DNA from: Haloquadratum walsbyi C23 | Lineage (GTDB): Archaea; Halobacteriota; Halobacteria; Halobacteriales; Haloferacaceae | Assembly (NCBI RefSeq): GCF_000237865.1 | Contig: NC_017457.1 | Coordinates: 30,001-62,000, forward strand | DNA length: 32,000 nt | Direction: 5' to 3' | Shown: one piece after another, positions 1 to 32,000 of the stretch | Layout of the letters: each line of letters begins with the position of its first letter | How positions within the stretch are numbered: the first letter of the stretch is position 1 | The notes under the pieces: model-generated | What the model was told of the DNA's origin: nothing | The model's input: the letters and a program-made list of their open reading frames with translations, nothing else | Database searches by the model: none | Translations under genes and position numbers: made by a program

Positions 1-220
1 ATTCAATCCGCATACAGGGTCTCACGGCTGATCCGACTGAGAGATTGTGAAATAAATACTGTGATAACCCTCCTATGACGCCCTGAAATGTGGGATGGCA
101 CATATTAGAGAGGGGTGTTCGTGGTCTCAAACTCTCTCAGTACTGCTGAATTACGGACTGCCTCTGAACAGAGAAACCGACGAGTCATACAGTAGCTCCT
201 CCGAAGCTGCTAAAAGACAG

Positions 221-508
221 TTAGAATGACTGTTGTTCTCTGGCGTTGTGAGTTGAACCTCGATCGTCGTAGTTTGCTCTCCCAACGCTCCCCTGTGGTG
301 CAAGAGACATCAGGGTATGATATAGGTCATCACTCGACTCAAACGTGTCAGGTGGGTCATCAAGGAGATCAAGCATCTGATCAAGTGTCGTTTCAGAGCC
401 GTCCTGAAATTCGATTGTCACATTTTCACACCTGTTTGCGATGTCGTCTATGCTGGCTGGGTACTCGCAATCGCACAACTCGGTCAGTGCTTCCTCAAGA
501 TCTGCCAT
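221..508 (-). CDS. small acidic hypothetical protein (95 aa)
   Basis: ATG-started ORF. Very D/E-rich, matching the acidic proteome style of the other genes here. No catalytic motif recognised. Confidence 0.55.
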   Translation of the reverse strand: MADLEEALTELCDCEYPASIDDIANRCENVTIEFQDGSETTLDQMLDLLDDPPDTFESSDDLYHTLMSLAPQGSVGRANYDDRGSTHNAREQQSF

Positions 509-820
509 ATACTATAGTTATGTATCTGACACACGTATGAATGTACCGATGTGCAGAATAACCCAGAATTACATCAGCATCTTGGTTTCTAAGAGATTAA
601 AATCATACATAAATATAGTATTATCCAATATAATATGTCGTTCGACAATTAGTAGAGCATAGTATGCTCTGCTATCTGAGTAGGCATCAGATGAATCATG
701 TGTGTCTTTGCTCTCTGCGTGAGACGGGGTAAAAAAACCACGACCCGACTCCAAGCGTTGCCAACTCAGAGAGAAACGGTGGAATCTTTAGATATACTGC
801 ATCGTAACTGTCATACTGTT

Positions 821-962
821 GAGGTAATACTCCGTAAGGAGATACTCGGGAGTGGATACTTTGCATCATACCCGGCACTACCTTCTGAGTAAGTCATCAC
901 TTGGAGAGGTCCGCAGAGTCAAAAGTATAGGATATCCCACCCCCCGTGTGCGATATGAAATT
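821..962 (+). repeat. 140-bp composite repeat, copy A, ending in an ORB box
   Basis: Aligns along its whole length with 7195-7332 (gaggtaata.tccgtaaggagatactc...catcatacccggca...tgagtaa...agagtcaaaa.t.tag.ata.cccaccccccgtgtgcgatatgaaat). Confidence 0.85.
938..960 (+). promoter_or_regulatory. ORB-like origin recognition box 1 (caccccccgtgtgcgatatgaaa)
   Basis: The 23-nt string is identical in six places in the window. It has a C/G-string plus mini-ORB-like layout and lies 28 bp downstream of the orc1/cdc6 stop. Confidence 0.75.
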
Positions 963-987
963 GATGTCAGAGGTAGCGCTTCTCCTA

Positions 988-2334
988 TCAACTTCCCTCA
1001 AAAAAATTGTTTATTTGCGCATTGACCACAGATTTGATAAGATCTCCTTCGTGTTTAGCATCCTCAAGTCGAAAGTCAGTTTCGAGAGTCTCAACCACCA
1101 CTTCTGAGTCGTCAATAAACGTGTATTCCTTATGTACACCACTACCGAAACCACGTCCCCGTTTTTGTGACGTGACAAGATTATACGTCTCAGCCTCGTT
1201 CATGTATCTCAGATAAGATTCACGTGATTTTTCCTCAACATCTAAAATATCGACGAGAAACTGATACACTCGATAAGCAACTGTACTGGGAATAGCGTCC
1301 AAATTGCGCTGTGAGTAGACAGAAGAAACAGCAGTAGCGTAGAGTGAAAGCTTCTTTTGGGTCGATAGTCCCTGCATTTGGGTCAGTGTTCGATCCCGTC
1401 GAGCTTCTTTCTGGGCATGACGAACATGATTCTCATGAACCATATCCTCTGTTTCACGGTCGGCGATTTCTCCTGCCTTCCGGAATAAATCGATTGCTTT
1501 TCGGGCGTCACCATGATCCTGAGCGGCGAGAGCAGCGCTTAACGGGATGATTCCACCGTTAAGCACATCATCTTGGTATGCATCTTTACGACGTTTAAGA
1601 ATCGCTTGTAATTGATCTGCGTCGTAGTCGGAGAAGATGACGTCCTGTGGATTGAAAGAACTCTCCGCTCGTCCGTCAAGATTCTGCATGAATCGTGGAT
1701 CATTCGTAATTGCAGCGACGGATACGTGTCCTCCAATCCGACCAAGGTGTGATGCTCGAGATAATTGATAAAGCAGCTTCGAGTATGCCGGTTCATCATC
1801 TGGATTACGTCGTCGACCCAGCAAGAGGTCAATCTCGTCAAGAATGATGATGATTGAATCAAGGTTGTTGCTCAAGATCTCATAAAATCGATTTAGCTTC
1901 TGGTCAGTCGAGACACCACTCTCAGGGACACCAATATCGACACCAGCCTTCTGGGCAGCATTCTCTACGAGTCGGTAGATAGCCCGGTCATGAGAGCTGA
2001 CTGTTTGACAATTGATTTTAATAACGCCGAATCGATCTCCCTGTGAGTTGGCGAGTTCAAGAACCTGCTCGCAAACTGCATTGATAATGAGTGACTTCCC
2101 AGTCCCTGAGGGACCATAGAGAAGCATATTTGGCGGACGATTTCCCTGCAATGCCGGTCGTATATAAGAGATAATATTATCTAACTGATCATCACGACCA
2201 ACAATTCGGTCCTCATCGATTACAGTATCTAGCTCAAGAAGCCCTTTATTCCGAAAAACAGAGTTCTGATTCCCCTCCTGAAGACGAGCTTTGATAGACT
2301 GAGAGGTAGAATGTTGGTTGTCGTCATCAGCCAT
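988..2334 (-). CDS. orc1: Orc1/Cdc6 replication initiator (AAA+ ATPase)
   Basis: 448 aa. Walker A is GPSGTGKS and Walker B is IIILDEID, with sensor-like arginines and a C-terminal winged-helix-like region. Flanked by ORB-like boxes. Confidence 0.95.
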   Translation of the reverse strand: MADDDNQHSTSQSIKARLQEGNQNSVFRNKGLLELDTVIDEDRIVGRDDQLDNIISYIRPALQGNRPPNMLLYGPSGTGKSLIINAVCEQVLELANSQGDRFGVIKINCQTVSSHDRAIYRLVENAAQKAGVDIGVPESGVSTDQKLNRFYEILSNNLDSIIIILDEIDLLLGRRRNPDDEPAYSKLLYQLSRASHLGRIGGHVSVAAITNDPRFMQNLDGRAESSFNPQDVIFSDYDADQLQAILKRRKDAYQDDVLNGGIIPLSAALAAQDHGDARKAIDLFRKAGEIADRETEDMVHENHVRHAQKEARRDRTLTQMQGLSTQKKLSLYATAVSSVYSQRNLDAIPSTVAYRVYQFLVDILDVEEKSRESYLRYMNEAETYNLVTSQKRGRGFGSGVHKEYTFIDDSEVVVETLETDFRLEDAKHEGDLIKSVVNAQINNFFEGS

Positions 2335-2356
2335 ATTATCGAAGTTGCGTCAGCAG

Positions 2357-2366
2357 TATAAATAAA
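2357..2366 (-). promoter_or_regulatory. TATA-box-like element for orc1/cdc6 (leaderless-type spacing)
   Basis: Reads tttatttata on the minus strand, about 23-32 nt upstream of the ATG at 2334. This is the spacing expected for haloarchaeal leaderless transcripts. Confidence 0.45.
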
Positions 2367-2476
2367 TGTGGATACCATGTTCGTGATTAAATAGGTTAAA
2401 TTATCCCGATATAAGCCTTCTATCGGGTGGTTATTTATAATGACTGTAACCGTGAGCGAAGTCAAATCGCCGTATT

Positions 2477-2499
2477 CACCCCCCGTGTGCGATATGAAA
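2477..2499 (+). promoter_or_regulatory. ORB-like box 2
   Basis: Exact copy of caccccccgtgtgcgatatgaaa. Confidence 0.75.
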
Positions 2500-2559
2500 T
2501 TAATGAGATGACTCATATAGTAACTGTCACTGCCAACCAGAGGAGTTCATTAAAATCAT

Positions 2560-2582
2560 CACCCCCCGTGTGCGATATGAAA
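2560..2582 (+). promoter_or_regulatory. ORB-like box 3
   Basis: Exact copy of caccccccgtgtgcgatatgaaa. Confidence 0.75.
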
Positions 2583-2900
2583 ACCCGATCTTATTATACA
2601 CTCTCTGTTTGTTGATTATTGCATCATAAACTGGATCACAATCAGTGATATAAGATAGAATCTTTCCGATATGCCTAGATAATTCGAATGGAACACTACA
2701 TACTCGAGTCAGCTAACTCAGACGCTGAGTTGAACTGATGCTTGGCTTGTGATGTAGACCCAGCGAGAGTAATAAAATGTATTACTCACTAAGAGTTTTC
2801 AAAATAAAATTAGAATATCAGGAATTTTTTGATGTGGGTATTAGTAAGAATACTTCTCGGTAATCCTGAATAAAGTTAGAGCTTCACCGCAAGTTACCCC

Positions 2901-2923
2901 CACCCCCCGTGTGCGATATGAAA
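2901..2923 (+). promoter_or_regulatory. ORB-like box 4
   Basis: Exact copy of caccccccgtgtgcgatatgaaa. Confidence 0.75.
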
Positions 2924-3295
2924 TAGGAAGAGACAGACAGGGGGTATGCAAGCGAAGCAGTCGTGAAGTAACCAAAGATGGTGTTTCTATAGAGACGAGG
3001 CACTAAAACGACATATTGACGACTACAATTAGGAAAGATTTAAATAATAATCTTATGAATAGAATCCGTAGTAGAGTAAGATAGTAAAGACGAGACAAAC
3101 TTGTGACATAGTGCGCTCAGCGACTTTTCATCTTGCTCCCACGTGAGTTGATTGATTCCACTGATCCAATTGTGATGAGGGCGAGTGCTTCAGGGCTCGT
3201 GTACATCGACGGGATATCCTGCGTCTCACGACTCATCTCCTCTGCATGGACTTCGAGTTTGCCTCGTGATCTGCCCCACCCTACTATCCCGTTGA

Positions 3296-3318
3296 TTTCA
3301 TATCGCACACGGGGGGTG
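3296..3318 (-). promoter_or_regulatory. ORB-like box 5 (inverted orientation)
   Basis: The plus strand reads tttcatatcgcacacggggggtg, the exact reverse complement of the box. With box 4 it forms an inverted pair about 370 bp apart. Confidence 0.75.
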
Positions 3319-3728
3319 AGGGTTCATCCTCAAGTAAAATGAGTCGGTAATTAATATTTCTCTAAACTATCTTCATTATGACCCGAATCCTTTCGTGTGG
3401 ATCCAGCTAAAAATACTGCCGACTAACAAACGGTCTTGAAAAGGATTGGATACTCAAAAATTCAGACACACACTCCTCATTTCCTGAGAGTCAGAACAAG
3501 AAACTGCAATTGCTGGGGCAGAAATATATGAATAAACATTCAAGAATATCTGTTCAGCTCTTGTTCTTATTTATCTGGCTACTGTCTGCAGACCATGTTA
3601 TTACGCTTTCTCATGTTTGTAGAGTTAGCTAGGACCAGCGTGAGAGAATTCGGAAACATACATGCCCTCTGTCGATATGATGCCTGAAGAAGTAACTTGA
3701 TTAGACATGTCATTCTCACTTCAATTAG

Positions 3729-3777
3729 ACCTTATGTAATAAATCGTCTCTTATCTCCTCTAGTTGTTACATAAGGT
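3729..3777. repeat. hairpin/inverted repeat accttatgtaa-N27-ttacataaggt (family member 1)
   Basis: Perfect 11-bp arms with a 27-nt spacer. The same arm sequence recurs at 10056, 13623 and 20058. Confidence 0.8.
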
Positions 3778-3794
3778 TGATCTAGAATTATATT

Positions 3795-4245
3795 TGAGCA
3801 GCAACAGTAAGACCATCTTATAACCGAGCGATTTCCATCAACTATTGAGAGCGTCAGCCAATTTCATTATCTCATCTATGTTCGATACATTGCTGTGATG
3901 ACAGAATATATTTATACTCTCGTTATGAGATATATATATTCATGTGTACCAAACTAGTGAACCCATACTAACACTGTTGTTAGTGCCCAAATTGGTATTG
4001 GTGTTAGTGAGCATCAAAAAAGACGCAATTACACCCTCTCAACGAAAGTAAAGTTGTGTAGGAGCAAAGTATAATTGTATTAATAAGTTTGGTTAGATGA
4101 TACTATACCTTTTCTAACGCTATTTTTACTTACTTTCTTACATACATGCCCAATTCGCCACTAACAACACTGTTAGTGGCAGTACACTATTATATAATTG
4201 AGTTAATAAGGTAGAATCGTGTATTTAAGAATCTCTGCATATCCA
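3795..4245 (+). repeat. ~450-bp non-coding repeat, copy 1, with a palindrome-bounded ~210-bp core
   Basis: Aligns with 10141-10600 in the same orientation and 14335-14640 inverted. The core is bounded by palindromes actaaca-ctgt-tgttagt (3967-3984) and ccactaaca-acac-tgttagtgg (4158-4179). No ORF. Confidence 0.9.
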
Positions 4246-5138
4246 TGAGGACAATTCAGTGGGATGTGATCATATGTGAATGTATCATATGTGCTTGACC
4301 GGTTAGCATCTATCAGTGATTATTCTCCATTGAGAACCGGATATCACAGGTAATTCTTTGATTAATCATTCATACACTGACAAGCAGATAATGTCCAGCA
4401 GAACAAACATGTGAAAATCTGATAACTCGGTAGATTGAGAATCATAGTATTGAGTAATAAAATGATTATCTGACATCGTTCCATCTTCTCGGCTCAAACG
4501 CATGATTCTATACTTAAAATGAAAAATCACAAGCTCCCAATCAGATGGTTTCGTTTGCCCAATCGTCGATCTGAACAACTGGTCGAACAGTTACATTTTT
4601 ACATTTCGTGATGAGTTTTTACACTGATTTCATTCGGATATTGAAAGGTATTTCAAGGAATTTACTGACATCTCTGCACGAGCCGAGTCTGACTGTTTCT
4701 GAGAAACTCTGATGTAATAATATGCTCGCCTATTATCAATTTATTGATGTTAATGTGTTAAAGCTTAAATCTATTATAATTCGGTGCTCAACCCCACAAG
4801 TAATCAGTAATTGTGTATTAATGACTATCATCGCACGTCTACATTCAAATTTAGGATTTGCGGAGTACTTACGCAGCTCAGATATATATAGTATACTATG
4901 ATTGGACGTACTAATAATTAATACTATACGGTCATATCCAAATATTTGATATAATATGTGACTGATTGGTTTGAGTATGCTCACTCATATTAAAATCTTC
5001 ATATTAATCTAATGAGATATCATAATTGGTCGTAATATATTCTATGATTACCTTAAATACTTGATATGTTTTATTTACGTGTTAATTGATACATGAATTA
5101 ATGGAATTGTATATAAATTAGTATAAGTTACTGTACAT

Positions 5139-5696
5139 ATGAGCTATTGTTCAGGCTGTGGAACAGAGCTTAGTGGAGAAGAAACATTCTGCCCAGACTG
5201 TGGGGAGTCGATTGATAAAAATAATACTGTAGAGACTAATCTAAGTGAATCAGCAGACACCAATCCAGCAAAAATAGCTGATACGTCTGAGAGTGAGGAT
5301 GACGGAGTTCAATGGAAACAGGTTGGAATGGCTGGAAGTCTTGCATTAATCCCTGCGTTCATTGCATACTTAGCGCTTTCAATTGCAACTGGAGGAGATC
5401 CTGTTGGTATCGTGTTCTTAATTTCACTCCCTGTATTTGGATATCTCCTTTACCAGCGATCGACATTCATTACAATGATTGGCGGGATGTGTTACTATCT
5501 CTCGATTGAGTTTCTCCTCAGCCCATTCTTTCTACTACTCTATACTGTCGCATTCGCAAGTGATAGCACTACCACTGCAGCTGGACAAGCGGGAGCTGCT
5601 ATTGGTGGGTTTGCACTAACGATTGCTGCATTCGTTGTTGGATTGCCACTAGCAATTGCATTTTATCTTGTTTCACGGCGATTAGATCAGACATAG
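5139..5696 (+). CDS. zinc-ribbon membrane protein (about 4 TM)
   Basis: N-terminal CxxC-N11-CxxC (CSGCGTELSGEETFCPDCG), then an acidic linker and four hydrophobic helices. Confidence 0.8.
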   Translation: MSYCSGCGTELSGEETFCPDCGESIDKNNTVETNLSESADTNPAKIADTSESEDDGVQWKQVGMAGSLALIPAFIAYLALSIATGGDPVGIVFLISLPVFGYLLYQRSTFITMIGGMCYYLSIEFLLSPFFLLLYTVAFASDSTTTAAGQAGAAIGGFALTIAAFVVGLPLAIAFYLVSRRLDQT

Positions 5697-5725
5697 TATG
5701 AGTAAATCCATTAAATATAAATAGT

Positions 5726-6610
5726 ATGAGTTTTTGCACGAACTGCGGAACAGAACTCAGTGGAGGGGAGTCGTTCTGTCCAAATTGTGGAGAGTCTGTT
5801 CACTTAGATACTGATAGGGATGGTCTGCGAAACTCAACCGACGATAATCCAGCAGATGCTGGTGCTAAATCAACCAACGTAATTAAAAATAGTAGTATAG
5901 CAGAGGATCAGAAAGATAAGATAAGAGACATAAATCTCACTTTAGGTAAATCAATTGCATATCCTGTCGGATCATTATTAACTTTTTTAGGAGTTATCTC
6001 GTTATTTTCGGACATTGGCGCAGGTATACTAATCCTATTTGCAGGCATCATCGCACTTCCAATCATGCGGTCAAGAATCAAAGATAGAGTGGGTATAGAA
6101 ATAAATAGATGGGTTGCGTCAGCTATCGTAATCATATCAGTAGGGGCAGGAGTAGCAGTTTTACCATCGGAGACTGGCGGAGATAGCAGATCAGCTGTGC
6201 AAAATAATGAGAGTGAAATAAAAACAATTGAGCAACCGGCGAGCGAATTGACACCAACCATTGATAGCTTCGAAAGCGGATGGCGTGTTGTTGAGAGGCA
6301 GGGTGGAACTGCTGATTTTGTTTCCCCAGAGGCAAGCGAACGAGTGGTATACCAAGTCATGGTGTATAGGAACGTCAGCGAAGCACAATCGGCAGTGGTA
6401 TCTGAAGAGCCCGATAATATAGCCACAGATAACCCAGATTTTGGCGATGGAGGTTTCAAATATCAAATTGCTGATAGGGAATATAAGATAGTATTCTATA
6501 AAAAAAATGTCGTATGTAGCACAACATACGGAGCTGATGTCATGACATTCAACGCTGAGTCGAACGCAGACAAATTCGCCAAGATTTGCTTAGACTCAAT
6601 TGAAAGCTGA
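5726..6610 (+). CDS. zinc-ribbon membrane protein paralogue (about 3 TM plus C-terminal soluble domain)
   Basis: The N-terminus MSFCTNCGTELSGGESFCPNCGES is nearly identical to that of the upstream gene. It is followed by three hydrophobic helices and a 140-aa acidic C-terminal domain. Confidence 0.8.
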   Translation: MSFCTNCGTELSGGESFCPNCGESVHLDTDRDGLRNSTDDNPADAGAKSTNVIKNSSIAEDQKDKIRDINLTLGKSIAYPVGSLLTFLGVISLFSDIGAGILILFAGIIALPIMRSRIKDRVGIEINRWVASAIVIISVGAGVAVLPSETGGDSRSAVQNNESEIKTIEQPASELTPTIDSFESGWRVVERQGGTADFVSPEASERVVYQVMVYRNVSEAQSAVVSEEPDNIATDNPDFGDGGFKYQIADREYKIVFYKKNVVCSTTYGADVMTFNAESNADKFAKICLDSIES

Positions 6611-6811
6611 CACTGTCTAATAGATAGCCTTACTATTTCAAGTAATCCTCGATCTCACTACGCTACGTTGGATCAGTGCGTTCCTTCGTTGAATTATTTT
6701 TAGTAGTATATATTTGCGTGTCTCAATAACCGGTAACGCACCCGTTGGAGCGAGATCTTCGATAGAGTACAGCTAACAGTCTGCGGTATGTGATTGTCGT
6801 CTTCTTTCTGT

Positions 6812-6998
6812 AACACTGGCAATGAGGGGGTGTGGGGAGTATATAAAGAAAAGAACACTGGCAATGGGGGTGTGGGGGGAGTATATAAAGAAAAGAACAC
6901 TGGCAATGGGGGTGTGGGGGGAGTATATAAAGAAAAGAACACTGGCAATGGGGGTGTGGGGGGAGTATATAAAGAAAAGAACACTGGCAATGGAGGTG
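6812..6998. repeat. 42-bp tandem repeat, 4 full units plus a partial fifth
   Basis: Unit is aacactggcaatgggggtgtggggggagtatataaagaaaag, starting at 6812, 6854, 6896, 6938 and 6980. Units 2-4 are identical. Confidence 0.95.
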
Positions 6999-7194
6999 CA
7001 TGTTAGATATTATCACTTATATAAAGTCGATAATTGATGAGAAACTATTAGACAATTGAAATACAGACAACTAACACTTTTCGAACCATTCACAACGAGG
7101 GATCTGAATGAAAAAATATAGTTCAACGCATGATGCTGAATTCCGAAACCCTAAGATATTATTCGAAGGAAACATTAGAGCCGACTATATTATT

Positions 7195-7332
7195 GAGGTA
7201 ATATTCCGTAAGGAGATACTCAGAAGTGGATGCTCTGCATCATACCCGGCAGTACTGAGTAAATCATTGATTGGGAAGGTTCGTAGAGTCAAAAATGTAG
7301 AATACCCCACCCCCCGTGTGCGATATGAAATC
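7195..7332 (+). repeat. 140-bp composite repeat, copy B, ending in an ORB box
   Basis: Aligns with 821-962 and has no adjacent orc gene. Confidence 0.85.
7308..7330 (+). promoter_or_regulatory. ORB-like box 6 (orphan, no adjacent initiator gene)
   Basis: Exact copy of caccccccgtgtgcgatatgaaa. Confidence 0.7.
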
Positions 7333-7382
7333 AAGATGAGAACAAAGTGTAGTCATAGAAATGGTAACCAATAATGTTATAC

Positions 7383-8348
7383 TCAATATCCAACCGAATC
7401 AAGGAGAGCCTCAACCGTTGCCTCGTCACTCGAGTGCCCATGTTCAATCCTGTACTGTCTGAAGCGCTCCCGAGTTGCAGTACTCAGTGTAATACTCTCA
7501 CTATCGGGACCGGAAACAACACGAGTTTTACCCTCACTCTCAGTTTTCGGTCCGTCGGGATTACTGGGACTGAGTTGACACTGTTTGAGCTCGCTGCTCG
7601 ATTGATCAAAAACCTCACTGGACCAGTACCATGCACCCTGGTTGAATTTAATATTTGAGACGTCTGCCATCGAACACGCTGAGACAAGATGGTGAGCCCA
7701 CTCATCACGATTATTGATCGGATCTGCACCTATACCCGACCATACTGCCTGAATAATAGCAGCGACTTGCCCATCGATCGGATGGATATATGCTAATTCG
7801 TCTTCACGTAGATCAGATTCTCTGTCGAGAGCCCAGACCGCCTGTCGAAGAGTAAGTCGAGCAATTTTCATTCCGACACCGTACATGTCCCGAAGTCGTT
7901 TTTCGACCTTATTGAGTGTTCCAGCCTTGATATGGCTGTCAATCCATGCATAGAAGTTCCTTTGTCCTTGTTCCCGCTCGTTGAGTATCTCGGGAAGATC
8001 AATGACTGGACCTTTCGTCATATCGTTTATATCGTATTCATATTCCTCTTTACAGATCTGACAGAATTGACTCCACATCTCGTCTGGTGGGATTTTGGAA
8101 CCCGTTTTTGATGCAACAATGTCCAGTGCCTGTCGAGCCGCTTCACTGTACATGCCTCCTCCTTGACGTGCGAACATGGTGGTATTGTAGGCAAGATCAA
8201 GTGATTCTGCTGGCGAAAGTGTCAATATTTCGTCCCGCATAATATTCAATTCATTGTAAGGCTGCATCCGATATTCTTGCTGGAATACTGGGGCATACTC
8301 AGAAAGCGTCTGAATGACCGCTTTCTGCTCTGAATCAATGCTCTGCAT
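7383..8348 (-). CDS. hypothetical protein with helix-hairpin-helix (GVGxK) motif, possibly HhH-GPD-like
   Basis: 321 aa. Segment RLRDMYGVGMKIARLTLRQAVW followed by IHPIDGQV resembles the HhH motif plus downstream Asp of the EndoIII/HhH-GPD superfamily. The acidic Ser-rich tail has an RHH-like end. The functional call is tentative. Confidence 0.7.
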   Translation of the reverse strand: MQSIDSEQKAVIQTLSEYAPVFQQEYRMQPYNELNIMRDEILTLSPAESLDLAYNTTMFARQGGGMYSEAARQALDIVASKTGSKIPPDEMWSQFCQICKEEYEYDINDMTKGPVIDLPEILNEREQGQRNFYAWIDSHIKAGTLNKVEKRLRDMYGVGMKIARLTLRQAVWALDRESDLREDELAYIHPIDGQVAAIIQAVWSGIGADPINNRDEWAHHLVSACSMADVSNIKFNQGAWYWSSEVFDQSSSELKQCQLSPSNPDGPKTESEGKTRVVSGPDSESITLSTATRERFRQYRIEHGHSSDEATVEALLDSVGY

Positions 8349-8469
8349 AGTGACTATGAGAAAGTCCAGATATATATAAATGATAACCTAAGACGTGTGC
8401 GTCACAAAAATTTATTACTGGAATAATCCGCTTATTATACACATTCAGAGTGATTTGTAATTAATAGAT

Positions 8470-8730
8470 ATGGTAAAGTATGATCCTAAGGAAGACGAAT
8501 CGTTATGGCCCGAAAACGGATACGCTGTCATTGAAATGGATGAGTTCAAACACCCATCAAATGATGATCACATGGTCATGCTCGGTCAGTTCGATGATGC
8601 CAATGATGTGGTAATTCCAGTTAAGAAGACTGGCTATACATATTATGTTCATTCATCAGAGATGGAAGGGTGGGCAAGAGATCAGTGGGAAGGGGAAGGG
8701 GAAGGGGAAGAGGAAGATGATGATTACTAG
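8470..8730 (+). CDS. small acidic hypothetical protein (86 aa)
   Basis: ATG start and a very acidic C-terminus (EGEGEGEEEDDDY). Divergent from the 7383-8348 gene. Confidence 0.55.
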   Translation: MVKYDPKEDESLWPENGYAVIEMDEFKHPSNDDHMVMLGQFDDANDVVIPVKKTGYTYYVHSSEMEGWARDQWEGEGEGEEEDDDY

Positions 8731-8901
8731 ACTTGAGTAAGGAGTTCCTTAGAGAAAGCTTAGCGATATCGCCACGTATACTATCTGACCACTCTTAAGT
8801 AGCTTTCCTCAAATTACGGAATTTATGGAAATATAGATATTCTCTTCACCACAATCATTAGTCAACCTTTACACACGACTGGCATTGTTAATGCAGTTTA
8901 C

Positions 8902-9180
8902 TCAAGTGACATCAGCCTCTCCCTCACCAGTCTCGGTGGATGTATTTTTCAACCACTTAGCATCCATTATTTGATTATCAATCAAGATATGGAGCAGTGC
9001 AATCCTCCCTGCCTTGTTTCCTTTCATCATCTCAAGATACTCGATTGTCTCAGTTGTATGTCGCACCGATCTGTGACCGAACCCCAGCCAAGCTGCCGAG
9101 TGATCGATGAATGCGTGAACACCCTCATCAGTGTATCCCAAGAGCAGTTTATCAGTCGCCATGTGCTCTTCTCGGTTCAC
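8902..9180 (-). CDS. hypothetical protein (92 aa), third gene of the zinc-finger operon
   Basis: Its ATG overlaps the stop of the upstream ORF by 4 nt (ATGA at 9177-9180). His-rich segment FGHRSVRHT. Confidence 0.6.
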   Translation of the reverse strand: MNREEHMATDKLLLGYTDEGVHAFIDHSAAWLGFGHRSVRHTTETIEYLEMMKGNKAGRIALLHILIDNQIMDAKWLKNTSTETGEGEADVT

Positions 9181-9512
9181 CGACGTCCACTCCTTGATTC
9201 TGATTTCGCTGATACTCTTGGCTCGTCTTCCCTCACTTCCTCCGCCAGCTCTGCGGATCGTCCGATTAGGTCTCTAGGGAGTGGACGACCCTCTTCAAGT
9301 AAGTCCCGATACATGTCGAGCCATTCATTCATCATAGATTGTACTTGGTCTCTGGACTGTTCCTGAAGATCATCGTCGTCAATATTTTTTAACACGTTCT
9401 CAGCAGGATTCGTCCGAAGAACTACGTCAAGAGCCATATCGATATTCCGCTGGATTAGTTGATTCCTATCGAATGAATCTTTCAGTTCCTCTCGAGGTGG
9501 TCGGTTGCTCAT
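9177..9512 (-). CDS. acidic hypothetical protein (111 aa from the internal ATG; the ORF extends to 9626)
   Basis: The ATG at 9512 forms an ATGA overlap with the stop of the 9509-9796 ORF. I prefer this coupled start over the longer out-of-frame overlap. Confidence 0.55.
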   Translation of the reverse strand: MSNRPPREELKDSFDRNQLIQRNIDMALDVVLRTNPAENVLKNIDDDDLQEQSRDQVQSMMNEWLDMYRDLLEEGRPLPRDLIGRSAELAEEVREDEPRVSAKSESRSGRR

Positions 9513-9796
9513 CGGAGAGTCTCCTTGACCTGCTGATCCAGATCGTTCAGGTGTTGCTTGATCTTTCGATTCCGCTCGTTCCTCTGCCGGGATATCTTTG
9601 TCCTGTGGGTTTCCATTTGGTTCCATTTTTGACCCTCTATTGCTGTCGAATCCACACTTGGTTGATCATCATTCTTAGCTACTCGTGCGACCATTGAAAC
9701 TAGCTCATTTTTTTCATGTGATCGAAGATGCGGGTGAATTCCGCTTGGTTTGAATTCTTCGCTACATATGGGACAATTTGGCATACGTGCAAGCAT
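9509..9796 (-). CDS. small C2H2-type zinc-finger protein
   Basis: The CPICSEEFKPSGIHPHLRSH motif is CxxC...HxxxxH. The C-terminal half is basic. A TATA-like ttataata lies about 22-30 nt upstream. Alternative start at 9784. Confidence 0.65.
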   Translation of the reverse strand: MLARMPNCPICSEEFKPSGIHPHLRSHEKNELVSMVARVAKNDDQPSVDSTAIEGQKWNQMETHRTKISRQRNERNRKIKQHLNDLDQQVKETLR

Positions 9797-10055
9797 TCTG
9801 TCATCTTAAAAGCATCATATTATAATTTTCGGTGATTTAACAGACTCATATCAGTCAGCCTCTAGTAATCGAGTATCTCATACAATAGAAGGTAACATGA
9901 CCTCACAGTCATGATTGCTTTGCGAATTCTTCCAATGGAGCCAGTATGAGGATATTACTGGCATGATCACTAACATCATCTACGTTCTCGAAAGAGCCGA
10001 CTCATTCCACAATAGAAGTAATAATATTACTGATTGCTGCTCGCATCGTTGCTGG

Positions 10056-10101
10056 CTTATGTAATGAATTGCTTATATTTTGTCTCATCGTTACATGAAG
10101 C
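10056..10101. repeat. hairpin family member 2 (cttatgtaa-N26-ttacatgaag)
   Basis: Same arms as 3729-3777, with one extra base in the right arm. It occupies the same position upstream of repeat copy 2. Confidence 0.7.
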
Positions 10102-10140
10102 TAATTGAGAGTTATTGGTGTGAATTAAAGAACTAAGCTT

Positions 10141-10600
10141 TGAGTAACAACAGCAATATCGTCTTGTAACCAAGCGTCTATTCAGCGAGTAATTTCCATC
10201 AGCTGTTGAGATTGTCAGTCAACTGTATTATCTTATCTCTATTCGATACATTGCTGTGGTGACAGAATATATTTATACTCTCTTTGCAAGATATACATAT
10301 TCACATGTACCAAACTAGTGATCCCATACTAACACTGTTGTTAGTGGACAAATAGATGTCTCTGTTAGTGAACACCGAAAAAGACGCAATTACACCCTCT
10401 CAACGAAAGTAAAGTTGTATAGGAGTAAAGTATAATTGTATTAATAAGTTTGGTTAGATCATAGTATACCTTTTCTAACGTTATTTTTACTTACTCTCTT
10501 ACATACATACCCAATTCGCCACTAACAACACTGTTAGTGGTAGTACATCATTTTATAATTGAGTTAATAAGGTAGAATTGTGTATCTAGACACCTCTGTA
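10141..10600 (+). repeat. ~450-bp non-coding repeat, copy 2
   Basis: Collinear with 3795-4245. Palindromes at 10328-10345 and 10519-10540. Confidence 0.9.
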
Positions 10601-10612
10601 TATCGATGAATA

Positions 10613-10631
10613 CTCCTCGTGTGCGATATGA
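10613..10631 (+). promoter_or_regulatory. degenerate ORB-like box (ctcctcgtgtgcgatatga)
   Basis: Keeps gtgtgcgatatga, but the C-string is interrupted. Lies 47 bp upstream of the 10678 CDS. Confidence 0.4.
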
Positions 10632-10677
10632 GTTATTTAGGAGAATTGACTTATAGCTGATAAGATATTACTAAATT

Positions 10678-11745
10678 ATGATATTAAGTATAGAAAAAAG
10701 TGGAAAACTAGATGATAGTCTTGAGACGACAAAGCTCTCTGATCTGAATTTTACTGAACCGGAGAATCTTCAGGAGTGGATAATTGAGAGACCAGCTATC
10801 TTAGGTGAGGAACTACTTGTAATCACATCAGAGTATGCTGGATTCCAAGATACACTTGATAGGTTAGATATCCTCGCTATTGATACAGATGGAAAATTAG
10901 TTGTCGTTGAACTCAAACGGGACCGTGCTGATCAAACAACCGACCTCCAAGCAATCAAATACGCAAGCTACTGCGCCACTTTAACTGCAAAAGAAGTGCA
11001 GAAAGAATATCGCTCGTTTTGGACTGGACGAGATGGTGCAGAGATTGCGTCTGAGATCGAAACCGAAGATGTCAGTCAACAGTTCGCAGATTTCTTAACT
11101 GAGTTCGAGGGAGACCCGCCTATTACCGATGAAGGGTGGGTCGACTTTGAGCTTAGTGAGAGACCACGTATCATACTCGCCGCTGGGAGCTTTAGCACTG
11201 AAATTACGTCTCCAGTATTATGGTTGACCAACGAATATGGAATGGACGTTACTTGTATAAAAATCGAGGCTTATGAGCATCAGGAGCATGTGATTCTAAA
11301 CTCTCAACAGATTATTCCTATTCCTGAAGCTGAGGAGTATATGACCAGACGTCGTGAAAAGCGGGAGAAACAGCGAGAGTCCTCATCAGTCCGGACAATT
11401 GAACTACTTCTTAGAGAAAATGTGCTCTCTAAAGGTGATGAGGTCTACTTTAATTCTGACAAGGCACCGTCTGACCCCGACCCCGAGTGGTCTAGTTCCG
11501 ATGAATTTTGGCGAGCAGAAATTACTGGGGAACGAGGTCAAAGTAACAATGTGAAGTGGCGTGGGAAAGAATACTCATTCACCGGACTCACGAAGGAAGT
11601 GTTGTACCAATCAAATGACCGAGACAAAACTAACTCACTCAACGGCTACAAGTACTGGAAGTCTCCCGATTCTGATAACCGAACGCTAAGACAGCTCCGT
11701 GATCGTGAGGTAGGTGGTTCGGATCTAGGCGATCAAGATGAATAA
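10678..11745 (+). CDS. NucS/DUF91-like PD-(D/E)xK nuclease with C-terminal RAMA-like domain
   Basis: RLDILAIDTDGKLVVVELKRDRADQTTDLQAIKY matches the D...ExK...Q..Y core of NucS-type nucleases. The C-terminus FWRAEITGERGQSNNVKWRGKEYSFTGLTKEV...LNGYKYWK...LRQLRD resembles the RAMA domain found in restriction and methylase-associated proteins. Confidence 0.8.
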   Translation: MILSIEKSGKLDDSLETTKLSDLNFTEPENLQEWIIERPAILGEELLVITSEYAGFQDTLDRLDILAIDTDGKLVVVELKRDRADQTTDLQAIKYASYCATLTAKEVQKEYRSFWTGRDGAEIASEIETEDVSQQFADFLTEFEGDPPITDEGWVDFELSERPRIILAAGSFSTEITSPVLWLTNEYGMDVTCIKIEAYEHQEHVILNSQQIIPIPEAEEYMTRRREKREKQRESSSVRTIELLLRENVLSKGDEVYFNSDKAPSDPDPEWSSSDEFWRAEITGERGQSNNVKWRGKEYSFTGLTKEVLYQSNDRDKTNSLNGYKYWKSPDSDNRTLRQLRDREVGGSDLGDQDE

Positions 11746-11805
11746 CGAGTTTTCTCTGAGATGCTACTCACACGGACAATCGGAGCCAATCAAATTTGTG
11801 AGTTG

Positions 11806-11870
11806 AAATTCCGCAAAGAGATAGTTAAGAGCAGGTCTTTCATACCATATCCAGTATCACTCTCTGAGTT
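11806..11870 (+). repeat. degenerate third copy of the 5' half of the 140-bp repeat
   Basis: aaattccgcaaagagatagttaag...cataccatatccagta...ctgagtt compared with taatattccgtaaggagatactcag...catcatacccggcagtactgagta. No ORB box follows it. Confidence 0.4.
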
Positions 11871-11897
11871 CTGTTTTAACCAAGACGGGGTTTTAAC

Positions 11898-12356
11898 ATG
11901 TTAATGACCACATTAGCACTTATGCAGCCATTCACCCTCACACGGGTACTATGCCGAACCGATCTCATGCGTGGTCAAATCACACTACTGAAAATATTAT
12001 ATGAACGGGATGAACCATTCAACCGAACAGAACTGGCGGCGAAACTTCGAGGGGAAATACATCAGAATCCGGAACGAAGTCTCACAGGGGTTCTAGGAGC
12101 CTTTGGCAAGCGCATTAACGAGACTGAAGAAGTACCGGGGAATCCTGGTATCAGCGCTTTCATTAAACGTGAACGAATCGACGGTGAAACGCATTACATA
12201 TTGCGATCAGAAGCACAGAAAGCTGTTGAAAACGTTCCTGTCCTGATGGAGAGATTCGATGAACCATGGCAGAGTCTGCTTGAGTCGGGTACCCGAATCG
12301 AGGCTGTGGACCTCGTTCCGAGGGTTGACGAGCAGAGTATACTATCAGATTCTTAA
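11898..12356 (+). CDS. hypothetical protein, possible wHTH; likely true start at ATG 11967
   Basis: ITLLKILYERDEPFNRTELAAKL...SLTGVLGAFGKRINETE. Paralogous to the next ORF. Confidence 0.6.
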   Translation: MLMTTLALMQPFTLTRVLCRTDLMRGQITLLKILYERDEPFNRTELAAKLRGEIHQNPERSLTGVLGAFGKRINETEEVPGNPGISAFIKRERIDGETHYILRSEAQKAVENVPVLMERFDEPWQSLLESGTRIEAVDLVPRVDEQSILSDS

Positions 12357-12522
12357 ATTTCGGTTATCTGCTGCGTCAGCTTCGATAGATTCGTACTTCT
12401 TGATATTAATCTGAGTTGTTACATTGCATAATGTGACTACATATCAACATCATAAAATTCTGCATTCAACACGAGGCAAAGTGCCATTATACTTTTATTA
12501 AAAGATGAAAAATTAGAATAAC

Positions 12523-12861
12523 ATGACGCAAATAGATAATCAAGGAACTCTCAGTGAAACATTTTTTCAGGATTTGACACAACGGCAGGAGGCTTTGTTT
12601 GGTGTGCTAGCAGATTCCGGTGAATGGGTCCTTGGACCAGAACTTCGTAAGCGAATGAGAGATAGACACAATGTTCCGATGGATGAGAGTGGACAAGCTC
12701 TTGCTGGAGTTATCTCTGGTATCACTCAAAAATACAGTGAGAGTGAGAGAGACGCCCTGCTACAGAGAAGATGGGCAGAAACAGATGTTGAATTTCGTAT
12801 CGGAGAGTATCGAATTCAGGAGGCACACAGAGATCAGATCCGTGACCGTCTCAGTAAGTAG
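12523..12861 (+). CDS. hypothetical protein, paralogue of 11898-12356
   Basis: LTQRQEALFGVLADSGEWVLGPELRKRM...ALAGVISGITQKYSESE follows the same pattern as the upstream ORF. Confidence 0.6.
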   Translation: MTQIDNQGTLSETFFQDLTQRQEALFGVLADSGEWVLGPELRKRMRDRHNVPMDESGQALAGVISGITQKYSESERDALLQRRWAETDVEFRIGEYRIQEAHRDQIRDRLSK

Positions 12862-13622
12862 AGTAGCATTGACTGTGGATTTGAGTATTTACCAGAACAC
12901 ACGCTCAAAGAAACCGTCGATCAAGATATGGTCAAATTTAGATCGTTATTCCATTCGGGCAGATACTTTTCACCGATAACATGACTTCAGAGAAGTAGCC
13001 CGTCAGGAGTTTAATTTAGACTTCGCAGCTAGAGGTTGGGACTCTTATATAAATATATTCTCACAATCCTATCTAACTATTATATAAGGCTAATTGAGAG
13101 ACATCAGTGAGTTGAATAGAGGAGTAGTAATTGTTGAACAGTTATATCGGCTCAAGGACGCATAGATTGCAGATATATTCTCGATGCTGATACTATACGT
13201 GCAGGAGCAATATTGCTACTCACATTAATCTAGAACCGTTCTTGATTCAATATGCTTTCTGCTGGTTCCCAAGACACACTGGACATGATACTGATAGGCA
13301 TGAACTATGAGATAGTTTCTATCAACTAAGACTCCATCTTTCGTGAGAATAACCCATCTATGTACTACGCCGTGAGGTGCGTCTGGTTTCGATTAGCAGT
13401 ATGTGCTGAGAAATAAAGAACAAATAAAAATTACCGTGTGTATCCAAACAAATCTATACCTGACAACTTTCTCAATGTTTCCTGACAGTGATACCATCCC
13501 CATAATGACAGTATTAATTCTACCTGCTAGATTATCTGCGATTACAGCCACAGTGTGCTTGTCAATGTATCCTGCTGGGTCGATAGGAGACTTTACTGGA
13601 GCAATTCATGCTCACGTCAATA

Positions 13623-13675
13623 GAGCCTTATGTAATTAATTGCCCCGTATGTTATTCATATGTTACATAAGGCTC
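13623..13675. repeat. hairpin family member 3 (gagccttatgtaa-N27-ttacataaggctc), solo
   Basis: Perfect 13-bp arms. The outer arm bases differ from member 1 but stay complementary. Confidence 0.8.
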
Positions 13676-14334
13676 AACAGAAAATAACTCGCTGACTGGT
13701 CAGCACTCATATCGGGAGAGATAGTCCAAAAATTGCGTATATTAAAAAGGTGAATGTGTGATCCGATAGGATCCAAGTCGTTGACTCGAAGCTAATCAAT
13801 GATATGGATATATCTGGATCAGATGAGCAGCGTGTCATGTCTGAGATACACGATCTACCGCTTTGTGTTTCAACAAACCAATTCGGATCCAGGAGAGTCT
13901 CCATAGATATGTTAGTGCTAAATGACACTGAGCGGACACAAGAATAATTAATTGAGCACCTCTCGACAGTTGGATGTAAATTCGAAGTGCCGCCAGATCA
14001 AAAATAAATTACACTAATAGGATCAGGAGCCGATTGGAGTGACTGATCGTTAACATTCAGTAAGTGTTTATGAGATATAATAAGAGAATAGATGAAATCA
14101 ATTATTCTCTTCGTATGCTCGAAGGGGAGAATCTTATCGGACCATCCAGTCAAGATGCAACCACAACTTGAAAAACGGACAAATTTATTGCGGAAGTGAA
14201 TACTAAAATTGATTAGATTGAGAACATGCTCATTGAATGTAAATTGGAGAGTTAGTGAACAGTAAATACCAGTAACAAAGGTTGAGACTAGCTTTACTGA
14301 CCGATGAGTGCTCCGTACGTGGGAAACTTAACTC

Positions 14335-14640
14335 GATTATAGAATAAGGTAGTCCCACTAACACTGTTGTTAGTGGCGAATTAGGTGTGTATGTAAGAAA
14401 GTAAGTAAATATAACGTTAGAAAAGGTAGTCTATGATCTAACTGAACTATACTAATACAACTACACTTTACTTCTACACAACTTTACTTTCGTTGAGAGG
14501 GTGTAATTGCGTCTTTTTCGATGCTCACTAACACCAATACCAATTTGGGCACTAACAACAGTGTTAGTGCGAGTTACTAGTTCAGTAAATGTAACTATAT
14601 CTATCTTACTTACAAAGTATAAATATTTTCCGTCGATATG
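14335..14640 (-). repeat. ~300-bp non-coding repeat, copy 3 (inverted)
   Basis: Reverse complement of the copy 1 core and its flanks. Palindromes at 14355-14376 and 14549-14570. A partial hairpin half (ttacataaag) lies at about 14719-14728. Confidence 0.9.
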
Positions 14641-15064
14641 ATGAAGATTTTCAACTATACATGTCGTTCCTAATCTGCTGAAGTTTGTTTAATGAGTTGT
14701 ATCTATTTCGTCTAATTATTACATAAAGTATAATTAGCTTTCATGTTCCAAATAGGAGAATGATTCCGAACCCGAGTGTAAATATCGGTATTGGGATTTG
14801 AGACGAGTGCAGCTGTTCATGATTTGAGCAATTGAGGGCGTGATCATGGTCACGACGAGGATACTGTTGTATCACGAAAGGAACAGTCCGGCATGAGTTG
14901 AGATCTTTTCAGCAATCAACATGCCCTCGGGAAACTACTCCTGTTGCTCAGAGAGATGAGTTCCTGTTTCAAAATCAAATTAAACAACTACTGAACTTAG
15001 ATCATATTCTCTGTCCTGATCGATTCCATGTGCTGAGAAATTCATTAGAATTACCAGAAAATAA

Positions 15065-15598
15065 TCATTCATACTCGTTGATATATTCCTCGACATTGAT
15101 GTCAAACTCTGCTTCAAGACTCCGCCGCAGTCCATAGATATACGGACGCACATGATGATACATGTTCTGCTGGAGTTGGTCTATTTCATTACTTTCATCG
15201 CTTTTTATTATGTTCTCTTGACCACGACCACGGTCATCAGCGTCTGTGTTCATCTTTGCATTGGTGATAGCATTGAGTCGGCTCGTTAATTGATCGAGTT
15301 GTTCTTCGATGTGAGTAAATCTGGATTCAACGTCTGGGTGAATCGGCTCTGGAATTTCACCATCGATATCTATGTCTTCGCCTTTGGGAGTCAGCACTGC
15401 TTTGTTGACTCTTTTGCCACCACGTGTCTGTTGAGATTTCTCTACATCTATTAGATTGAGTTTAGAAAGTTTTGAATATCGATATGTGATGTCATTGTTA
15501 CTCAATCCGGTGATATATCTGATCTGTGTAGTCGTTGCCTCGCCGTATCGCTTGATTGCTTCCAGCATCTTCTTCGATTTGTGATCTAAATGTTTCAT
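15065..15598 (-). CDS. winged-helix DNA-binding protein with C-terminal coiled-coil region
   Basis: LEAIKRYGEATTTQIRYITGLSNNDITYRYSKLSKLNLIDV...GGKRVNKAVLTPKG is a MarR/ArsR-like wHTH pattern. It is followed by a helical acidic tail. Confidence 0.7.
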   Translation of the reverse strand: MKHLDHKSKKMLEAIKRYGEATTTQIRYITGLSNNDITYRYSKLSKLNLIDVEKSQQTRGGKRVNKAVLTPKGEDIDIDGEIPEPIHPDVESRFTHIEEQLDQLTSRLNAITNAKMNTDADDRGRGQENIIKSDESNEIDQLQQNMYHHVRPYIYGLRRSLEAEFDINVEEYINEYE

Positions 15599-15987
15599 AA
15601 CTAATACTTCGAACGCATTTCCTATTGCTTTTCTTATTGTGAGTGACTCAGGAGATAATTTTTAAGACCAGATTTAGAAAGATTCAGTTTTGTTGTCCGA
15701 CTACCGACGGAAAAACAGTAGTTTCCGTCCTCTTTTGACTACTAGCGAGCCCCGTAATATCTGTCTGCACTTCACAACCTCATAGCACATAGATATCAAC
15801 CAAAATAATCATCGTAACAAAAGATATCTCTGTGATATGTTTAATTCATCTTCCACAAGAACAGCATAATACTCCTCTAGTAAATTCTATCTTAACTTCA
15901 ACGCAGCTATATGAAGACCTGATGAGTAACCTACCATCATAACTTGTGGTGTGTACATTGCCATCAAATGAGAATCACTCTTGACTA

Positions 15988-16242
15988 TCACTGCTCCCAA
16001 TGAAGAAGATACAGAAGATAGACACTTGCACCAACAATAGTAGCACCAACCACAATCAAAACTAAGCTGGCTAAATCACTTATATGAAAAGCGAGTTGAA
16101 CTGTCTGAAGACCAACAAGAATGGTAAATACCGCTATTATCGTCCAAAATACAGTTGAGATAATTGATACCCCTGCTTCATGCACCCCTTCCCTTACAGC
16201 ACGACGAATATCAGGCTCAGTGAGGTCATCAGACTCACTCAT
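15988..16242 (-). CDS. small membrane protein (2 TM)
   Basis: Acidic N-terminus, then two hydrophobic helices (VSIISTVFWTIIAVFTILVGL and LASLVLIVVGATIVGASVYLLYLL). Confidence 0.6.
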   Translation of the reverse strand: MSESDDLTEPDIRRAVREGVHEAGVSIISTVFWTIIAVFTILVGLQTVQLAFHISDLASLVLIVVGATIVGASVYLLYLLHWEQ

Positions 16243-16396
16243 GAATTATTCTGATGTATGAATTCTCCCCGCCTGTAATTAAAATGAATGATCATCGTCT
16301 GGCGTAGAATATCCTCTACGATACTCCCACAATTCAAAATAGTTTTCAATACAAAGTGTCGATAATTATATATAAGATAAATTATACTATACTAGT

Positions 16397-16651
16397 ATGA
16401 CGACTGATCCAGATGAATATAGTCTCGATCCACATGATCTTGCCCCAGAATCAATCGCTAAACGTGTGCTAGAAAATAACGACTACAGGTGCGCATTCAA
16501 CCAGGTAAAGATACATCCAGAAGATGCGATGGTTGTCTATCGAACTCCAGCAATCCGACGTGATGAAGACGAGTATTCAGTCGAGCAACTACAGAAAATG
16601 TCTGATGAGGAATTGGATGAAATATTTTATGTAATTCTTGGAGGGGCTTAA
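16397..16651 (+). CDS. small acidic hypothetical protein (84 aa)
   Basis: ATG start, D/E-rich. An AT-rich promoter-like region lies immediately upstream. Confidence 0.55.
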   Translation: MTTDPDEYSLDPHDLAPESIAKRVLENNDYRCAFNQVKIHPEDAMVVYRTPAIRRDEDEYSVEQLQKMSDEELDEIFYVILGGA

Positions 16652-17197
16652 TCACTCCCTCTCAATTATTTTCCTTATTTCTCATAAAACTTAGAATCTA
16701 GAGGTATGCGTGATCCAACTCACACAGAGCTAATATAAGATCAAATCCTGAATTTCTCTAGGAAATCTGATTCAACGACGAAGCTCCTTGGTTCAATTAA
16801 GATACTTAATGAGTGTATATCACGAAATTTTCTTTTTCCGAATGAGTGTTCCTCTCGAAAATATTTGTCTAACATAATAGATCTCAGGCAACTTTTTTAT
16901 TAACATCGTTATTAAAAAACGATGGCAAATTACATCCAGCTGACAATTATTATTAAATTTGGATAGCACCCAAGATAGTGCAATCAAATAACTCAAGCAG
17001 GTAAGCAGGTAAGCAGCTGCACGAGGGCTGAATATAAGTAGAGCAATAATAAGCAATTCAACACAAGACAGATCAAAAGTATATGATGATTAAGCTTTGA
17101 TTTATGCAGTAACCACTCAAATAATAAATTGTGAAGCGTAATCGTATGACAGTTGGATACCAACTGACCACAGGAATCAGAAAAATAATGGAATAAT

Positions 17198-17350
17198 ACG
17201 ACTGTTGAATACGAACCAACTGAAGAGACTGAGAAAATACTACAAAAAATAGACGAAGGATGGACTGAAGAAAGAAGTGAGATTATTACAGACATATTAG
17301 AGTATTTTCATTTAAATTATACTGAATGGAAAAACGCAGATAGACGTTGA
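17198..17350 (+). pseudogene. start-less acidic coding remnant (...EGWTEERSEIITDILEYFHLNYTEWKNADRR*)
   Basis: Open frame with no start codon. It shares the motif ITDxxEYxxxY with a second remnant at 18023-18163. Confidence 0.3.
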
Positions 17351-17606
17351 GAATTATTCCATTTTATCTTTGATGACGATCGTGATAATGAGTGAGAACC
17401 TTACAAAAGTTGTTGAGATATTCCAAACTAGATAATTAGTTGAGAGGCTAAAATTAGCAAATTTTTATTAGAGCCATACCAATCCACATCGTTACAACTT
17501 TTTCAGCTAGTCTGATCTGAGAGCCCATATTCGTAAAAAGAGAACAAGAAAGGAAGAATATAATTAGTGAGAGGCTTACGAAAGTCTTGAAAGTATAAGA
17601 TCGAAT

Positions 17607-18010
17607 AATATTTTTTTTCGTCTCTATATACACAGAGGGTGTGAGTGTTCCCTCCAGATTTCTAAAACATTAAAAACAGACGTCTCAGCCAATTTTAAAA
17701 ATTTACATATTGAAAATATTACTTCCTACTACTACTACTACTACTACTATACTACTAATTATATACTAAACTACTTACTACTACTAAATAAGTTGTTACG
17801 TTTGTGATCTAATATGTAAGGTCAAAATATGGCTGCAGATTCTCAGTGAAATAATTCGTTTTTCAGTCTAAATTATTAGTTTTGCATGAATCCCTTTATC
17901 TGTATTCTGTGCGACTCTCATATGGTAGTACCGTAAGAATCTTATAATTTAGTAAGCTCTCAGTTCAGAGAGTTATACCCTCCCCACATATAGAGACGTA
18001 AAAAAATATT
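17607..18010. mobile_element. MITE-like ~400-bp element with ~35-bp terminal inverted repeats
   Basis: The left end is aatattttttttcgtctctatatacacagagggtg (17607-17641). The reverse complement of the right end (17976-18010) is aatatttttttacgtctctatatgtggggagggta. There is no ORF inside. Confidence 0.5.
17727..17747. repeat. (TAC)7 microsatellite with degenerate TAC-rich extension to about 17790
   Basis: Direct reading gives tac x7, then tatactactaatt...ctacttactactactaaat. Confidence 0.9.
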
Positions 18011-18022
18011 TTGAACAGTTGA

Positions 18023-18163
18023 AATCTTCACCTGAGATTAGAGCAAAATATTACTGATGCATTCGAATACGAAATACGATATTCTAACTTTATTATATCA
18101 TCCAACACAGAAACTGCTCAAATTGTTGAGCGATATTATTCTGACATGCTTGAATTAGAGTGA
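18023..18163 (+). pseudogene. start-less coding remnant (...EQNITDAFEYEIRYSNFIISSNTETAQIVERYYSDMLELE*)
   Basis: Open frame with no start codon. Related to the 17198-17350 remnant. Confidence 0.3.
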
Positions 18164-18392
18164 TACTTTTCTAAAACTTACAATCGAATCAAATTCAATT
18201 GCTATTGTATGCATAAAAATAACCTGAAATTCATAGAATTTAAATTCAATAGCGAATTTATTGTTATAACAAAGAAGCGAGTAAACCCGGAAATTAAGCT
18301 CCGAATATGTGAATTTGGGAGTGTGATTTAATTTGCAGAATATTGTGGATTAGTTCTTACTAAATAACTATTTTATACAAAATGCCGATATA

Positions 18393-19547
18393 TTGATGGG
18401 GGATGTATGCGTTTTCGTAATTGTTATGACAGTATCACAACGGGCAACAGTGTATCGTAATGAGTCTTCAGAAAGGTTTACAGCTACGTTAAGCTCTGGA
18501 GAGGTCGCATATATTACTAATAGAGCAAATAAGGCACATACTAAGGGTTTAGTTGTTTATGAAGTGCTTCATTTGGCACATTCGTATCTTTCAGACCGTT
18601 TAACCTTTGTTGAGGATCATATATATAAAACTCTTGCAGATGTTATCGGAGTCACTCAGTCTGATGATGTTCGCAAAAAAAATATTTTCAATGAAGAAGC
18701 TGATCCAATAAAGCAGTTGAAATATGAAGCTGACTCTGCAGATTACAGTGATTATTCTGAGATGAAGAAAACGGTGATATATCTTCCTGTAAGTACCATT
18801 GAAACACTGAAGGAAGAAAATGGACCGAGAGGCGTATCTCAAGCGATTTCTGAGGCAATTCATCAGGTTATCCGGATGCCATACAATACGAGATTTAACA
18901 AGCTCACAGTTATTGATCAATTCATCAAAATAAACAATGGAGATAAGGATAATATTGAGGAACTGCATCCTTTTGTTGAGTTGTTAATTGATGGAGATGA
19001 TGAAGAGTATAATATCAGACTATCTGATCGTATTAATTCTGACAGAGAAAGAGAGGATCAACTCTTAAGAGAAGATCTTAAACGAAGGGGGCTTAATTTA
19101 GACAGTCAGACGCCATGGGTTGGATTAAAACCAGATATGACATTCAATTTGAATGTACTTCGGCGTATAATTAGACTTGGTGTACTAAAGCAAAAGAAAG
19201 ATGTGAGAGTTAGAGCCTTGAAAAGAGCGATAGAGGGTTCTCAAAAGTTGAGGGAAGATTGTGGTCAAAATACCCAGCTCTATGTATATAAACGTGATTT
19301 TTATGATCACATTGAGGAAATTTTTGACTGCTCTAGACCAACCGCAAAAAGTTATGGCGATGCAGTTTTTCAGTCATTTAGAAGTGTCTTAGGCGTGTAC
19401 GATGATGGTAAGCTTGAAAGATTAATTGTTAAGCCATATAATTCAAGATCAAAATTTACACGAACGGGAATGGGTCAACCTTACGCATGTCTCAATAAGA
19501 AAAACTCAAATTATTCAATAGAGTATAAGCATAAATTCCTTGAGTGA
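18393..19547 (+). CDS. hypothetical protein with two RHH-like segments (384 aa; likely start a few codons downstream)
   Basis: Long ORF in a very AT-rich island. It is K/N/I-rich and much less acidic than its neighbours. FTATLSSGEVAYITNRA...VVYEVLHLA and KKTVIYLPVSTIETLKEE...VSQAISEAIHQVI fit a beta-helix-helix pattern. Confidence 0.7.
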   Translation: MMGDVCVFVIVMTVSQRATVYRNESSERFTATLSSGEVAYITNRANKAHTKGLVVYEVLHLAHSYLSDRLTFVEDHIYKTLADVIGVTQSDDVRKKNIFNEEADPIKQLKYEADSADYSDYSEMKKTVIYLPVSTIETLKEENGPRGVSQAISEAIHQVIRMPYNTRFNKLTVIDQFIKINNGDKDNIEELHPFVELLIDGDDEEYNIRLSDRINSDREREDQLLREDLKRRGLNLDSQTPWVGLKPDMTFNLNVLRRIIRLGVLKQKKDVRVRALKRAIEGSQKLREDCGQNTQLYVYKRDFYDHIEEIFDCSRPTAKSYGDAVFQSFRSVLGVYDDGKLERLIVKPYNSRSKFTRTGMGQPYACLNKKNSNYSIEYKHKFLE

Positions 19548-20057
19548 ATGCACTCGATAAGGATCATCGATGAACATCGATAGTGTATGAATTTGCTAAA
19601 TTTTTGTGTTGAAAATTATAATTTAAAACATGCATATATGTTTAATCTCGAAGTTCTTACACGGTTTTAGATGTTTTACGGTCTTGTCACAACATATATA
19701 CATAGATATTTCCCTTCTTTATTGAGGTATTGAGTCTGTGAGTCGTTTCTGGTGCTTGCACTCACTGTCCCCGTGAGAGACCGGAAGAGGTGAGCAAAAA
19801 ATTGGACGACTGATAGATATTATATCCGCAATTTATTTTAATGTGACATTAGGAACCCCGTGCGAATTGATCATGATACCTGTAATATCTTCAGAATTGA
19901 ATCCAGCAGTATCGTGGAATTCACCATACACAGCCAATTCGTATACCGTCTATATATTCATTCCTGACATCTTTTTGCACTCGACGATGCATTCTGATGC
20001 ATATCGTCACGACAAGATCAGCACAACACAGCTAAGTCGTTGTACTAGCATATCTGA

Positions 20058-20101
20058 CCTTATGTAATATCTATTTGGGTCAAGGGCAATTGTTACATAA
20101 G
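20058..20101. repeat. hairpin family member 4 (ccttatgtaa-N25-ttacataag), solo
   Basis: Same arm sequence as the other members, with arms of 9 bp. Confidence 0.7.
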
Positions 20102-20175
20102 AAATGGATATCAGAAGCGAAGAATTCACTCGAACGTCCTAAATCACTTGAATTGAGCAATGGAGGTGATTGCGC

Positions 20176-20364
20176 TCAAATTAGCCGTAGAGCGTGTGCC
20201 AGTCGATAGAAATTTAACGCGTATCCCCATCCAAAGACCATTGGAGTGAGTAGTCGCTCATCTTCTGGGTTCCAGAATCTTTTCTTCACTTTTGACAGCG
20301 TCGGCTTTCTCAAGTCGTATGGGAGTCCGAGGAATCGACCTTGCAGGGGTTCATTCTGTTCCAT
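20176..20364 (-). CDS. small protein resembling the DUF5808 motif family
   Basis: GLPYDLRKPTLSKVKKRFWNPEDERLLTPMVFGWGYALNF resembles the conserved P-Y-D-x-R-x-P-T...W-N-P-x-D...F-G-x-G-W pattern as I recall it for DUF5808. This comes from memory, not from a search. Confidence 0.5.
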   Translation of the reverse strand: MEQNEPLQGRFLGLPYDLRKPTLSKVKKRFWNPEDERLLTPMVFGWGYALNFYRLAHALRLI

Positions 20365-20510
20365 ATTGATCTCACTCTGTGAGCAGATTGAAAAGAGTCA
20401 TTCTGGACTTCTGAGTATGAATCGACTATGTATAAGATAGTAATACCTCTGAAAGATCACATGTGCTTAATGATGCCCATGAGGTAGTTATGAGCGATAT
20501 CTGGTTGATG

Positions 20511-21001
20511 CTAATCGACTTCACAAGCCTCAGTTCGAAAGTCAAATAGAGCATTCCGAGTCTTGCAGACACTCTCGAGAAGGCTATATATCATGTCACT
20601 TTCTTCTAGAACGCATTCTAGGAATTGCTCAATATTTTCATCATAAACGTCTGATATTCACTACATGAACATTCATGAACTGTTTTAGGAGGAACATATC
20701 TCTCGTCATTCTTAGCTCACCCTGCAAGTGTTCCCGATATTTGCTGATCCAAATCATGAGAGCAGTTGGAAAATAAATACCGAATCGCCTCTTCAATCCC
20801 TCCAATTTTGAGAAATGGCTCAACTTGGTATTTAATGAAATATACAGGATGTCATGCCGTGTAAGAATAGCATATGACTCAGCTGAGTCACTGGTCAAAG
20901 TCACTATTCAGCATCACACTCACTGCGTGTTGGATTGAGTCATCCAACTGAACTGTAACAGGCTCATCAGACCTCTCAACTGTGCTATATGGAGAGAACA
21001 T
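20511..21001 (-). pseudogene. multiply frameshifted remnant of an acidic protein gene
   Basis: Consecutive protein-like minus-strand segments sit in different frames: MFSPYSTVERSDEPVTVQLDD..., VYFIKYQVEPFLKIGGIEEAIRYLFSN..., AKNDERYVPPKTVHE..., DVYDENIEQFLECVLEESDMIYSLLESVCKTRNALFDFRTEACEVD*. Confidence 0.4.
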
Positions 21002-21106
21002 CGTCGGCTGTGAAGAATGTCATATTTAGAACCATACAGTATTACAGCTTATGTTCTTGTGTTTTTTGCCTTCTCTCCACTACCAATGGCGGTAGTATTA
21101 CCATGA

Positions 21107-21703
21107 GTGGCGATAGCCCCCCAAATTGTACTTCAATCTAGAGATAGCAGACATCATATGGGAGACGGAACAGCCGGGTCTTCAGTTCAGTATCAGACCC
21201 CGACACATGAGTATCTACGTCAGCGATTACAACAGATGGCTCCGGAGGCGTTCGAGGAGTTTGTAAGCGATGTGTGGGAGTTTCTTGGCTGGAATACACG
21301 TGTTGTTGGGAAACCAGGGGATCGTGGTATTGATGTCGTCGCTGTGACCGGTGATCAAAAGCAACTGATTCAAGCTAAGCGGTATGGACCATCGACATCG
21401 GTCGGGAGCCCTGAAGTCCAACAGTATGCAAGCCTCCGACTGCAAGAAGAGAATGTCGATCAAGTAACAATCGTGACAACGGGAACGTTCTCCTGGCAAG
21501 CACGTGAACTCGCACCTGAACTCGAAGTATTGTTAGTGAACGGTGAAGAGTTGATCGAGATGATTGACGAAATTGAGGCGTTCGAAGTCTTTGACGATCA
21601 CTTTGCGGATATCGAGCTATCACGTAATGTCGACGTAGATGCTACTGAATCTCCAAGCCGGTTCCGACGACTGCTTCGATGGGTTCGCTCACTATTTTCC
21701 TGA
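21107..21703 (+). CDS. Mrr-like restriction endonuclease domain protein (likely start at ATG 21158 or later)
   Basis: FEEFVSDVWEFLGWNTRVVGKPGDRGIDVVAVTGDQKQLIQAKRYGPSTSVGSPEVQQ matches the Mrr_cat core (D...D-x-QxK). The track start at 21107 is a GTG. Confidence 0.85.
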   Translation: MAIAPQIVLQSRDSRHHMGDGTAGSSVQYQTPTHEYLRQRLQQMAPEAFEEFVSDVWEFLGWNTRVVGKPGDRGIDVVAVTGDQKQLIQAKRYGPSTSVGSPEVQQYASLRLQEENVDQVTIVTTGTFSWQARELAPELEVLLVNGEELIEMIDEIEAFEVFDDHFADIELSRNVDVDATESPSRFRRLLRWVRSLFS

Positions 21704-22206
21704 GTGAGCAGGACGGGATGTCAGTGATTTCTAATGAAACCCAATATGATCAGATACCTGTGATAGATTGTTTAAATTGTGCTGGATCCATCTGTTGCAT
21801 TTCGGCTTTGAACTCTGGGCGGAATATCAAAGACATAGAGCAGATTATACTTGGAAAGATGCGACACGTGGGTGGACAGTCAACGGGTAGTTATCGGTTA
21901 TTTTGTGCGATCATAGTCTAGACAATCTTGAAATGTCAGGAGTCAGAACGCAATCACAGTTACTCGTATTAATTGAGTTACGCTGCATCAAAACGTCATG
22001 TATGTTTCTGTACGTATCGATATAAACGATATTTTTGTATACAATATATGATATCGACATGAGTGAAATATTTGGAGAGTTTCATGAAATAATATTCATT
22101 TTGTTATCAGTGCAGCTATGTTGATGTTGATAGCAAAAAACCAGTAGTCCCGATATTCATTACAGTCAGCTTCACAGACAGTCATCCCGGTTGACCACCC
22201 AACTAA

Positions 22207-22362
22207 TCATTTCCTCTTGTCTTCTAGTCCAATAAAATCAGATGGTGGGTCTTTGTCCTCGAAATATGATTGGAGAGCAAATTTTGTTCCGATATATGAT
22301 GCCCCAATCATCAAAGCAAATATGATCGGTATCCAGAAGAGAATGAACGCAATTGCAGTCAC
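22207..22362 (-). CDS. possible 51-aa single-TM protein (GTG start), below the ORF-track cutoff
   Basis: Hand translation gives (M)TAIAFILFWIPIIFALMIGASYIGTKFALQSYFEDKDPPSDFIGLEDKRK*. This is a clean hydrophobic helix plus an acidic tail. It is antisense to the track ORF 22217-22426. Confidence 0.3.
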   Translation of the reverse strand: MTAIAFILFWIPIIFALMIGASYIGTKFALQSYFEDKDPPSDFIGLEDKRK

Positions 22363-22939
22363 ATGTGATCATTATACCTATCCAACATATGCTTCTCGCT
22401 TGATAATTGAATTGTTTGTAATGTAGAAGTGAGCTACCCCGACCTACTTAGCTGTCGCAGACGGCTTTCTTGTAAAAGGAGTCCTGCCCTTGTTCCGAAT
22501 AGTACGGGAACGACTGGCAGATATCATTCTAAGTTTCCCTGTCGAAGTCCTCAGAGTGGAATTATACAGATGAAATCCCCTGAAGCCAATGGCTAAATGA
22601 GGCTCAGGACCGATCATTGATTCACAGTTGCAACTAACGTCGAAGACGACTGAGATTCTTTTTATTCTAGTGATAGTATCGGCATATGTTTTGAATAACG
22701 TCTAAATGTACGACTTACAGTCCAAAAGCCTCACAAGTTATCCACTATCTATTAGACTGGAATTACTGTAGCTAAGACTCTATTTACATATCCTAACTTT
22801 GATTAAATATAGAGCAGGTTAGCATGGAGTGAGGTAGAGAGGGTTGAGCAGTCCGATAGACTCTCAATTTGCTTAGAGCAGATAGCTGAGTCCTTTGTAT
22901 CTACGTAGGTTATTTTACTTTCAATTACGCAATGGATAT

Positions 22940-25066
22940 ATGGAAATTAGCAAACTTCTTGATCGAGTAGAGTCGAATGCTATTGTTCTGCCAGAGTTCC
23001 AGCGTGAGTTCGTTTGGAAGAACTCACAGGCAAAGGAGTTGATGAACTCACTTTTCGAAGAGTTCCCTATCGGGAGTTTGCTTACGTGGGAAACAGAGAA
23101 TCCTCCTGAAATTAAAAACGAAGCAATAGACGAAGAAAAACATGCACTTTTTGAGGTCCTACTTGATGGGCAACAACGACTGACAGTATTGTATATGTTG
23201 ATTAAAGACGAAATCCCACCGTACTATACCGAGGACGATACCGAGAATGACCCACGGGATCTTTATCTCAACGTCGGCGATGGAAAGTTCCATTTTGAAA
23301 ACAAGATGACTCGTGAAGGCGTTGAGTGGGTTAGGGTAACTGACTGTTTCAATGGTGAGGTTGATGGGGTGACTATTGCTCAGAAAAAATTAGGTGATAA
23401 GCCAGAGCCTGTGTTGGAACTTTCAAAAGAGTATAACCAACAGATCGCTCAACTCCAAAATGTCACGACTCGTAGTATCCCAGTCGAGACCCTCCCGAAG
23501 TCAGCGGATATTCATGAGGCAATCGAACTCTTTGATAAAATCAACTCACAAGGAACACACTTGAGTGATGCAGAGTTGGCATTAGCGCATATGAGTGCTG
23601 AATGGGCGTATATCCGCCGGAATATGAAACAAAAGCAGGCTGAGTTAGCTACCCAAGGATTTGAGTTCAATCTCAATTTCTATGTGAAATGCATGATTGG
23701 AACTCTCACCGAAACAATGACCTACGAACAGGTATACAACGTGTCAGAGGATGAACTCAAATCTCAGTGGTACGAATTAGCTGGTAAGGATAATAAGGAT
23801 GGTATCTTTGATTACGTGATCAACGTTCTCCAAAATGACGGACAGATTCCGTCATCAGACTACATCAACACTCGTGACGTTCTCATTCCGTTTATCGTAT
23901 ATCTGAATAAACAGGAGAAGCAACTATCTCACGACGAGAAAACGCAGTTCCTGCGGTGGCTCTACTCAGGGATGATGTGGTCACGGTACAGTGGCTCATC
24001 AGATACGACCGTGGAACACGACATTTCACTCTTGGATGGGGAGTCTCCGACTGACCAACTCATGCAGGAAATTCGTGATGAGAGAGGACGGATAGAGGTG
24101 CAGGCATCTGACTTGCAGGGACGTGGGAAACGAACACGTCGGTTCTATAATATGGTACGGACCGTAATTCGTGCGAATGATCCTGTGGACTGGAAAACAG
24201 GTGAGCCACTCAAAGGGAGTTACGAACTGGAATCCCACCACATCTTCCCAAAGAGCAAACTCTATGAAGAGTATGACTCAGGTAACTCTACACACCGGAA
24301 GCTGGTCAACGAAATTGCTAATCGTGCTTTCCTCACTCCAGCCACAAACAAACAACTGGGAGACGAACTACCAGAGAGTTATTTACCAAAAATAATCGAA
24401 GACCATCCGAGTGCATTGGATTCCCAATTCATTCCAGATAATGGAGAGCTTTGGAAGTTACAAAATTACGAAGACTTCCTCGCCAAGCGGCGGGAATTAT
24501 TAGCTGATGCTATCAATGACTATATGGAAAACTTAGTAGTCGGAGAAGAAGGAAACGAAGAACAAGAGTCAGCAGACGAACTTATCCACAAAGGTGAGAA
24601 TACTCGGATTGAGTTCAAGGAGTCTTTCCTGTACGATGTATATCGAGAGCAGGCAAATAAAGATCTAAAAAAGGAGGTAGCAAAGGAAATCTGTGCGTTG
24701 ACCAATTCCGAAGGTGGAGCTGTAGTAATCGGGGTCAAAGATGATACGAAGGAGATCAAAGGTCTCGACCGAGACTACAATTTGATGGAAAAAGGTAAGG
24801 ATTCATTTGGACTCCAATTACGACAAGAAGTATCAAACAGACTAGGACAAATGATGGCTACCGCATATACTCATGTGAGGTTTGAAGAAGTTGATGAAAA
24901 AGAAGTCTGTGTCATCTGGGTTGATGATAGTCCTAAACCTGTTTTCTTTGAAGAGGATGATAGTGAGCAGTTCTATGTTCGAACCGGCACATCAGCTCAG
25001 CCTCTGAGCATTCAAGAAGCCAATAAATACATCGACGAACACTGGAATCAAAGCCCGATAGCATAG
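22940..25066 (+). CDS. GmrSD-family type IV restriction-like protein (DUF262 + DUF1524) fused to a C-terminal AlbA_2/Schlafen-like domain
   Basis: The N-terminus has LPEFQREFVW and LLDGQQRLTVLYML (DUF262/ParB-like NTPase). The centre has ESHHIFPKS...NEIANRAFLTPATNKQL (DUF1524 His-Me/HNH-like). The C-terminus has GENTRIEFKESF...EICALTNSEGGAVVIGVKDD.KEIKGL (AlbA_2). I take ATG 22940 as the start; ttatttta lies 23-30 nt upstream, and the track start at 22895 is a TTG. Confidence 0.9.
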   Translation: MEISKLLDRVESNAIVLPEFQREFVWKNSQAKELMNSLFEEFPIGSLLTWETENPPEIKNEAIDEEKHALFEVLLDGQQRLTVLYMLIKDEIPPYYTEDDTENDPRDLYLNVGDGKFHFENKMTREGVEWVRVTDCFNGEVDGVTIAQKKLGDKPEPVLELSKEYNQQIAQLQNVTTRSIPVETLPKSADIHEAIELFDKINSQGTHLSDAELALAHMSAEWAYIRRNMKQKQAELATQGFEFNLNFYVKCMIGTLTETMTYEQVYNVSEDELKSQWYELAGKDNKDGIFDYVINVLQNDGQIPSSDYINTRDVLIPFIVYLNKQEKQLSHDEKTQFLRWLYSGMMWSRYSGSSDTTVEHDISLLDGESPTDQLMQEIRDERGRIEVQASDLQGRGKRTRRFYNMVRTVIRANDPVDWKTGEPLKGSYELESHHIFPKSKLYEEYDSGNSTHRKLVNEIANRAFLTPATNKQLGDELPESYLPKIIEDHPSALDSQFIPDNGELWKLQNYEDFLAKRRELLADAINDYMENLVVGEEGNEEQESADELIHKGENTRIEFKESFLYDVYREQANKDLKKEVAKEICALTNSEGGAVVIGVKDDTKEIKGLDRDYNLMEKGKDSFGLQLRQEVSNRLGQMMATAYTHVRFEEVDEKEVCVIWVDDSPKPVFFEEDDSEQFYVRTGTSAQPLSIQEANKYIDEHWNQSPIA

Positions 25067-25108
25067 AGAGAATAAGATGTCTTTCTGTCTATTTTGAGGT
25101 AATATAGG

Positions 25109-25400
25109 CTACTGGTTCTCAGTCAATTCAATTTCGATTGCGTGTTTTCGCTCAAGTGTTTTCGTATCGAGTCTATACAGATGCTTAAAAAAACGTTCTT
25201 CGGTCGAACGGTCAACAGCCGCTTCGATTCGGTGGTCTATTCGGTCACCCAGTCCCGCAAGTCGTAGAGATTTGAGTCGAGGAGAAGTCTTAGCTTCGTC
25301 TACCGACTCACGTAGTCTCCTGACGAAGCTTCGAGAGTATGACGATGCTGTTTTCTATTTCTCTCGTCACCGACAGCGTCACACTCGTTGTGACGGGTGA
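25109..25400 (-). pseudogene. possible frameshifted remnant (RHH-like N-terminal piece plus 66-aa C-terminal piece without a start)
   Basis: Minus-strand frame B reads ...VTLSVTREIENSIVILSKLRQETT*. An adjacent frame reads ESVDEAKTSPRLKSLRLAGLGDRIDHRIEAAVDRSTEERFFKHLYRLDTKTLERKHAIEIELTENQ* and ends at 25109. Confidence 0.3.
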
Positions 25401-25542
25401 ATCTGCCGACTGTTCGACAAACCTGTTTCATTTGGTGTAAACACTACTGAAACAAAGAGGTTTTTTCTTCAGTTGTTACTACAGAGAAGGGCTGGCATAT
25501 TGATTCTGTCGTCCTATTCCTCGCCAGTGATCGTGTTACTGA

Positions 25543-26343
25543 TTAAACGACTCCGGGCGTCACAGCGGTTTCTTCGTTTGCCGTCACAACACCCGTGACG
25601 TCATCAGCGAGTCCATCATCGAACACAACCGCTGTTTTCCCGCCACGAGTTTCTTTAATATCCACTCCACCGTCACCAAACTGTTTCAGAAAGTCAGCGA
25701 CTCGTTGAACTGTCTGTCTGTGAACTCGTTTGTCTTCTTGTGCAGTCAAAACATCTCGAATCCGAGTCGACGTGATAGCAATCCCAGCTGGCACGGATTT
25801 TCCATAGTCTTTGATTCGACGAGCAATTGATCGAGCTCTCTTTTGATTGGAAGTGAGATTCTCTACTGCAACGTTTTCTGGAAGTGCACACACTTGCTCA
25901 AGGGAAGTGGTCTTACTGCCACTCGGAGTGGTCGTATCCTCATCGTTGTCCTCAGATTGGGACGATTGCTTTTCAGAGGAATCAGCTGTGTCTGTTTCAA
26001 CTTTCTCCTCTACTTCGGTGAGTCTCTTCCTCGCTTTTGCATCATGCTCAATATGCTCTGCGAGGTTATCTTCAAGTTGCGTAATCTTTTTCCGATCCTC
26101 AGCGTTGGACTTCGCCTGCATGGCAACTTGCTCTCGAATCTCATCAATCTCCGCTTGCTTGTTAGTAAGTGATTGTTCAATCCCCTCGACAGCTGATTCG
26201 CCAATCTGTCTAACTGTATCAACTGTTTCTTGATCAGTATCAGTCGCCTCTAGACAATCTGCTGTTTTTTGGACAAATAGTGTCAATTGCTCAATACAAC
26301 CGATGTCGGTGCTGTTAAGACAGCGCAGTTCTTGTTTATTCAT
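25543..26343 (-). CDS. hypothetical coiled-coil protein with C-terminal wHTH-like domain
   Basis: 266 aa. Long acidic helical centre (EIDEIREQVAMQAKSNAEDRKKITQLEDNLAEHIEHDAKARKRLTEVEEK). The C-terminus ITSTRIRDVLTAQEDKRVHRQTVQRVADFLKQFG...GGKTAVVF is HTH-like. Confidence 0.7.
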   Translation of the reverse strand: MNKQELRCLNSTDIGCIEQLTLFVQKTADCLEATDTDQETVDTVRQIGESAVEGIEQSLTNKQAEIDEIREQVAMQAKSNAEDRKKITQLEDNLAEHIEHDAKARKRLTEVEEKVETDTADSSEKQSSQSEDNDEDTTTPSGSKTTSLEQVCALPENVAVENLTSNQKRARSIARRIKDYGKSVPAGIAITSTRIRDVLTAQEDKRVHRQTVQRVADFLKQFGDGGVDIKETRGGKTAVVFDDGLADDVTGVVTANEETAVTPGVV

Positions 26344-26665
26344 GGAGTTGGGGCTCCTTTGTTGAGGGGGTATTCGTTAACCCCCCACCGTCGTTATTTC
26401 AACGGATACTGGTACAGTTGTCTAGAATTCCATATAAAACTTCGTCCAGTCTTTCATCATGTATCTGATGAATACATGTAAATTCATTTAATCAAAAGCA
26501 GAACAGACGTTTAAATTAACTTACTTCTCAATCGCATACAACATATCCAACTTATATCTTGATTTGTATTCACGTTTTTATGTTATCAAAATACGTTAAA
26601 CGGAGTTAATAGTGGATGATTCTTACTGAAGAAGTAAATTCAAAAGAGTATGAAACAGTTACAGA

Positions 26666-26953
26666 CTATTCTTCTGACGGTTCACTGTCCTCGACTAGCT
26701 CATTTCGAAGATCGTCGATTTCCTTTTGACGTTGTTTAAGCATCGCTTCACAATCATCACTTAATTGCCGACCATATTGTTCGAGATCATCGATAATCTC
26801 TTGATCAATTTCAGTGTCGGTTGACTCAGCAGCCTCCACGAATGCATCAACGAATTCGTCGATCGAATCTACTGCGTTCGCATCAGCAGAAGAATTACCC
26901 CCTGGATTATCAGTTTCAGACATGCTTTCTTTGGAATAGTCTATCAGTCTCAT
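26666..26953 (-). CDS. small acidic hypothetical protein (95 aa; alternative start 26923)
   Basis: D/E-rich helical sequence on the same strand as its neighbours. Confidence 0.55.
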   Translation of the reverse strand: MRLIDYSKESMSETDNPGGNSSADANAVDSIDEFVDAFVEAAESTDTEIDQEIIDDLEQYGRQLSDDCEAMLKQRQKEIDDLRNELVEDSEPSEE

Positions 26954-27114
26954 AGTCTCTTACCCTACTCTGCTGCAACATGATATTAGAAACTAAGATT
27001 TTGTGGCACTTAATCATGGCTACTAAATTCGCATTCTAAGTGTTTAGATATTAACATATGCAAGACGTAGCTCCACCAGTTGGTTACGTAGTTATATAAT
27101 AAATATCAATTTTC

Positions 27115-27585
27115 TCACCCGTGCATGTCGGCGATTTCAGCAGCCTCTGCCAAACTACATTGCACTCCACAGTATGACCTCTTCTCGTCTGGCAGAATTT
27201 CCGGAGAGATCGTGATTTCAGCGACATATCCGTCAAGTAAGATCCATGCATGGCGAGTCAATATTTTCTGCCCATTTTCAATATACTGAATGTACCCTTC
27301 GCAATATTGAACATCAGCGTCAATTTGATCCTCCATTTGCATCGCCTGCCGACAGTTTTGGAAGCATCGCTTAGGAACCGCCCCAGCATACTCTGCAAGT
27401 GTTTTGGCATCATCGTGCAAGACCGTTCCCTGTTTGACCATCTCATCAGATTTGAATTCTCGCCCGTTCTGTGCGACAAATTTGATGAAGTGTTCTTGAT
27501 CATCAGGGATGCTCTTGGCACGTAACTTGACATTAGAAATAATGGATTCTATGTCAGTGCTTTTTGAAACGAATATATTGGACAT
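27115..27585 (-). CDS. hypothetical protein with possible Cys-His (transglutaminase/papain-like) signature
   Basis: KRCFQNCRQAM...CEGYIQY...TRHAWILLDGYVAEIT resembles the G-x-C...G-Y...H-A-W-x-E...D core order of transglutaminase-like cysteine peptidases. Tentative. Confidence 0.65.
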   Translation of the reverse strand: MSNIFVSKSTDIESIISNVKLRAKSIPDDQEHFIKFVAQNGREFKSDEMVKQGTVLHDDAKTLAEYAGAVPKRCFQNCRQAMQMEDQIDADVQYCEGYIQYIENGQKILTRHAWILLDGYVAEITISPEILPDEKRSYCGVQCSLAEAAEIADMHG

Positions 27586-28168
27586 ATTTATATTTTATTT
27601 AGAATCTCCCATCTGAATAGTAAAGATGTGCTTTGTTTCATCTAGAATTTGTTATTTAGATGTATTAATTGTTTTCTCAGATAATTGTAATTATACATGT
27701 TATGATATAGATTTGAATCATCAGTTAATTTACTCCACTTCCAGTATGTAAACGAATTTGATATATTCTCACCATGTGTTAACCTGCAATGAAGAGAGAG
27801 AAGGGGTCTATAATCCTACTTACACAATTTCATATATGTCCTTCACCAGGCTCATAGGTTGACCAATTTCTTGAAACAATATTTTATGGGATTAACTTCT
27901 AGAATTACAGTAATATCACTTATCATCGTGCCATCCAGGCAACGAGAGAACCGTGACTGACATTATCAGTTATTCTACTAGAAGAGCACATATATATGAT
28001 ATGAAATGTTGGACATACTCAAATTAGTAGTTATGATAGTCATTATTGTTAGTTATCATATTTTATTATTTAACATTAAGATCCATATTTATGCGGATAG
28101 ACTCAATAAAGATGTTTCGACGGGTGACGAATACCCCAATTGTAAATTATGAGAACATCATAGCAAAA

Positions 28169-29251
28169 TTACGTTGGTAGTTCTGCATTCACTGGACCGA
28201 TATCTTCCCTGTAACGGAAGTATCCAGCTTCAGATAGCTCGTTTGCTAAGTGATGGCGATGACAAAAATGATCCTGATCTCCCTGTGGTTTTGGGAATTT
28301 TTCGATGCACATCAGTGCTGGCTTCCCAGACTCTTCGAGAAACTCACCGAACTGCTCAAATTTGTCGTCCTGATGTATACTCCACATATACCAATTTTCA
28401 AAACAATCGTGTCCAATGGCTTGCTGTTTATATGGTTCAACGATAACTCGTGGAACACCAAAGTCGGGCTTATGAATATACTCAATACCATCTATGTTTG
28501 AGAACTGATTTTCTAGTACATCTACGTTGAACTCTGGCTTGTACATTGATTCGCCGGAGGCACGGACATCGACCAAAATGTCTATTTCATTCTCCCGGAG
28601 TTCGTCAACTAACTCAGTGAATTCTTTTCCGCTGTACCCCACTGTGGCAATGGTATCATTCTTAAATCGCTCCAAACGATCACGAGCTTCGTCACGACTC
28701 CACCCGTTCTCAATGAGTCGGGTGGTAAACTCCTCCTGATCTTCTTCAGGGAGCTGAGCGATGACTAACCCTTTTCTTGCCGCTAAGTCCCCGCTCTTTA
28801 CACGTCTGTACACCGAATCAGCTAAATCCATCACCAGCGTGATTTTATCCTGAACTGTCCGTGGCGCCAACCCAGTTATATCACCAATTTCCTCTTCAGA
28901 GAGATCGTAGTCGGTGTAAAGTTCCTTGCAGAGTTCTCCGATCTCTTCATCTTTCATCTCTTTCTGCATTTTGTTCGTTTTCACAGCAAGACCACGAGCG
29001 CTTTCATCTCCGAGGTCTTTGATGGTAGCCTCAATCTCTGACCAGTTCAGACGCCGTGCAGCCTCAAGTCGATGACTTCCTGATATAACCTCATACTCAA
29101 CATCTTTTTGTCCCGACGCAGGGCGAGCGATGATAGGGTTCCATTGACCATCCTCGGCAAATGACTCTCTTATATCCTCCACATGGTCATCATCAATTTC
29201 CTCTCGAATCTGGAAGTCTGGCAAATCTATTTTGCTAAGAGCTACTTTCAT
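28169..29251 (-). CDS. ParB/Srx-like N-terminal domain plus HTH, fused to a DUF488 domain
   Basis: I take ATG 29251 (MKVALSKIDLP...) as the start. EYEVISGSHRLEAARRLNW is the ParB-type GxxR box and EEIGDITGLAPRTVQDK is an HTH. The C-terminus TIATVGYSGKEF...DILVDVRASGES.YKPEF...IEYIH.PDFGVP...ALMCIEKFP......CHRHHLA is the DUF488 pattern. Confidence 0.85.
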   Translation of the reverse strand: MKVALSKIDLPDFQIREEIDDDHVEDIRESFAEDGQWNPIIARPASGQKDVEYEVISGSHRLEAARRLNWSEIEATIKDLGDESARGLAVKTNKMQKEMKDEEIGELCKELYTDYDLSEEEIGDITGLAPRTVQDKITLVMDLADSVYRRVKSGDLAARKGLVIAQLPEEDQEEFTTRLIENGWSRDEARDRLERFKNDTIATVGYSGKEFTELVDELRENEIDILVDVRASGESMYKPEFNVDVLENQFSNIDGIEYIHKPDFGVPRVIVEPYKQQAIGHDCFENWYMWSIHQDDKFEQFGEFLEESGKPALMCIEKFPKPQGDQDHFCHRHHLANELSEAGYFRYREDIGPVNAELPT

Positions 29252-29552
29252 AACTACTTTTATACAGGATACGAAGTAAAACACTTTCTTAATAATTATA
29301 CAGTTGATACGATATGCATAGTGTGAGACATAGCTAGGCATATGCAGACGTTGATGACGTCTACTCCATGGCTCTGAAGTACTAGATGTACAGATCTTGT
29401 TCTGTCCTGATGCCTGTTTTATTATTCATTGATATATATTTATTATCTTCTGGGCTATCTATGGATAAGTATCTAAAAATCAATTAACTCAGAGTTCGGG
29501 CAGCTCTGAAATTAAGATCATATTGAGTCTTTCTCAAAATCTGGAGGCATAA

Positions 29553-30359
29553 TCAGTTCCGTTCGGCAGGATGTACAAATTCTGTACTAACCTTTGGATA
29601 CTCACTCCATAATGGGTCGTATATTGGAATGTTATCTTTCATCCATATAATATTAATAGAAATAAACGATGTTCGCTGATTATTCTGGTTCCCGACAAGA
29701 ATCCAGTGATTATAATTATTGCTATCAAATTGATAAAAACTTTCCAGCTTAGCAGCAGAACTAATATTATATTTTTCAATGGCACGATATCCGCCCCACT
29801 CTAACAAGGTTTTATTATGATATCCTTGTTGAGTTTGGCAGCTAGAACAAGTAAACTGAATCCGGATTTCTCTATCAAACTCTTCTCTTGTTTCGGGACG
29901 CCATCTTTCCATTTCCTCGAACAGCTTCGCTTGGGTCAACCCGTCACTATCATCTTCCCATTCTTTCAGCTCCAGCCCACTAATTGATTTGGGTCGTATG
30001 ATTCCAAGACTTCGACCTCTTTGTTTGATTGACTCAACGCATTCATCCTCAAGTTGGGTGAGAAGTGTAGCCCGCTTCTCACGTTGATATTCTCCCGTCT
30101 TTTTAACACAGGAAGATTGGTTTCTACGTCCCAACTTCCAACTTTCATCACGGTTATCTTTCGGGTTTCGCTTTGCCTCAACTTCAACGATGTCCCATCT
30201 TTTGAACAATTTTTTCCTAGGTTTACACGGGTAAAGTCGAATAAAGCCACGGTGTTTTGACCACGCACCAGTACAGGTAGTGAGATCTCCACCACTGATC
30301 TCTTCTGGAGCAGCTCTACCTAAAATAACGACATCTTCTAACGTTTGCGAGGGGGTCAC
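29553..30359 (-). CDS. orphan hypothetical protein (268 aa, GTG start)
   Basis: The only long frame here, and less acidic than its neighbours. It has an RWDIVEVEAK segment (a possible D...ExK), a CSSC pair and a WxLVGNQ C-terminal block. I recognise no family. Confidence 0.65.
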   Translation of the reverse strand: MTPSQTLEDVVILGRAAPEEISGGDLTTCTGAWSKHRGFIRLYPCKPRKKLFKRWDIVEVEAKRNPKDNRDESWKLGRRNQSSCVKKTGEYQREKRATLLTQLEDECVESIKQRGRSLGIIRPKSISGLELKEWEDDSDGLTQAKLFEEMERWRPETREEFDREIRIQFTCSSCQTQQGYHNKTLLEWGGYRAIEKYNISSAAKLESFYQFDSNNYNHWILVGNQNNQRTSFISINIIWMKDNIPIYDPLWSEYPKVSTEFVHPAERN

Positions 30360-30547
30360 AGGTCCACCTCATATTCACCGAGACTCACTAATGAGCTGGT
30401 GATACAAGCCATGTCAATACATAACTATGTCAATCCATATAAATTTACGTCCACAAATAACTCAATTAATACAAACGACTAATATGATTATGTTTAACTT
30501 ATAATAGGCAACACAAGTTAGATAGAGACATTGAATACGATTCCGCC

Positions 30548-30787
30548 TTATTCCTCTCCTGCTTCTTGTGCTTCGATAGTCAATTCGCCCCGTTCAGTTA
30601 GTGAATAGACCTTCCGACGCCCCTCTTGTTTTCCTTTAATATACCCAGCGTCCTCCAGCTGTTGCATATGCTCATATATCGTAGGGCCTTGCTTCCCGAG
30701 TTCATCTGCTAGCGCATAGCCGTGTCGTGGCTCTTCACGGAGCTTTTCGAGAATCTGGCGTTTTGCGTCTGTCAGCGTAAGTCCCAT
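30548..30787 (-). CDS. PadR-like winged-helix transcriptional regulator
   Basis: RHGYALADELGKQGPTIYEHMQQLEDAGYIKGKQEGRRKVYSLTERGE matches the PadR hallmark (hGY...Y..L..Le..G.i....grrk.Y.lT..G). Divergent from the methyltransferase operon. Confidence 0.85.
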   Translation of the reverse strand: MGLTLTDAKRQILEKLREEPRHGYALADELGKQGPTIYEHMQQLEDAGYIKGKQEGRRKVYSLTERGELTIEAQEAGEE

Positions 30788-30870
30788 TCAATCTTTGATT
30801 AGGATAGATAGGTAATAAGATATACATATGCAAACACCTATGCATAGATGAAATACTATTTATAATCGCA

Positions 30871-31608
30871 ATGGTGGAACAGACAAGTAACTCTATGTCC
30901 AAAAAGACTAGTAATCAAATGTATATCGTTGATCTCAGGGAAGCAGTTTCCAGTAATCAGACGCTTAGGGAGGCACTCACTGAGTCAAATAGCCTCTGGA
31001 AGCCTCTCTATAACCGCATGGGTTCTTCAGAAACTCTTTGGATCATCGTTTCAAATGAATATCGAGGCGGGAAAATGTGGCCTGCTGCGATGGCTGCAGC
31101 TGATTACATTAGAAATCAAGCGAGTTTTATTTTGAAAAATACTATTACCGTCCATAATATTTCTGATGATAATAATGTTGCGGATATGATTTCTGCGTAC
31201 AATGAAATTCTCTTTTTTGTTAAAGACAAACGTAATTATCAGTTTCACAAAGATGAAATTCGTGTCTCACATGTGTATGAAGGAAATGAGTGGGGAGGTG
31301 AGAGAGAGAAAGGAACTAGCGCATACCATGATACTGAAGTCCGTCGGTACAACCCAGACGGGAAGGATCCTGGTAATGTGTGGCTTGAGGAAGACCGATC
31401 ACAAACCCCAAATCAAGAACTTGACGAAACCAGACCGATTCCATTTGATGAAAGTATCCGCCGATGCATTCGGGTTGGGTCGCAGGAAAAAGAAAAAATC
31501 CACACCATTTGGGCCACTAATCTAGCAGATATCATAACGTGCGAAAATCGGGAATTCATTGAAGTTGATGTCGATGTCCTCCAATCTGAGTCCGAGAGAA
31601 AATCATGA
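30871..31608 (+). CDS. catalytically degenerate paralogue of a beta-class N4/N6 DNA methyltransferase (start may be ATG 30895)
   Basis: It retains MTase framework blocks: LWIIV..., FILKNTITVHN, YNEILFFVKDKRNYQFHKDEIRVSH, YNPDGKDPGNVWLEE and RPIPFDESIRRCIRVGS. No (D/S)PPY motif is present, and the DPFxGSGTT AdoMet site is replaced by HTIWATNLAD. Its stop overlaps the ATG of the next gene (ATGA at 31605-31608). Confidence 0.75.
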   Translation: MVEQTSNSMSKKTSNQMYIVDLREAVSSNQTLREALTESNSLWKPLYNRMGSSETLWIIVSNEYRGGKMWPAAMAAADYIRNQASFILKNTITVHNISDDNNVADMISAYNEILFFVKDKRNYQFHKDEIRVSHVYEGNEWGGEREKGTSAYHDTEVRRYNPDGKDPGNVWLEEDRSQTPNQELDETRPIPFDESIRRCIRVGSQEKEKIHTIWATNLADIITCENREFIEVDVDVLQSESERKS

Positions 31609-32000
31609 ATACTGTCAATTCCATTGATGCACTGAGTGTCTATTGGCAATCAAGCGAGGACATGAGTATCGTTGAGCCTGAGAGTGTTCAAACCGTCATC
31701 ACCTCTCCACCATACTGGGATCTCAAGGATTACGGGCATGAAGACCAGATTGGGACTACTGATGAATCGTATGAACACTATCATGACCGCATGAAAACTG
31801 TCTGGAAGGAGTGCTATGATGTTCTTAGAGAAGATGGGACAATGTGGATTGTTGTGGACACAGTCATGGAACGAGGTGATCTCCAGTTGCTTCCATATCA
31901 TATCATTCAGAAGGCAGAAGAAGTCGGGTTTGTGTCTCAGGATTTAGTCACTTGGTACAAGCCAACTGCTATCGCAGGGATGACAGATCGAAATATTGTG
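31605..32000 (+). CDS. DNA methyltransferase, N6_N4 (beta-class) family, SPPY motif; 5' partial, runs off the window
   Basis: Hand translation gives MNTVNSIDALSVYWQSSEDMSIVEPESVQTVITSPPYWDLKDYG...REDGTMWIVVDTV...LVTWYKPTAIAGMTDRNIV, with no stop before 32000. It is absent from the ORF track because it is open-ended. Confidence 0.85.
   Translation, partial: MNTVNSIDALSVYWQSSEDMSIVEPESVQTVITSPPYWDLKDYGHEDQIGTTDESYEHYHDRMKTVWKECYDVLREDGTMWIVVDTVMERGDLQLLPYHIIQKAEEVGFVSQDLVTWYKPTAIAGMTDRNIV

Follow-up and report, generated by a model that had tools for sequence, protein, structure and literature searches.

Promoter/stem-loop (PeSL-type) 'mobile regulatory cassettes' have been described in T4-type phages (PMC2839356, PMC4122927), and in the haloarchaeal virus HGTV-1 a motif of a TATA box plus inverted repeat stands ahead of many ORFs (PMC3950731). 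Haloquadratum walsbyi carries hundreds of non-coding repeats of the PATE and SMR types (PMC3119063). Its PATEs (HqIRS44, 46, 54, 56, 71 and 81) derive from IS200/IS605 elements of the IS1341 type, and the PATE and IS605 palindromes tabulated for Haloquadratum are all GC-rich (PMC3119063). SMR copies are more than 95% identical to each other, and plasmid PL100 is completely free of them (PMC3119063). One of these repeats, the SMR-B element HqIRS40, is 296–297 bp long, has an ITR of 18/29, makes no target duplication and is found in strain C23 only (PMC3119063 Table S8).

The window analysed here, a stretch of 32 kb, is from plasmid PL100 of H. walsbyi C23. Within 11 kb it holds three copies (A, B and C) of a non-coding cassette of ~400 bp, in which a promoter-like TATA box precedes a conserved core of 272 bp that carries two palindromes (Table 1). 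The cassette is a real repeat and is apparently undescribed before. It is most probably a small-RNA gene or regulatory site and not a transposon relic, and the functions discussed below are candidates only. In common with the PeSL and HGTV-1 motifs, it is a repeated intergenic unit that combines a (predicted) promoter element with inverted repeats and lies between unrelated genes of a mobile replicon, at variant breakpoints. It differs from them in being far larger (272-bp core, ~410-bp unit), in occurring in three copies only and in having two identical palindromes, their centres 193 bp apart, with a long conserved body. The likeness is one of architecture and no sequence similarity is claimed; shuffling mediated by the cassette is putative.

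The repeat and its conserved core

Self-BLAST aligns the segments 3900–4206 (+), 10261–10567 (+) and 14328–14634 (−) at pairwise identities of 84–88% (E 1e-89 to 1e-151), which bears out the three similar copies of the preliminary description. Copies A and B are 87.7% identical over 424 nt (3825–4248 and 10186–10609, E 1e-151); copy C (14328–14634) matches copy A (4206–3900) at 85.8% (E 9e-96) and copy B at 83.8% (E 3e-89). In the alignment, fainter similarity between A and B extends leftward to ~3795 and ~10141, matching the left limits first proposed. The left end of copy A was set at ~3835 (ATTTCCATCA) from the PL100-like plasmid L012, where the upstream 'U' module is present without a cassette after it. 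The genes downstream of the cassette differ from copy to copy; genes for NucS-like and Zn-ribbon proteins are among the neighbours.

Table 1. Positions of the cassette copies, their sequence features and a neighbouring gene in the 32-kb window
Feature	Position	Strand	Basis or remark
Copy A, entire cassette, from the upstream promoter region through the core to a short tail common with copy B	3835..4248	+	A/B similarity 87.7%
TTTATA, TATA-box-like hexamer at −31..−26 from A3942	3911..3916	+	spacing as in orc1 and 321-aa gene
Copy A conserved core, 272 bp; predicted transcript start ~3942	3936..4207	+	same limits against L003, L012 and L022; nhmmer 305 bits
Palindrome 1, ACTAACA-CTGT-TGTTAGT	3967..3984		stems invariant in 9 distinct copies
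Extra half-site TGTTAGTGA, last part of a degenerate second palindrome-1 unit (24 nt, in tandem)	4002..4010	+	tandem units (D1) 3962–3985 and 3986–4009
T6 run (T5 in B and C), candidate terminator of antisense transcript	4016..4021	−	putative role
36-nt block GACGCAATTACACCCTCTCAACGAAAGTAAAGTTGT	4022..4057	+	identical in the three window copies; varies in L022, L001a, L002 and L003
Inner inverted repeat GGTTAGA-N15-TCTAACG, T4 run inside (4110–4113)	4091..4119	+	among the seven GTTAG/CTAAC pentamers per core
T5 run (interrupted in copy C), candidate terminator or T-rich box	4123..4127	+	putative role
Palindrome 2, CCACTAACA-ACAC-TGTTAGTGG, reverse complement of palindrome 1	4158..4179		pattern scan, repeat search
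ATTATA, candidate antisense TATA box 15 nt beyond palindrome 2; each of the three window copies has it	4193..4198	−	putative role
Copy B, whole cassette: TATA 10272–10277, core 10297–10568, palindromes 10328–10345 and 10519–10540	10196..10609	+	self-BLAST, promoter comparison, nhmmer profile
Copy C: TATA 14623–14618, core 14598–14327, palindromes 14568–14551 and 14374–14357	14328..14634	−	self-BLAST, promoter comparison, nhmmer profile
177-aa wHTH protein gene (CCC41919), just upstream of copy C, candidate binding partner	15065..15598	−	weak Pfam HTH_20 and DUF2513 matches

Strong conservation begins sharply at 3936/3937 in every comparison, including those with copies that have a different, distantly related upstream type. 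The core had originally been placed between the palindromes, at ~210 bp; the unit conserved across the family is wider and ends ~30 nt past each palindrome, so that the palindromes lie 31 nt and 28 nt inward of its ends. With up to two mismatches allowed, the window has six matches to the pattern ACTAACA-N4-TGTTAGT, where chance alone would give 0.13. All six sites are confined to the three copies, two in each (3967–3984 and 4160–4177; 10328–10345 and 10521–10538; 14357–14374 and 14551–14568), and the palindromes reported earlier are thus borne out. The segment between the two palindromes of a copy is 175 bp. They are mutual reverse complements, loops included, located in inverted-repeat arms of 55–61 nt that match at 71–73%, and therefore are not two hairpins of the same strand, as the ends had been described; heading inverted arms, they form a TIR-like arrangement. 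Dyad symmetry continues for ~40 nt inward from each palindrome and is matched by 6–16 of 5000 shuffles, and the ~30 nt of core outside each palindrome show only weak symmetry. The extra half-site reported between the palindromes is present and identical in all three window copies (10363–10371 in B and 14525–14533 in C). The 36-nt block, originally called invariant, is also identical in these three (10383–10418 and 14478–14513), but it is variable across the wider family, with substitutions and a 16-nt deletion in the J07HQW2 copy and single changes in three metagenome copies.

Invertible promoter switches and hix/lox sites likewise have perfect inverted repeats of ~20 bp, each internally palindromic and with co-varying spacers, and a segment of ~175 bp is a size typical of invertons. 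In such a system the palindromes would be sites for recombinase dimers, with 7-bp arms and an asymmetric 4-bp spacer, and the inverted sites would flank a flippable 175-bp segment as in hix, lox or fimS. The inverted repeats of the cassette are perfect over 18–20 bp around an asymmetric centre and the spacers co-vary (CTGT/ACAG in most copies, ATGT/ACAT in J07HQW2), as expected if crossover regions must match; in copies A, B, L002 and L013B, however, the spacers do not match. No recombinase gene is present in the window, and the ORFs read beside the J07HQW2 copy include only tyrosine-recombinase-like fragments, 1.2 kb away. All of the ~16 full-length copies (window and related loci) run colinear to the family profile, none of them flipped, and the strong, canonical TATA box lies outside the segment. 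We consider it highly improbable that the cassette is an invertible switch or carries paired sites for site-specific recombination.

Distribution, breakpoints and mobility

The preliminary description had proposed a search for further copies and empty sites. The relatives found for the cassette all lie on PL100-like metagenome contigs, apart from one copy in the J07HQW2 chromosome, and no empty site was found in ~40 related loci; four further protein look-ups gave only filled sites or contigs broken within the repeat. With the element as BLASTN query, neither the phage nor the PLSDB plasmid collection gave a match; PLSDB is largely bacterial, so its negative says little. Pattern scans were run with a 21-mer from the 36-nt block, the twin-palindrome pattern and two right-arm patterns. 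They gave no match in viral contigs and three PL100-like contigs in metagenomes; the genome representatives gave none and then one true match (J07HQW2) with one chance match in an Acidobacteriota repeat. No copy was found in the other 185,579 species representatives, scanned with two different patterns. Contigs break at 3996 and 4149, ~30 nt from the last copy-specific bases; we infer that these breaks reflect assembler k-mers of ~31 nt, and they do not point to transcript ends or to an inversion.

Were the cassette a non-autonomous mobile element (PATE, SMR or foldback MITE), it would depend on a transposase acting in trans, which would recognise the twin palindromes; an IS200/IS605 or PATE derivative, perhaps with a guide-RNA-like transcript, was the first reading of this locus. 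The ~400-bp unit is ~90% identical between L012 and the J07HQW2 chromosome and the similarity ends sharply on both sides, which favours mobility, as do breakpoints between plasmid variants at or close to the cassette and the abundance of PATEs and SMRs in H. walsbyi. As in the Haloquadratum PATEs, the element is non-coding, a few hundred bp long, in the same host species, and has palindromes near both ends and not at the termini. Its palindromes, however, are AT-rich, unrelated to any of the tabulated PATE and IS605 ends, located inside 60-nt inverted arms and mutually inverted, against the single-strand logic of IS200/IS605. A search for IS200/IS605 elements with the same palindromes, as had been suggested, found none among these tabulated Haloquadratum ends; CACTAACA and TGTTAGTG are absent from the supplementary tables of PMC3119063. 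The cassette has no conserved terminal oligonucleotide, no target sequence and no parent transposon. Neither a 3' end of the TTCAC or GATGTCAA kind nor a 5' target of the TCTAA/TTAC type is present; the right ends read ...GAGTTAAT, ...AAGGTAAT or ...TAGTTAAT, and the left flanks have no tetra- or pentamer in common across contexts. No transposase or recombinase domain was found in any window ORF scanned, in agreement with the absence of transposase noted at the outset. Inverted repeats of the MITE or SMR type are absent from the very termini, by eye, no direct repeats were seen around either the core or the 410-bp unit and no target duplication at the core ends, and the upstream part fades gradually between types with no fixed terminus. 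PATEs number tens to hundreds of copies, whereas 3+1 are known for the cassette, all on PL100-type DNA except that of J07HQW2.

The copies diverge by 12–16%, unlike the near-identical SMR types. HqIRS40 resembles the cassette in size, in ~18 matching inverted-repeat bases and in its presence in C23 and not in HBSQ001. The cassette differs in that its copies lie on SMR-free PL100 and are 84–88% identical; these points, set against the published description of the SMRs, argue against identity with HqIRS40. Taken with the lack of empty sites, these features make a mobile element improbable in our view.

Four further assignments were rejected. The cassette is not the leader of the downstream NucS-like gene, since homologues 68–69% identical have unrelated upstream DNA and no cassette. 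A 184-aa 'gene X' precedes type II copies, yet its 71–75% homologues have no cassette nearby. A replication origin was rejected, the ORB-like boxes being elsewhere (2481–3314, the known OriP1); copy B is followed by one degenerate ORB with no inverted partner. A CRISPR leader or array was rejected, no repeat arrays being present.

Promoter-like region and candidate small RNA

Promoter-like boxes are read here with the caveat that TATA-like hexamers are common in DNA of ~36% GC; in all three window copies TTTATA is located at −31..−26 from a conserved CA (3941–3942 in copy A). On the same plasmid, TTTATA is at −28..−23 for orc1 and at −32..−27 for the 321-aa gene, and the 9-mer ATTTATACT is common to the cassette and the orc1 promoter. 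In the other upstream type, a TATA-like ATATATAC is present with comparable spacing; the boxes of type II and J07HQW2 are weaker. The NucS-like gene has a TATA-like CTTATAG of its own, ~20–27 nt ahead of its ATG (read by eye).

We tentatively favour the reading that the cassette is an autonomous promoter with a small RNA, and its palindromes may also act as operators. Of the earlier suggestions, the evidence favours, as a candidate, the alternative one, in which the locus is either a conserved ncRNA gene or a regulatory cassette to which a dimeric protein binds. Each copy would be a short transcription unit, complete in itself and non-coding, that is peculiar to plasmids of the PL100 lineage. 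The loosely conserved upstream stretch of ~100 bp would contribute a canonical haloarchaeal TATA box, and transcription would start ~26–31 nt past it, where strong conservation begins (~3942, 10303 and 14592). The predicted product is a small RNA of ~185–250 nt with no conserved ORF. In this RNA, each palindrome would form a hairpin, that of palindrome 1 close to the 5' end and that of palindrome 2 on the 3' side, with a U-rich stretch after it; in an alternative fold the two 18–20-nt palindromes would pair together and clamp the ends of the RNA. The copies would have spread and stayed alike through duplication and recombination among plasmid variants and not through transposition, and the cassettes would thus mark breakpoints of plasmid mosaicism. 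The repeat with its limits, the absence of a conserved ORF, the promoter-like spacing, the dyad symmetry, the restricted distribution and the proximity of the wHTH gene are observations; transcription, RNA ends, RNA structure and protein binding are predictions.

No conserved ORF is present in the core among the nine distinct copies compared. A 35-aa ORF on the plus strand is intact in A and L002 alone; the other seven have premature stops (B, L013B, L001a and L012B), no start codon (C, L003, L012B and L022) or a lost stop (L003). An ORF of 19–25 aa on the minus strand was rejected as a gene; it is open in all copies, yet its substitutions are non-conservative.

The repeated intergenic layout of a few hundred bp recalls the LDR and QUAD repeats of Escherichia coli. 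Like LDR, QUAD/Sib and convergent type I toxin-antitoxin loci, the cassette occurs as a few intergenic copies of 300–500 bp with a candidate promoter of its own and possible convergent transcription, in a plasmid setting. If it were a toxin-antitoxin-like locus of type I, the 35-aa hydrophobic peptide (MYQTSEPILTLLLVPKLVLVLVSIKKDAITPSQRK in copy A) would be translated from a leaderless mRNA, and a convergent antisense RNA from the ATTATA beyond palindrome 2 would overlap the 3' part of this mRNA and stabilise an unstable plasmid. A start codon is found at the predicted transcript start (GTG 3944 in A, ATG 10305 in B), TATA-like boxes point inward from both ends, the T5/T6 runs are symmetrically placed and PL100 is readily lost in culture. 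The hydrophobicity of the peptide is due to TGTTAGTG repeats, however, and unlike the known loci, to which it has no homology, the cassette does not conserve its small ORF, which is disrupted in differing ways in all but two of the nine copies; the substitutions between A and B are non-conservative. We hold a toxin-antitoxin locus to be extremely unlikely. A convergent sense/antisense RNA module, with promoters at its left (TTTATA) and right (ATTATA) ends and symmetric T-run terminators, could serve plasmid maintenance or addiction or the regulation of defence genes; this is a long shot, as is a second novel option, that the twin palindromes are crossover sites of an archaeal plasmid inverton. 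To our knowledge, no repeated sRNA or antisense loci of the LDR/QUAD/type I class are established in archaea.

RNA structure and covariation analysis, proposed in the preliminary description, gave no significant covariation. The core gives a better fold than shuffled sequences do (z −3.6), and the z-scores are the same on both strands; two changes at stem ends are G-U-compatible on the plus strand alone. One compensatory change, C:G to A:U in J07HQW2, couples the loops of the two palindromes; the same position is a C.C mismatch in four copies. This single compensatory pair was equalled or exceeded in 48 of 500 shuffles, in a shallow family of nine distinct copies with a mean column identity of 93%. 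No helix outside the palindromes is supported by compensation, and the changes in the left arm of copy B are uncompensated. Rfam gave no match at the gathering threshold over the whole window; at E ≤ 10, four chance-level matches were obtained for 3700–4400, each far under its gathering score. No clean intrinsic terminator was found, and no complementarity of at least 13 nt to the core, as for a trans-target, exists elsewhere in the window.

Operator-like sites and the neighbouring wHTH gene

In the palindrome stems, 28 of 28 positions are invariant in the nine distinct copies, while the flanks vary. Invariant stems with no compensatory change would fit recognition of DNA by a protein at least as well as RNA pairing. 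GTTAG/CTAAC pentamers are ~22-fold enriched, with seven per 272-bp core compared to 1.15 per kb outside the cores, and the reverse strand scores 40 bits against the family profile. The wHTH gene adjoining copy C belongs to a rare family (77 representatives among 1.84 billion). A homologue 35% identical lies 1.9 kb from the J07HQW2 copy, the sole copy outside PL100-type DNA, so a homologue occurs near a cassette copy in both independent contexts.

These observations, together with the dyad symmetry described above, speak for a purely DNA-based, protein-binding array. The two 18–22-bp palindromes and the GTTAG half-sites would gather a dimeric or oligomeric plasmid protein, for example the wHTH protein, into a looped complex. 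This would act as an operator common to the promoters nearby, or else resemble a centromere or partition site, and a transcript, if made, would be a by-product. Operators by themselves leave unexplained the conservation of all 272 bp, including the ~30 bp beyond each palindrome and the asymmetric centre, nor why conservation starts at a point defined by the promoter. The plasmid variant L012 has copies B and C and no wHTH homologue within 18.6 kb. A ParB-like gene in the window is located 14 kb off, and its likeness is to a candidate defence pair (PDC-M19), not to a partition operon. An array of this kind, with no role for RNA, is in our judgement rather unlikely. Under the favoured promoter and small-RNA reading, the palindromes and pentamers would probably double as operators for a dimeric plasmid protein, with the wHTH protein encoded next to copy C as the candidate.

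With a cassette family as narrow as one species complex, the wider impact would be limited unless the sense/antisense or switch readings are true. A convergent module, if true, would be the first archaeal counterpart of the bacterial antisense-controlled plasmid loci of the type I toxin-antitoxin/par class. PL100 is an unstable megaplasmid rich in defence genes, and its host is among the most abundant organisms of salt-saturated brines. Almost nothing is known of the regulation and maintenance of such haloarchaeal plasmids, and a strongly conserved non-coding cassette with a promoter of its own would give a tangible starting point. It could bring to light a small RNA peculiar to the plasmid, the operators of a rare wHTH regulator, or the two together, and may help to account for the mosaic rearrangements that distinguish plasmid variants from Lake Tyrrell and other brines.

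Conserved core of the cassette

The window comes from PL100, a 100,258-bp plasmid of Haloquadratum walsbyi C23. Of ten proteins encoded in it, nine have exact matches in the protein collection, most with C23 accessions, for example CCC41906 (Cdc6/Orc1, Hqrw_5030), CCC41909, CCC41911, CCC41919 and CCC41931. The three-copy non-coding repeat noted in the preliminary description is real, with 84-88% pairwise identity in self-BLAST (A with B 87.7%, E 1e-151; C with A 85.8%, E 9e-96; C with B 83.8%, E 3e-89). The palindrome ACTAACA-N4-TGTTAGT occurs six times, twice in each copy and nowhere else in the window (0.13 expected by chance). All three copies also contain the extra half-site and the 36-nt block noted in that description. 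The earlier outline of a palindrome-bearing core holds, but not its limit of about 210 bp at the palindromes: the boundaries are identical in all comparisons and the shared unit is 272 bp.

Two types of sequence precede the core: type I (...GACAGAATATATTTATACT...) is that of A, B and C, and type II (...CAGATAAATATATACAGT...) that of the copies L003, L012, L001b and L022. Judged by sequence, they appear only distantly alike, with a TCAGCAGAT-like motif common to both. A TATA-like box is similarly spaced from the core start in both types. All three window copies have a perfect TTTATA at -31 to -26 from a conserved CA. In PL100 genes, TTTATA lies at -28 to -23 from the ATG (orc1) and at -32 to -27 (321-aa gene), and the 9-mer ATTTATACT is common to the cassette and the orc1 promoter. 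The spacing thus resembles that of real PL100 genes, and strong conservation starts where a canonical haloarchaeal promoter would initiate transcription.

Each of the two palindromes, with its loop, is the reverse complement of the other and stands at the head of an inverted arm of 55-61 nt (71-73%). Of the 40 innermost arm positions 21-22 match, a level reached by only 6-16 of 5000 shuffles. The opposite strand of the element scores 40 bits against its own family profile; the centre of the core is asymmetric. An invertible switch is a very improbable reading of this arrangement. GTTAG/CTAAC pentamers number seven per core versus 1.15 per kb elsewhere. That the cassette is a protein-binding array acting at the DNA level only is a lesser possibility.

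Positions of features (window coordinates unless a contig is named)
Feature	Position	Strand or remark
Copy A, self-BLAST	3825-4248	+
Copy B, self-BLAST	10186-10609	+
Copy C, self-BLAST	14328-14634	-
Core	3936/3937-4207	
Conserved CA	3941-3942	
Palindrome 1	3967-3984	
Degenerate 24-nt tandem copy of palindrome-1 unit	directly after palindrome 1	ends in extra half-site
A6 run	4016-4021	in core
36-nt block	4022-4057	in core
Inner inverted repeat GGTTAGA-N15-TCTAACG	4091-4119	in core
T5 run	4123-4127	in core
Palindrome 2	4158-4179	
ATTATA	15 nt past palindrome 2	opposite strand
wHTH gene	15065-15598	-
wHTH homologue	L022 about 7470-8000	+
U-module inverted repeat	3730-3776; 13626-13672; about 10055-10097; L012 1434-1480	third degenerate
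Gene remnants	13800-14070; 14064-14171; L003 308-859; L001 840-960	
Extra 237 nt	14102/14103	in L012 and L001
Indel with ATCATATGTG	4264-4293; L002 380-523; L032 1-160	
1476-aa gene	L012 2959-7389	
1285-aa gene	L012 12664-16521	
Segments replaced in L012	about 9220-10290; 14960-20244	
orc1/cdc6 gene	988-2334	-
ORB-like boxes	942-961; 2481-2500; 2564-2583; 2905-2924; 7312-7331	+
ORB-like box	3295-3314	-
Degenerate ORB-like box	10615-10634	+, 3 mismatches
Inverted ORB set (OriP1)	flanking 2930-3290	
150-bp/ORB module	813-961; 7187-7331; L012 112-256	
42-nt tandem repeat	6812-6998	
CTA run	17726-17786	
ORF-poor stretches	16650-18390; 19550-21100	
Low coding density	the part with the CTA run and the ORF-poor stretches	
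Defence-type genes	10678-11745; 21107-21703; 22895-25066; 28169-30359; 30871-31608	first two: NucS-like, Mrr-type

Distribution and comparison with mobile elements

Relatives were sought by exact-pattern scans and protein-anchored look-ups. The element was recovered only on PL100-like metagenome contigs (L001-L003, L007/L013, L008, L012, L014 and L037) and as a single copy in L022, a scaffold from the chromosome of H. walsbyi J07HQW2 (a MAG). It was not found by pattern scans in viral contigs or in any other of 185,579 species representatives, nor in phage or plasmid collections. A match in L023 lies inside an unrelated repeat and was rejected as chance. A profile from nine distinct cores gave no additional or relic copies in the window or the related loci compared. 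In the sections of the C23 genome paper considered here (PMC3119063) the cassette is not mentioned, and the strings CACTAACA and TGTTAGTG are not in its supplementary tables.

The preliminary description had proposed an IS200/IS605-type element or PATE. In Haloquadratum PATEs (PMC3119063) the palindromes near the termini are GC-rich and akin to the ends of IS605-type elements, the 3' end is conserved (TTCAC or GATGTCAA), the 5' end has a target of 4-5 nt, and copies number tens to hundreds, scattered and inserted differently from strain to strain. The cassette has neither such GC-rich, IS605-like palindromes nor the 3' end, the target or the wide scatter of copies. IS200/IS605 elements work with hairpins on one strand, a logic at odds with two palindromes inverted relative to each other. 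Outside the window, copies were recovered only from the PL100-like contigs and J07HQW2, and no clean empty site was found among related loci. The reported absence of a transposase was borne out, as no scanned ORF has a transposase or recombinase domain, and a non-autonomous mobile element is unlikely. The SMR-B element HqIRS40 is similar in size, but is reported to be missing from PL100 and >95% uniform (PMC3119063), which speaks against the two being identical.

Surroundings on the plasmid

The downstream genes vary from copy to copy. A gene for a NucS-like DUF91 nuclease (PADLOC PDC-S11) comes after copy B and has a putative TATA-like CTTATAG about 20-27 nt ahead of its ATG; an unrelated 86-aa ORF comes after the J07HQW2 copy, and long ORF-poor stretches after A and C. 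The cassette is absent at 68-69% homologues of the NucS-like gene. Gene X, a 184-aa gene of Lake Tyrrell contigs, precedes type II copies, yet its homologues occur without linkage to the cassette. The plasmid variants are mosaics, and their breakpoints often coincide with the cassette or lie close to it; L012, for example, becomes homologous to copy B at the core start (10294). Parts of copy B in L012 and L001 appear closer to A and C than to window copy B, which suggests exchange of sequence between copies.

L012, a Lake Tyrrell PL100-like scaffold, carries two giant genes with no Pfam hits on record (1476 and 1285 aa) in place of window segments, showing that large cassettes have been replaced between plasmid variants. 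A U module, the inverted repeat CCTTATGTAA-N27-TTACATAAGG followed by a conserved part of about 60 nt (...GAGCAACAACAG...AACCGAGCG), precedes A and B and also occurs without the cassette, as in L012; the repeat may be a terminator of preceding small genes. Two decayed gene remnants lie downstream of copy C, one a fragment with 69-70% DNA identity to gene X and the other a frameshifted small HTH-like ORF. L012 and L001 have 237 nt extra nearby. An indel of about 150 nt between variants has the direct repeat ATCATATGTG at its edges, two copies being adjacent in the window (TRF period 15); it fits the repeat-bounded indels reported for H. walsbyi.

According to the genome paper, PL100 has a low copy number, is easily lost and carries two origins, both linked to cdc6 (PMC3119063). 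The ORB-like box CACCCCCCGTGTGCGATATGAAAT occurs seven times in the window (0.01 expected); the inverted set beside orc1/cdc6 is OriP1, known from the same source. The degenerate box, some 45 nt ahead of the NucS-like gene, comes closer to the ORB consensus in its Lake Tyrrell counterpart (CCCCGTGTGCGATATGAG, L001/L012). A second non-coding repeat of about 150 bp (84-88% identical), with an ORB box at its end, lies just 3' of a minus-strand gene in both window copies (orc1; 321-aa gene) and about 3.0 kb upstream of A and B respectively, giving two 3.4-kb stretches of identical module order. Between Zn-ribbon membrane protein genes and this module sits a 42-nt tandem repeat (4.5 copies, 97%; AACACTGGCAATGGGGGTGTGGGGGGAGTATATAAAGAAAAG), whose G-strings recall those of ORB and which includes a TATA-like ATATAAA. 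Defence-type genes are abundant: besides the NucS-like nuclease and an Mrr-type endonuclease there are a GmrSD-N/C plus AlbA_2 fusion (HEC-05-like), a ParB_N-HTH-DUF488 protein matching, with its 268-aa neighbour, the candidate pair PDC-M19A/B, and an N6/N4 methyltransferase. The region of low coding density includes a CTA trinucleotide run of about 21 copies and several kb at 33-37% GC in which no ORF reaches 140 aa.

Coding potential, folding and proposed function

None of the ORFs in the core is conserved among the distinct copies. A 35-aa hydrophobic plus-strand ORF starts at the predicted transcript start, but only A and L002 have it intact. It ends prematurely in B, L013B, L001a and L012B; C and the type II copies have no start codon for it, and in L003 the stop is gone. 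A type I toxin-antitoxin-like locus, which this ORF could recall, is the least probable reading, as the ORF is not conserved. A short minus-strand ORF is open in all copies, with non-conservative changes. Rfam gave no match at the gathering threshold and only four chance-level matches at E<=10; no tRNA genes were found.

Compared with shuffled sequence, the core has a better predicted fold on either strand (z -3.6 and -3.5), which its dyad symmetry would lead one to expect. Covariation is sparse. The sole compensatory change joins loop positions of palindromes 1 and 2 (C:G in most, A:U in J07HQW2); at this position a C.C mismatch occurs in four copies, and 48 of 500 shuffles matched or exceeded the single compensatory pair. 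The palindrome stems never vary among nine distinct copies (93% mean column identity). Two stem-end changes give G-U pairs on the plus strand only, and the many left-arm changes of copy B are unmirrored in the right arm.

A 177-aa wHTH gene lies just upstream of copy C, and a 35%-identical homologue (tblastn E 5e-14) is 1.9 kb from the J07HQW2 copy, the only one outside PL100-type plasmids; the cassettes are 82-90% identical. Exhaustive phmmer among 1.84 billion proteins gave 77 representatives of the family (best non-self score 57.7 bits), and owing to this rarity the co-occurrence is unlikely to be chance. The gene arrangement is unlike in the two, and no wHTH gene was found within the 18.6 kb of L012. 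The wHTH protein is a possible partner of the cassette.

In function, the closest analogues would be the promoter/stem-loop regulatory cassettes known from T4-type phages and, in the haloarchaeal virus HGTV-1, the TATA-plus-inverted-repeat motif, although the cassette is unlike both in size, copy number and architecture. We infer its transcription, RNA ends, structure and protein binding from the features described. The best-supported reading, held tentatively, is a lineage-specific autonomous non-coding unit, in which the TATA promoter would drive transcription of the 272-bp core to give a small RNA. The twin palindromes would form terminal hairpins, or a 20-bp clamp, in this RNA and may also serve as operators for a dimeric plasmid protein.

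Follow-up and report, generated by a model that had tools for sequence, protein, structure and literature searches.

Introduction

Schlafen-domain nucleases such as RorSlfn5, mammalian SLFN11, SLFN12, SLFN13 and SLFN14, and SAMD9 are antiviral through the cleavage of tRNA. In RorSlfn5, the E15A/D20A substitution abolishes tRNA cleavage, and Mn-dependent cleavage needs the Ex4DxK motif. A recent survey of pSlfn genes (Taboada et al., Nat Microbiol 2026) assigned a defence score of 0.76 to the 109-member class pSlfn7, and saw no defence genes next to ~30% of pSlfn genes. In the same study, EcoSlfn7 reduced T7 plating ~540-fold in E. coli, with T7 being the best-affected phage.

Enzymes of the GmrSD type are built on DUF262 and DUF1524 domains, and the GmrSD/BrxU family is characterized by cleavage of modified DNA (hmC, glc-hmC, or 5mC) under the control of NTPs. 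Mutation of the D/H residues of BrxU leads to loss of defence, and the Q79A/R80A mutations abolish defence by HEC-06, a relative. Defence by BrxU and by HEC-06 depends on both the DGQQR and the HNH residues. A phylogenomic study of GmrSD published in 2015 listed DUF4268, DUF4357, and DNA_binding_1 as extra domains, and AlbA_2 is absent from that list. A ParB(DUF262)-HNH-HEPN fusion has been described in Halobacterium (VNG7073; Anantharaman et al. 2013). Our literature search for the combination of DUF262 and AlbA_2 found nothing.

Here we describe a haloarchaeal protein, WP_014554916.1, in which a GmrSD-type body is followed by a Schlafen domain. The original prediction had presented this arrangement as a three-domain variant and overstated its novelty. 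The public protein name (UniRef, "DUF262/DUF1524/AAA-4 domain protein") already mentions all three domains, and Taboada et al. (Nat Microbiol 2026; Supplementary Tables 1 and 2) catalogue the exact gene (NC_017457.1, 52940-55066, + strand) as DUF262.pSlfn of class pSlfn7. The observation is thus correct but not new, since both the architecture and the gene are on record.

The gene and its genomic neighbourhood

The window, meaning the whole 32,000-nucleotide stretch of NC_017457.1 that was analyzed, contains the gene and a possible promoter element:

22910..22917, + strand: A/T-rich TTATTTTA, 23-30 nt 5' of the ATG, read from the sequence
22940..25066, + strand: complete open reading frame for a BrxU-family GmrSD protein with a Schlafen domain (WP_014554916.1), from translation and exact look-up

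Translation of the window gave 708 amino acids plus a stop codon at 22940..25066, with no internal stops. The homologue alignment favoured the ATG at 22940 over an upstream TTG at 22895, and, judging by haloarchaeal promoters in general, TTATTTTA is a possible archaeal TATA box of a leaderless transcript. An exact-sequence look-up identified the product as WP_014554916.1 (CCC41926.1) of Haloquadratum walsbyi C23, consistent with the haloarchaeal context that had been proposed from the DNA. The gene is carried by PL100 (100,258 bp), a dispensable plasmid that cultures readily lose, with a low coding density (70%) and 14 pseudogenes. In PLSDB, only short matches to the region downstream of the gene were found, in other haloarchaeal plasmids. 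Near-identical copies of the protein occur in independent metagenomes. The repeats around the gene resemble chance matches, and the window contains no tRNA genes.

Pfam and PADLOC searches of the 21 other open reading frames in the window identified an Mrr-like type IV nuclease, a PDC-M19 A/B pair, and a methylase; BREX genes (PglX, PglZ, BrxC) and SspABCD genes were not among them. At the homologue loci, integrases and type I/IIG restriction-modification genes adjoin the gene. An operon partner was ruled out, as the neighbours of the homologues vary from locus to locus. The family is stand-alone and located in defence islands.

A fusion artefact or pseudogene was also ruled out. The reading frame is intact, and a genuine single gene is confirmed by more than 100 clusters (42-99% identity) that are full-length with the same architecture and by 33 species-level genomes with the fused frame.

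A BrxU-like body with intact DUF262 and DUF1524 motifs

Residues 1-530 form the GmrSD part of the protein, with the following features:

22946..23590, + strand: DUF262 / GmrSD_N domain (ParB-like NTPase), residues 3-217; Pfam PF03235 (E = 1.3e-27) and sequence match to BrxU (7p9k)
23165..23179, + strand: DGQQR nucleotide-hydrolysis motif, residues 76-80; invariant in 82/82 aligned homologues and 33/33 genome frames
23591..24139, + strand: alpha-helical linker region between DUF262 and DUF1524, residues 218-400; all-helical in the AF2 model, within the HEC-05 profile and aligned to BrxU
24140..24502, + strand: DUF1524 / GmrSD_C His-Me finger nuclease domain, residues 401-521; Pfam PF07510, HEC-05, and Foldseek to BrxU
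24236..24250, + strand: HHIFP, catalytic His motif of the His-Me finger, residues 433-437; aligned to DHIYP of BrxU in the family-profile alignment
24308..24349, + strand: NEIANRAFLTPATN, residues 457-470, with the Asn residues N461 and N470 of the H-N-N finger; both invariant and aligned to Asn residues of BrxU

The PADLOC model HEC-05 (BrxU family) spans residues 2-530 (E = 4e-43), and no NCBIfam profile matched the 708-aa protein. The Pfam match to PF07510 on residues 401-521 was marginally below threshold (21.9 bits against a cut-off of 23); DUF1524 was nevertheless accepted because HEC-05, the family-profile alignment, and Foldseek independently support it. In the 82-sequence alignment, H433, H434, F436, and P437 are invariant. 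The AlphaFold (AF2) model of the protein, with a pLDDT of 88.8, matched BrxU (7p9k) in Foldseek with an E-value of 5.6e-14 and a probability of 1.0 over ~612 aligned columns, and the family profile matched 7p9k at 9e-26. The low TM-score against 7p9k (0.35-0.41) is what flexible multi-domain proteins would be expected to give. The kinship with GmrSD, BrxU, and SspE that was first suggested from the motifs is correct.

A C-terminal Schlafen domain with conserved catalytic-type residues

Behind the GmrSD part, the chain continues with a short linker and a second nuclease-type domain:

24542..24562, + strand: acidic disordered inter-domain linker, residues 535-541; the sole internal segment with pLDDT <50 (AF2)
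24572..25042, + strand: Schlafen / AlbA_2 nuclease-type domain, residues 545-701; Pfam PF04326, Foldseek, and family profile
24596..24619, + strand: ENTRIEFK, residues 553-560, Schlafen catalytic Ex4ExK motif; E553, E558, and K560 invariant
24731..24745, + strand: GVKDD, residues 598-602, whose conserved acidic position, D601, lines up with the second Asp of 'GVDD' in SLFN13 (5yd0)

Pfam PF04326 (SLFN_AlbA_2) matched residues 553-689 with an E-value of 2.5e-18 (67.1 bits against a cut-off of 25.3). In the AF2 model the fold matches of the two parts are separate, with the body matching BrxU and the tail matching the nuclease domains of SLFN5, SLFN11, SLFN13, SLFN14, and SAMD9. The tail reached a Foldseek probability of 1.0 with 3lmm, SAMD9 (9o0d, 7ksp), and SLFN14/13/11/5 (including 5yd0, 7fex, 9uie, and 7cux) over ~150-185 columns, and the family profile matched SLFN14 at 1e-9 and SLFN12 at 2e-8. 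The predicted order of the three domains, DUF262, DUF1524, and AlbA_2, was therefore recovered by Pfam, HEC-05, and Foldseek, and all of the motifs named in advance are present: DGQQR, H-x-x-P (HHIFP, 433-437), NEIANRAFLTPATN (457-470), IEFK (557-560), and ALTNSEGGAVVIGVKDD (586-602).

The motif E553-x4-E558-F-K560 was found in 82/82 aligned homologues and 33/33 genome frames. E558 aligns to E211 of SLFN14 and to the matching residues in the catalytic lobe of SLFN13, and D601 aligns to an Asp of SLFN13 that we take to be D248. In the 82-sequence alignment G598 is invariant, and V599 and D601 are conserved in at least 90%. Since Ex4ExK is the signature of the whole Schlafen family, its conservation alone is no proof of catalysis. 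Mammalian SLFN nucleases are two-lobe pseudo-dimers, whereas the AF2 model of WP_014554916.1 has a single Schlafen lobe, so that RNase activity would depend on oligomerization.

The original prediction had described the tail as a nucleic-acid-binding module for specificity or sensing. That description fits poorly with the conservation of Ex4ExK and the downstream Asp, which align to catalytic residues of SLFN13 and SLFN14, and with the HEPN-like RNase tails of sister proteins described below. On these grounds, the Schlafen tail is most likely an RNase effector, a better reading than a mere binding module.

Distribution of the three-domain family and its sister proteins

A survey of the frequency and taxa of this architecture had been proposed, and it showed the three-domain form to be common and phylogenetically broad, with more than 100 full-length clusters. 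At 50% identity there are dozens of clusters, spread over many bacterial phyla, DPANN, and haloarchaea; mesophilic bacterial homologues occur, for example, in Methylobacterium sp. E-045 and an Erythrobacteraceae isolate. A viral origin was rejected, as none of the matches in IMG/VR has all three domains and every one of them stops by residue ~536.

DGQQR, H433/H434/N461/N470, and E553/E558/K560 are all invariant in the 82 homologues at 42-86% identity. Among the 33 fused genome frames, Ex4ExK is retained in every one, down to 27% identity, while the residue aligned to the catalytic His of BrxU is lost in six with an intact Schlafen domain (L021, L027, L030, L031, L032, and L034). Exceptions to the fused form are L013, which lacks the Schlafen domain, and L047, which is disrupted.

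Three sister BrxU-like proteins (L041, L045, and L055) carry HEPN-like tails at the same C-terminal position, with an Rx4H motif and a sub-threshold match to HEPN_Swt1 (E ~7e-4). In a neighbour-joining tree of the GmrSD part, which carries no support values and is a rough guide only, L041 and L045 fell inside the clade with most of the Schlafen-tailed proteins, and L055 grouped with bare two-domain forms. L040, L042, and L044 end in a 'DLAWP' C-terminal tail with no Pfam match.

A proposed dual-nuclease defence enzyme and its alternatives

On balance, the conserved motifs favour the view that WP_014554916.1 is a stand-alone, single-polypeptide antiviral defence enzyme in which a GmrSD type IV module (1-530) and a pSlfn domain (545-701) are probably both functional nucleases. 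Both are taken as functional because the three active sites are intact in WP_014554916.1 and in relatives of at least 42% identity. The protein would dimerize as BrxU does. Its DUF262 module may serve as sensor and switch, binding nucleotide and foreign, possibly modified, DNA, and the His-Me finger would cleave the invading DNA. The activated Schlafen domain might then cut tRNA or other RNA and stop translation, as a second layer of the abortive-infection type. If both nucleases are active, one chain would combine DNA restriction with a translation-shutdown back-up, and Schlafen-type immunity, conserved up to humans, would extend into archaea.

Two alternatives give only one of the nucleases a role. 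It is quite unlikely that the AlbA_2/Schlafen part is a non-catalytic nucleic-acid-binding surface for specificity or sensing, with the His-Me finger as the only nuclease. The fold matches do include deposited DNA- and RNA-binding domains (hSAMD9_DBD with DNA, 7ksp, and SLFN5 N-domain entries), there is one Schlafen lobe only, and the His-Me finger is invariant in the protein's own clade. However, the Ex4ExK residues and D601 vary little or not at all, EcoSlfn7 defends without an HNH domain, and sister proteins carry HEPN-like RNase tails in the same slot; with the HNH as sole effector, it would also be difficult to account for the retention of Ex4ExK in the six fused homologues without the catalytic His. 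Those six homologues count instead for the converse model, in which the Schlafen RNase is the sole relevant effector and the whole GmrSD part, His-Me finger included, is a DNA- or nucleotide-sensing regulator. This converse model also agrees with EcoSlfn7, which consists of DUF262 and Slfn only, and with the general proposal of the pSlfn study that fused domains are sensors (Taboada et al., Nat Microbiol 2026). We nevertheless regard it as unlikely: H433, H434, N461, and N470 are unchanged in all 82 sequences of the clade, even at 42% identity, which speaks for selection on catalysis, and the GmrSD part is of the BrxU family over its full length, with BrxU defence requiring the HNH residues.

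The state of PL100, with its sparse coding, pseudogenes, and easy loss in culture, and the share of pSlfn genes without a defence neighbour might suggest that the gene is not an immune gene. Its product could then be a nuclease for plasmid addiction or housekeeping, or else an inactive remnant on a plasmid in decay. The intact reading frame, the metagenomic copies, the conservation of every active-site residue, the defence genes flanking this gene and its homologues, and the defence experimentally shown for related proteins make this very improbable.

A further variant keeps both nucleases and adds a guard function, which we consider rather doubtful. Here the BrxU-like body would keep the Schlafen tRNase latent and release it either on engaging foreign DNA or on being blocked by an anti-restriction protein of a virus. 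If so, BrxU-like proteins would offer at their C-terminus a general plug-in site for suicide RNases (Schlafen, HEPN, and the third 'DLAWP' tail), and Schlafen-based immunity would be shown in archaea for the first time.

Comparison with known defence systems

In the body of WP_014554916.1, as in BrxU, DUF262 is followed by a helical linker and then by DUF1524. QREFVW and DGQQR are common to both proteins, and the serine of RLFDS in BrxU corresponds to that of ELMNS here (S37, invariant). In contrast, BrxU ends after the nuclease domain without a Schlafen domain, its identity to WP_014554916.1 is low (16-19%, Foldseek), and BrxU is BREX-associated, unlike the gene in this window.

Like EcoSlfn7 (WP_028985442.1, E. 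coli UC4224), the DUF262-Slfn fusion that the survey also assigns to pSlfn7, WP_014554916.1 is one stand-alone protein with an N-terminal DUF262 domain and a C-terminal Schlafen domain with Ex4ExK. EcoSlfn7 is 119 aa shorter, at 589 aa, and has no DUF1524/HNH match. The two proteins are 23% identical, over DUF262 only, and EcoSlfn7 has IDGLQR instead of DGQQR. Among PADLOC models, it fits NsnA and PD-T4-2_A best, not HEC-05, and its gene lies in a P2-like prophage hotspot. The original prediction had grouped the haloarchaeal enzyme with modification-dependent nucleases, yet EcoSlfn7, as the only tested DUF262-Slfn fusion, is most effective against T7, whose DNA is not known to be modified. Given the lack of DUF1524 and the 23% identity, the three-domain form is a distinct subgroup, and the phenotype of the distant, HNH-less EcoSlfn7 transfers only loosely to WP_014554916.1. 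The published class pSlfn7 thus mixes two architectures, with and without a His-Me DNase, and EcoSlfn7 represents only the version without.

The ParB(DUF262)-HNH-HEPN fusions, together with L041, L045, and L055, share with WP_014554916.1 a GmrSD-type body and a C-terminal domain of an RNase superfamily, and they too occur in haloarchaea; the RNase superfamily is HEPN (Rx4-6H) in the fusions and Schlafen (Ex4ExK) here. With RorSlfn5, mammalian SLFN11/12/13/14, and the SAMD9 tRNases, the tail shares the Schlafen/AlbA_2 fold and the Ex4(E/D)xK motif. Their partner domains are of other kinds (Ig-like sensor, helicase), the mammalian enzymes are two-lobed where this protein has a single lobe, and the RNase activity of WP_014554916.1 is predicted. 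In EcoprrI-PrrC, a type Ic restriction enzyme holds a latent anticodon nuclease, so that DNA restriction is physically coupled to a tRNA-cleaving back-up. EcoprrI-PrrC is a complex of two components instead of one fused chain, and it is built from protein families with no relation to those of WP_014554916.1, which under the guard variant would be a single-chain analogue that follows the guard logic of EcoprrI-PrrC.

Gene context and domain architecture of the GmrSD-Schlafen protein

The GmrSD-Schlafen gene at 22940-25066 (+) comprised 708 codons without interruption, while the opposite strand contained many stops. The ATG at 22940 was favoured over an upstream TTG at 22895 because the homologues open with the same Met in the alignment. 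The gene was stand-alone in the window, with ~1 kb upstream containing no listed ORF of at least 70 aa and with a convergent downstream neighbour. On the same strand (+), an A/T-rich sequence, TTATTTTA, was read 23-30 nt upstream of the ATG, a spacing that would suit an archaeal TATA box serving a leaderless mRNA. The segment 25368-25914, downstream of the gene, shared 80.5% identity with plasmid PL47 of H. walsbyi DSM 16790, where it matched a hypothetical gene. It overlapped the convergent 266-aa ORF (25543-26343) and was the only part of a 4-kb query common to PL47, an otherwise unrelated plasmid.

Pfam domains of the 708-aa protein
Residues 3-217: GmrSD_N (DUF262), E = 1.3e-27
Residues 401-521: GmrSD_C (DUF1524), 21.9 bits, just under the cut-off of 23
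Residues 553-689: SLFN_AlbA_2, E = 2.5e-18, 67 bits (cut-off 25.3)

The marginal DUF1524 score was covered by two further matches. The PADLOC model HEC-05, which represents BrxU (99.2% identity; Payne et al., bioRxiv 10.1101/2024.01.29.577857), spanned residues 2-530 (E = 4e-43), and a profile of 82 homologues matched BrxU (7p9k, 9e-26), pairing the SHHIFP motif with DHIYP of BrxU and N461 and N470 with BrxU Asn residues. An AlphaFold2 model built from the 82-homologue alignment was of high confidence (mean pLDDT 88.8), with residues 535-541 as the only internal disordered stretch. In Foldseek searches against the PDB, the model split cleanly into a BrxU part (~612 columns, E = 5.6e-14) and a Schlafen-type tail, whose ~155 residues matched the AlbA_2 protein 3lmm, the SAMD9 tRNase/DNA-binding domain, and the nuclease domains of SLFN14, SLFN13, SLFN11, and SLFN5, all with probability 1.0. 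The arrangement of DUF262, DUF1524, and an AlbA_2 tail that the original prediction had read from the sequence was thus confirmed throughout by Pfam, HEC-05, the BrxU profile, and AlphaFold2/Foldseek, including the AlbA_2/Schlafen profile match in the C-terminal region.

Distribution of the three-domain proteins

In a database clustered at 90%, over 100 clusters matched over the full length (~700 aa) with both Pfam domains at 42-99% identity. Their archaeal sources included Haladaptatus, Halalkalicoccus, Salinirussus, Halosimplex, and Aenigmatarchaeota, and further sources included Bipolaricaulota, Halanaerobiales, and Armatimonadota. An exhaustive search of 50%-identity representatives yielded 417 matches at E <= 1e-30, and ~57 of the best 150 of these, fragments included, aligned through residue ~700.

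Among species-level genomes, the fused ORF occurred at 33 loci, with 27-74% identity in the GmrSD part. Thirty-two ORFs were complete (693-735 aa) and one (L020) was cut by a contig end. The loci belonged to the Chloroflexota, Planctomycetota, Acidobacteriota, Actinomycetota, Gemmatimonadota, Proteobacteria, Verrucomicrobiota, and Elusimicrobia, and to the archaeal Woesearchaeota and Aenigmatarchaeota. A search of IMG/VR found no three-domain gene on viral contigs. Neighbours of the homologues varied between loci and included integrases and type I and type IIG restriction-modification genes, and the fusion is therefore a single-gene system in variable islands. At one locus (L019:622-2718, Anaerolineae MAG JALWAP010000053.1), a separate gene started at ~2737, 18 nt downstream of the fusion. 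Its N-terminus (MNIKDLIAGGESQTVEFKSSLQWDV...) was closely paralogous to the Schlafen domain of the fusion and was followed by further sequence; its product could be a second Schlafen subunit.

The Schlafen tail as a putative RNase effector

The original prediction took the tail to be a nucleic-acid-binding module that adds specificity or sensing. Four lines of evidence favour a predicted RNase effector over such a passive module. E553, E558, and K560 (Ex4ExK) were invariant in 82 homologues, in which D601 was at least 90% conserved, and Ex4ExK was present in all 33 fused genome ORFs. These residues fell on the catalytic lobe in alignments with SLFN13 and SLFN14, where E558 paired with SLFN14 E211, the position substituted in the 'E211A' structures; the equivalent mutant of RorSlfn5, E15A/D20A, loses defence and Mn-dependent tRNA cleavage. 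In 6 of the 33 fused ORFs (L021, L027, L030, L031, L032, and L034), the residue at the BrxU catalytic-His position was replaced (RHYIFP, RHYVFP, or NCYVFP) and the His-Me finger had lost its second Asn, a pattern that resembles lineage-specific DNase decay. All six kept Ex4ExK, so the Schlafen site is the constant one across the family.

The fourth line came from relatives carrying other tails. Three BrxU-like proteins of 673-695 aa (L041:2-2020, L045:6001-8067, and L055:7516-8085; 29-33% identity), one of which (L055) had an internal stop codon, carried RNxxxH tails (RNTLAH, RNSIRH, or RNALKH) instead of Schlafen. The tails of L041 and L055 gave sub-threshold HEPN_Swt1 matches (E ~7e-4), and that of L045 gave none; a HEPN RNase probably occupies the C-terminal slot of Schlafen in these proteins. 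They echo the ParB-HNH-HEPN architecture on record for Halobacterium VNG7073 (PMC3710099). A third type of add-on (~100-120 aa; L040:6001-7893, L042:915-2861, and L044:6001-7914) shared 'DLAWP(D/S)G.Q.GLS.PV..(M/L)I(D/N)E' and had no Pfam match. In a rough neighbour-joining tree of the GmrSD part, built without support values, one large clade contained most Slfn-bearing proteins together with those that have HEPN-like or 'DLAWP' tails. A second, small set of Slfn proteins (L036-38) lay amid bare two-domain proteins, and L013, a homologue without Slfn, was sister to the haloarchaeal pair. This placement of the tail types suggests that the C-terminal slot is modular and that tails have been gained, swapped, and lost.

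Since H433, H434, N461, and N470 of the His-Me finger were invariant in its own clade, both nucleases are presumed active in the H. walsbyi protein. We infer that it would dimerise, as BrxU does, that the DUF262 NTPase would sense nucleotide and foreign DNA, that the His-Me finger would cut DNA, and that the Schlafen domain would cleave tRNA, halting translation as a second layer.

Other genes of the window

The window looks like a defence island, given the Mrr-like nuclease, the PDC-M19 pair, the PadR regulator, and the DNA methylase among the genes listed below.

Other features of the window
988-2334 (-): Orc1/Cdc6 gene (Cdc6_lid, AAA, Cdc6_C)
5139-5696 and 5726-6610 (+): two tandem zinc-ribbon-headed proteins
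10678-11745 (+): 355-aa protein with a NucS_C-like nuclease domain (E = 1.6e-6)
21107-21703 (+): 198-aa Mrr_cat nuclease (Pfam E = 3.6e-24; PADLOC mREase_IV, PDC-S02)
28169-29341 (-): ParB_N-HTH_ParB-DUF488 fusion (PDC-M19A, E = 8.7e-20)
29553-30359 (-): PDC-M19B (E = 8.1e-13), no Pfam match
30548-30787: PadR regulator, adjoining the PDC-M19 pair
30871-31608: N6_N4 DNA methylase, adjoining the PDC-M19 pair

The Mrr_cat gene, 1.2 kb upstream of the GmrSD-Schlafen gene, encodes by its sequence an Mrr-like type IV nuclease, and is probably the 'LmuA_effector_Mrr' gene flagged near the locus by Taboada et al. (Nat Microbiol 2026). Together, the adjacent PDC-M19A and PDC-M19B genes match both components of PDC-M19, a candidate system in PADLOC. 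PL100 carries two cdc6 genes tied to plasmid replication origins (PMC3119063), and the Orc1/Cdc6 gene is probably one of them. Between 16001 and 20000, G+C was very low (33-37%) and long ORFs were few; the 384-aa ORF at 18393-19547 had no Pfam or PADLOC match.

Prior record and comparison with EcoSlfn7

The protein exactly matched CCC41926.1/WP_014554916.1 of H. walsbyi C23, encoded on a 100,258-bp replicon. Its UniRef name is 'DUF262/DUF1524/AAA-4 domain protein', AAA-4 being the former name of PF04326. The replicon is PL100 (43.9% G+C, 70% coding), which is dispensable in culture (PMC3119063). In the prokaryotic Schlafen catalogue, the gene is assigned to pSlfn7, 'DUF262.pSlfn' (109 members, defence score 0.76), with two methylases and a nuclease of Mrr type noted in its vicinity (Taboada et al., Nat Microbiol 2026); the catalogue coordinates equal those of our ORF plus 30,000. 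A 2015 phylogenomics paper on GmrSD does not mention a DUF262-DUF1524-AlbA_2 fusion. Through the UniRef name and the catalogue listing, the annotation of three domains in this gene and its assignment to the Schlafen fusions are already public, and the architecture is known, annotated, and catalogued. The original prediction was partly supported: it was right on domains and architecture, and its binding-module reading and implied novelty were not supported.

T7 DNA is unmodified. The nearest tested fusion, EcoSlfn7 of E. coli UC4224, acts best on T7, cutting its plating ~540-fold (Taboada et al., Nat Microbiol 2026), and 'modification-dependent' action of the H. walsbyi protein is an assumption. 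EcoSlfn7 (589 aa; L001:8001-9770, NZ_CP104472.1) is encoded in a P2-like prophage between a portal gene and a DinI-like gene, a site resembling a prophage accessory-gene hotspot, and a pseudogene of 195 nt, carrying an internal stop, lies directly against its 5' end. Both proteins contain GmrSD_N and SLFN_AlbA_2, with 23% identity over DUF262, but the motif is IDGLQR in EcoSlfn7 and DGQQR in the H. walsbyi protein. In PADLOC, EcoSlfn7 scores highest with NsnA and PD-T4-2_A, not with HEC-05. A domain search found no DUF1524 in EcoSlfn7, whereas the H. walsbyi protein has three domains; pSlfn7 is thus heterogeneous, and the H. walsbyi protein belongs to its three-domain, BrxU-derived subgroup.

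Follow-up and report, generated by a model that had tools for sequence, protein, structure and literature searches.

The locus is carried by plasmid PL100 of Haloquadratum walsbyi C23 and was analyzed within a 32,000-nucleotide stretch of contig NC_017457.1 (positions 30,001 to 62,000, here called the window). A preliminary description, made from the sequence alone, had reported five genes; the corresponding ORFs were found (Table 1) and the Pfam calls agree. The GmrSD-like and Mrr-like nucleases reported nearby were likewise detected by Pfam among the window proteins. The window truncates the methyltransferase (MTase) operon, and an identical metagenomic contig, L002, supplies the remainder: the live MTase comprises 260 aa and is followed, 88 bp downstream and beyond the window end, by a conserved 303-aa gene. 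The ParB-DUF488 gene and the gene of the 268-aa protein are neighbors, 301 bp apart.

Table 1. Features of the PL100 locus, in window coordinates.
Feature	Coordinates	Strand	Remark
Mrr_cat	21107-21703		Pfam; same window
GmrSD	22895-25066		Pfam; same window
ParB-HTH-DUF488 ORF, 390 aa	28169-29341	-	probable true gene 28169-29251, 360 aa
Tandem OB-fold protein (predicted), 268 aa	29553-30359	-	PDC-M19B / phrog_25907 family
PadR/ArsR-type winged-helix regulator, 79 aa	30548-30787	-	Pfam PadR, HTH_5
Operator-like palindrome CACCTATGCATAGATG	30835-30850	.	within divergent control region 30788-30918
Dead N6_N4 MTase paralog, 245 aa	30871-31608	+	partial N6_N4_Mtase match
Live beta-class MTase, N-terminal 132 aa	31605-32000	+	ATG 31605, ORF exceeds window; SPPY 31704-31715

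The overlap of the two MTase genes (ATGA stop/start at 31605-31608) and the SPPY motif of the second can be read directly from the sequence, as described before. The dead status of the upstream MTase is borne out by alignment with live paralogs. Its Pfam match to N6_N4_Mtase (6.3e-09) covers profile positions 17-183 of 221 only, the SPPY block (motif IV) is deleted and the FxGxG SAM motif I, DPFxGSGT in the live enzymes, is swapped for unrelated residues. Both losses are common to all six dead copies aligned. The dead family keeps a specific insertion (KDxIRVxHVYEGNEWGGER.KG.SAYHD), and several of its members have the Met of MY(I/L/F)V (window position 30919) as their start. The full-length live MTase of L002 matches N6_N4_Mtase at 2.4e-48 and contains SPPY and DPFLGSGT; its closest solved structures are TTHA0409-like 2zie, M.MboIIA, N4-cytosine MTases and CcrM. 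Heteromeric MTases with an inactive paralog are exemplified by METTL3-METTL14 and the ciliate MTA1 complex. There, too, a dead paralog is conserved with an active MTase; on PL100 it is encoded next to its partner and has kept the fold, together with a conserved insertion as a possible DNA contact. However, METTL3-METTL14 and MTA1 are eukaryotic MT-A70 enzymes, and a complex of the PL100 proteins is putative.

The 390-aa ORF on the opposite strand combines ParB_N (2.5e-12), HTH_ParB (4.3e-07) and DUF488 (6.9e-12) domains (Pfam), a three-domain architecture common to 134 homologs. Translation most likely starts at Met31 (MKVALSKIDLPDFQ), a start that matches all homologs of 348-363 aa. The fusion matches phrog_3264 (6e-46), and its residues 223-377 match PDC-M19A (PADLOC; PDLC04505 8.7e-20, PDLC04504 4.4e-11). 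The box I/II nucleotide-binding motifs (GxxR) of the ParB-CTPase fold are present, and in an alignment of haloarchaeal and Sulfolobales homologs G58 and R61 of box II (GSHRLEAA) are invariant, together with A64, A65, P39, I41, R43 and P44. The same holds for D228, R230, C315, E317 and C330-H331-R332 in the DUF488 domain. A representative archaeal ParB-HTH-DUF488 protein, not that of PL100 itself, bound CTP (PNAS 2025, PMC12704722). Pfam detects no ParB C-terminal dimerization domain, and DUF488 stands at the C-terminus instead. Neither a parS-like site nor a conserved inverted repeat near the pair was found in nine spacers, a point against the explanation favored below.

The 268-aa protein has no Pfam or NCBIfam match. 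It is not the orphan that it had been taken for, as it matches PDC-M19B (PADLOC; PDLC04508 8.1e-13, PDLC04507 8.7e-11) and phrog_25907 (2.4e-30), a family with 1,210 representatives of 50%-identity clusters at E<=1e-3. Residues D68, R70, E72, S73, S117, G119 and Q143 are invariant. Foldseek relates the AF2 model (mean pLDDT 90.7) to HIN/p202, Teb1, LEF-3, RPA and hSSB1 at probabilities up to 1.0; for HIN, Teb1, LEF-3 and hSSB1 these are 0.99-1.0, but whole-protein TM-scores are just 0.2-0.4, and single OB domains superpose at rmsd 3.2-3.6. At the sequence level no match to SSB/RPA-type proteins was found. The fold is modeled with confidence, and the protein is a predicted tandem OB-fold protein resembling SSB, HIN and LEF-3. 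The possibility that it is an ordinary type II restriction endonuclease was rejected on the basis of this model and the Foldseek matches, and no nuclease domain was detected (Pfam, AF2 model). Type IV reader-nuclease enzymes join a reader to a nuclease domain, and the OB protein of the window differs from them in this respect. Fusions to HNH or GIY-YIG nucleases are confined to some distant relatives, where DUF4326 or DUF488 partners accompany them.

The DUF488 protein has the OB protein as its obligate partner. The latter pairs with DUF488 or with DUF4326, which are sister families; its partner is an ASCH protein in Chloroflexota and a standalone DUF488 protein on metagenomic contigs, those of Thermoplasmata among them. 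Pairs of OB proteins with DUF488, DUF4326 or ASCH also occur in phages and bacteria. DUF4326 belongs to a rhodanese-phosphatase clade (PMC9503650). Two conjugative plasmids of Sulfolobales, pSOG1 and pBEU9E1, also carry the ParB-HTH-DUF488/OB pair itself (hhalign probability 99.3). For families of the DUF488/DUF4326 type, a part in processing DNA ends during virus-host conflict has reportedly been predicted.

Contrary to the earlier statement that the locus holds no restriction endonuclease, the conserved 303-aa gene directly downstream of the live MTase encodes a putative nuclease resembling PD-(D/E)xK enzymes. Its family (below, the 300-aa family) has 139 matches, all those naming an organism being Halobacteria, and one member is called 'restriction endonuclease' by UniRef. 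Residues E88, D117 and D132-x-K134 are invariant and lie on a predicted alpha-beta-beta-beta core. Sequence searches found no match among the Pfam, PADLOC and PDB families. The top Foldseek matches of the model include many PD-(D/E)xK enzymes (among them Hjc, YaeQ, RecU, FokI, MunI, SwaI, HindIII and AvaII) but are weak (best E 0.057), which counts against the nuclease fold assumed in our preferred explanation. The protein is probably a PD-(D/E)xK-like nuclease.

The 79-aa protein matches PadR (2.1e-11) and HTH_5 (7e-08) in Pfam. At every locus that also carries the 300-aa gene, the PadR gene is divergent from the dead MTase, even at loci without the ParB-DUF488/OB pair. Six loci of different haloarchaea share, in register between PadR and the dead MTase, an operator-like palindrome whose consensus, CACCTATGCATAGGTG, is perfect over 16 bp. 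On PL100 it reads CACCTATGCATAGATG, the sole match in the window with <=1 mismatch to the palindrome (chance expectation 0.10 at <=3 mismatches). Control of the MTase operon by the PadR/ArsR-type protein is probable.

The preliminary description had staked its interpretation on the genes co-occurring elsewhere, and they do so at several haloarchaeal loci. The suspected link between the ParB protein and the MTases is likewise supported by comparative genomics. Of the eight loci that could be resolved around a close ParB-DUF488 relative (66-100% identity), seven have the dead/live MTase pair, and the eighth carries a different N6_N4 MTase 2.3 kb away. For 13 M19B clusters, the longest contig equals in length that of a 300-aa-family cluster. 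As close relatives of the pair are combined with the MTase cassette in five gene orders in haloarchaea, either beside it or inside it, the linkage is real. However, the genes do not form one five-gene system, since each module stands alone in other genomes: PadR, dead MTase, live MTase and a ~290-aa gene occur without the pair in Natrinema longum and Halococcus saccharolyticus, and the pair occurs without the MTase cassette at L018-20 and L024/25. Hence, the co-occurrence and the non-endonuclease nature of the 268-aa protein stand, whereas the undescribed and orphan status, the lack of a nuclease and the single system are not supported.

In our view the locus is composite: it would consist of two separable modules, which are repeatedly found together in mobile elements of haloarchaea. 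We assign this explanation a probability of about 0.5. The first module, from the PadR gene rightward past the window end, would be a controller-regulated type II-like restriction-modification (R-M) cassette. A PadR/ArsR-type dimer would bind the palindrome in the divergent promoter, and the translationally coupled MTases would probably form a heteromer, in which the dead subunit might supply DNA contacts and the live subunit methylate DNA, most likely at N4-cytosine. The 303-aa protein may then cut DNA that lacks this methylation. The second module, the ParB-HTH-DUF488 gene with the tandem-OB gene, would be the archaeal form of the candidate system PDC-M19. The OB protein might act as a nucleic-acid-binding or target-recognizing subunit, while DUF488 may be a rhodanese-phosphatase-type enzyme whose target is a phosphate or sugar group, either in DNA or in a nucleotide. 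In archaea, a CTP-gated ParB clamp with its HTH would carry this enzyme. The second module would most likely serve as a DNA-surveillance or DNA-processing layer of the plasmid, its action being tied to the methylation set by the neighboring MTase.

The best-placed alternative, itself rather unlikely, is that the pair serves mobile-element establishment, counter-defense or DNA repair instead of host defense. An SSB-like protein and a ParB-borne enzyme would protect or process the DNA of the element. SSBs and orphan MTases cluster in plasmid leading regions, where they are among the most enriched families (PMC11541004), and whatever brings them together there would also explain the position of the pair beside MTases. 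The pair is indeed found on PL100, on the Sulfolobales conjugative plasmids, on phage-like contigs and beside an integrase (L050), and fusions of ParB to N6_N4 MTases are common in phages (PMC12704722). In a cyanophage, the pair has RusA, exonuclease VIII and SSB as neighbors within a module for replication and recombination, and bacterial ASCH+OB pairs lie in ordinary chromosomal neighborhoods rather than defense islands, which better fits repair or housekeeping; both observations speak against the composite explanation. On the other hand, the nuclease fusions of the OB protein, the embedding of the PADLOC family in BREX, DISARM or type I R-M systems and the type IV nucleases nearby in the window argue for defense, and conjugation or leading-region biology is not established for haloarchaeal plasmids.

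We regard it as doubtful that all genes form one integrated system, in which the dead/live MTase marks self, the ParB-DUF488/OB pair is a restriction-type effector or sensor and the 303-aa nuclease is optional; if true, the locus would define a new class of methylation-coupled defense. Such a system is suggested by two loci that hold both the pair and the MTases without any nuclease gene. In Natrinema sp. L005, ParB-DUF488, dead MTase and live MTase are co-directional and accompanied by two OB genes, with neither PadR nor the 300-aa gene; L050 has the pair and the MTase pair, again without PadR. Moreover, the 300-aa gene of L014-17 and L026 comes after the OB gene and not after the MTases, the pair lying inside the R-M cassette, and relatives of the OB protein have HNH or GIY-YIG nuclease fusions. 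However, either module occurs without the other, most named genomes with the 300-aa family have no M19B match, and the ParB-DUF488 and OB proteins of PL100 both lack a nuclease domain. For 13 M19B clusters, the longest contig equals in length that of a 300-aa-family cluster.

It is highly improbable that the ParB-DUF488 protein is a plain partition protein of PL100, incidentally adjacent to the R-M cassette: although databases name the family 'ParB/RepB/Spo0J partition protein' and the protein is plasmid-borne with box II and HTH intact, no ParA/CbiA/AAA_31 ATPase was found among the 18 Pfam-scanned window proteins (every independent ORF >=150 aa) or in the Pfam annotations of related loci, an enzyme with invariant catalytic-looking residues replaces the dimerization domain, the obligate OB partner also pairs with non-ParB DUF488, DUF4326 and ASCH proteins, the MTase linkage recurs in five gene orders, and PL100 is unstable. 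The ease with which cultures lose this plasmid shows that addiction and partition effects are both less than strong on it, which also counts against the composite explanation.

The composite reading can be set against known systems. The layout was correctly described as unlike BREX, DISARM, Dnd/Ssp and Dpd, as no signatures of these (PglZ/BrxC; DrmA/B; DndA-E; DpdA) were found in eight proteins scanned with PADLOC. Controller (C-protein)-regulated type II R-M systems include PvuII, AhdI and Esp1396I. They likewise have a small regulator divergent from or ahead of the system and a palindromic operator in the promoter region, and the beta-class SPPY MTase, with an adjacent gene for a putative PD-(D/E)xK-like nuclease, adds to the likeness. 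One difference speaks against the R-M reading: classical C proteins have an Xre-type HTH, whereas the PL100 regulator is a PadR/ArsR winged helix. Another is the conserved, translationally coupled dead MTase.

Leading-region anti-defense islands similarly bring SSB-like OB proteins and DNA MTases together on a mobile element, but they belong to bacterial conjugative elements and have canonical single-OB SSBs (Samuel et al., 2024, PMC11541004). The PL100 locus adds a probable nuclease and a controller. We know of no DUF488 protein as a feature of such islands. The survey of ParB-CTPase-fold fusions describes the same combination of ParB CTPase fold, HTH and DUF488, with no OB-fold partner, link to separate MTase genes or assigned function (PMC12704722).

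The closest precedent is PDC-M19, one of 145 'guilt-by-embedding' phage defense candidates (Payne et al., bioRxiv 10.1101/2024.01.29.577857). It was put forward on account of its embedding in other defense systems, namely BREX, DISARM or type I R-M. It consists of two genes, for a DUF488 protein (M19A) and a 230-270-aa family (M19B), and both are matched in the window. With these matches and the CTP binding already reported for a ParB-HTH-DUF488 protein, the locus cannot be called undescribed: the pair is already listed as PDC-M19, and the locus is a variation on that theme. The embedding has a parallel in the R-M cassettes of L014-17 and L026. Here, however, the DUF488 partner is preceded by a ParB CTPase fold and an HTH, the host system would be a type II-like cassette, and archaea are the carriers. 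The name PDC-M19 stands for a gene set rather than for a mechanism, and the joint occurrence with an R-M-like operon in many haloarchaea makes this widespread module testable.

The locus is a haloarchaeal restriction-modification (R-M)-like cassette joined to an archaeal, ParB-bearing form of the PADLOC defence candidate PDC-M19. All five ORFs of the preliminary description are present with unchanged coordinates. Its 390-aa protein matches ParB_N, HTH_ParB and DUF488 (ParB-DUF488), its regulator has a PadR/ArsR-type winged helix, and the 245-aa methyltransferase (MTase) paralogue gives a partial N6_N4_Mtase match. Translational coupling is likewise seen, with the ATG of the SPPY MTase overlapping the stop of the preceding gene (ATGA). 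The paralogue was described as lacking catalytic motifs, and aligning dead and live MTases, six sequences of each, bears this out: the dead MTase lacks the SPPY block, has unrelated residues in place of DPFxGSGT and retains a conserved insertion of its own. The genes stand as described, but the picture of one undescribed, nuclease-free system of five genes does not. A sixth gene, encoding a 303-aa putative PD-(D/E)xK-like protein, sits just outside the window. L002, a metagenomic contig identical to the locus, reaches beyond the end of the window; it encodes the complete live MTase (260 aa; N6_N4_Mtase, 2e-48), with the sixth gene next to it downstream. The 268-aa protein and the 303-aa protein each match an H. 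walsbyi protein in NCBI at 100% identity, and megablast of the locus against PLSDB plasmids gave no match. ParB-DUF488 homologues measure 348-363 aa and start at the position equal to Met31, which is probably the true start.

Features of the window and of two related loci (L005, Natrinema sp.; L012)
Sequence	Feature	Position	Strand	Match or remark
Window	Orc1/Cdc6 replication initiator	988-2334	-	AAA, Cdc6 lid, Cdc6_C
Window	Two adjacent proteins, each starting with a zinc ribbon	5139-5696, 5726-6610	+	Paralogue-like
Window	355-aa protein, N-terminal NucS_C-like (PD-(D/E)xK) nuclease domain	10678-11745	+	1.6e-06
Window	Region with G+C of 0.33-0.40 (plasmid average 0.44)	13000-20000		Few ORFs >110 aa
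Window	Second, weak match to the 16-bp operator consensus	15251-15266		3 mismatches; within the gene of an HTH_20 protein; probably chance
Window	198-aa Mrr_cat restriction endonuclease domain protein	21107-21703	+	3.6e-24
Window	723-aa GmrSD_N + GmrSD_C + C-terminal Schlafen AlbA_2 fusion	22895-25066	+	PADLOC HEC-05, 2.9e-43
Window	Three acidic proteins (266, 95, 156 aa)	25543-27585	-	Between the GmrSD and ParB-DUF488 genes
Window	ParB-DUF488	28169-29251 (from probable start Met31; ORF to 29341)	-	
Window	268-aa protein (OB protein)	29553-30359	-	
Window	PadR	30548-30787	-	
Window	16-bp palindrome	30835-30850		Once in window, one mismatch
Window	Dead MTase	30871-31608	+	
Window	Live SPPY MTase	31605 to past window end	+	
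L005	Second, divergent OB-family paralogue	5545-6327		Upstream of ParB-DUF488; PDC-M19B, 4.5e-11
L005	RAMP-superfamily protein	11918-12946		1.1 kb downstream
L012	711 bp between ParB-DUF488 and OB genes	6290-7000		G+C-rich, dense hairpins (arms 8-9 bp)

The Orc1/Cdc6 gene could be either of the two cdc6 genes ascribed to plasmid PL100 (PMC3119063). The GmrSD and Mrr proteins are two modification-dependent nucleases encoded within 7 kb of the MTase operon, on one plasmid with it. Payne et al. (bioRxiv 10.1101/2024.01.29.577857) included the GmrSD-like family HEC-05 in the Hma-embedded candidates that they chose for testing. The three acidic proteins have no significant family match, only weak coiled-coil-like matches and a weak match to DUF7260. 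Under a maximal-order Markov model, the whole window contains one CGCG and four GGCC (28 of each expected), and GTAC is low (59 observed, 87 expected). GGCC avoidance on PL100 is noted in PMC3119063, in passages that do not mention CGCG. The CGCG and GGCC depletion, considered as a sign of the live MTase target, cannot be assigned to that enzyme.

The PadR, dead MTase, live MTase and 303-aa genes form one module (module 1). A search with the 303-aa protein gave 139 matches, which form a tight family (the 300-aa family); every match with a source organism name comes from Halobacteria and one is labelled 'restriction endonuclease' in UniRef. The 303-aa protein has no HMM match and no PDB sequence match, and phmmer against PDB sequences returned nothing useful for it or for the dead MTase. 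Residues E88, D117 and D132-V-K134 are invariant and fall within a predicted helix and the three strands after it. The best Foldseek matches include the PD-(D/E)xK proteins Hjc, YaeQ, RecU, FokI, MunI, SwaI, HindIII and AvaII, all at weak scores (best E 0.057). Moreover, the spacer between the PadR and dead MTase genes carries a 16-bp palindrome, CACCTATGCATAGGTG, kept in register across six loci. Natrinema longum and Halococcus saccharolyticus encode PadR, the dead and live MTases and a ~290-aa protein in this arrangement with no ParB-DUF488 or OB gene nearby, and most named genomes with the 300-aa family have no OB-family match. Therefore, module 1 does not need the remaining two genes.

These two, ParB-DUF488 and the gene of the OB protein, are a separate, ancient module (module 2). 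The 268-aa OB protein is not the orphan that it had been called: it matches PDC-M19B (8e-13) and phrog_25907 (2e-30), and the DUF488 half of the neighbouring fusion matches PDC-M19A (9e-20). Pfam and NCBIfam gave no match for the OB protein. PDC comprises 145 candidates proposed from their embedding in BREX, DISARM or type I R-M systems (Payne et al. bioRxiv 10.1101/2024.01.29.577857). A profile built from 67 relatives found 1,210 representatives of 50%-identity clusters at E<=1e-3, with 528 of them reaching E<=1e-10, nearly all of 230-270 aa. Of ten unusually long relatives scanned, five have an HNH domain at the C-terminus and one has a GIY-YIG-type MUG113/T5orf172 domain. The AlphaFold2 model is confident (pLDDT 90.7), and its Foldseek neighbours are tandem OB-fold DNA binders (p202/AIM2 HIN domains, Teb1, LEF-3, RPA, hSSB1) with probabilities up to 1.0. 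Because whole-chain TM-scores are low, we call the modelled fold only OB-like and DNA binding is left as an inference. A hidden restriction enzyme was considered for this protein and rejected, given the confident tandem-OB model and no nuclease-fold match. Invariant polar residues (D68, R70, E72, S73, S117, Q143) and near-invariant cysteines and histidine (C29, C107, C171, C174, H181) suggest a role that goes beyond passive binding.

The OB gene always adjoins a gene for a small-enzyme partner of DUF488, DUF4326 or ASCH type. The partner is ParB-HTH-DUF488 in haloarchaea and also on pSOG1 and pBEU9E1, conjugative plasmids of Sulfolobales; there, a neighbouring 266-288-aa protein fits the OB profile (probability 99.3). 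A Thermoplasmata MAG and several metagenomic contigs encode a DUF488 protein that stands alone, and in Chloroflexota and other bacteria the partner is ASCH-like. A DUF4326-containing protein takes this place in cyanophage KBS-S-2A and is also encoded ahead of an OB-HNH fusion. On a phage-like contig, the gene upstream of an OB-GIY-YIG fusion encodes a DUF488-containing protein, and a C5 MTase gene lies 1.1 kb downstream. In these phage-type DUF488 and DUF4326 partners, the N-terminal ~200 aa bear no detectable likeness to ParB. Burroughs and Aravind reportedly united RapZ-C, DUF488 and DUF4326 in 2023 and predicted DNA-end processing in conflict systems. In tblastn searches of phage genomes, KBS-S-2A was the sole match to the OB protein (23.5% identity) and ParB-DUF488 gave partial matches only; scanning IMG/VR with the alignment of the OB protein gave no relative. 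From haloarchaea to Sulfolobales, the ParB box II residues and, in DUF488, D228, R230, C315, E317 and C330-H331-R332 are invariant, so both halves of the fusion appear functional. A protein with the same architecture was found to bind CTP (PMC12704722). Nine spacers around the pair share no parS-like or other conserved palindrome.

The two modules are linked, in one direction. Loci that combine them show five gene orders. Order A is that of the window and L002, and order B that of L012 and L051/52. In order C (L014-17, L026), the pair is inserted between the live MTase and 300-aa genes. Order D (L005) has co-directional ParB-DUF488, dead MTase and live MTase genes and two OB genes, and order E (L050) lies beside an integrase. 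Orders D and E have neither PadR nor the 300-aa gene. The 711-bp stretch in L012 may be a small inserted element, and the RAMP-superfamily protein in L005 suggests a CRISPR-type neighbour. A contig scan with one peptide pattern yielded seven loci. Close haloarchaeal relatives of module 2 nearly always adjoin the dead/live MTase pair: it is present in seven of the eight loci with a close ParB-DUF488 relative (66-100% identity) and enough flank to judge, and the eighth (L024) has another N6_N4 MTase 2.3 kb away. A more distant pair (L018-20, 41% identity) has no MTase nearby. Furthermore, the longest contig of 13 OB-protein clusters has the same size as that of a 300-aa-family cluster, which is indirect evidence that both families share these contigs. 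Part of the linkage could reflect shared descent of one repeatedly rearranged cassette. Since L005 and L050 are nuclease-free, we argue that module 2 is tied to the MTases and not to the whole R-M system. To our knowledge, this recurrent, rearranged linkage and the nuclease-free four-gene sets are new.

A PadR dimer would bind the 16-bp palindrome and time expression, and the translationally coupled dead and live MTases probably work as a heteromer. In beta-class MTases, the SPPY motif suggests N4-cytosine methylation; this motif and the closest solved relatives point to the same activity for the live MTase. The 303-aa protein would restrict DNA lacking methylation. In module 2, the OB protein is predicted to bind DNA, DUF488 would carry out chemistry directed at phosphate or sugar, with DNA or a nucleotide as substrate, and the ParB-HTH part would put this enzyme on DNA under CTP control. 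The pair might be a new methylation-coupled effector, to which we give about one chance in five: a CTP-gated clamp and the OB protein would sense or process DNA lacking the dead/live MTase mark via DUF488 chemistry, not by classical endonucleolytic restriction. If so, Natrinema-type four-gene sets (MTase pair with ParB-DUF488 and OB genes, no nuclease) would be complete systems in a hitherto undescribed class.

Module 2 may have a restriction-like defence role, consistent with the HNH and GIY-YIG fusions of OB relatives, the embedding of the family in defence systems according to PADLOC and the nearby GmrSD and Mrr genes. Alternatively, it may serve the DNA metabolism of its element, in counter-defence, establishment or repair: the pair lies within replication and recombination gene blocks of conjugative plasmids and phages, the bacterial ASCH pairs have an ordinary chromosomal setting, and SSBs and orphan MTases are known to cluster on plasmids (PMC11541004). 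A plain partition role for ParB-DUF488 is unlikely because no ParA was found among the 18 window proteins scanned (all independent ORFs of at least 150 aa included), a dimerisation domain is missing, nine spacers gave no parS-like repeat and PL100 is unstable (PMC3119063).

The OB-protein family is large (about 1,200 cluster representatives) and is not covered by any Pfam model. The haloarchaeal loci supply a concrete, testable context with a defined MTase partner, a probable nuclease, the curable plasmid PL100 and the genetically tractable relative Haloferax volcanii. The recurrent linkage and the nuclease-free four-gene sets make this large family well accessible to experiment. Work on these loci could assign a function to PDC-M19 and DUF488, show how the ParB CTP switch is used outside chromosome segregation and reveal a prokaryotic MTase that requires a dead paralogue. 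If the pair is only housekeeping of mobile genetic elements, what remains is a widespread haloarchaeal R-M cassette, unremarkable except for its unusual controller. We read module 1 as a controller-regulated type II-like R-M system; compared with type II R-M systems that have a controller, it is unusual in its PadR-type controller and its conserved dead MTase partner.

What the first reader, a model, noticed from the sequence alone, without database searches (positions are those of the whole stretch)
28169..29251. ParB/Srx N-terminal domain fused to DUF488
A single polypeptide combines three parts: a ParB-type NTP-binding/nuclease-like domain (GSHRLEAARRL box), a ParB-like HTH, and a complete DUF488 domain (VDVRxxxxS...CxE...CHR). 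DUF488 has no firmly established function that I know of. Fusion to a DNA-clamping or nicking ParB module, beside methyltransferases, points to a DNA-directed role for DUF488. I do not recall this architecture being characterised.
Basis: partly seen in the sequence, partly recalled or inferred. Interest (0 to 1): 0.65.

Follow-up and report, generated by a model that had tools for sequence, protein, structure and literature searches.

The report
ParB-DUF488 fusion with obligate partner gene
The ParB–DUF488 fusion gene is real, but it belongs to an archaea-wide, already catalogued family that always sits next to a second uncharacterised gene; the pair looks like a DNA-processing defence-type module carried on mobile elements, and nobody has measured what it does.

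Summary
Window 28169-29251(-) encodes a 360-aa protein with ParB_N (residues 3-90), HTH_ParB (108-196) and DUF488 (213-337), all above Pfam cut-offs. The window is from Haloquadratum walsbyi.

The novelty claim does not hold. The same three-domain protein occurs in more than 120 protein clusters and across many archaeal phyla, including Sulfolobus conjugative plasmids. One archaeal member was purified and shown to bind CTP (Kaljevic et al., PNAS 2025).

The fusion lies next to a ~265-aa uncharacterised gene (window 29553-30359(-)) in 21 of 24 distinct loci. DUF488 proteins without ParB keep the same partner (5 of 5). PADLOC labels the pair as the untested phage-defence candidate PDC-M19 (A = DUF488, B = partner). 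Some partner homologues carry C-terminal HNH or GIY-YIG-type nuclease domains. A ParA-like gene is nearby in only 1 of 24 loci.

In the close haloarchaeal clade the pair travels with a PadR regulator, an inactive-looking and an active N6/N4 methyltransferase, and mobile-element genes.

Best reading (confidence 0.5): a CTP-gated ParB-type DNA loader brings a DUF488 enzyme to DNA and works with the partner as a mobile-element-borne conflict module. The biochemistry is unknown. It is a new member of a known, uncharacterised kind.

The parts
28169..29251 (-). ParB_N-HTH_ParB-DUF488 fusion protein, 360 aa (component A, the ParB-headed form of PDC-M19A)
   Evidence: Pfam and NCBIfam hits. PADLOC PDC-M19A E 7e-20 on residues 193-347. 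More than 120 homologous clusters share the architecture. AF2 model has mean pLDDT 88.7.
28982..29245 (-). ParB N-terminal (CTPase-fold) domain, residues 3-90. Contains FQIR, GQWNP (Box I loop) and GSHR (Box II, GxxR).
   Evidence: A family profile matches Noc/Spo0J/ParB structures at E 2e-37. The CTP-binding relative GA93 has GLWNP at residues 35-39 and, at 55-61, a Box II printed in six letters as GHRLRA.
28664..28930 (-). ParB-type helix-turn-helix DNA-binding domain, residues 108-196
   Evidence: Pfam HTH_ParB. Foldseek matches to ParB/Noc DNA-binding domains 6s6h and 6y93.
28241..28615 (-). DUF488 domain, residues 213-337, with all family-conserved polar residues retained
   Evidence: Pfam DUF488. 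Conserved columns. Domain-only AF2 model has pLDDT 92.2. No PDB neighbour at E<1e-3, only weak matches to PTP-fold phosphatases.
29553..30359 (-). Obligate partner gene, 268 aa, uncharacterised (component B, PDC-M19B-like)
   Evidence: PADLOC PDC-M19B E 8e-13. Adjacent to the fusion in 21 of 24 distinct loci and to 5 of 5 short DUF488 genes. phrog_25907 E 2e-30. 100% identical to a Haloquadratum walsbyi hypothetical protein.
30548..30787 (-). PadR-type winged-helix regulator, part of the clade-specific module
   Evidence: Pfam PadR E 2e-11. Orthologues lie beside the methyltransferases in L001 and L008.
30871..31608 (+). MT1: N6_N4_Mtase-like protein lacking the (D/S)PPY and FxGxG motifs, so probably non-catalytic
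   Evidence: Pfam 36.5 bits. Motif scan. Conserved next to MT2 in 7 of 7 close haloarchaeal loci and fused to it in L012.
31605..32000 (+). MT2: N6/N4 DNA methyltransferase with SPPY, truncated by the window end
   Evidence: Translation. The full-length copy in L035 is 260 aa with SPPY and FLGSGT.
30838..30847 (.). Palindrome CTATGCATAG in the PadR/MT1 divergent promoter region, a probable PadR operator
   Evidence: Same 10-mer at the equivalent place in L001 and L008, and absent from loci without PadR.
29313..29321 (.). 9-of-10 copy of the same palindrome, about 60 bp upstream of the ParB-DUF488 start
   Evidence: Weak evidence for co-regulation.

Best explanation
The gene is component A of a two-gene module that mobile genetic elements carry.

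Shown here:
- A is a ParB/Noc-type N-terminal CTPase-fold domain plus a ParB HTH, joined to a DUF488 domain that keeps all of its conserved polar residues.
- A is almost always encoded next to one particular ~265-aa protein, B.
- The same B accompanies DUF488 proteins that have no ParB head.
- Some B homologues carry HNH or GIY-YIG-type nuclease domains.
- The pair corresponds to PADLOC's untested defence candidate PDC-M19.

Shown by others: a family member binds CTP.

Inferred mechanism:
1. The ParB head acts as a CTP-gated switch. It loads on DNA through the HTH and either clamps, slides or changes conformation.
2. This places the DUF488 domain on DNA.
3. DUF488 is a Rossmann-like enzyme with a Cys/His/Arg/Lys/Ser pocket of the kind that binds phosphate or sugar-phosphate groups. 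It chemically processes a DNA end, a backbone group or a nucleotide-derived group.
4. B recognises or cuts the DNA substrate.

The net effect would be a conflict function for the element that carries it: defence, exclusion of rival elements or counter-defence. In the Haloquadratum-type clade the PadR regulator and the MT1/MT2 methyltransferase pair plausibly mark self DNA and control expression.
For: - Domain calls and conserved catalytic-looking residues.
- The ParB half lies close to canonical clamp-forming ParB/Noc/KorB, with a profile E of 2e-37 and Foldseek E of 1e-11.
- CTP binding was shown for family member GA93, whose Box I and Box II are near-identical to the window protein.
- The partner is adjacent in 21 of 24 distinct ParB-DUF488 loci, from Halobacteria to Asgard archaea and Sulfolobus plasmids, in three different orientations. 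It is also adjacent to 5 of 5 ParB-less DUF488 genes.
- Both genes hit PDC-M19A and PDC-M19B. A bacterial pair matches both models over their full length, at 3e-111 and 4e-114.
- PDC systems were derived from genes embedded in BREX, DISARM and type I RM loci.
- 6 of 74 partner homologues have a C-terminal HNH domain and 1 has a GIY-YIG-type domain.
- Mobile-element context: integrase and DUF1424 Rep in Halorhabdus, pleolipovirus spike and VP3 genes in Natrialba, conjugative plasmid pSOG1, and PHROG families for both genes.
- The window neighbourhood holds Mrr and GmrSD-Schlafen type IV restriction genes.
- Weak fold resemblance of DUF488 to Cys-phosphatases. This agrees with its published placement in the Rhodanese-phosphatase superfamily, which I cite from memory because the paper was not readable here.
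Against: - No activity of DUF488 or of the partner has been measured anywhere I could read.
- PDC-M19 is explicitly untested.
- The window locus is not embedded in BREX, DISARM or type I RM.
- The structural link of DUF488 to phosphatases is weak (TM 0.40-0.43, E about 1e-2).
- The partner has no recognisable domain, and its structure was not predicted.
- The Glu of the canonical GERR box, needed for CTP hydrolysis in studied ParBs (my own knowledge), is Ser/Ala/His in this family. The switch may therefore cycle differently.
- The canonical C-terminal dimerisation domain that closes a ParB clamp is missing.
- Location on mobile elements fits maintenance functions as well as conflict functions.
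Confidence: 0.5

Rival explanations
1. It is a true partition (centromere-binding) protein of an integrated plasmid or provirus, as the database name 'ParB/RepB/Spo0J family partition protein' says. DUF488 would replace the dimerisation domain.
For: TIGR00180 is hit above its cut-off. The N-terminal half is close to chromosomal ParB and Noc. The gene sits on plasmids and proviruses. The one locus without a partner, L027, has a Soj-like ParA 1.3 kb away.
Against: No ParA/Soj-like ATPase lies in the fetched flanks (up to 10 kb each side) of 23 of 24 loci. There is no N-terminal extension that could hold a ParA-activating peptide, because ParB_N starts at residue 3. The same partner gene accompanies DUF488 proteins that have no ParB domain at all. 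DUF488 keeps an enzyme-like set of invariant polar residues.
Confidence: 0.12
2. It is a KorB/Noc-like CTP-dependent DNA-sliding regulator that silences or times genes of the mobile element. DUF488 would serve as a ligand sensor or oligomerisation module rather than a DNA enzyme.
For: Foldseek matches KorB (8qa8, 8qa9) and Noc. The gene lies beside a PadR regulator, with a conserved palindrome in the module's promoters and a 9-of-10 copy upstream of this gene. ParB-fold proteins such as DndB act as repressors.
Against: The palindrome tracks the presence of PadR, not of ParB-DUF488. The obligate partner and its nuclease fusions are not explained. The DUF488 residues conserved are those of a catalytic pocket.
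Confidence: 0.13
3. It is a DNA-modification writer rather than a restriction-type effector. ParB-DUF488 and the partner would install or remove a chemical mark on the element's own DNA, alongside MT1/MT2, to evade host restriction such as the Mrr and GmrSD genes nearby.
For: There is tight linkage to an active plus an inactive N6/N4 methyltransferase pair in 7 of 7 close haloarchaeal loci. ParB-fold fusions to methyltransferases are common in phages. Type IV modification-dependent restriction genes are in the same window.
Against: The methyltransferase linkage is absent outside that clade. HNH and GIY-YIG-type fusions on the partner point to cleavage rather than marking.
Confidence: 0.18

Closest known systems
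ParB-CTPase-archDUF488 (protein GA93, from MAG GCA_016839905.1) in Kaljevic et al., PNAS 2025 (PMC12704722)
   Same: Same ParB-CTPase + HTH + DUF488 architecture in Archaea. Box I loop GLWNP at residues 35-39 against GQWNP at 35-39 here. The GxxR Box II sits at the same position.
   Different: Only nucleotide binding was tested there. Neither the partner gene nor the DUF488 activity was addressed in the text I could read.
PADLOC phage-defence candidate PDC-M19 (A + B)
   Same: The DUF488 half matches PDC-M19A (7e-20) and the neighbour matches PDC-M19B (8e-13), and the two genes are adjacent. A bacterial pair in L032 matches both models end to end.
   Different: PDC-M19A models have a different ~140-aa N-terminus that this protein does not match, because here it is replaced by ParB_N plus HTH. 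The window locus is not embedded in BREX, DISARM or type I RM, which is how PDC systems were found. PDC-M19 is untested.
Canonical ParB/Spo0J, Noc and KorB CTP-dependent DNA clamps
   Same: The N-terminal CTPase fold with FQxR, the Box I loop, GxxR and a retained Box III Asn. The adjoining HTH domain. The AF2 model superposes on ParB and Noc (TMt up to 0.77).
   Different: No C-terminal dimerisation domain, no ParA partner and no ParA-binding peptide. The GERR Glu is replaced, and Box III reads KTN instead of ENLQR. An enzyme-like DUF488 domain sits at the C-terminus.
pNOB8 AspA-ParB-ParA archaeal plasmid segregation system (PDB 5k5a, 5k5d)
   Same: An archaeal ParB-fold protein carried on a plasmid. 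The pNOB8-like ParB-N is a weak structural match to the full-length model (E 9e-5). A full-length homologue of the window protein is on the Sulfolobus conjugative plasmid pSOG1.
   Different: pNOB8 ParB-N did not match the DUF488-only model and barely matches by sequence (E 0.022). In 23 of 24 loci, including pSOG1, no ParA lies in the fetched flanks of the ParB-DUF488 gene.
RapZ-C-DUF488-DUF4326 clade of the Rhodanese-phosphatase superfamily (Burroughs & Aravind 2023, NAR Genom Bioinform lqad029). Cited from memory; not readable here.
   Same: The DUF488 domain. Weak Foldseek matches to PTP-fold phosphatases, a DUF442 phosphatase, a tetrapyrrole-methylase domain and DUF4326 fit that classification. 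Pfam PF22751 'Active DUF488-N3 subclade' hits the ParB-less relatives that share the same partner.
   Different: The window protein did not reach PF22751 at E<=1. It has a roughly 7-residue longer loop before CHR, with an invariant Gln. I could not check whether that paper describes the ParB fusion or the partner.

Membership tests
ParB/Spo0J/Noc-type CTP-switch DNA-binding proteins (PF02195 + PF17762, TIGR00180) | ParB N-terminal domain with GxxR (Box II) and the Box I loop | tested here: met
   PF02195 E 4.4e-12. GSHR at residues 58-61 with G58 and R61 invariant. GQWNP at 35-39.
ParB/Spo0J/Noc-type CTP-switch DNA-binding proteins (PF02195 + PF17762, TIGR00180) | ParB-type HTH DNA-binding domain following the N domain | tested here: met
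   PF17762 30.7 bits against cut-off 22.6. TIGR00180 78.8 bits against 58.45.
ParB/Spo0J/Noc-type CTP-switch DNA-binding proteins (PF02195 + PF17762, TIGR00180) | Catalytic Glu of GERR and the ENLQR Box III used for CTP hydrolysis in studied ParBs | tested here: not met
   The Glu position is Ser here and Ala or His across the family. Box III reads KTNKMQ, and only the Asn is retained.
ParB/Spo0J/Noc-type CTP-switch DNA-binding proteins (PF02195 + PF17762, TIGR00180) | C-terminal dimerisation domain that closes the clamp | tested here: not met
   The C-terminal 165 residues are DUF488, and no ParB C-terminal family is hit.
ParB/Spo0J/Noc-type CTP-switch DNA-binding proteins (PF02195 + PF17762, TIGR00180) | CTP binding | not testable with these tools
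   Shown by DRaCALA for the family member GA93, with an R-to-A pocket mutant as the negative control. Not measured for this protein.
ParABS partition systems | Adjacent ParA ATPase and an N-terminal ParA-activating peptide on ParB | tested here: not met
   A Soj query finds a ParA-like ORF in only 1 of 24 loci, L027. ParB_N begins at residue 3.
ParABS partition systems | Centromere-like parS repeats near the gene | tested here: inconclusive
   Only short repeats were found in 27500-31000. The one conserved palindrome tracks PadR.
DUF488 (PF04343) | Match to the family HMM above the gathering score | tested here: met
   46.8 bits against 22.2, profile positions 4-119 of 121.
DUF488 (PF04343) | Retention of the conserved TxG(H/Y), DxR, CxE and CHR residues (the 'active' form) | tested here: met
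   T203, G205, D228, R230, C315, E317, C330, H331 and R332 are invariant or nearly invariant.
DUF488-N3a subclade (PF22751) | Match to the subclade HMM | tested here: not met
   Not listed at E<=1 for the window protein. The ParB-less relatives L030, L031, L033 and L034 reach 37-45 bits against cut-off 27.
PADLOC PDC-M19 | Both component A and component B present and adjacent | tested here: met
   A at 7e-20 (DUF488 half only) and B at 8e-13. The two genes are 301 bp apart on the same strand.
PADLOC PDC-M19 | Full-length match to component A | tested here: not met
   Only profile positions 143-289 of 294 are matched, and the N-terminal ~140 positions are replaced by ParB_N plus HTH. Compare the full-length match in L032.
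PADLOC PDC-M19 | Anti-phage activity | not testable with these tools
   PDC systems are untested candidates according to their authors.
Rhodanese-phosphatase superfamily (Cys-phosphatase-like Rossmannoid fold) | Structural similarity of the DUF488 model to PTP or rhodanese folds | tested here: inconclusive
   SsoPTP 2i6i and 7mpc have probability 0.98 but TM only 0.40-0.43 and E about 1e-2. No hit reaches E<1e-3.

The most novel reading that the evidence does not exclude
ParB-DUF488 plus its partner is a new kind of CTP-gated immune or exclusion system of archaeal mobile elements. A ParB-type clamp loads on DNA and carries a DUF488 enzyme that performs a previously undescribed chemical step on DNA, such as processing or tagging of an end or of a backbone phosphate. 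The partner reads or cuts the product, and the MT1/MT2 methyltransferases protect self DNA.
Probability: 0.25. Interest if true: 0.75.

Novelty: new member of a known kind. Interest (0 to 1): 0.42.

Why it matters
DUF488 is a very widespread domain (it includes E. coli YeaO) with no measured activity. ParB-CTPase switches are only now being found outside chromosome segregation.

This family joins the two in one polypeptide, and it comes with a strictly linked partner and occasional nuclease fusions. That gives a concrete, testable two-protein system in which to find what DUF488 does and what a CTP switch controls when it is not segregating DNA.

For this window the practical outcome is more modest. 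The database name 'partition protein' is probably misleading. The gene should be read together with 29553-30359 as one module, within a low-GC stretch that also carries restriction and methyltransferase genes in Haloquadratum walsbyi.

Tried and rejected
- tblastn against the phage collection gave only partial ParB-only or DUF488-only matches and no full-length virus homologue. A pattern scan of IMG/VR found none.
- The exact 360-aa protein is not on record. Gene callers use the 390-aa start.
- Sequence and profile searches of the PDB found no DUF488 structure. Foldseek with the full-length model returned only ParB-type hits, so the second structure job went on the DUF488 domain alone. That search still gave no significant PDB neighbour. 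BFVD gave only other uncharacterised phage DUF488-like proteins.
- The partner gave nothing beyond insignificant ASCH, zinc-ribbon and DuOB hints in Pfam, NCBIfam, two PDB profile searches and hhalign against the ParB-DUF488 profile.
- A literature search for 'PDC-M19' and 'DUF488-N3' found nothing. Two eLife papers from the Aravind group do not mention DUF488.
- The key paper, Burroughs & Aravind 2023, is not held. What I say about it is from memory.
- The E. coli yeaO CRISPR-adaptation phenotype was not reproducible according to its authors and was set aside.
- I considered that pNOB8 ParB-N might contain a DUF488-like domain. I rejected this because it does not match the DUF488-only model.
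- No tRNA gene or integrase was found in the window to delimit an element.
Full report
**Observation.** The minus-strand ORF ending at 28169 can be read from 29341 (390 aa). Its homologues are 355-360 aa and start MK(I/V), and the closest (94% identity) is exactly 360 aa. Pfam places ParB_N at residues 3-90, HTH_ParB at 108-196 and DUF488 at 213-337, each above its gathering score. NCBIfam's ParB model TIGR00180 is also passed. The quoted motifs lie on invariant or nearly invariant columns of a 38-sequence alignment. The upstream neighbour is 100% identical to a Haloquadratum walsbyi protein, so the window is from that organism.

**The fusion is common, not unique.** A search of 5.8 billion proteins returned 133 relatives. 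Nearly all of the 120 listed clusters carry the same three domains; a few shorter entries lack one. Identity ranges from 94% down to 37%. A scan of one genome per species found full-length copies in these groups:
- Halobacteria
- Asgard archaea (Promethearchaeia and Heimdallarchaeota)
- Methanomassiliicoccales and Methanoregulaceae
- Thermoplasmatota
- Bathyarchaeia
- Desulfurococcales and Acidilobaceae

tblastn also found full-length copies (34% identity) on the Sulfolobus conjugative plasmid pSOG1 and on a Saccharolobus shibatae plasmid.

**What the literature already says.** Kaljevic et al. (PNAS 2025, PMC12704722) surveyed fusions of the ParB-CTPase fold and purified an archaeal 'DUF488-HTH' fusion. 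It bound CTP, and an R-to-A pocket mutant was the negative control. Their motif table gives that protein a Box I loop GLWNP at residues 35-39 and a Box II G-H-(x)-R-L-R-A at 55-61. The window protein has GQWNP at 35-39 and GSHRLEA at 58-64, so it belongs to the same family. Nucleotide binding is known, but the function is not.

**The partner gene.**
- In every well-flanked locus first examined, a ~260-290-aa protein with no Pfam domain lies next to the fusion. These proteins are homologous to window ORF 29553-30359(-), including the pSOG1 neighbour (E 3.6e-15).
- Using HMMs of both families on all fetched loci, the partner lies within 300 bp in 21 of 24 distinct ParB-DUF488 loci. The three exceptions are a 2.9-kb contig that ends 224 bp upstream (L011), one locus where the partner is about 2 kb away (L016), and L027.
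- The orientation varies between divergent, upstream co-directional and downstream co-directional. That argues for functional linkage rather than inherited gene order.
- Five shorter DUF488 proteins have no ParB domain (three Woesearchaeota, one unclassified archaeon and a bacterial MAG). Their DUF488 domain matches Pfam's 'Active DUF488-N3 subclade', four of the five above its cut-off. All five have the same partner immediately downstream.
- The conserved core is therefore DUF488 plus partner. The ParB-CTPase and HTH head is an archaeal addition.

**Link to a catalogued defence candidate.** PADLOC-DB labels the DUF488 half as PDC-M19A (7e-20) and the partner as PDC-M19B (8e-13). The bacterial pair in L032 matches both models end to end, at 3e-111 and 4e-114. 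The archaeal ParB-headed versions match A only over the DUF488 part and match B over its full length. PDC systems are 145 untested candidates. They were derived from genes embedded inside BREX, DISARM and type I restriction-modification loci.

**What the partner is.** It has no significant match in Pfam, NCBIfam or the PDB. The family is large, with 1100 representatives at E<=1e-3. Of 74 diverse members, six carry a C-terminal HNH domain and one carries a GIY-YIG-type domain (MUG113/T5orf172) after the conserved core. Nearly invariant polar residues (R41, D68, R70, E72, S73, S117, N224) suggest it has an active or binding site of its own. Recurrent nuclease fusions indicate that the system acts on nucleic acid.

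**What DUF488 looks like.**
- The full-length AF2 model is confident (pLDDT 88.7). The domain-only model is better still (pLDDT 92.2, pTM 0.87).
- The fold is a five-stranded alpha/beta sandwich.
- Inference: the invariant residues should cluster at the C-terminal strand ends and at the start of the last long helix. These residues are TxGY, DxR, S232/S235/K238, CxE, Q326 and CHR.
- No solved structure matches at E<1e-3. The best hits are Cys-dependent PTP-fold phosphatases (SsoPTP, PRL-2), a DUF442 phosphatase and a tetrapyrrole-methylase domain, with TM about 0.4. Among viral models the hits are uncharacterised phage DUF488-like proteins.
- This agrees with, but does not prove, the published placement of DUF488 in a RapZ-C-DUF488-DUF4326 clade of the Rhodanese-phosphatase superfamily. 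As I recall it, that paper predicts DNA-end processing roles in virus-host conflict systems (Burroughs & Aravind 2023). I could not open the paper, so this rests on my memory of its abstract and on the Pfam entry name seen.

**The ParB half.**
- A family profile matches Noc, Spo0J and ParB structures at E 1e-31 to 2e-37 over residues 2-190. The model superposes on ParB, Noc and KorB. It therefore belongs to the clamp-forming lineage and not to the divergent nuclease-type ParB/Srx proteins.
- It differs from that lineage in several ways. There is no C-terminal dimerisation domain and no room for a ParA-activating peptide. The Glu of GERR is Ser, Ala or His, and Box III reads KTN.
- From what is known of ParB (my own knowledge), those substitutions would slow CTP hydrolysis.

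**Context.**
- A Soj query finds a ParA-like gene in only one of the 24 loci. That locus, L027, is also the one with no partner.
- Mobile-element genes surround the family: integrase and DUF1424 Rep in Halorhabdus, DUF1424 in another haloarchaeon, pleolipovirus spike and VP3 genes in Natrialba, and the conjugative plasmid pSOG1. Both genes also hit (pro)virus families in PHROGs.
- In the close haloarchaeal clade (>=69% identity), all seven loci carry two tandem N6_N4_Mtase genes. Three of the seven, including the window, also have a PadR regulator. MT1 lacks the (D/S)PPY and FxGxG motifs. MT2 has SPPY and FLGSGT. The two are fused in one genome.
- In the window, MT2 starts at 31605 and is cut by the window end.
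- The window also holds Mrr and GmrSD-Schlafen type IV restriction genes, a NucS-like gene and an Orc1/Cdc6 gene, in DNA of 33-46% G+C.

**Interpretation.** The best-supported reading is a two-gene, mobile-element-borne nucleic-acid-processing conflict module. A CTP-gated ParB head would deliver or switch a DUF488 enzyme on DNA, and the partner would supply substrate recognition or cleavage. I give this 0.5. The linkage, the nuclease fusions and the defence-locus origin of PDC-M19 are solid. No activity has been measured, however, and a maintenance or regulatory role for the element is not excluded.

The rivals are a true partition protein (0.12), a KorB-like regulator (0.13) and a DNA-modification writer working with MT1/MT2 (0.18). 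The first two fail to explain the ParB-less DUF488-partner pairs.

**Novelty and score.** The gene is another member of a family that is already in databases. One member has been biochemically sampled, and the core pair is listed as a defence candidate. The architecture is not new.

What remains open, and interesting, is the chemistry of DUF488 and the role of a CTP switch in it. The strict partner linkage gives a clean experimental handle on both. I found no description of that linkage in anything I could read. Interest is 0.42.

Noticed in passing
window 30871-31608 (+) and 31605-32000 (+); L012 4672-6207: The two tandem N6_N4_Mtase genes are unequal. MT1 lacks both the (D/S)PPY and FxGxG motifs. 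MT2 has SPPY, and FLGSGT in full-length copies. They are conserved as a pair in seven haloarchaeal loci and fused into one 512-aa ORF in Halomicrococcus. This suggests an inactive-plus-active heterodimeric methyltransferase.
   Followed up: partly
window 30838-30847 and 29313-29321; L001 6467 and 8059; L008 4542: The palindrome CTATGCATAG is conserved in the PadR/MT1 divergent promoter region of three loci whose proteins are only 60-80% identical. It is absent from loci without PadR. A 9-of-10 copy lies upstream of the ParB-DUF488 start in the window. It is a likely PadR operator.
   Followed up: partly
window 22895-25066 (+): A 723-aa protein combines GmrSD_N (DUF262, itself a ParB-like NTPase fold), GmrSD_C and a C-terminal Schlafen AlbA_2 domain. 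It matches PADLOC HEC-05 at 3e-43. It is a type IV restriction-like enzyme with an extra sensor domain.
   Followed up: no
window 21107-21703 (+): A stand-alone Mrr_cat restriction endonuclease domain protein of 198 aa (PADLOC mREase_IV and PDC-S02 hits) lies 1.2 kb upstream of the GmrSD gene.
   Followed up: no
window 25543-26343 (-) and 26666-26953 (-): Two very acidic ORFs downstream of ParB-DUF488 on the same strand resemble each other (32% identity over 66 aa, E 9e-7), with weak DUF7260, JetC and PDC hints. They and the 156-aa ORF at 27115-27585 have no counterpart in the other loci, so they are probably not part of the module.
   Followed up: partly
L008 7979-11077 (metagenome contig Ga0401358_0000551): Two paralogous ParB-HTH-DUF488 genes flank a single partner gene. 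The second copy has lost several conserved residues, for example GQCEP in place of GQWNP and a shortened loop after VDVR.
   Followed up: no
L027 9923-13263 (Promethearchaeota MAG): This is the only ParB-DUF488 locus with no partner in the fetched flanks (10 kb upstream, about 3.5 kb downstream, where the contig ends), and the only one with a Soj/ParA-like ATPase (12346-13263, minus strand, E 4e-30). It may be a case of the fusion working in a partition-like setting.
   Followed up: no
L025 4221-5788 and L019 5355-6386: Extra ParB_N(+HTH/KorB) genes without DUF488 lie a few kb from the ParB-DUF488 gene. In L025 one is next to a weak partner-like ORF (E 1.5e-8).
   Followed up: no
L035 285-1196; L001 8117-8995; L008 6277-7155: A conserved 292-303-aa protein without Pfam domains follows MT2 in the haloarchaeal module. 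In the Haloquadratum locus it would lie just beyond the window end.
   Followed up: no
window 988-2334 (-), 5139-6610 (+), 10678-11745 (+): An Orc1/Cdc6 gene, two tandem zinc-ribbon proteins and a 355-aa protein with a NucS_C-like nuclease domain lie in the same low-GC stretch. No tRNA or integrase was found to delimit an element, and long stretches (about 13-21 kb, G+C 33-40%) have few ORFs of 100 aa or more.
   Followed up: no

What the first reader, a model, noticed from the sequence alone, without database searches (positions are those of the whole stretch)
30871..32000. Tandem pseudo-methyltransferase plus active methyltransferase with an ATGA start/stop overlap
The 245-aa ORF aligns block-by-block with the N6_N4 methyltransferase framework and with the in-window part of the downstream enzyme. 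Examples are LWKPLYNRMGSSETLWIIV against VWKECYDVLREDGTMWIVV, and FILKNTITVHN against FVSQDLVTWYK. It lacks the catalytic (S/D)PPY tetrapeptide, and its AdoMet-binding loop is unrecognisable. The 4-nt ATGA overlap implies stoichiometric co-expression. A dedicated catalytically dead paralogue as obligate partner (for target recognition or as a scaffold) is well known for eukaryotic METTL3-METTL14. To my knowledge it is rarely described for prokaryotic beta-class DNA methyltransferases.
Basis: partly seen in the sequence, partly recalled or inferred. Interest (0 to 1): 0.75.

Follow-up and report, generated by a model that had tools for sequence, protein, structure and literature searches.

The report
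Dead methyltransferase partnered with active one
A Haloquadratum plasmid carries a conserved, catalytically dead copy of a DNA methyltransferase, translationally coupled to an active one (and fused to it in other microbes), so it looks like a prokaryotic counterpart of the eukaryotic METTL3-METTL14 type of enzyme pair.

Summary
ORF 30871-31608 (+, 245 aa, "A") is a full-length homologue of beta-class N6/N4 DNA methyltransferases. It has no (D/S/N)PP(Y/F/W) motif and no FxGxG SAM loop. Its TGA overlaps the ATG of an intact SPPY/DPFLGSGTT methyltransferase ("B", 260 aa, starts 31605, runs off the window).

A is not a pseudogene. None of 120 relatives has either motif, dN/dS is about 0.07-0.11 (B: 0.05-0.08), and its predicted fold matches M.MboIIA, M.RsrI and CcrM.

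A is followed directly by B in 12 of 12 haloarchaeal genomes and in 4 of 4 divergent metagenomic loci checked. A and B are fused, dead domain first, in 8 haloarchaeal proteins and in many bacterial proteins of about 445-550 aa.

The degeneration is complementary. A's most conserved part is the target-recognition-like segment. B lacks a 13-residue piece of that segment, which A and stand-alone active relatives keep.

The most likely mechanism is a permanent heterodimer: A binds or recognises DNA and B methylates. The pair probably sits in a type II R-M module with a PadR-like regulator, a conserved palindrome, A, B and a putative PD-(D/E)xK nuclease.

No biochemistry exists, and I found no published description. 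Verdict: a new variant of a known kind, interest about 0.65.

The parts
30871..31608 (+). Gene A: a non-catalytic beta-class DNA-methyltransferase paralogue, 245 aa. Alternative starts are 30895 (237 aa, NCBI's call) and 30919 (229 aa, the invariant Met17). It lacks motif IV and motif I. Residues 125-176 form the highly conserved TRD-like segment.
   Evidence: ORF. Pfam PF01555 E 6e-9 on profile positions 17-183/221. 0/120 relatives carry motif IV or I. AF2 pLDDT 80.4, with top Foldseek hits M.MboIIA, M.RsrI, M.BceJIV, M.PvuII and CcrM. dN/dS 0.07-0.11. Conservation profile.
31605..31608 (+). ATGA stop/start overlap between A and B (a translational-coupling junction).
   Evidence: Sequence. 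Equivalent tight junctions occur in all 11 unfused loci, and A and B are read as one frame in L011 and L012.
31605..32000 (+). Gene B, 5' part (131 full codons read in the window, of 260). It is an intact beta-class amino-methyltransferase with SPPY at residues 34-37. It continues beyond the window, and DPFLGSGTT lies in the missing part.
   Evidence: Pfam hit on profile positions 1-86. Full gene from L001 (1 mismatch in 4199 bp against the window). B-family alignment with invariant SPPYW and DPFxGSGTT. Closest solved relatives TTHA0409, M.MboIIA and CcrM.
30548..30787 (-). Divergently transcribed PadR-type winged-helix regulator, 79 aa. It is the putative controller of the module.
   Evidence: Pfam PadR E 2e-11. 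It is conserved upstream and divergent in 9 haloarchaeal loci and in the distant loci L021 and L024.
30837..30848 (.). Conserved palindrome CCTATGCATAGA (CCTATGCATAGG in most relatives) in the PadR/A intergenic region. It is the putative PadR operator. A half-site-like ACATATGCA lies at 30824-30832.
   Evidence: Palindrome and direct repeat. The same element sits at the same position in all 9 haloarchaeal intergenic regions, with single-base variants in L007 and L010. Its function is inferred.
30859..30865 (+). TTTATAA, a TATA-box-like element upstream of gene A (inferred archaeal promoter).
   Evidence: Read directly from the sequence. Not tested.

Best explanation
Gene A encodes a full-length but catalytically dead paralogue of a beta-class N6/N4 DNA methyltransferase. 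It is the dedicated partner of the active enzyme B encoded immediately downstream.

Shown:
- A has the methyltransferase fold but has lost motif IV and the SAM loop.
- A is under purifying selection.
- A is always followed by B with a coupled or overlapping junction, or is fused N-terminally to B.
- A and B co-evolve.

Inferred:
- A and B form a permanent hetero(pseudo)dimer. It would be equivalent to the homodimers that beta-class enzymes use, in which the DNA-binding region of one subunit faces the catalytic pocket of the other.
- A keeps and over-conserves the target-recognition-like segment, and so binds or recognises the DNA.
- B keeps the SAM and catalytic motifs but has a shortened recognition segment, and so flips and methylates the base.
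- In this reading A and B are complementary degenerations of one ancestral stand-alone enzyme.

In Haloquadratum the pair is the modification arm of a probable type II restriction-modification module. The module comprises a PadR-like controller with a palindromic operator, A, B and a 303-aa putative PD-(D/E)xK endonuclease just beyond the window. It lies in a defence island of a plasmid-like replicon.
For: Homology and fold:
- Pfam E 6e-9.
- hhalign A-family against B-family: 94.7 %, E 6e-8.
- AF2 pLDDT 80.4, with Foldseek top hits all beta-class DNA MTases at E 4e-8 to 1e-4.

Dead:
- 0/120 relatives have motif IV or I, and the SPPY-equivalent tetrapeptide is hypervariable with 73 forms.
- The region equivalent to motifs I/II is the least conserved part of the protein, at 0.48.

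Selected:
- dN/dS is 0.074-0.113 for A against 0.048-0.077 for B in the unsaturated pairs.
- An exhaustive profile search finds 119 clusters at 50 % identity.

Obligate pairing:
- 12/12 haloarchaeal genomes.
- Junctions are ATGA, TGATG, TAGATG or similar.
- 4/4 distant stand-alone A-likes checked, at GC 0.33-0.74, are followed by an SPPY methyltransferase.
- Mantel r 0.91, p 1e-4, between A and B distance matrices.

Fusions:
- 8 haloarchaeal proteins of 497-508 aa (P0121-P0128).
- A large bacterial family of about 441-550 aa, always in the order dead domain then active domain.

Complementary degeneration:
- A's residues 125-176 are its most conserved part, at 0.88.
- A is closer to the active solo enzymes P0385 and P0228 (E 6e-25 and 3e-23) than to B (E 0.004).
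- B lacks the 13-aa 'RVxxxYxGxxWGG' piece that A and P0228 keep.
- Solo B-like enzymes without an A neighbour (P0235, P0229) have longer inter-motif regions of their own than B, though the piece missing from B is only partly present in P0235.

Mechanistic frame: beta-class enzymes act as dimers with division of labour between a recognising and a methylating subunit (PMC7544214).

R-M context:
- The C gene is conserved beside the pair in at least 9 loci.
- It has invariant E88, D117 and D132-x-K134.
- Weak Foldseek hits are enriched in PD-(D/E)xK nucleases.
- The PadR gene and its palindrome are conserved.
Against: There is no direct evidence of a physical complex, of A binding DNA, or of B needing A.

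B is a complete enzyme by motif content. Its closest solved relative, TTHA0409, is a homodimer, so B could in principle work alone.

A's recognition-like loop 135-157 is modelled with low confidence.

The nuclease assignment of C is weak: best Foldseek E 0.03, no Pfam, PDB-sequence or PADLOC hit.

The recognition sequence and the base modified (m6A or m4C) are unknown.
Confidence: 0.7

Rival explanations
1. A is only a structural scaffold. It replaces the second subunit of the obligatory beta-class dimer and stabilises B, but it does not read the DNA sequence. B carries all the specificity.
For: B has all catalytic and SAM motifs and an inter-motif region of its own. In CcrM the second subunit merely holds the non-target strand (PMC7544214). 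METTL14 is largely a scaffold (own knowledge).
Against: The strongest conservation in A lies in the recognition-like segment, at 0.88, with many invariant Arg, Lys, His, Tyr and Trp residues. It does not lie in the Rossmann core that would form a dimer interface. B has lost part of that segment relative to solo relatives.
Confidence: 0.2
2. A is a regulator of the restriction-modification module. For example, it could be a DNA-binding decoy that competes for the recognition site, or a modulator of the nuclease C that times restriction against modification. In this reading it is not part of the methyltransferase.
For: R-M systems need timing control. A retains a DNA-recognition-like segment. 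The module is tightly regulated, with a PadR gene and a conserved operator.
Against: A is fused in frame to B, not to the nuclease, in many lineages. The A-B unit recurs beside unrelated nucleases: an HNH 741-aa protein in Clostridia and the C family in haloarchaea. A dedicated regulator (PadR) is already present.
Confidence: 0.07
3. A is a cryptically active methyltransferase that uses non-canonical catalytic and SAM-binding residues. The pair would then be an ordinary M1/M2 couple, with each enzyme methylating one strand of an asymmetric site.
For: Pairs and fusions of two methyltransferases are usual in type IIS systems (own knowledge; bacterial relatives sit in operons with several MTases). 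NCBI annotates A as 'DNA methyltransferase'.
Against: 0/120 relatives have motif IV or a glycine-rich loop. The position equivalent to SPPY is hypervariable, and the motif I/II-equivalent region is the least conserved part. In bacteria a separate complete M1 is present in addition to the dead-plus-active fusion.
Confidence: 0.03
4. A is a decaying duplicate (a pseudogene) of B, or of another methyltransferase, with no function.
For: It has lost both hallmark motifs.
Against: dN/dS is about 0.1. The reading frame is intact in every genome examined. There are 31 invariant columns across 84 sequences. The family spans archaea and bacteria, and gene fusions are maintained.
Confidence: 0.01

Closest known systems
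METTL3-METTL14 (human m6A writer core; MT-A70 branch of beta-class amino-methyltransferases)
   Same: An active subunit is paired with a paralogous subunit whose motif IV is eroded and which does not do chemistry. The dead subunit supports substrate binding (PMC7544214).
   Different: METTL3-METTL14 is eukaryotic and acts mainly on RNA. METTL14 keeps a recognisable EPPL remnant, whereas A has nothing at that position. A and B hit PF01555 only, and no MT-A70 hit appeared for A at E<=1. Foldseek matches of A to METTL3/14 are weak (E about 6e-3 to 1e-2). The pair here is genetically linked, coupled or fused, and sits in an R-M context.
MTA1-MTA9 (ciliate DNA 6mA methyltransferase complex MTA1c)
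   Same: A DNA amino-methyltransferase heterodimer with one active and one inactive beta-class-like subunit (PMC7544214).
   Different: MTA1c needs two extra homeobox-like DNA-binding subunits for DNA binding. Here the dead subunit itself keeps the recognition-like segment. MTA1c is eukaryotic and belongs to the MT-A70 clade.
M.EcoP15I Mod2 and CcrM homodimers (division of labour in beta-class enzymes)
   Same: These have the architecture I propose for A-B. The DNA-recognising region of one subunit faces the catalytic pocket of the other, and on an asymmetric site one subunit recognises while the other methylates (PMC7544214). CcrM is among A's Foldseek hits and B's sequence hits.
   Different: They are homodimers of two fully competent subunits. 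Here the two roles appear to be hard-wired into two different genes or domains.
Tandem or fused double methyltransferases of type IIS systems (M.FokI type; M1/M2 pairs)
   Same: Two methyltransferase-fold units lie side by side or in one chain inside an R-M operon. Bacterial relatives of A-B sit beside an HNH nuclease and a further MTase.
   Different: In those systems both units carry motifs IV and I, and each methylates one strand (own knowledge). Here the N-terminal unit lacks both motifs in every member.
Split methyltransferases (M.AquI and M.EcoHK31I alpha/beta polypeptides)
   Same: Two polypeptides from adjacent or overlapping genes are needed for one methyltransferase activity (own knowledge).
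   Different: Those are C5 enzymes cut into complementary fragments of a single fold. A is a second complete copy of the fold, and B on its own contains all motifs.

Membership tests
Beta-class N6/N4 amino-DNA-methyltransferases (Pfam PF01555), as a homologue | Significant profile match and the Rossmann-like MTase fold, with beta-class order (IV-region, TRD, I-region). | tested here: met
   Pfam E 6.3e-9, 36.5 bits against a cut-off of 26.7. hhalign against the B family is collinear over 179 columns. Foldseek top 38 hits are all beta-class DNA MTases, E 4e-8 to 1e-4.
Beta-class N6/N4 amino-DNA-methyltransferases, as an enzyme | Catalytic motif IV (D/S/N)PP(Y/F/W). | tested here: not met
   Absent in A and in 0/120 relatives. 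The equivalent tetrapeptide takes 73 different forms. The Pfam alignment starts only at profile position 17.
Beta-class N6/N4 amino-DNA-methyltransferases, as an enzyme | SAM-binding motif I (FxGxG glycine loop). | tested here: not met
   Absent in 0/120 relatives. A's 'HTIWATNLAD' aligns with B's 'LDPFLGSGTTA'. This region is the least conserved part of A.
Heterodimeric methyltransferase with a dead paralogous partner (METTL3-METTL14 / MTA1-MTA9 type) | The partner is a paralogue of the active subunit with eroded catalytic motifs. | tested here: met
Heterodimeric methyltransferase with a dead paralogous partner (METTL3-METTL14 / MTA1-MTA9 type) | The two subunits form a physical complex, and the activity of the active subunit depends on the dead one. 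| not testable with these tools
   Only proxies are available: universal adjacency and coupling, in-frame fusions and co-evolution with r 0.91.
Heterodimeric methyltransferase with a dead paralogous partner (METTL3-METTL14 / MTA1-MTA9 type) | Membership of the MT-A70 clade. | tested here: not met
   PF01555 was the only family A hit at E<=1, and the only family above its curated cut-off for the in-window part of B. Foldseek to METTL3/14 and MTA1 gives only E 4e-3 to 1e-2. The pair works like that clade but is not a member of it.
Type II restriction-modification system | An active, complete methyltransferase. | tested here: met
   B has invariant SPPYW and DPFxGSGTT. PADLOC MTase_II E 1e-42. 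PDB relatives are TTHA0409, M.MboIIA and CcrM. This is sequence-level evidence only.
Type II restriction-modification system | A cognate restriction endonuclease encoded alongside. | tested here: inconclusive
   The 303-aa C gene is conserved next to the pair (139 homologues). It has invariant E88, D117 and D132-x-K134 on a helix-strand-strand-strand core. Foldseek gives only weak hits (E 0.03-0.6), though these are enriched for Hjc, RecU, AvaII, FokI, HindIII, MunI and EcoRV. There is no Pfam, NCBIfam, PADLOC or PDB-sequence hit.
Type II restriction-modification system | A controller protein with an operator in the promoter region. | tested here: inconclusive
   A PadR-type wHTH gene is divergent from A in at least 9 haloarchaeal and 2 distant loci. 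The palindrome CCTATGCATAGG is conserved in the intergenic region. Binding was not tested.
Fused or tandem double methyltransferase (M.FokI type) | Both methyltransferase units carry motifs IV and I. | tested here: not met
   The N-terminal unit or gene lacks both motifs in all stand-alone members. In 14 of the 17 long members fetched (13 carrying the GKDPGNV signature), the only motif IV and motif I lie in the C-terminal unit. In P0421 and P0425 the further copies of these motifs belong to additional, separate methyltransferase domains, not to the A-like unit, and the truncated P0426 shows no motif I.
Split methyltransferase (M.AquI / M.EcoHK31I type) | The two polypeptides are complementary fragments of a single catalytic fold. 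| tested here: not met
   A is predicted as a complete MTase fold. B alone covers whole MTase profiles, for example PADLOC 2-254 of 260.

The most novel reading that the evidence does not exclude
A-B is a subfunctionalised beta-class methyltransferase. After duplication of a stand-alone enzyme (P0228/P0385-like), one copy kept only the target-recognition module and the other only the catalytic/SAM module. DNA recognition is therefore supplied in trans (or in cis in the fusions) by a pseudoenzyme. This would be a widespread prokaryotic, genetically hard-wired form of the 'division of labour' seen transiently in EcoP15I Mod2. It would also be a prokaryotic parallel to, and a possible model for the origin of, METTL3-METTL14 and MTA1-MTA9.
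Probability: 0.5. Interest if true: 0.75.

Novelty: new variant of a known kind. Interest (0 to 1): 0.65.

Why it matters
Structural work suggests that beta-class amino-methyltransferases must dimerise, with one subunit recognising and the other methylating. Dedicated dead partners are documented only in eukaryotes (METTL3-METTL14 and MTA1-MTA9; PMC7544214).

This family would show the same solution in archaea and bacteria, as separate coupled genes and as fusions. Small soluble proteins of this kind should be easy to crystallise and assay.

It gives a tractable system for three questions. What does the dead subunit contribute? How does subfunctionalisation of a homodimer proceed? How is specificity encoded when recognition and catalysis sit on different chains?

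There is also a practical point. Databases name A 'DNA methyltransferase'. Methylome-to-gene assignments and REBASE-style predictions that count it as an enzyme would be wrong.

Tried and rejected
- Megablast of window 28000-32000 against PLSDB plasmids gave no match. The source (Haloquadratum walsbyi, a 100,258-bp contig) comes from protein names only. I believe this is plasmid PL100 of strain C23, but that rests on memory.
- Sequence search of A alone against the PDB gave only M.MboIIA at E 0.18. The A-family profile against the PDB gave nothing at E<=0.01. The fold had to be established through AF2 and Foldseek.
- The C-family profile against PDB sequences gave nothing meaningful.
- Pfam (precomputed), NCBIfam and PADLOC gave nothing for C.
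- A scan of IMG/VR viral contigs for A relatives found none.
- dN/dS could be computed for only 5 pairs of loci, because synonymous sites are saturated in all others.
- Literature searches found no description of this family. The MhoVII fused-MTase paper (PMC12898733) did not appear to concern this architecture.
- The idea that A is a fragment completing a split enzyme was rejected, because B is complete.
- The idea that A is a pseudogene was rejected, because of purifying selection, breadth of conservation and the fusions.
Full report
**1. What is in the sequence**

The ORF 30871-31608 (+), 245 aa, is real. Its TGA (31606-31608) overlaps the ATG (31605-31607) of the next ORF, which runs off the window. 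I call the two genes A and B.

A metagenomic contig, L001, differs from window 27802-32000 at 1 of 4199 positions and extends 1670 bp further. It shows that B is 260 aa, with SPPY at residues 34-37 and DPFLGSGTT near the C-terminus. B is followed by a 303-aa ORF, which I call C.

Protein names place the locus in Haloquadratum walsbyi, on a 100,258-bp contig.

**2. Is A a methyltransferase homologue without the catalytic equipment? Yes.**

Pfam PF01555 matches A above threshold (E 6.3e-9). The match covers only profile positions 17-183 of 221, so both ends that carry motif IV and motif I are missing.

A profile-profile comparison of the A family with the B family is significant and collinear (94.7 %, E 6e-8, 179 columns). 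It places A's 'HTIWATNLAD' opposite B's 'LDPFLGSGTTA'. The alignment places A's 'MYIVDLREAV' opposite B's 'VITSPPYWDL'.

An AlphaFold2 model built from 84 family members is confident (pLDDT 80.4, pTM 0.78), except for the N-terminal 11 residues and loop 135-157. Its top 38 Foldseek matches in the PDB are all beta-class DNA amino-methyltransferases: M.MboIIA, M.RsrI, M.BceJIV, the rotifer N4CMT, M.PvuII, TTHA0409, CcrM and M1.HpyAVI (E 4e-8 to 1e-4).

None of 120 family members has a (D/S/N)PP(Y/F/W/H) motif or a glycine-rich loop. The four residues at the SPPY-equivalent position occur in 73 different versions.

**3. Is A a decaying duplicate? No.**

- The family has at least 150 clusters at 90 % identity in haloarchaea.
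- It shows 31 invariant columns across 84 sequences.
- For the five locus pairs whose synonymous sites are not saturated, dN/dS of A is 0.074-0.113. B in the same loci gives 0.048-0.077.
- The conservation pattern is the inverse of an enzyme's. The target-recognition-like segment 125-176 is the most conserved part (mean majority fraction 0.88). The motif I/II-equivalent C-terminus is the least conserved (0.48), and the motif IV-equivalent N-terminus scores 0.5-0.56.

**4. Is the pair conserved as a pair? Yes.**

A genome-collection scan returned 12 haloarchaeal loci from about ten genera. In every one, A is directly followed by a B orthologue of 54-71 % identity.

The junction is always tight:

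| Junction | Loci |
|---|---|
| ATGA | window/L001, L009, L013 |
| TGATG or TAATG | L003, L007, L008, L010 |
| TAGATG | L004, L005, L006 |
| TAAtATG | L014 |

In Halomicrococcus (L011) and Haloarcula rara (L012), A and B are one reading frame of about 500 aa.

Searching with that fusion found eight haloarchaeal-type fusions (P0121-P0128). It also found a large family of bacterial proteins of about 441-450 aa, from Herbinix, Ruminococcus and many metagenomes. These align over 80-94 % of the fusion. They consist of an A-like domain without motifs, followed by a B-like domain with TSPPYW and DPFLGSGT.

An exhaustive profile search with the A family found 119 clusters at 50 % identity. Of the 66 that I fetched:
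- 46 are stand-alone proteins lacking both motifs.
- 17 are long proteins. In 13 of them the A signature (GKDPGNV) precedes the only motif IV and motif I. The others are P0416 (same order, but no exact signature match), P0421 (an extra N-terminal methyltransferase domain), P0425 (a single active enzyme) and P0426 (truncated).
- One, P0385, is a stand-alone active enzyme.

I looked up four of the divergent stand-alone forms, from contigs with GC 0.33 to 0.74. All four are directly followed by an SPPY methyltransferase, with 4-nt and 23-nt overlaps or a 4-nt gap. A and B distance matrices over 13 loci are strongly correlated (Mantel r 0.91, p 1e-4).

**5. Complementary degeneration**

A is far more similar to the active single-domain enzymes P0385 and P0228 (E 6e-25 and 3e-23, 31-33 % identity over about 175 residues) than to its own partner B (E 0.004). 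B is also similar to those enzymes over its full length (E 2e-57).

In a four-way alignment, B lacks a 13-residue piece of the inter-motif region ('RVxxxYxGxxWGG') that A and P0228 both keep. A has a further 12-residue insertion there.

P0228 and other solo B-like enzymes (P0235, P0229) have no A-like neighbour. So the enzyme that lacks part of the recognition segment is the one that always comes with A, and A has kept, and most strongly conserves, exactly that segment.

**6. Mechanism**

Established knowledge on this class comes from the review PMC7544214, read. Beta-class amino-methyltransferases form dimers in which the DNA-binding region of one subunit faces the catalytic domain of the other. 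In M.EcoP15I one subunit recognises the sequence and the other methylates. Hetero-dimeric versions with an eroded partner are listed only for eukaryotes (MTA1-MTA9 and METTL3-METTL14).

My best explanation is that A-B is the hard-wired prokaryotic form of this arrangement. A recognises or holds the DNA, B flips and methylates the base, and gene coupling or fusion ensures that the two are made together.

What is shown: homology, motif loss, selection, linkage, fusion, co-evolution and the complementary pattern. What is inferred: the complex itself, A's DNA contacts and B's dependence on A. I put about 0.8 on 'dedicated non-catalytic partner of B' and about 0.5 on 'supplies recognition in trans'.

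**7. Context**

The pair appears to be the modification arm of a type II R-M module.

The nuclease candidate C:
- C is conserved beside the pair in at least 9 haloarchaeal loci and in the distant locus L021 (28 % identity, E 1e-27).
- It has invariant E88, D117 and D132-x-K134 (ExK in L021). These lie on a helix followed by three strands in a confident model of pLDDT 80.7.
- Foldseek finds nothing significant, but the weak hits are dominated by PD-(D/E)xK nucleases, including AvaII, FokI, HindIII, MunI and EcoRV.
- One UniRef entry calls a family member 'Restriction endonuclease'.

The regulator:
- A PadR-type regulator is transcribed divergently from A.
- The intergenic region carries a palindrome, CCTATGCATAGG (CCTATGCATAGA at 30837-30848 here). 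It sits at the same place in all nine haloarchaeal loci compared, with single-base variants in two.
- The palindrome is probably the PadR operator.

In Clostridia the fused A-B gene sits with a different nuclease (741 aa, HNH) and an additional complete methyltransferase. This shows that the A-B unit is independent of the type of nuclease.

**8. Comparison with what is known, and novelty**

A-B works like METTL3-METTL14 or MTA1-MTA9, but it is not a member of the MT-A70 clade. It is not a split enzyme of the M.AquI type, because B is complete and A is a whole fold. It is not a FokI-type double enzyme, because one unit is dead in every member.

Full-text searches did not turn up a description of a dead beta-class partner in prokaryotes. 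I could not consult REBASE, so curators may already have noticed it. I classify it as a new variant of a known kind.

Whether B makes m6A or m4C is open. SPPY is commoner in N4-cytosine enzymes (own knowledge), while the best NCBIfam names are adenine-specific but far below cut-off.

**9. Limits**

- There is no experiment.
- The start codon of A is uncertain (30871, 30895 or 30919).
- The nuclease assignment of C is tentative.
- The recognition site is unknown.

Noticed in passing
window 28169-29341 (-) and 29553-30359 (-): The two genes just upstream are a ParB_N + HTH_ParB + DUF488 fusion (390 aa) and a 268-aa protein without Pfam domains. They match the two components of the PADLOC candidate defence system PDC-M19 (M19A E 9e-20, M19B E 8e-13). 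Both also recur near the A-B pair in L011-L014.
   Followed up: partly
window 22895-25066 (+): A 723-aa protein carries GmrSD_N, GmrSD_C and a C-terminal Schlafen AlbA_2 domain. It is a type IV (modification-dependent) restriction-like enzyme. The region therefore looks like a defence island.
   Followed up: no
window 988-2334 (-) and 10678-11745 (+): A Cdc6/Orc1-type replication initiator fits a plasmid-like replicon. A 355-aa protein has a NucS_C-like nuclease domain. Window GC is 0.41.
   Followed up: no
window 30883-30894 and the equivalent positions in L003-L010: The optional N-terminal extension of A (MVEQTSNS...) contains a stretch, (T/A)CAAGT(A/T), that is almost invariant at the nucleotide level across 8 of 9 loci. 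Their proteins are only 46-58 % identical to A. It could be a regulatory or 5'-UTR element rather than coding sequence, which bears on the true start codon.
   Followed up: no
P0130 (735 aa), P0421 (953 aa), P0426 (651 aa); loci L016-L020: Some bacterial relatives carry further methyltransferase domains fused in front of the dead-plus-active unit. For example, P0130 is a complete M1, then an A-like domain, then a B-like domain. In Herbinix the operon lies next to a Cas13a gene.
   Followed up: partly
L011 3807-4700 (-) and 4874-5815 (-): Halomicrococcus carries two paralogues of the putative nuclease C (60 % and 35 % identical to the Haloquadratum protein) beside its fused A-B gene.
   Followed up: no
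L023 388-1239 (+): The extra methyltransferase M1 in this low-GC metagenomic locus has 'TSPSY' where SPPY is expected, while keeping DIFSGSGT. This may be another eroded or variant motif IV.
   Followed up: no
P0376 (528 aa): One fused member keeps 'YPPI' in its N-terminal dead domain at the place of motif IV. It looks like an intermediate stage of erosion, comparable to EPPL in METTL14.
   Followed up: no
window 5139-5696 (+) and 5726-6610 (+): Two adjacent ORFs both begin with a zinc-ribbon / double-zinc-ribbon domain.
   Followed up: no
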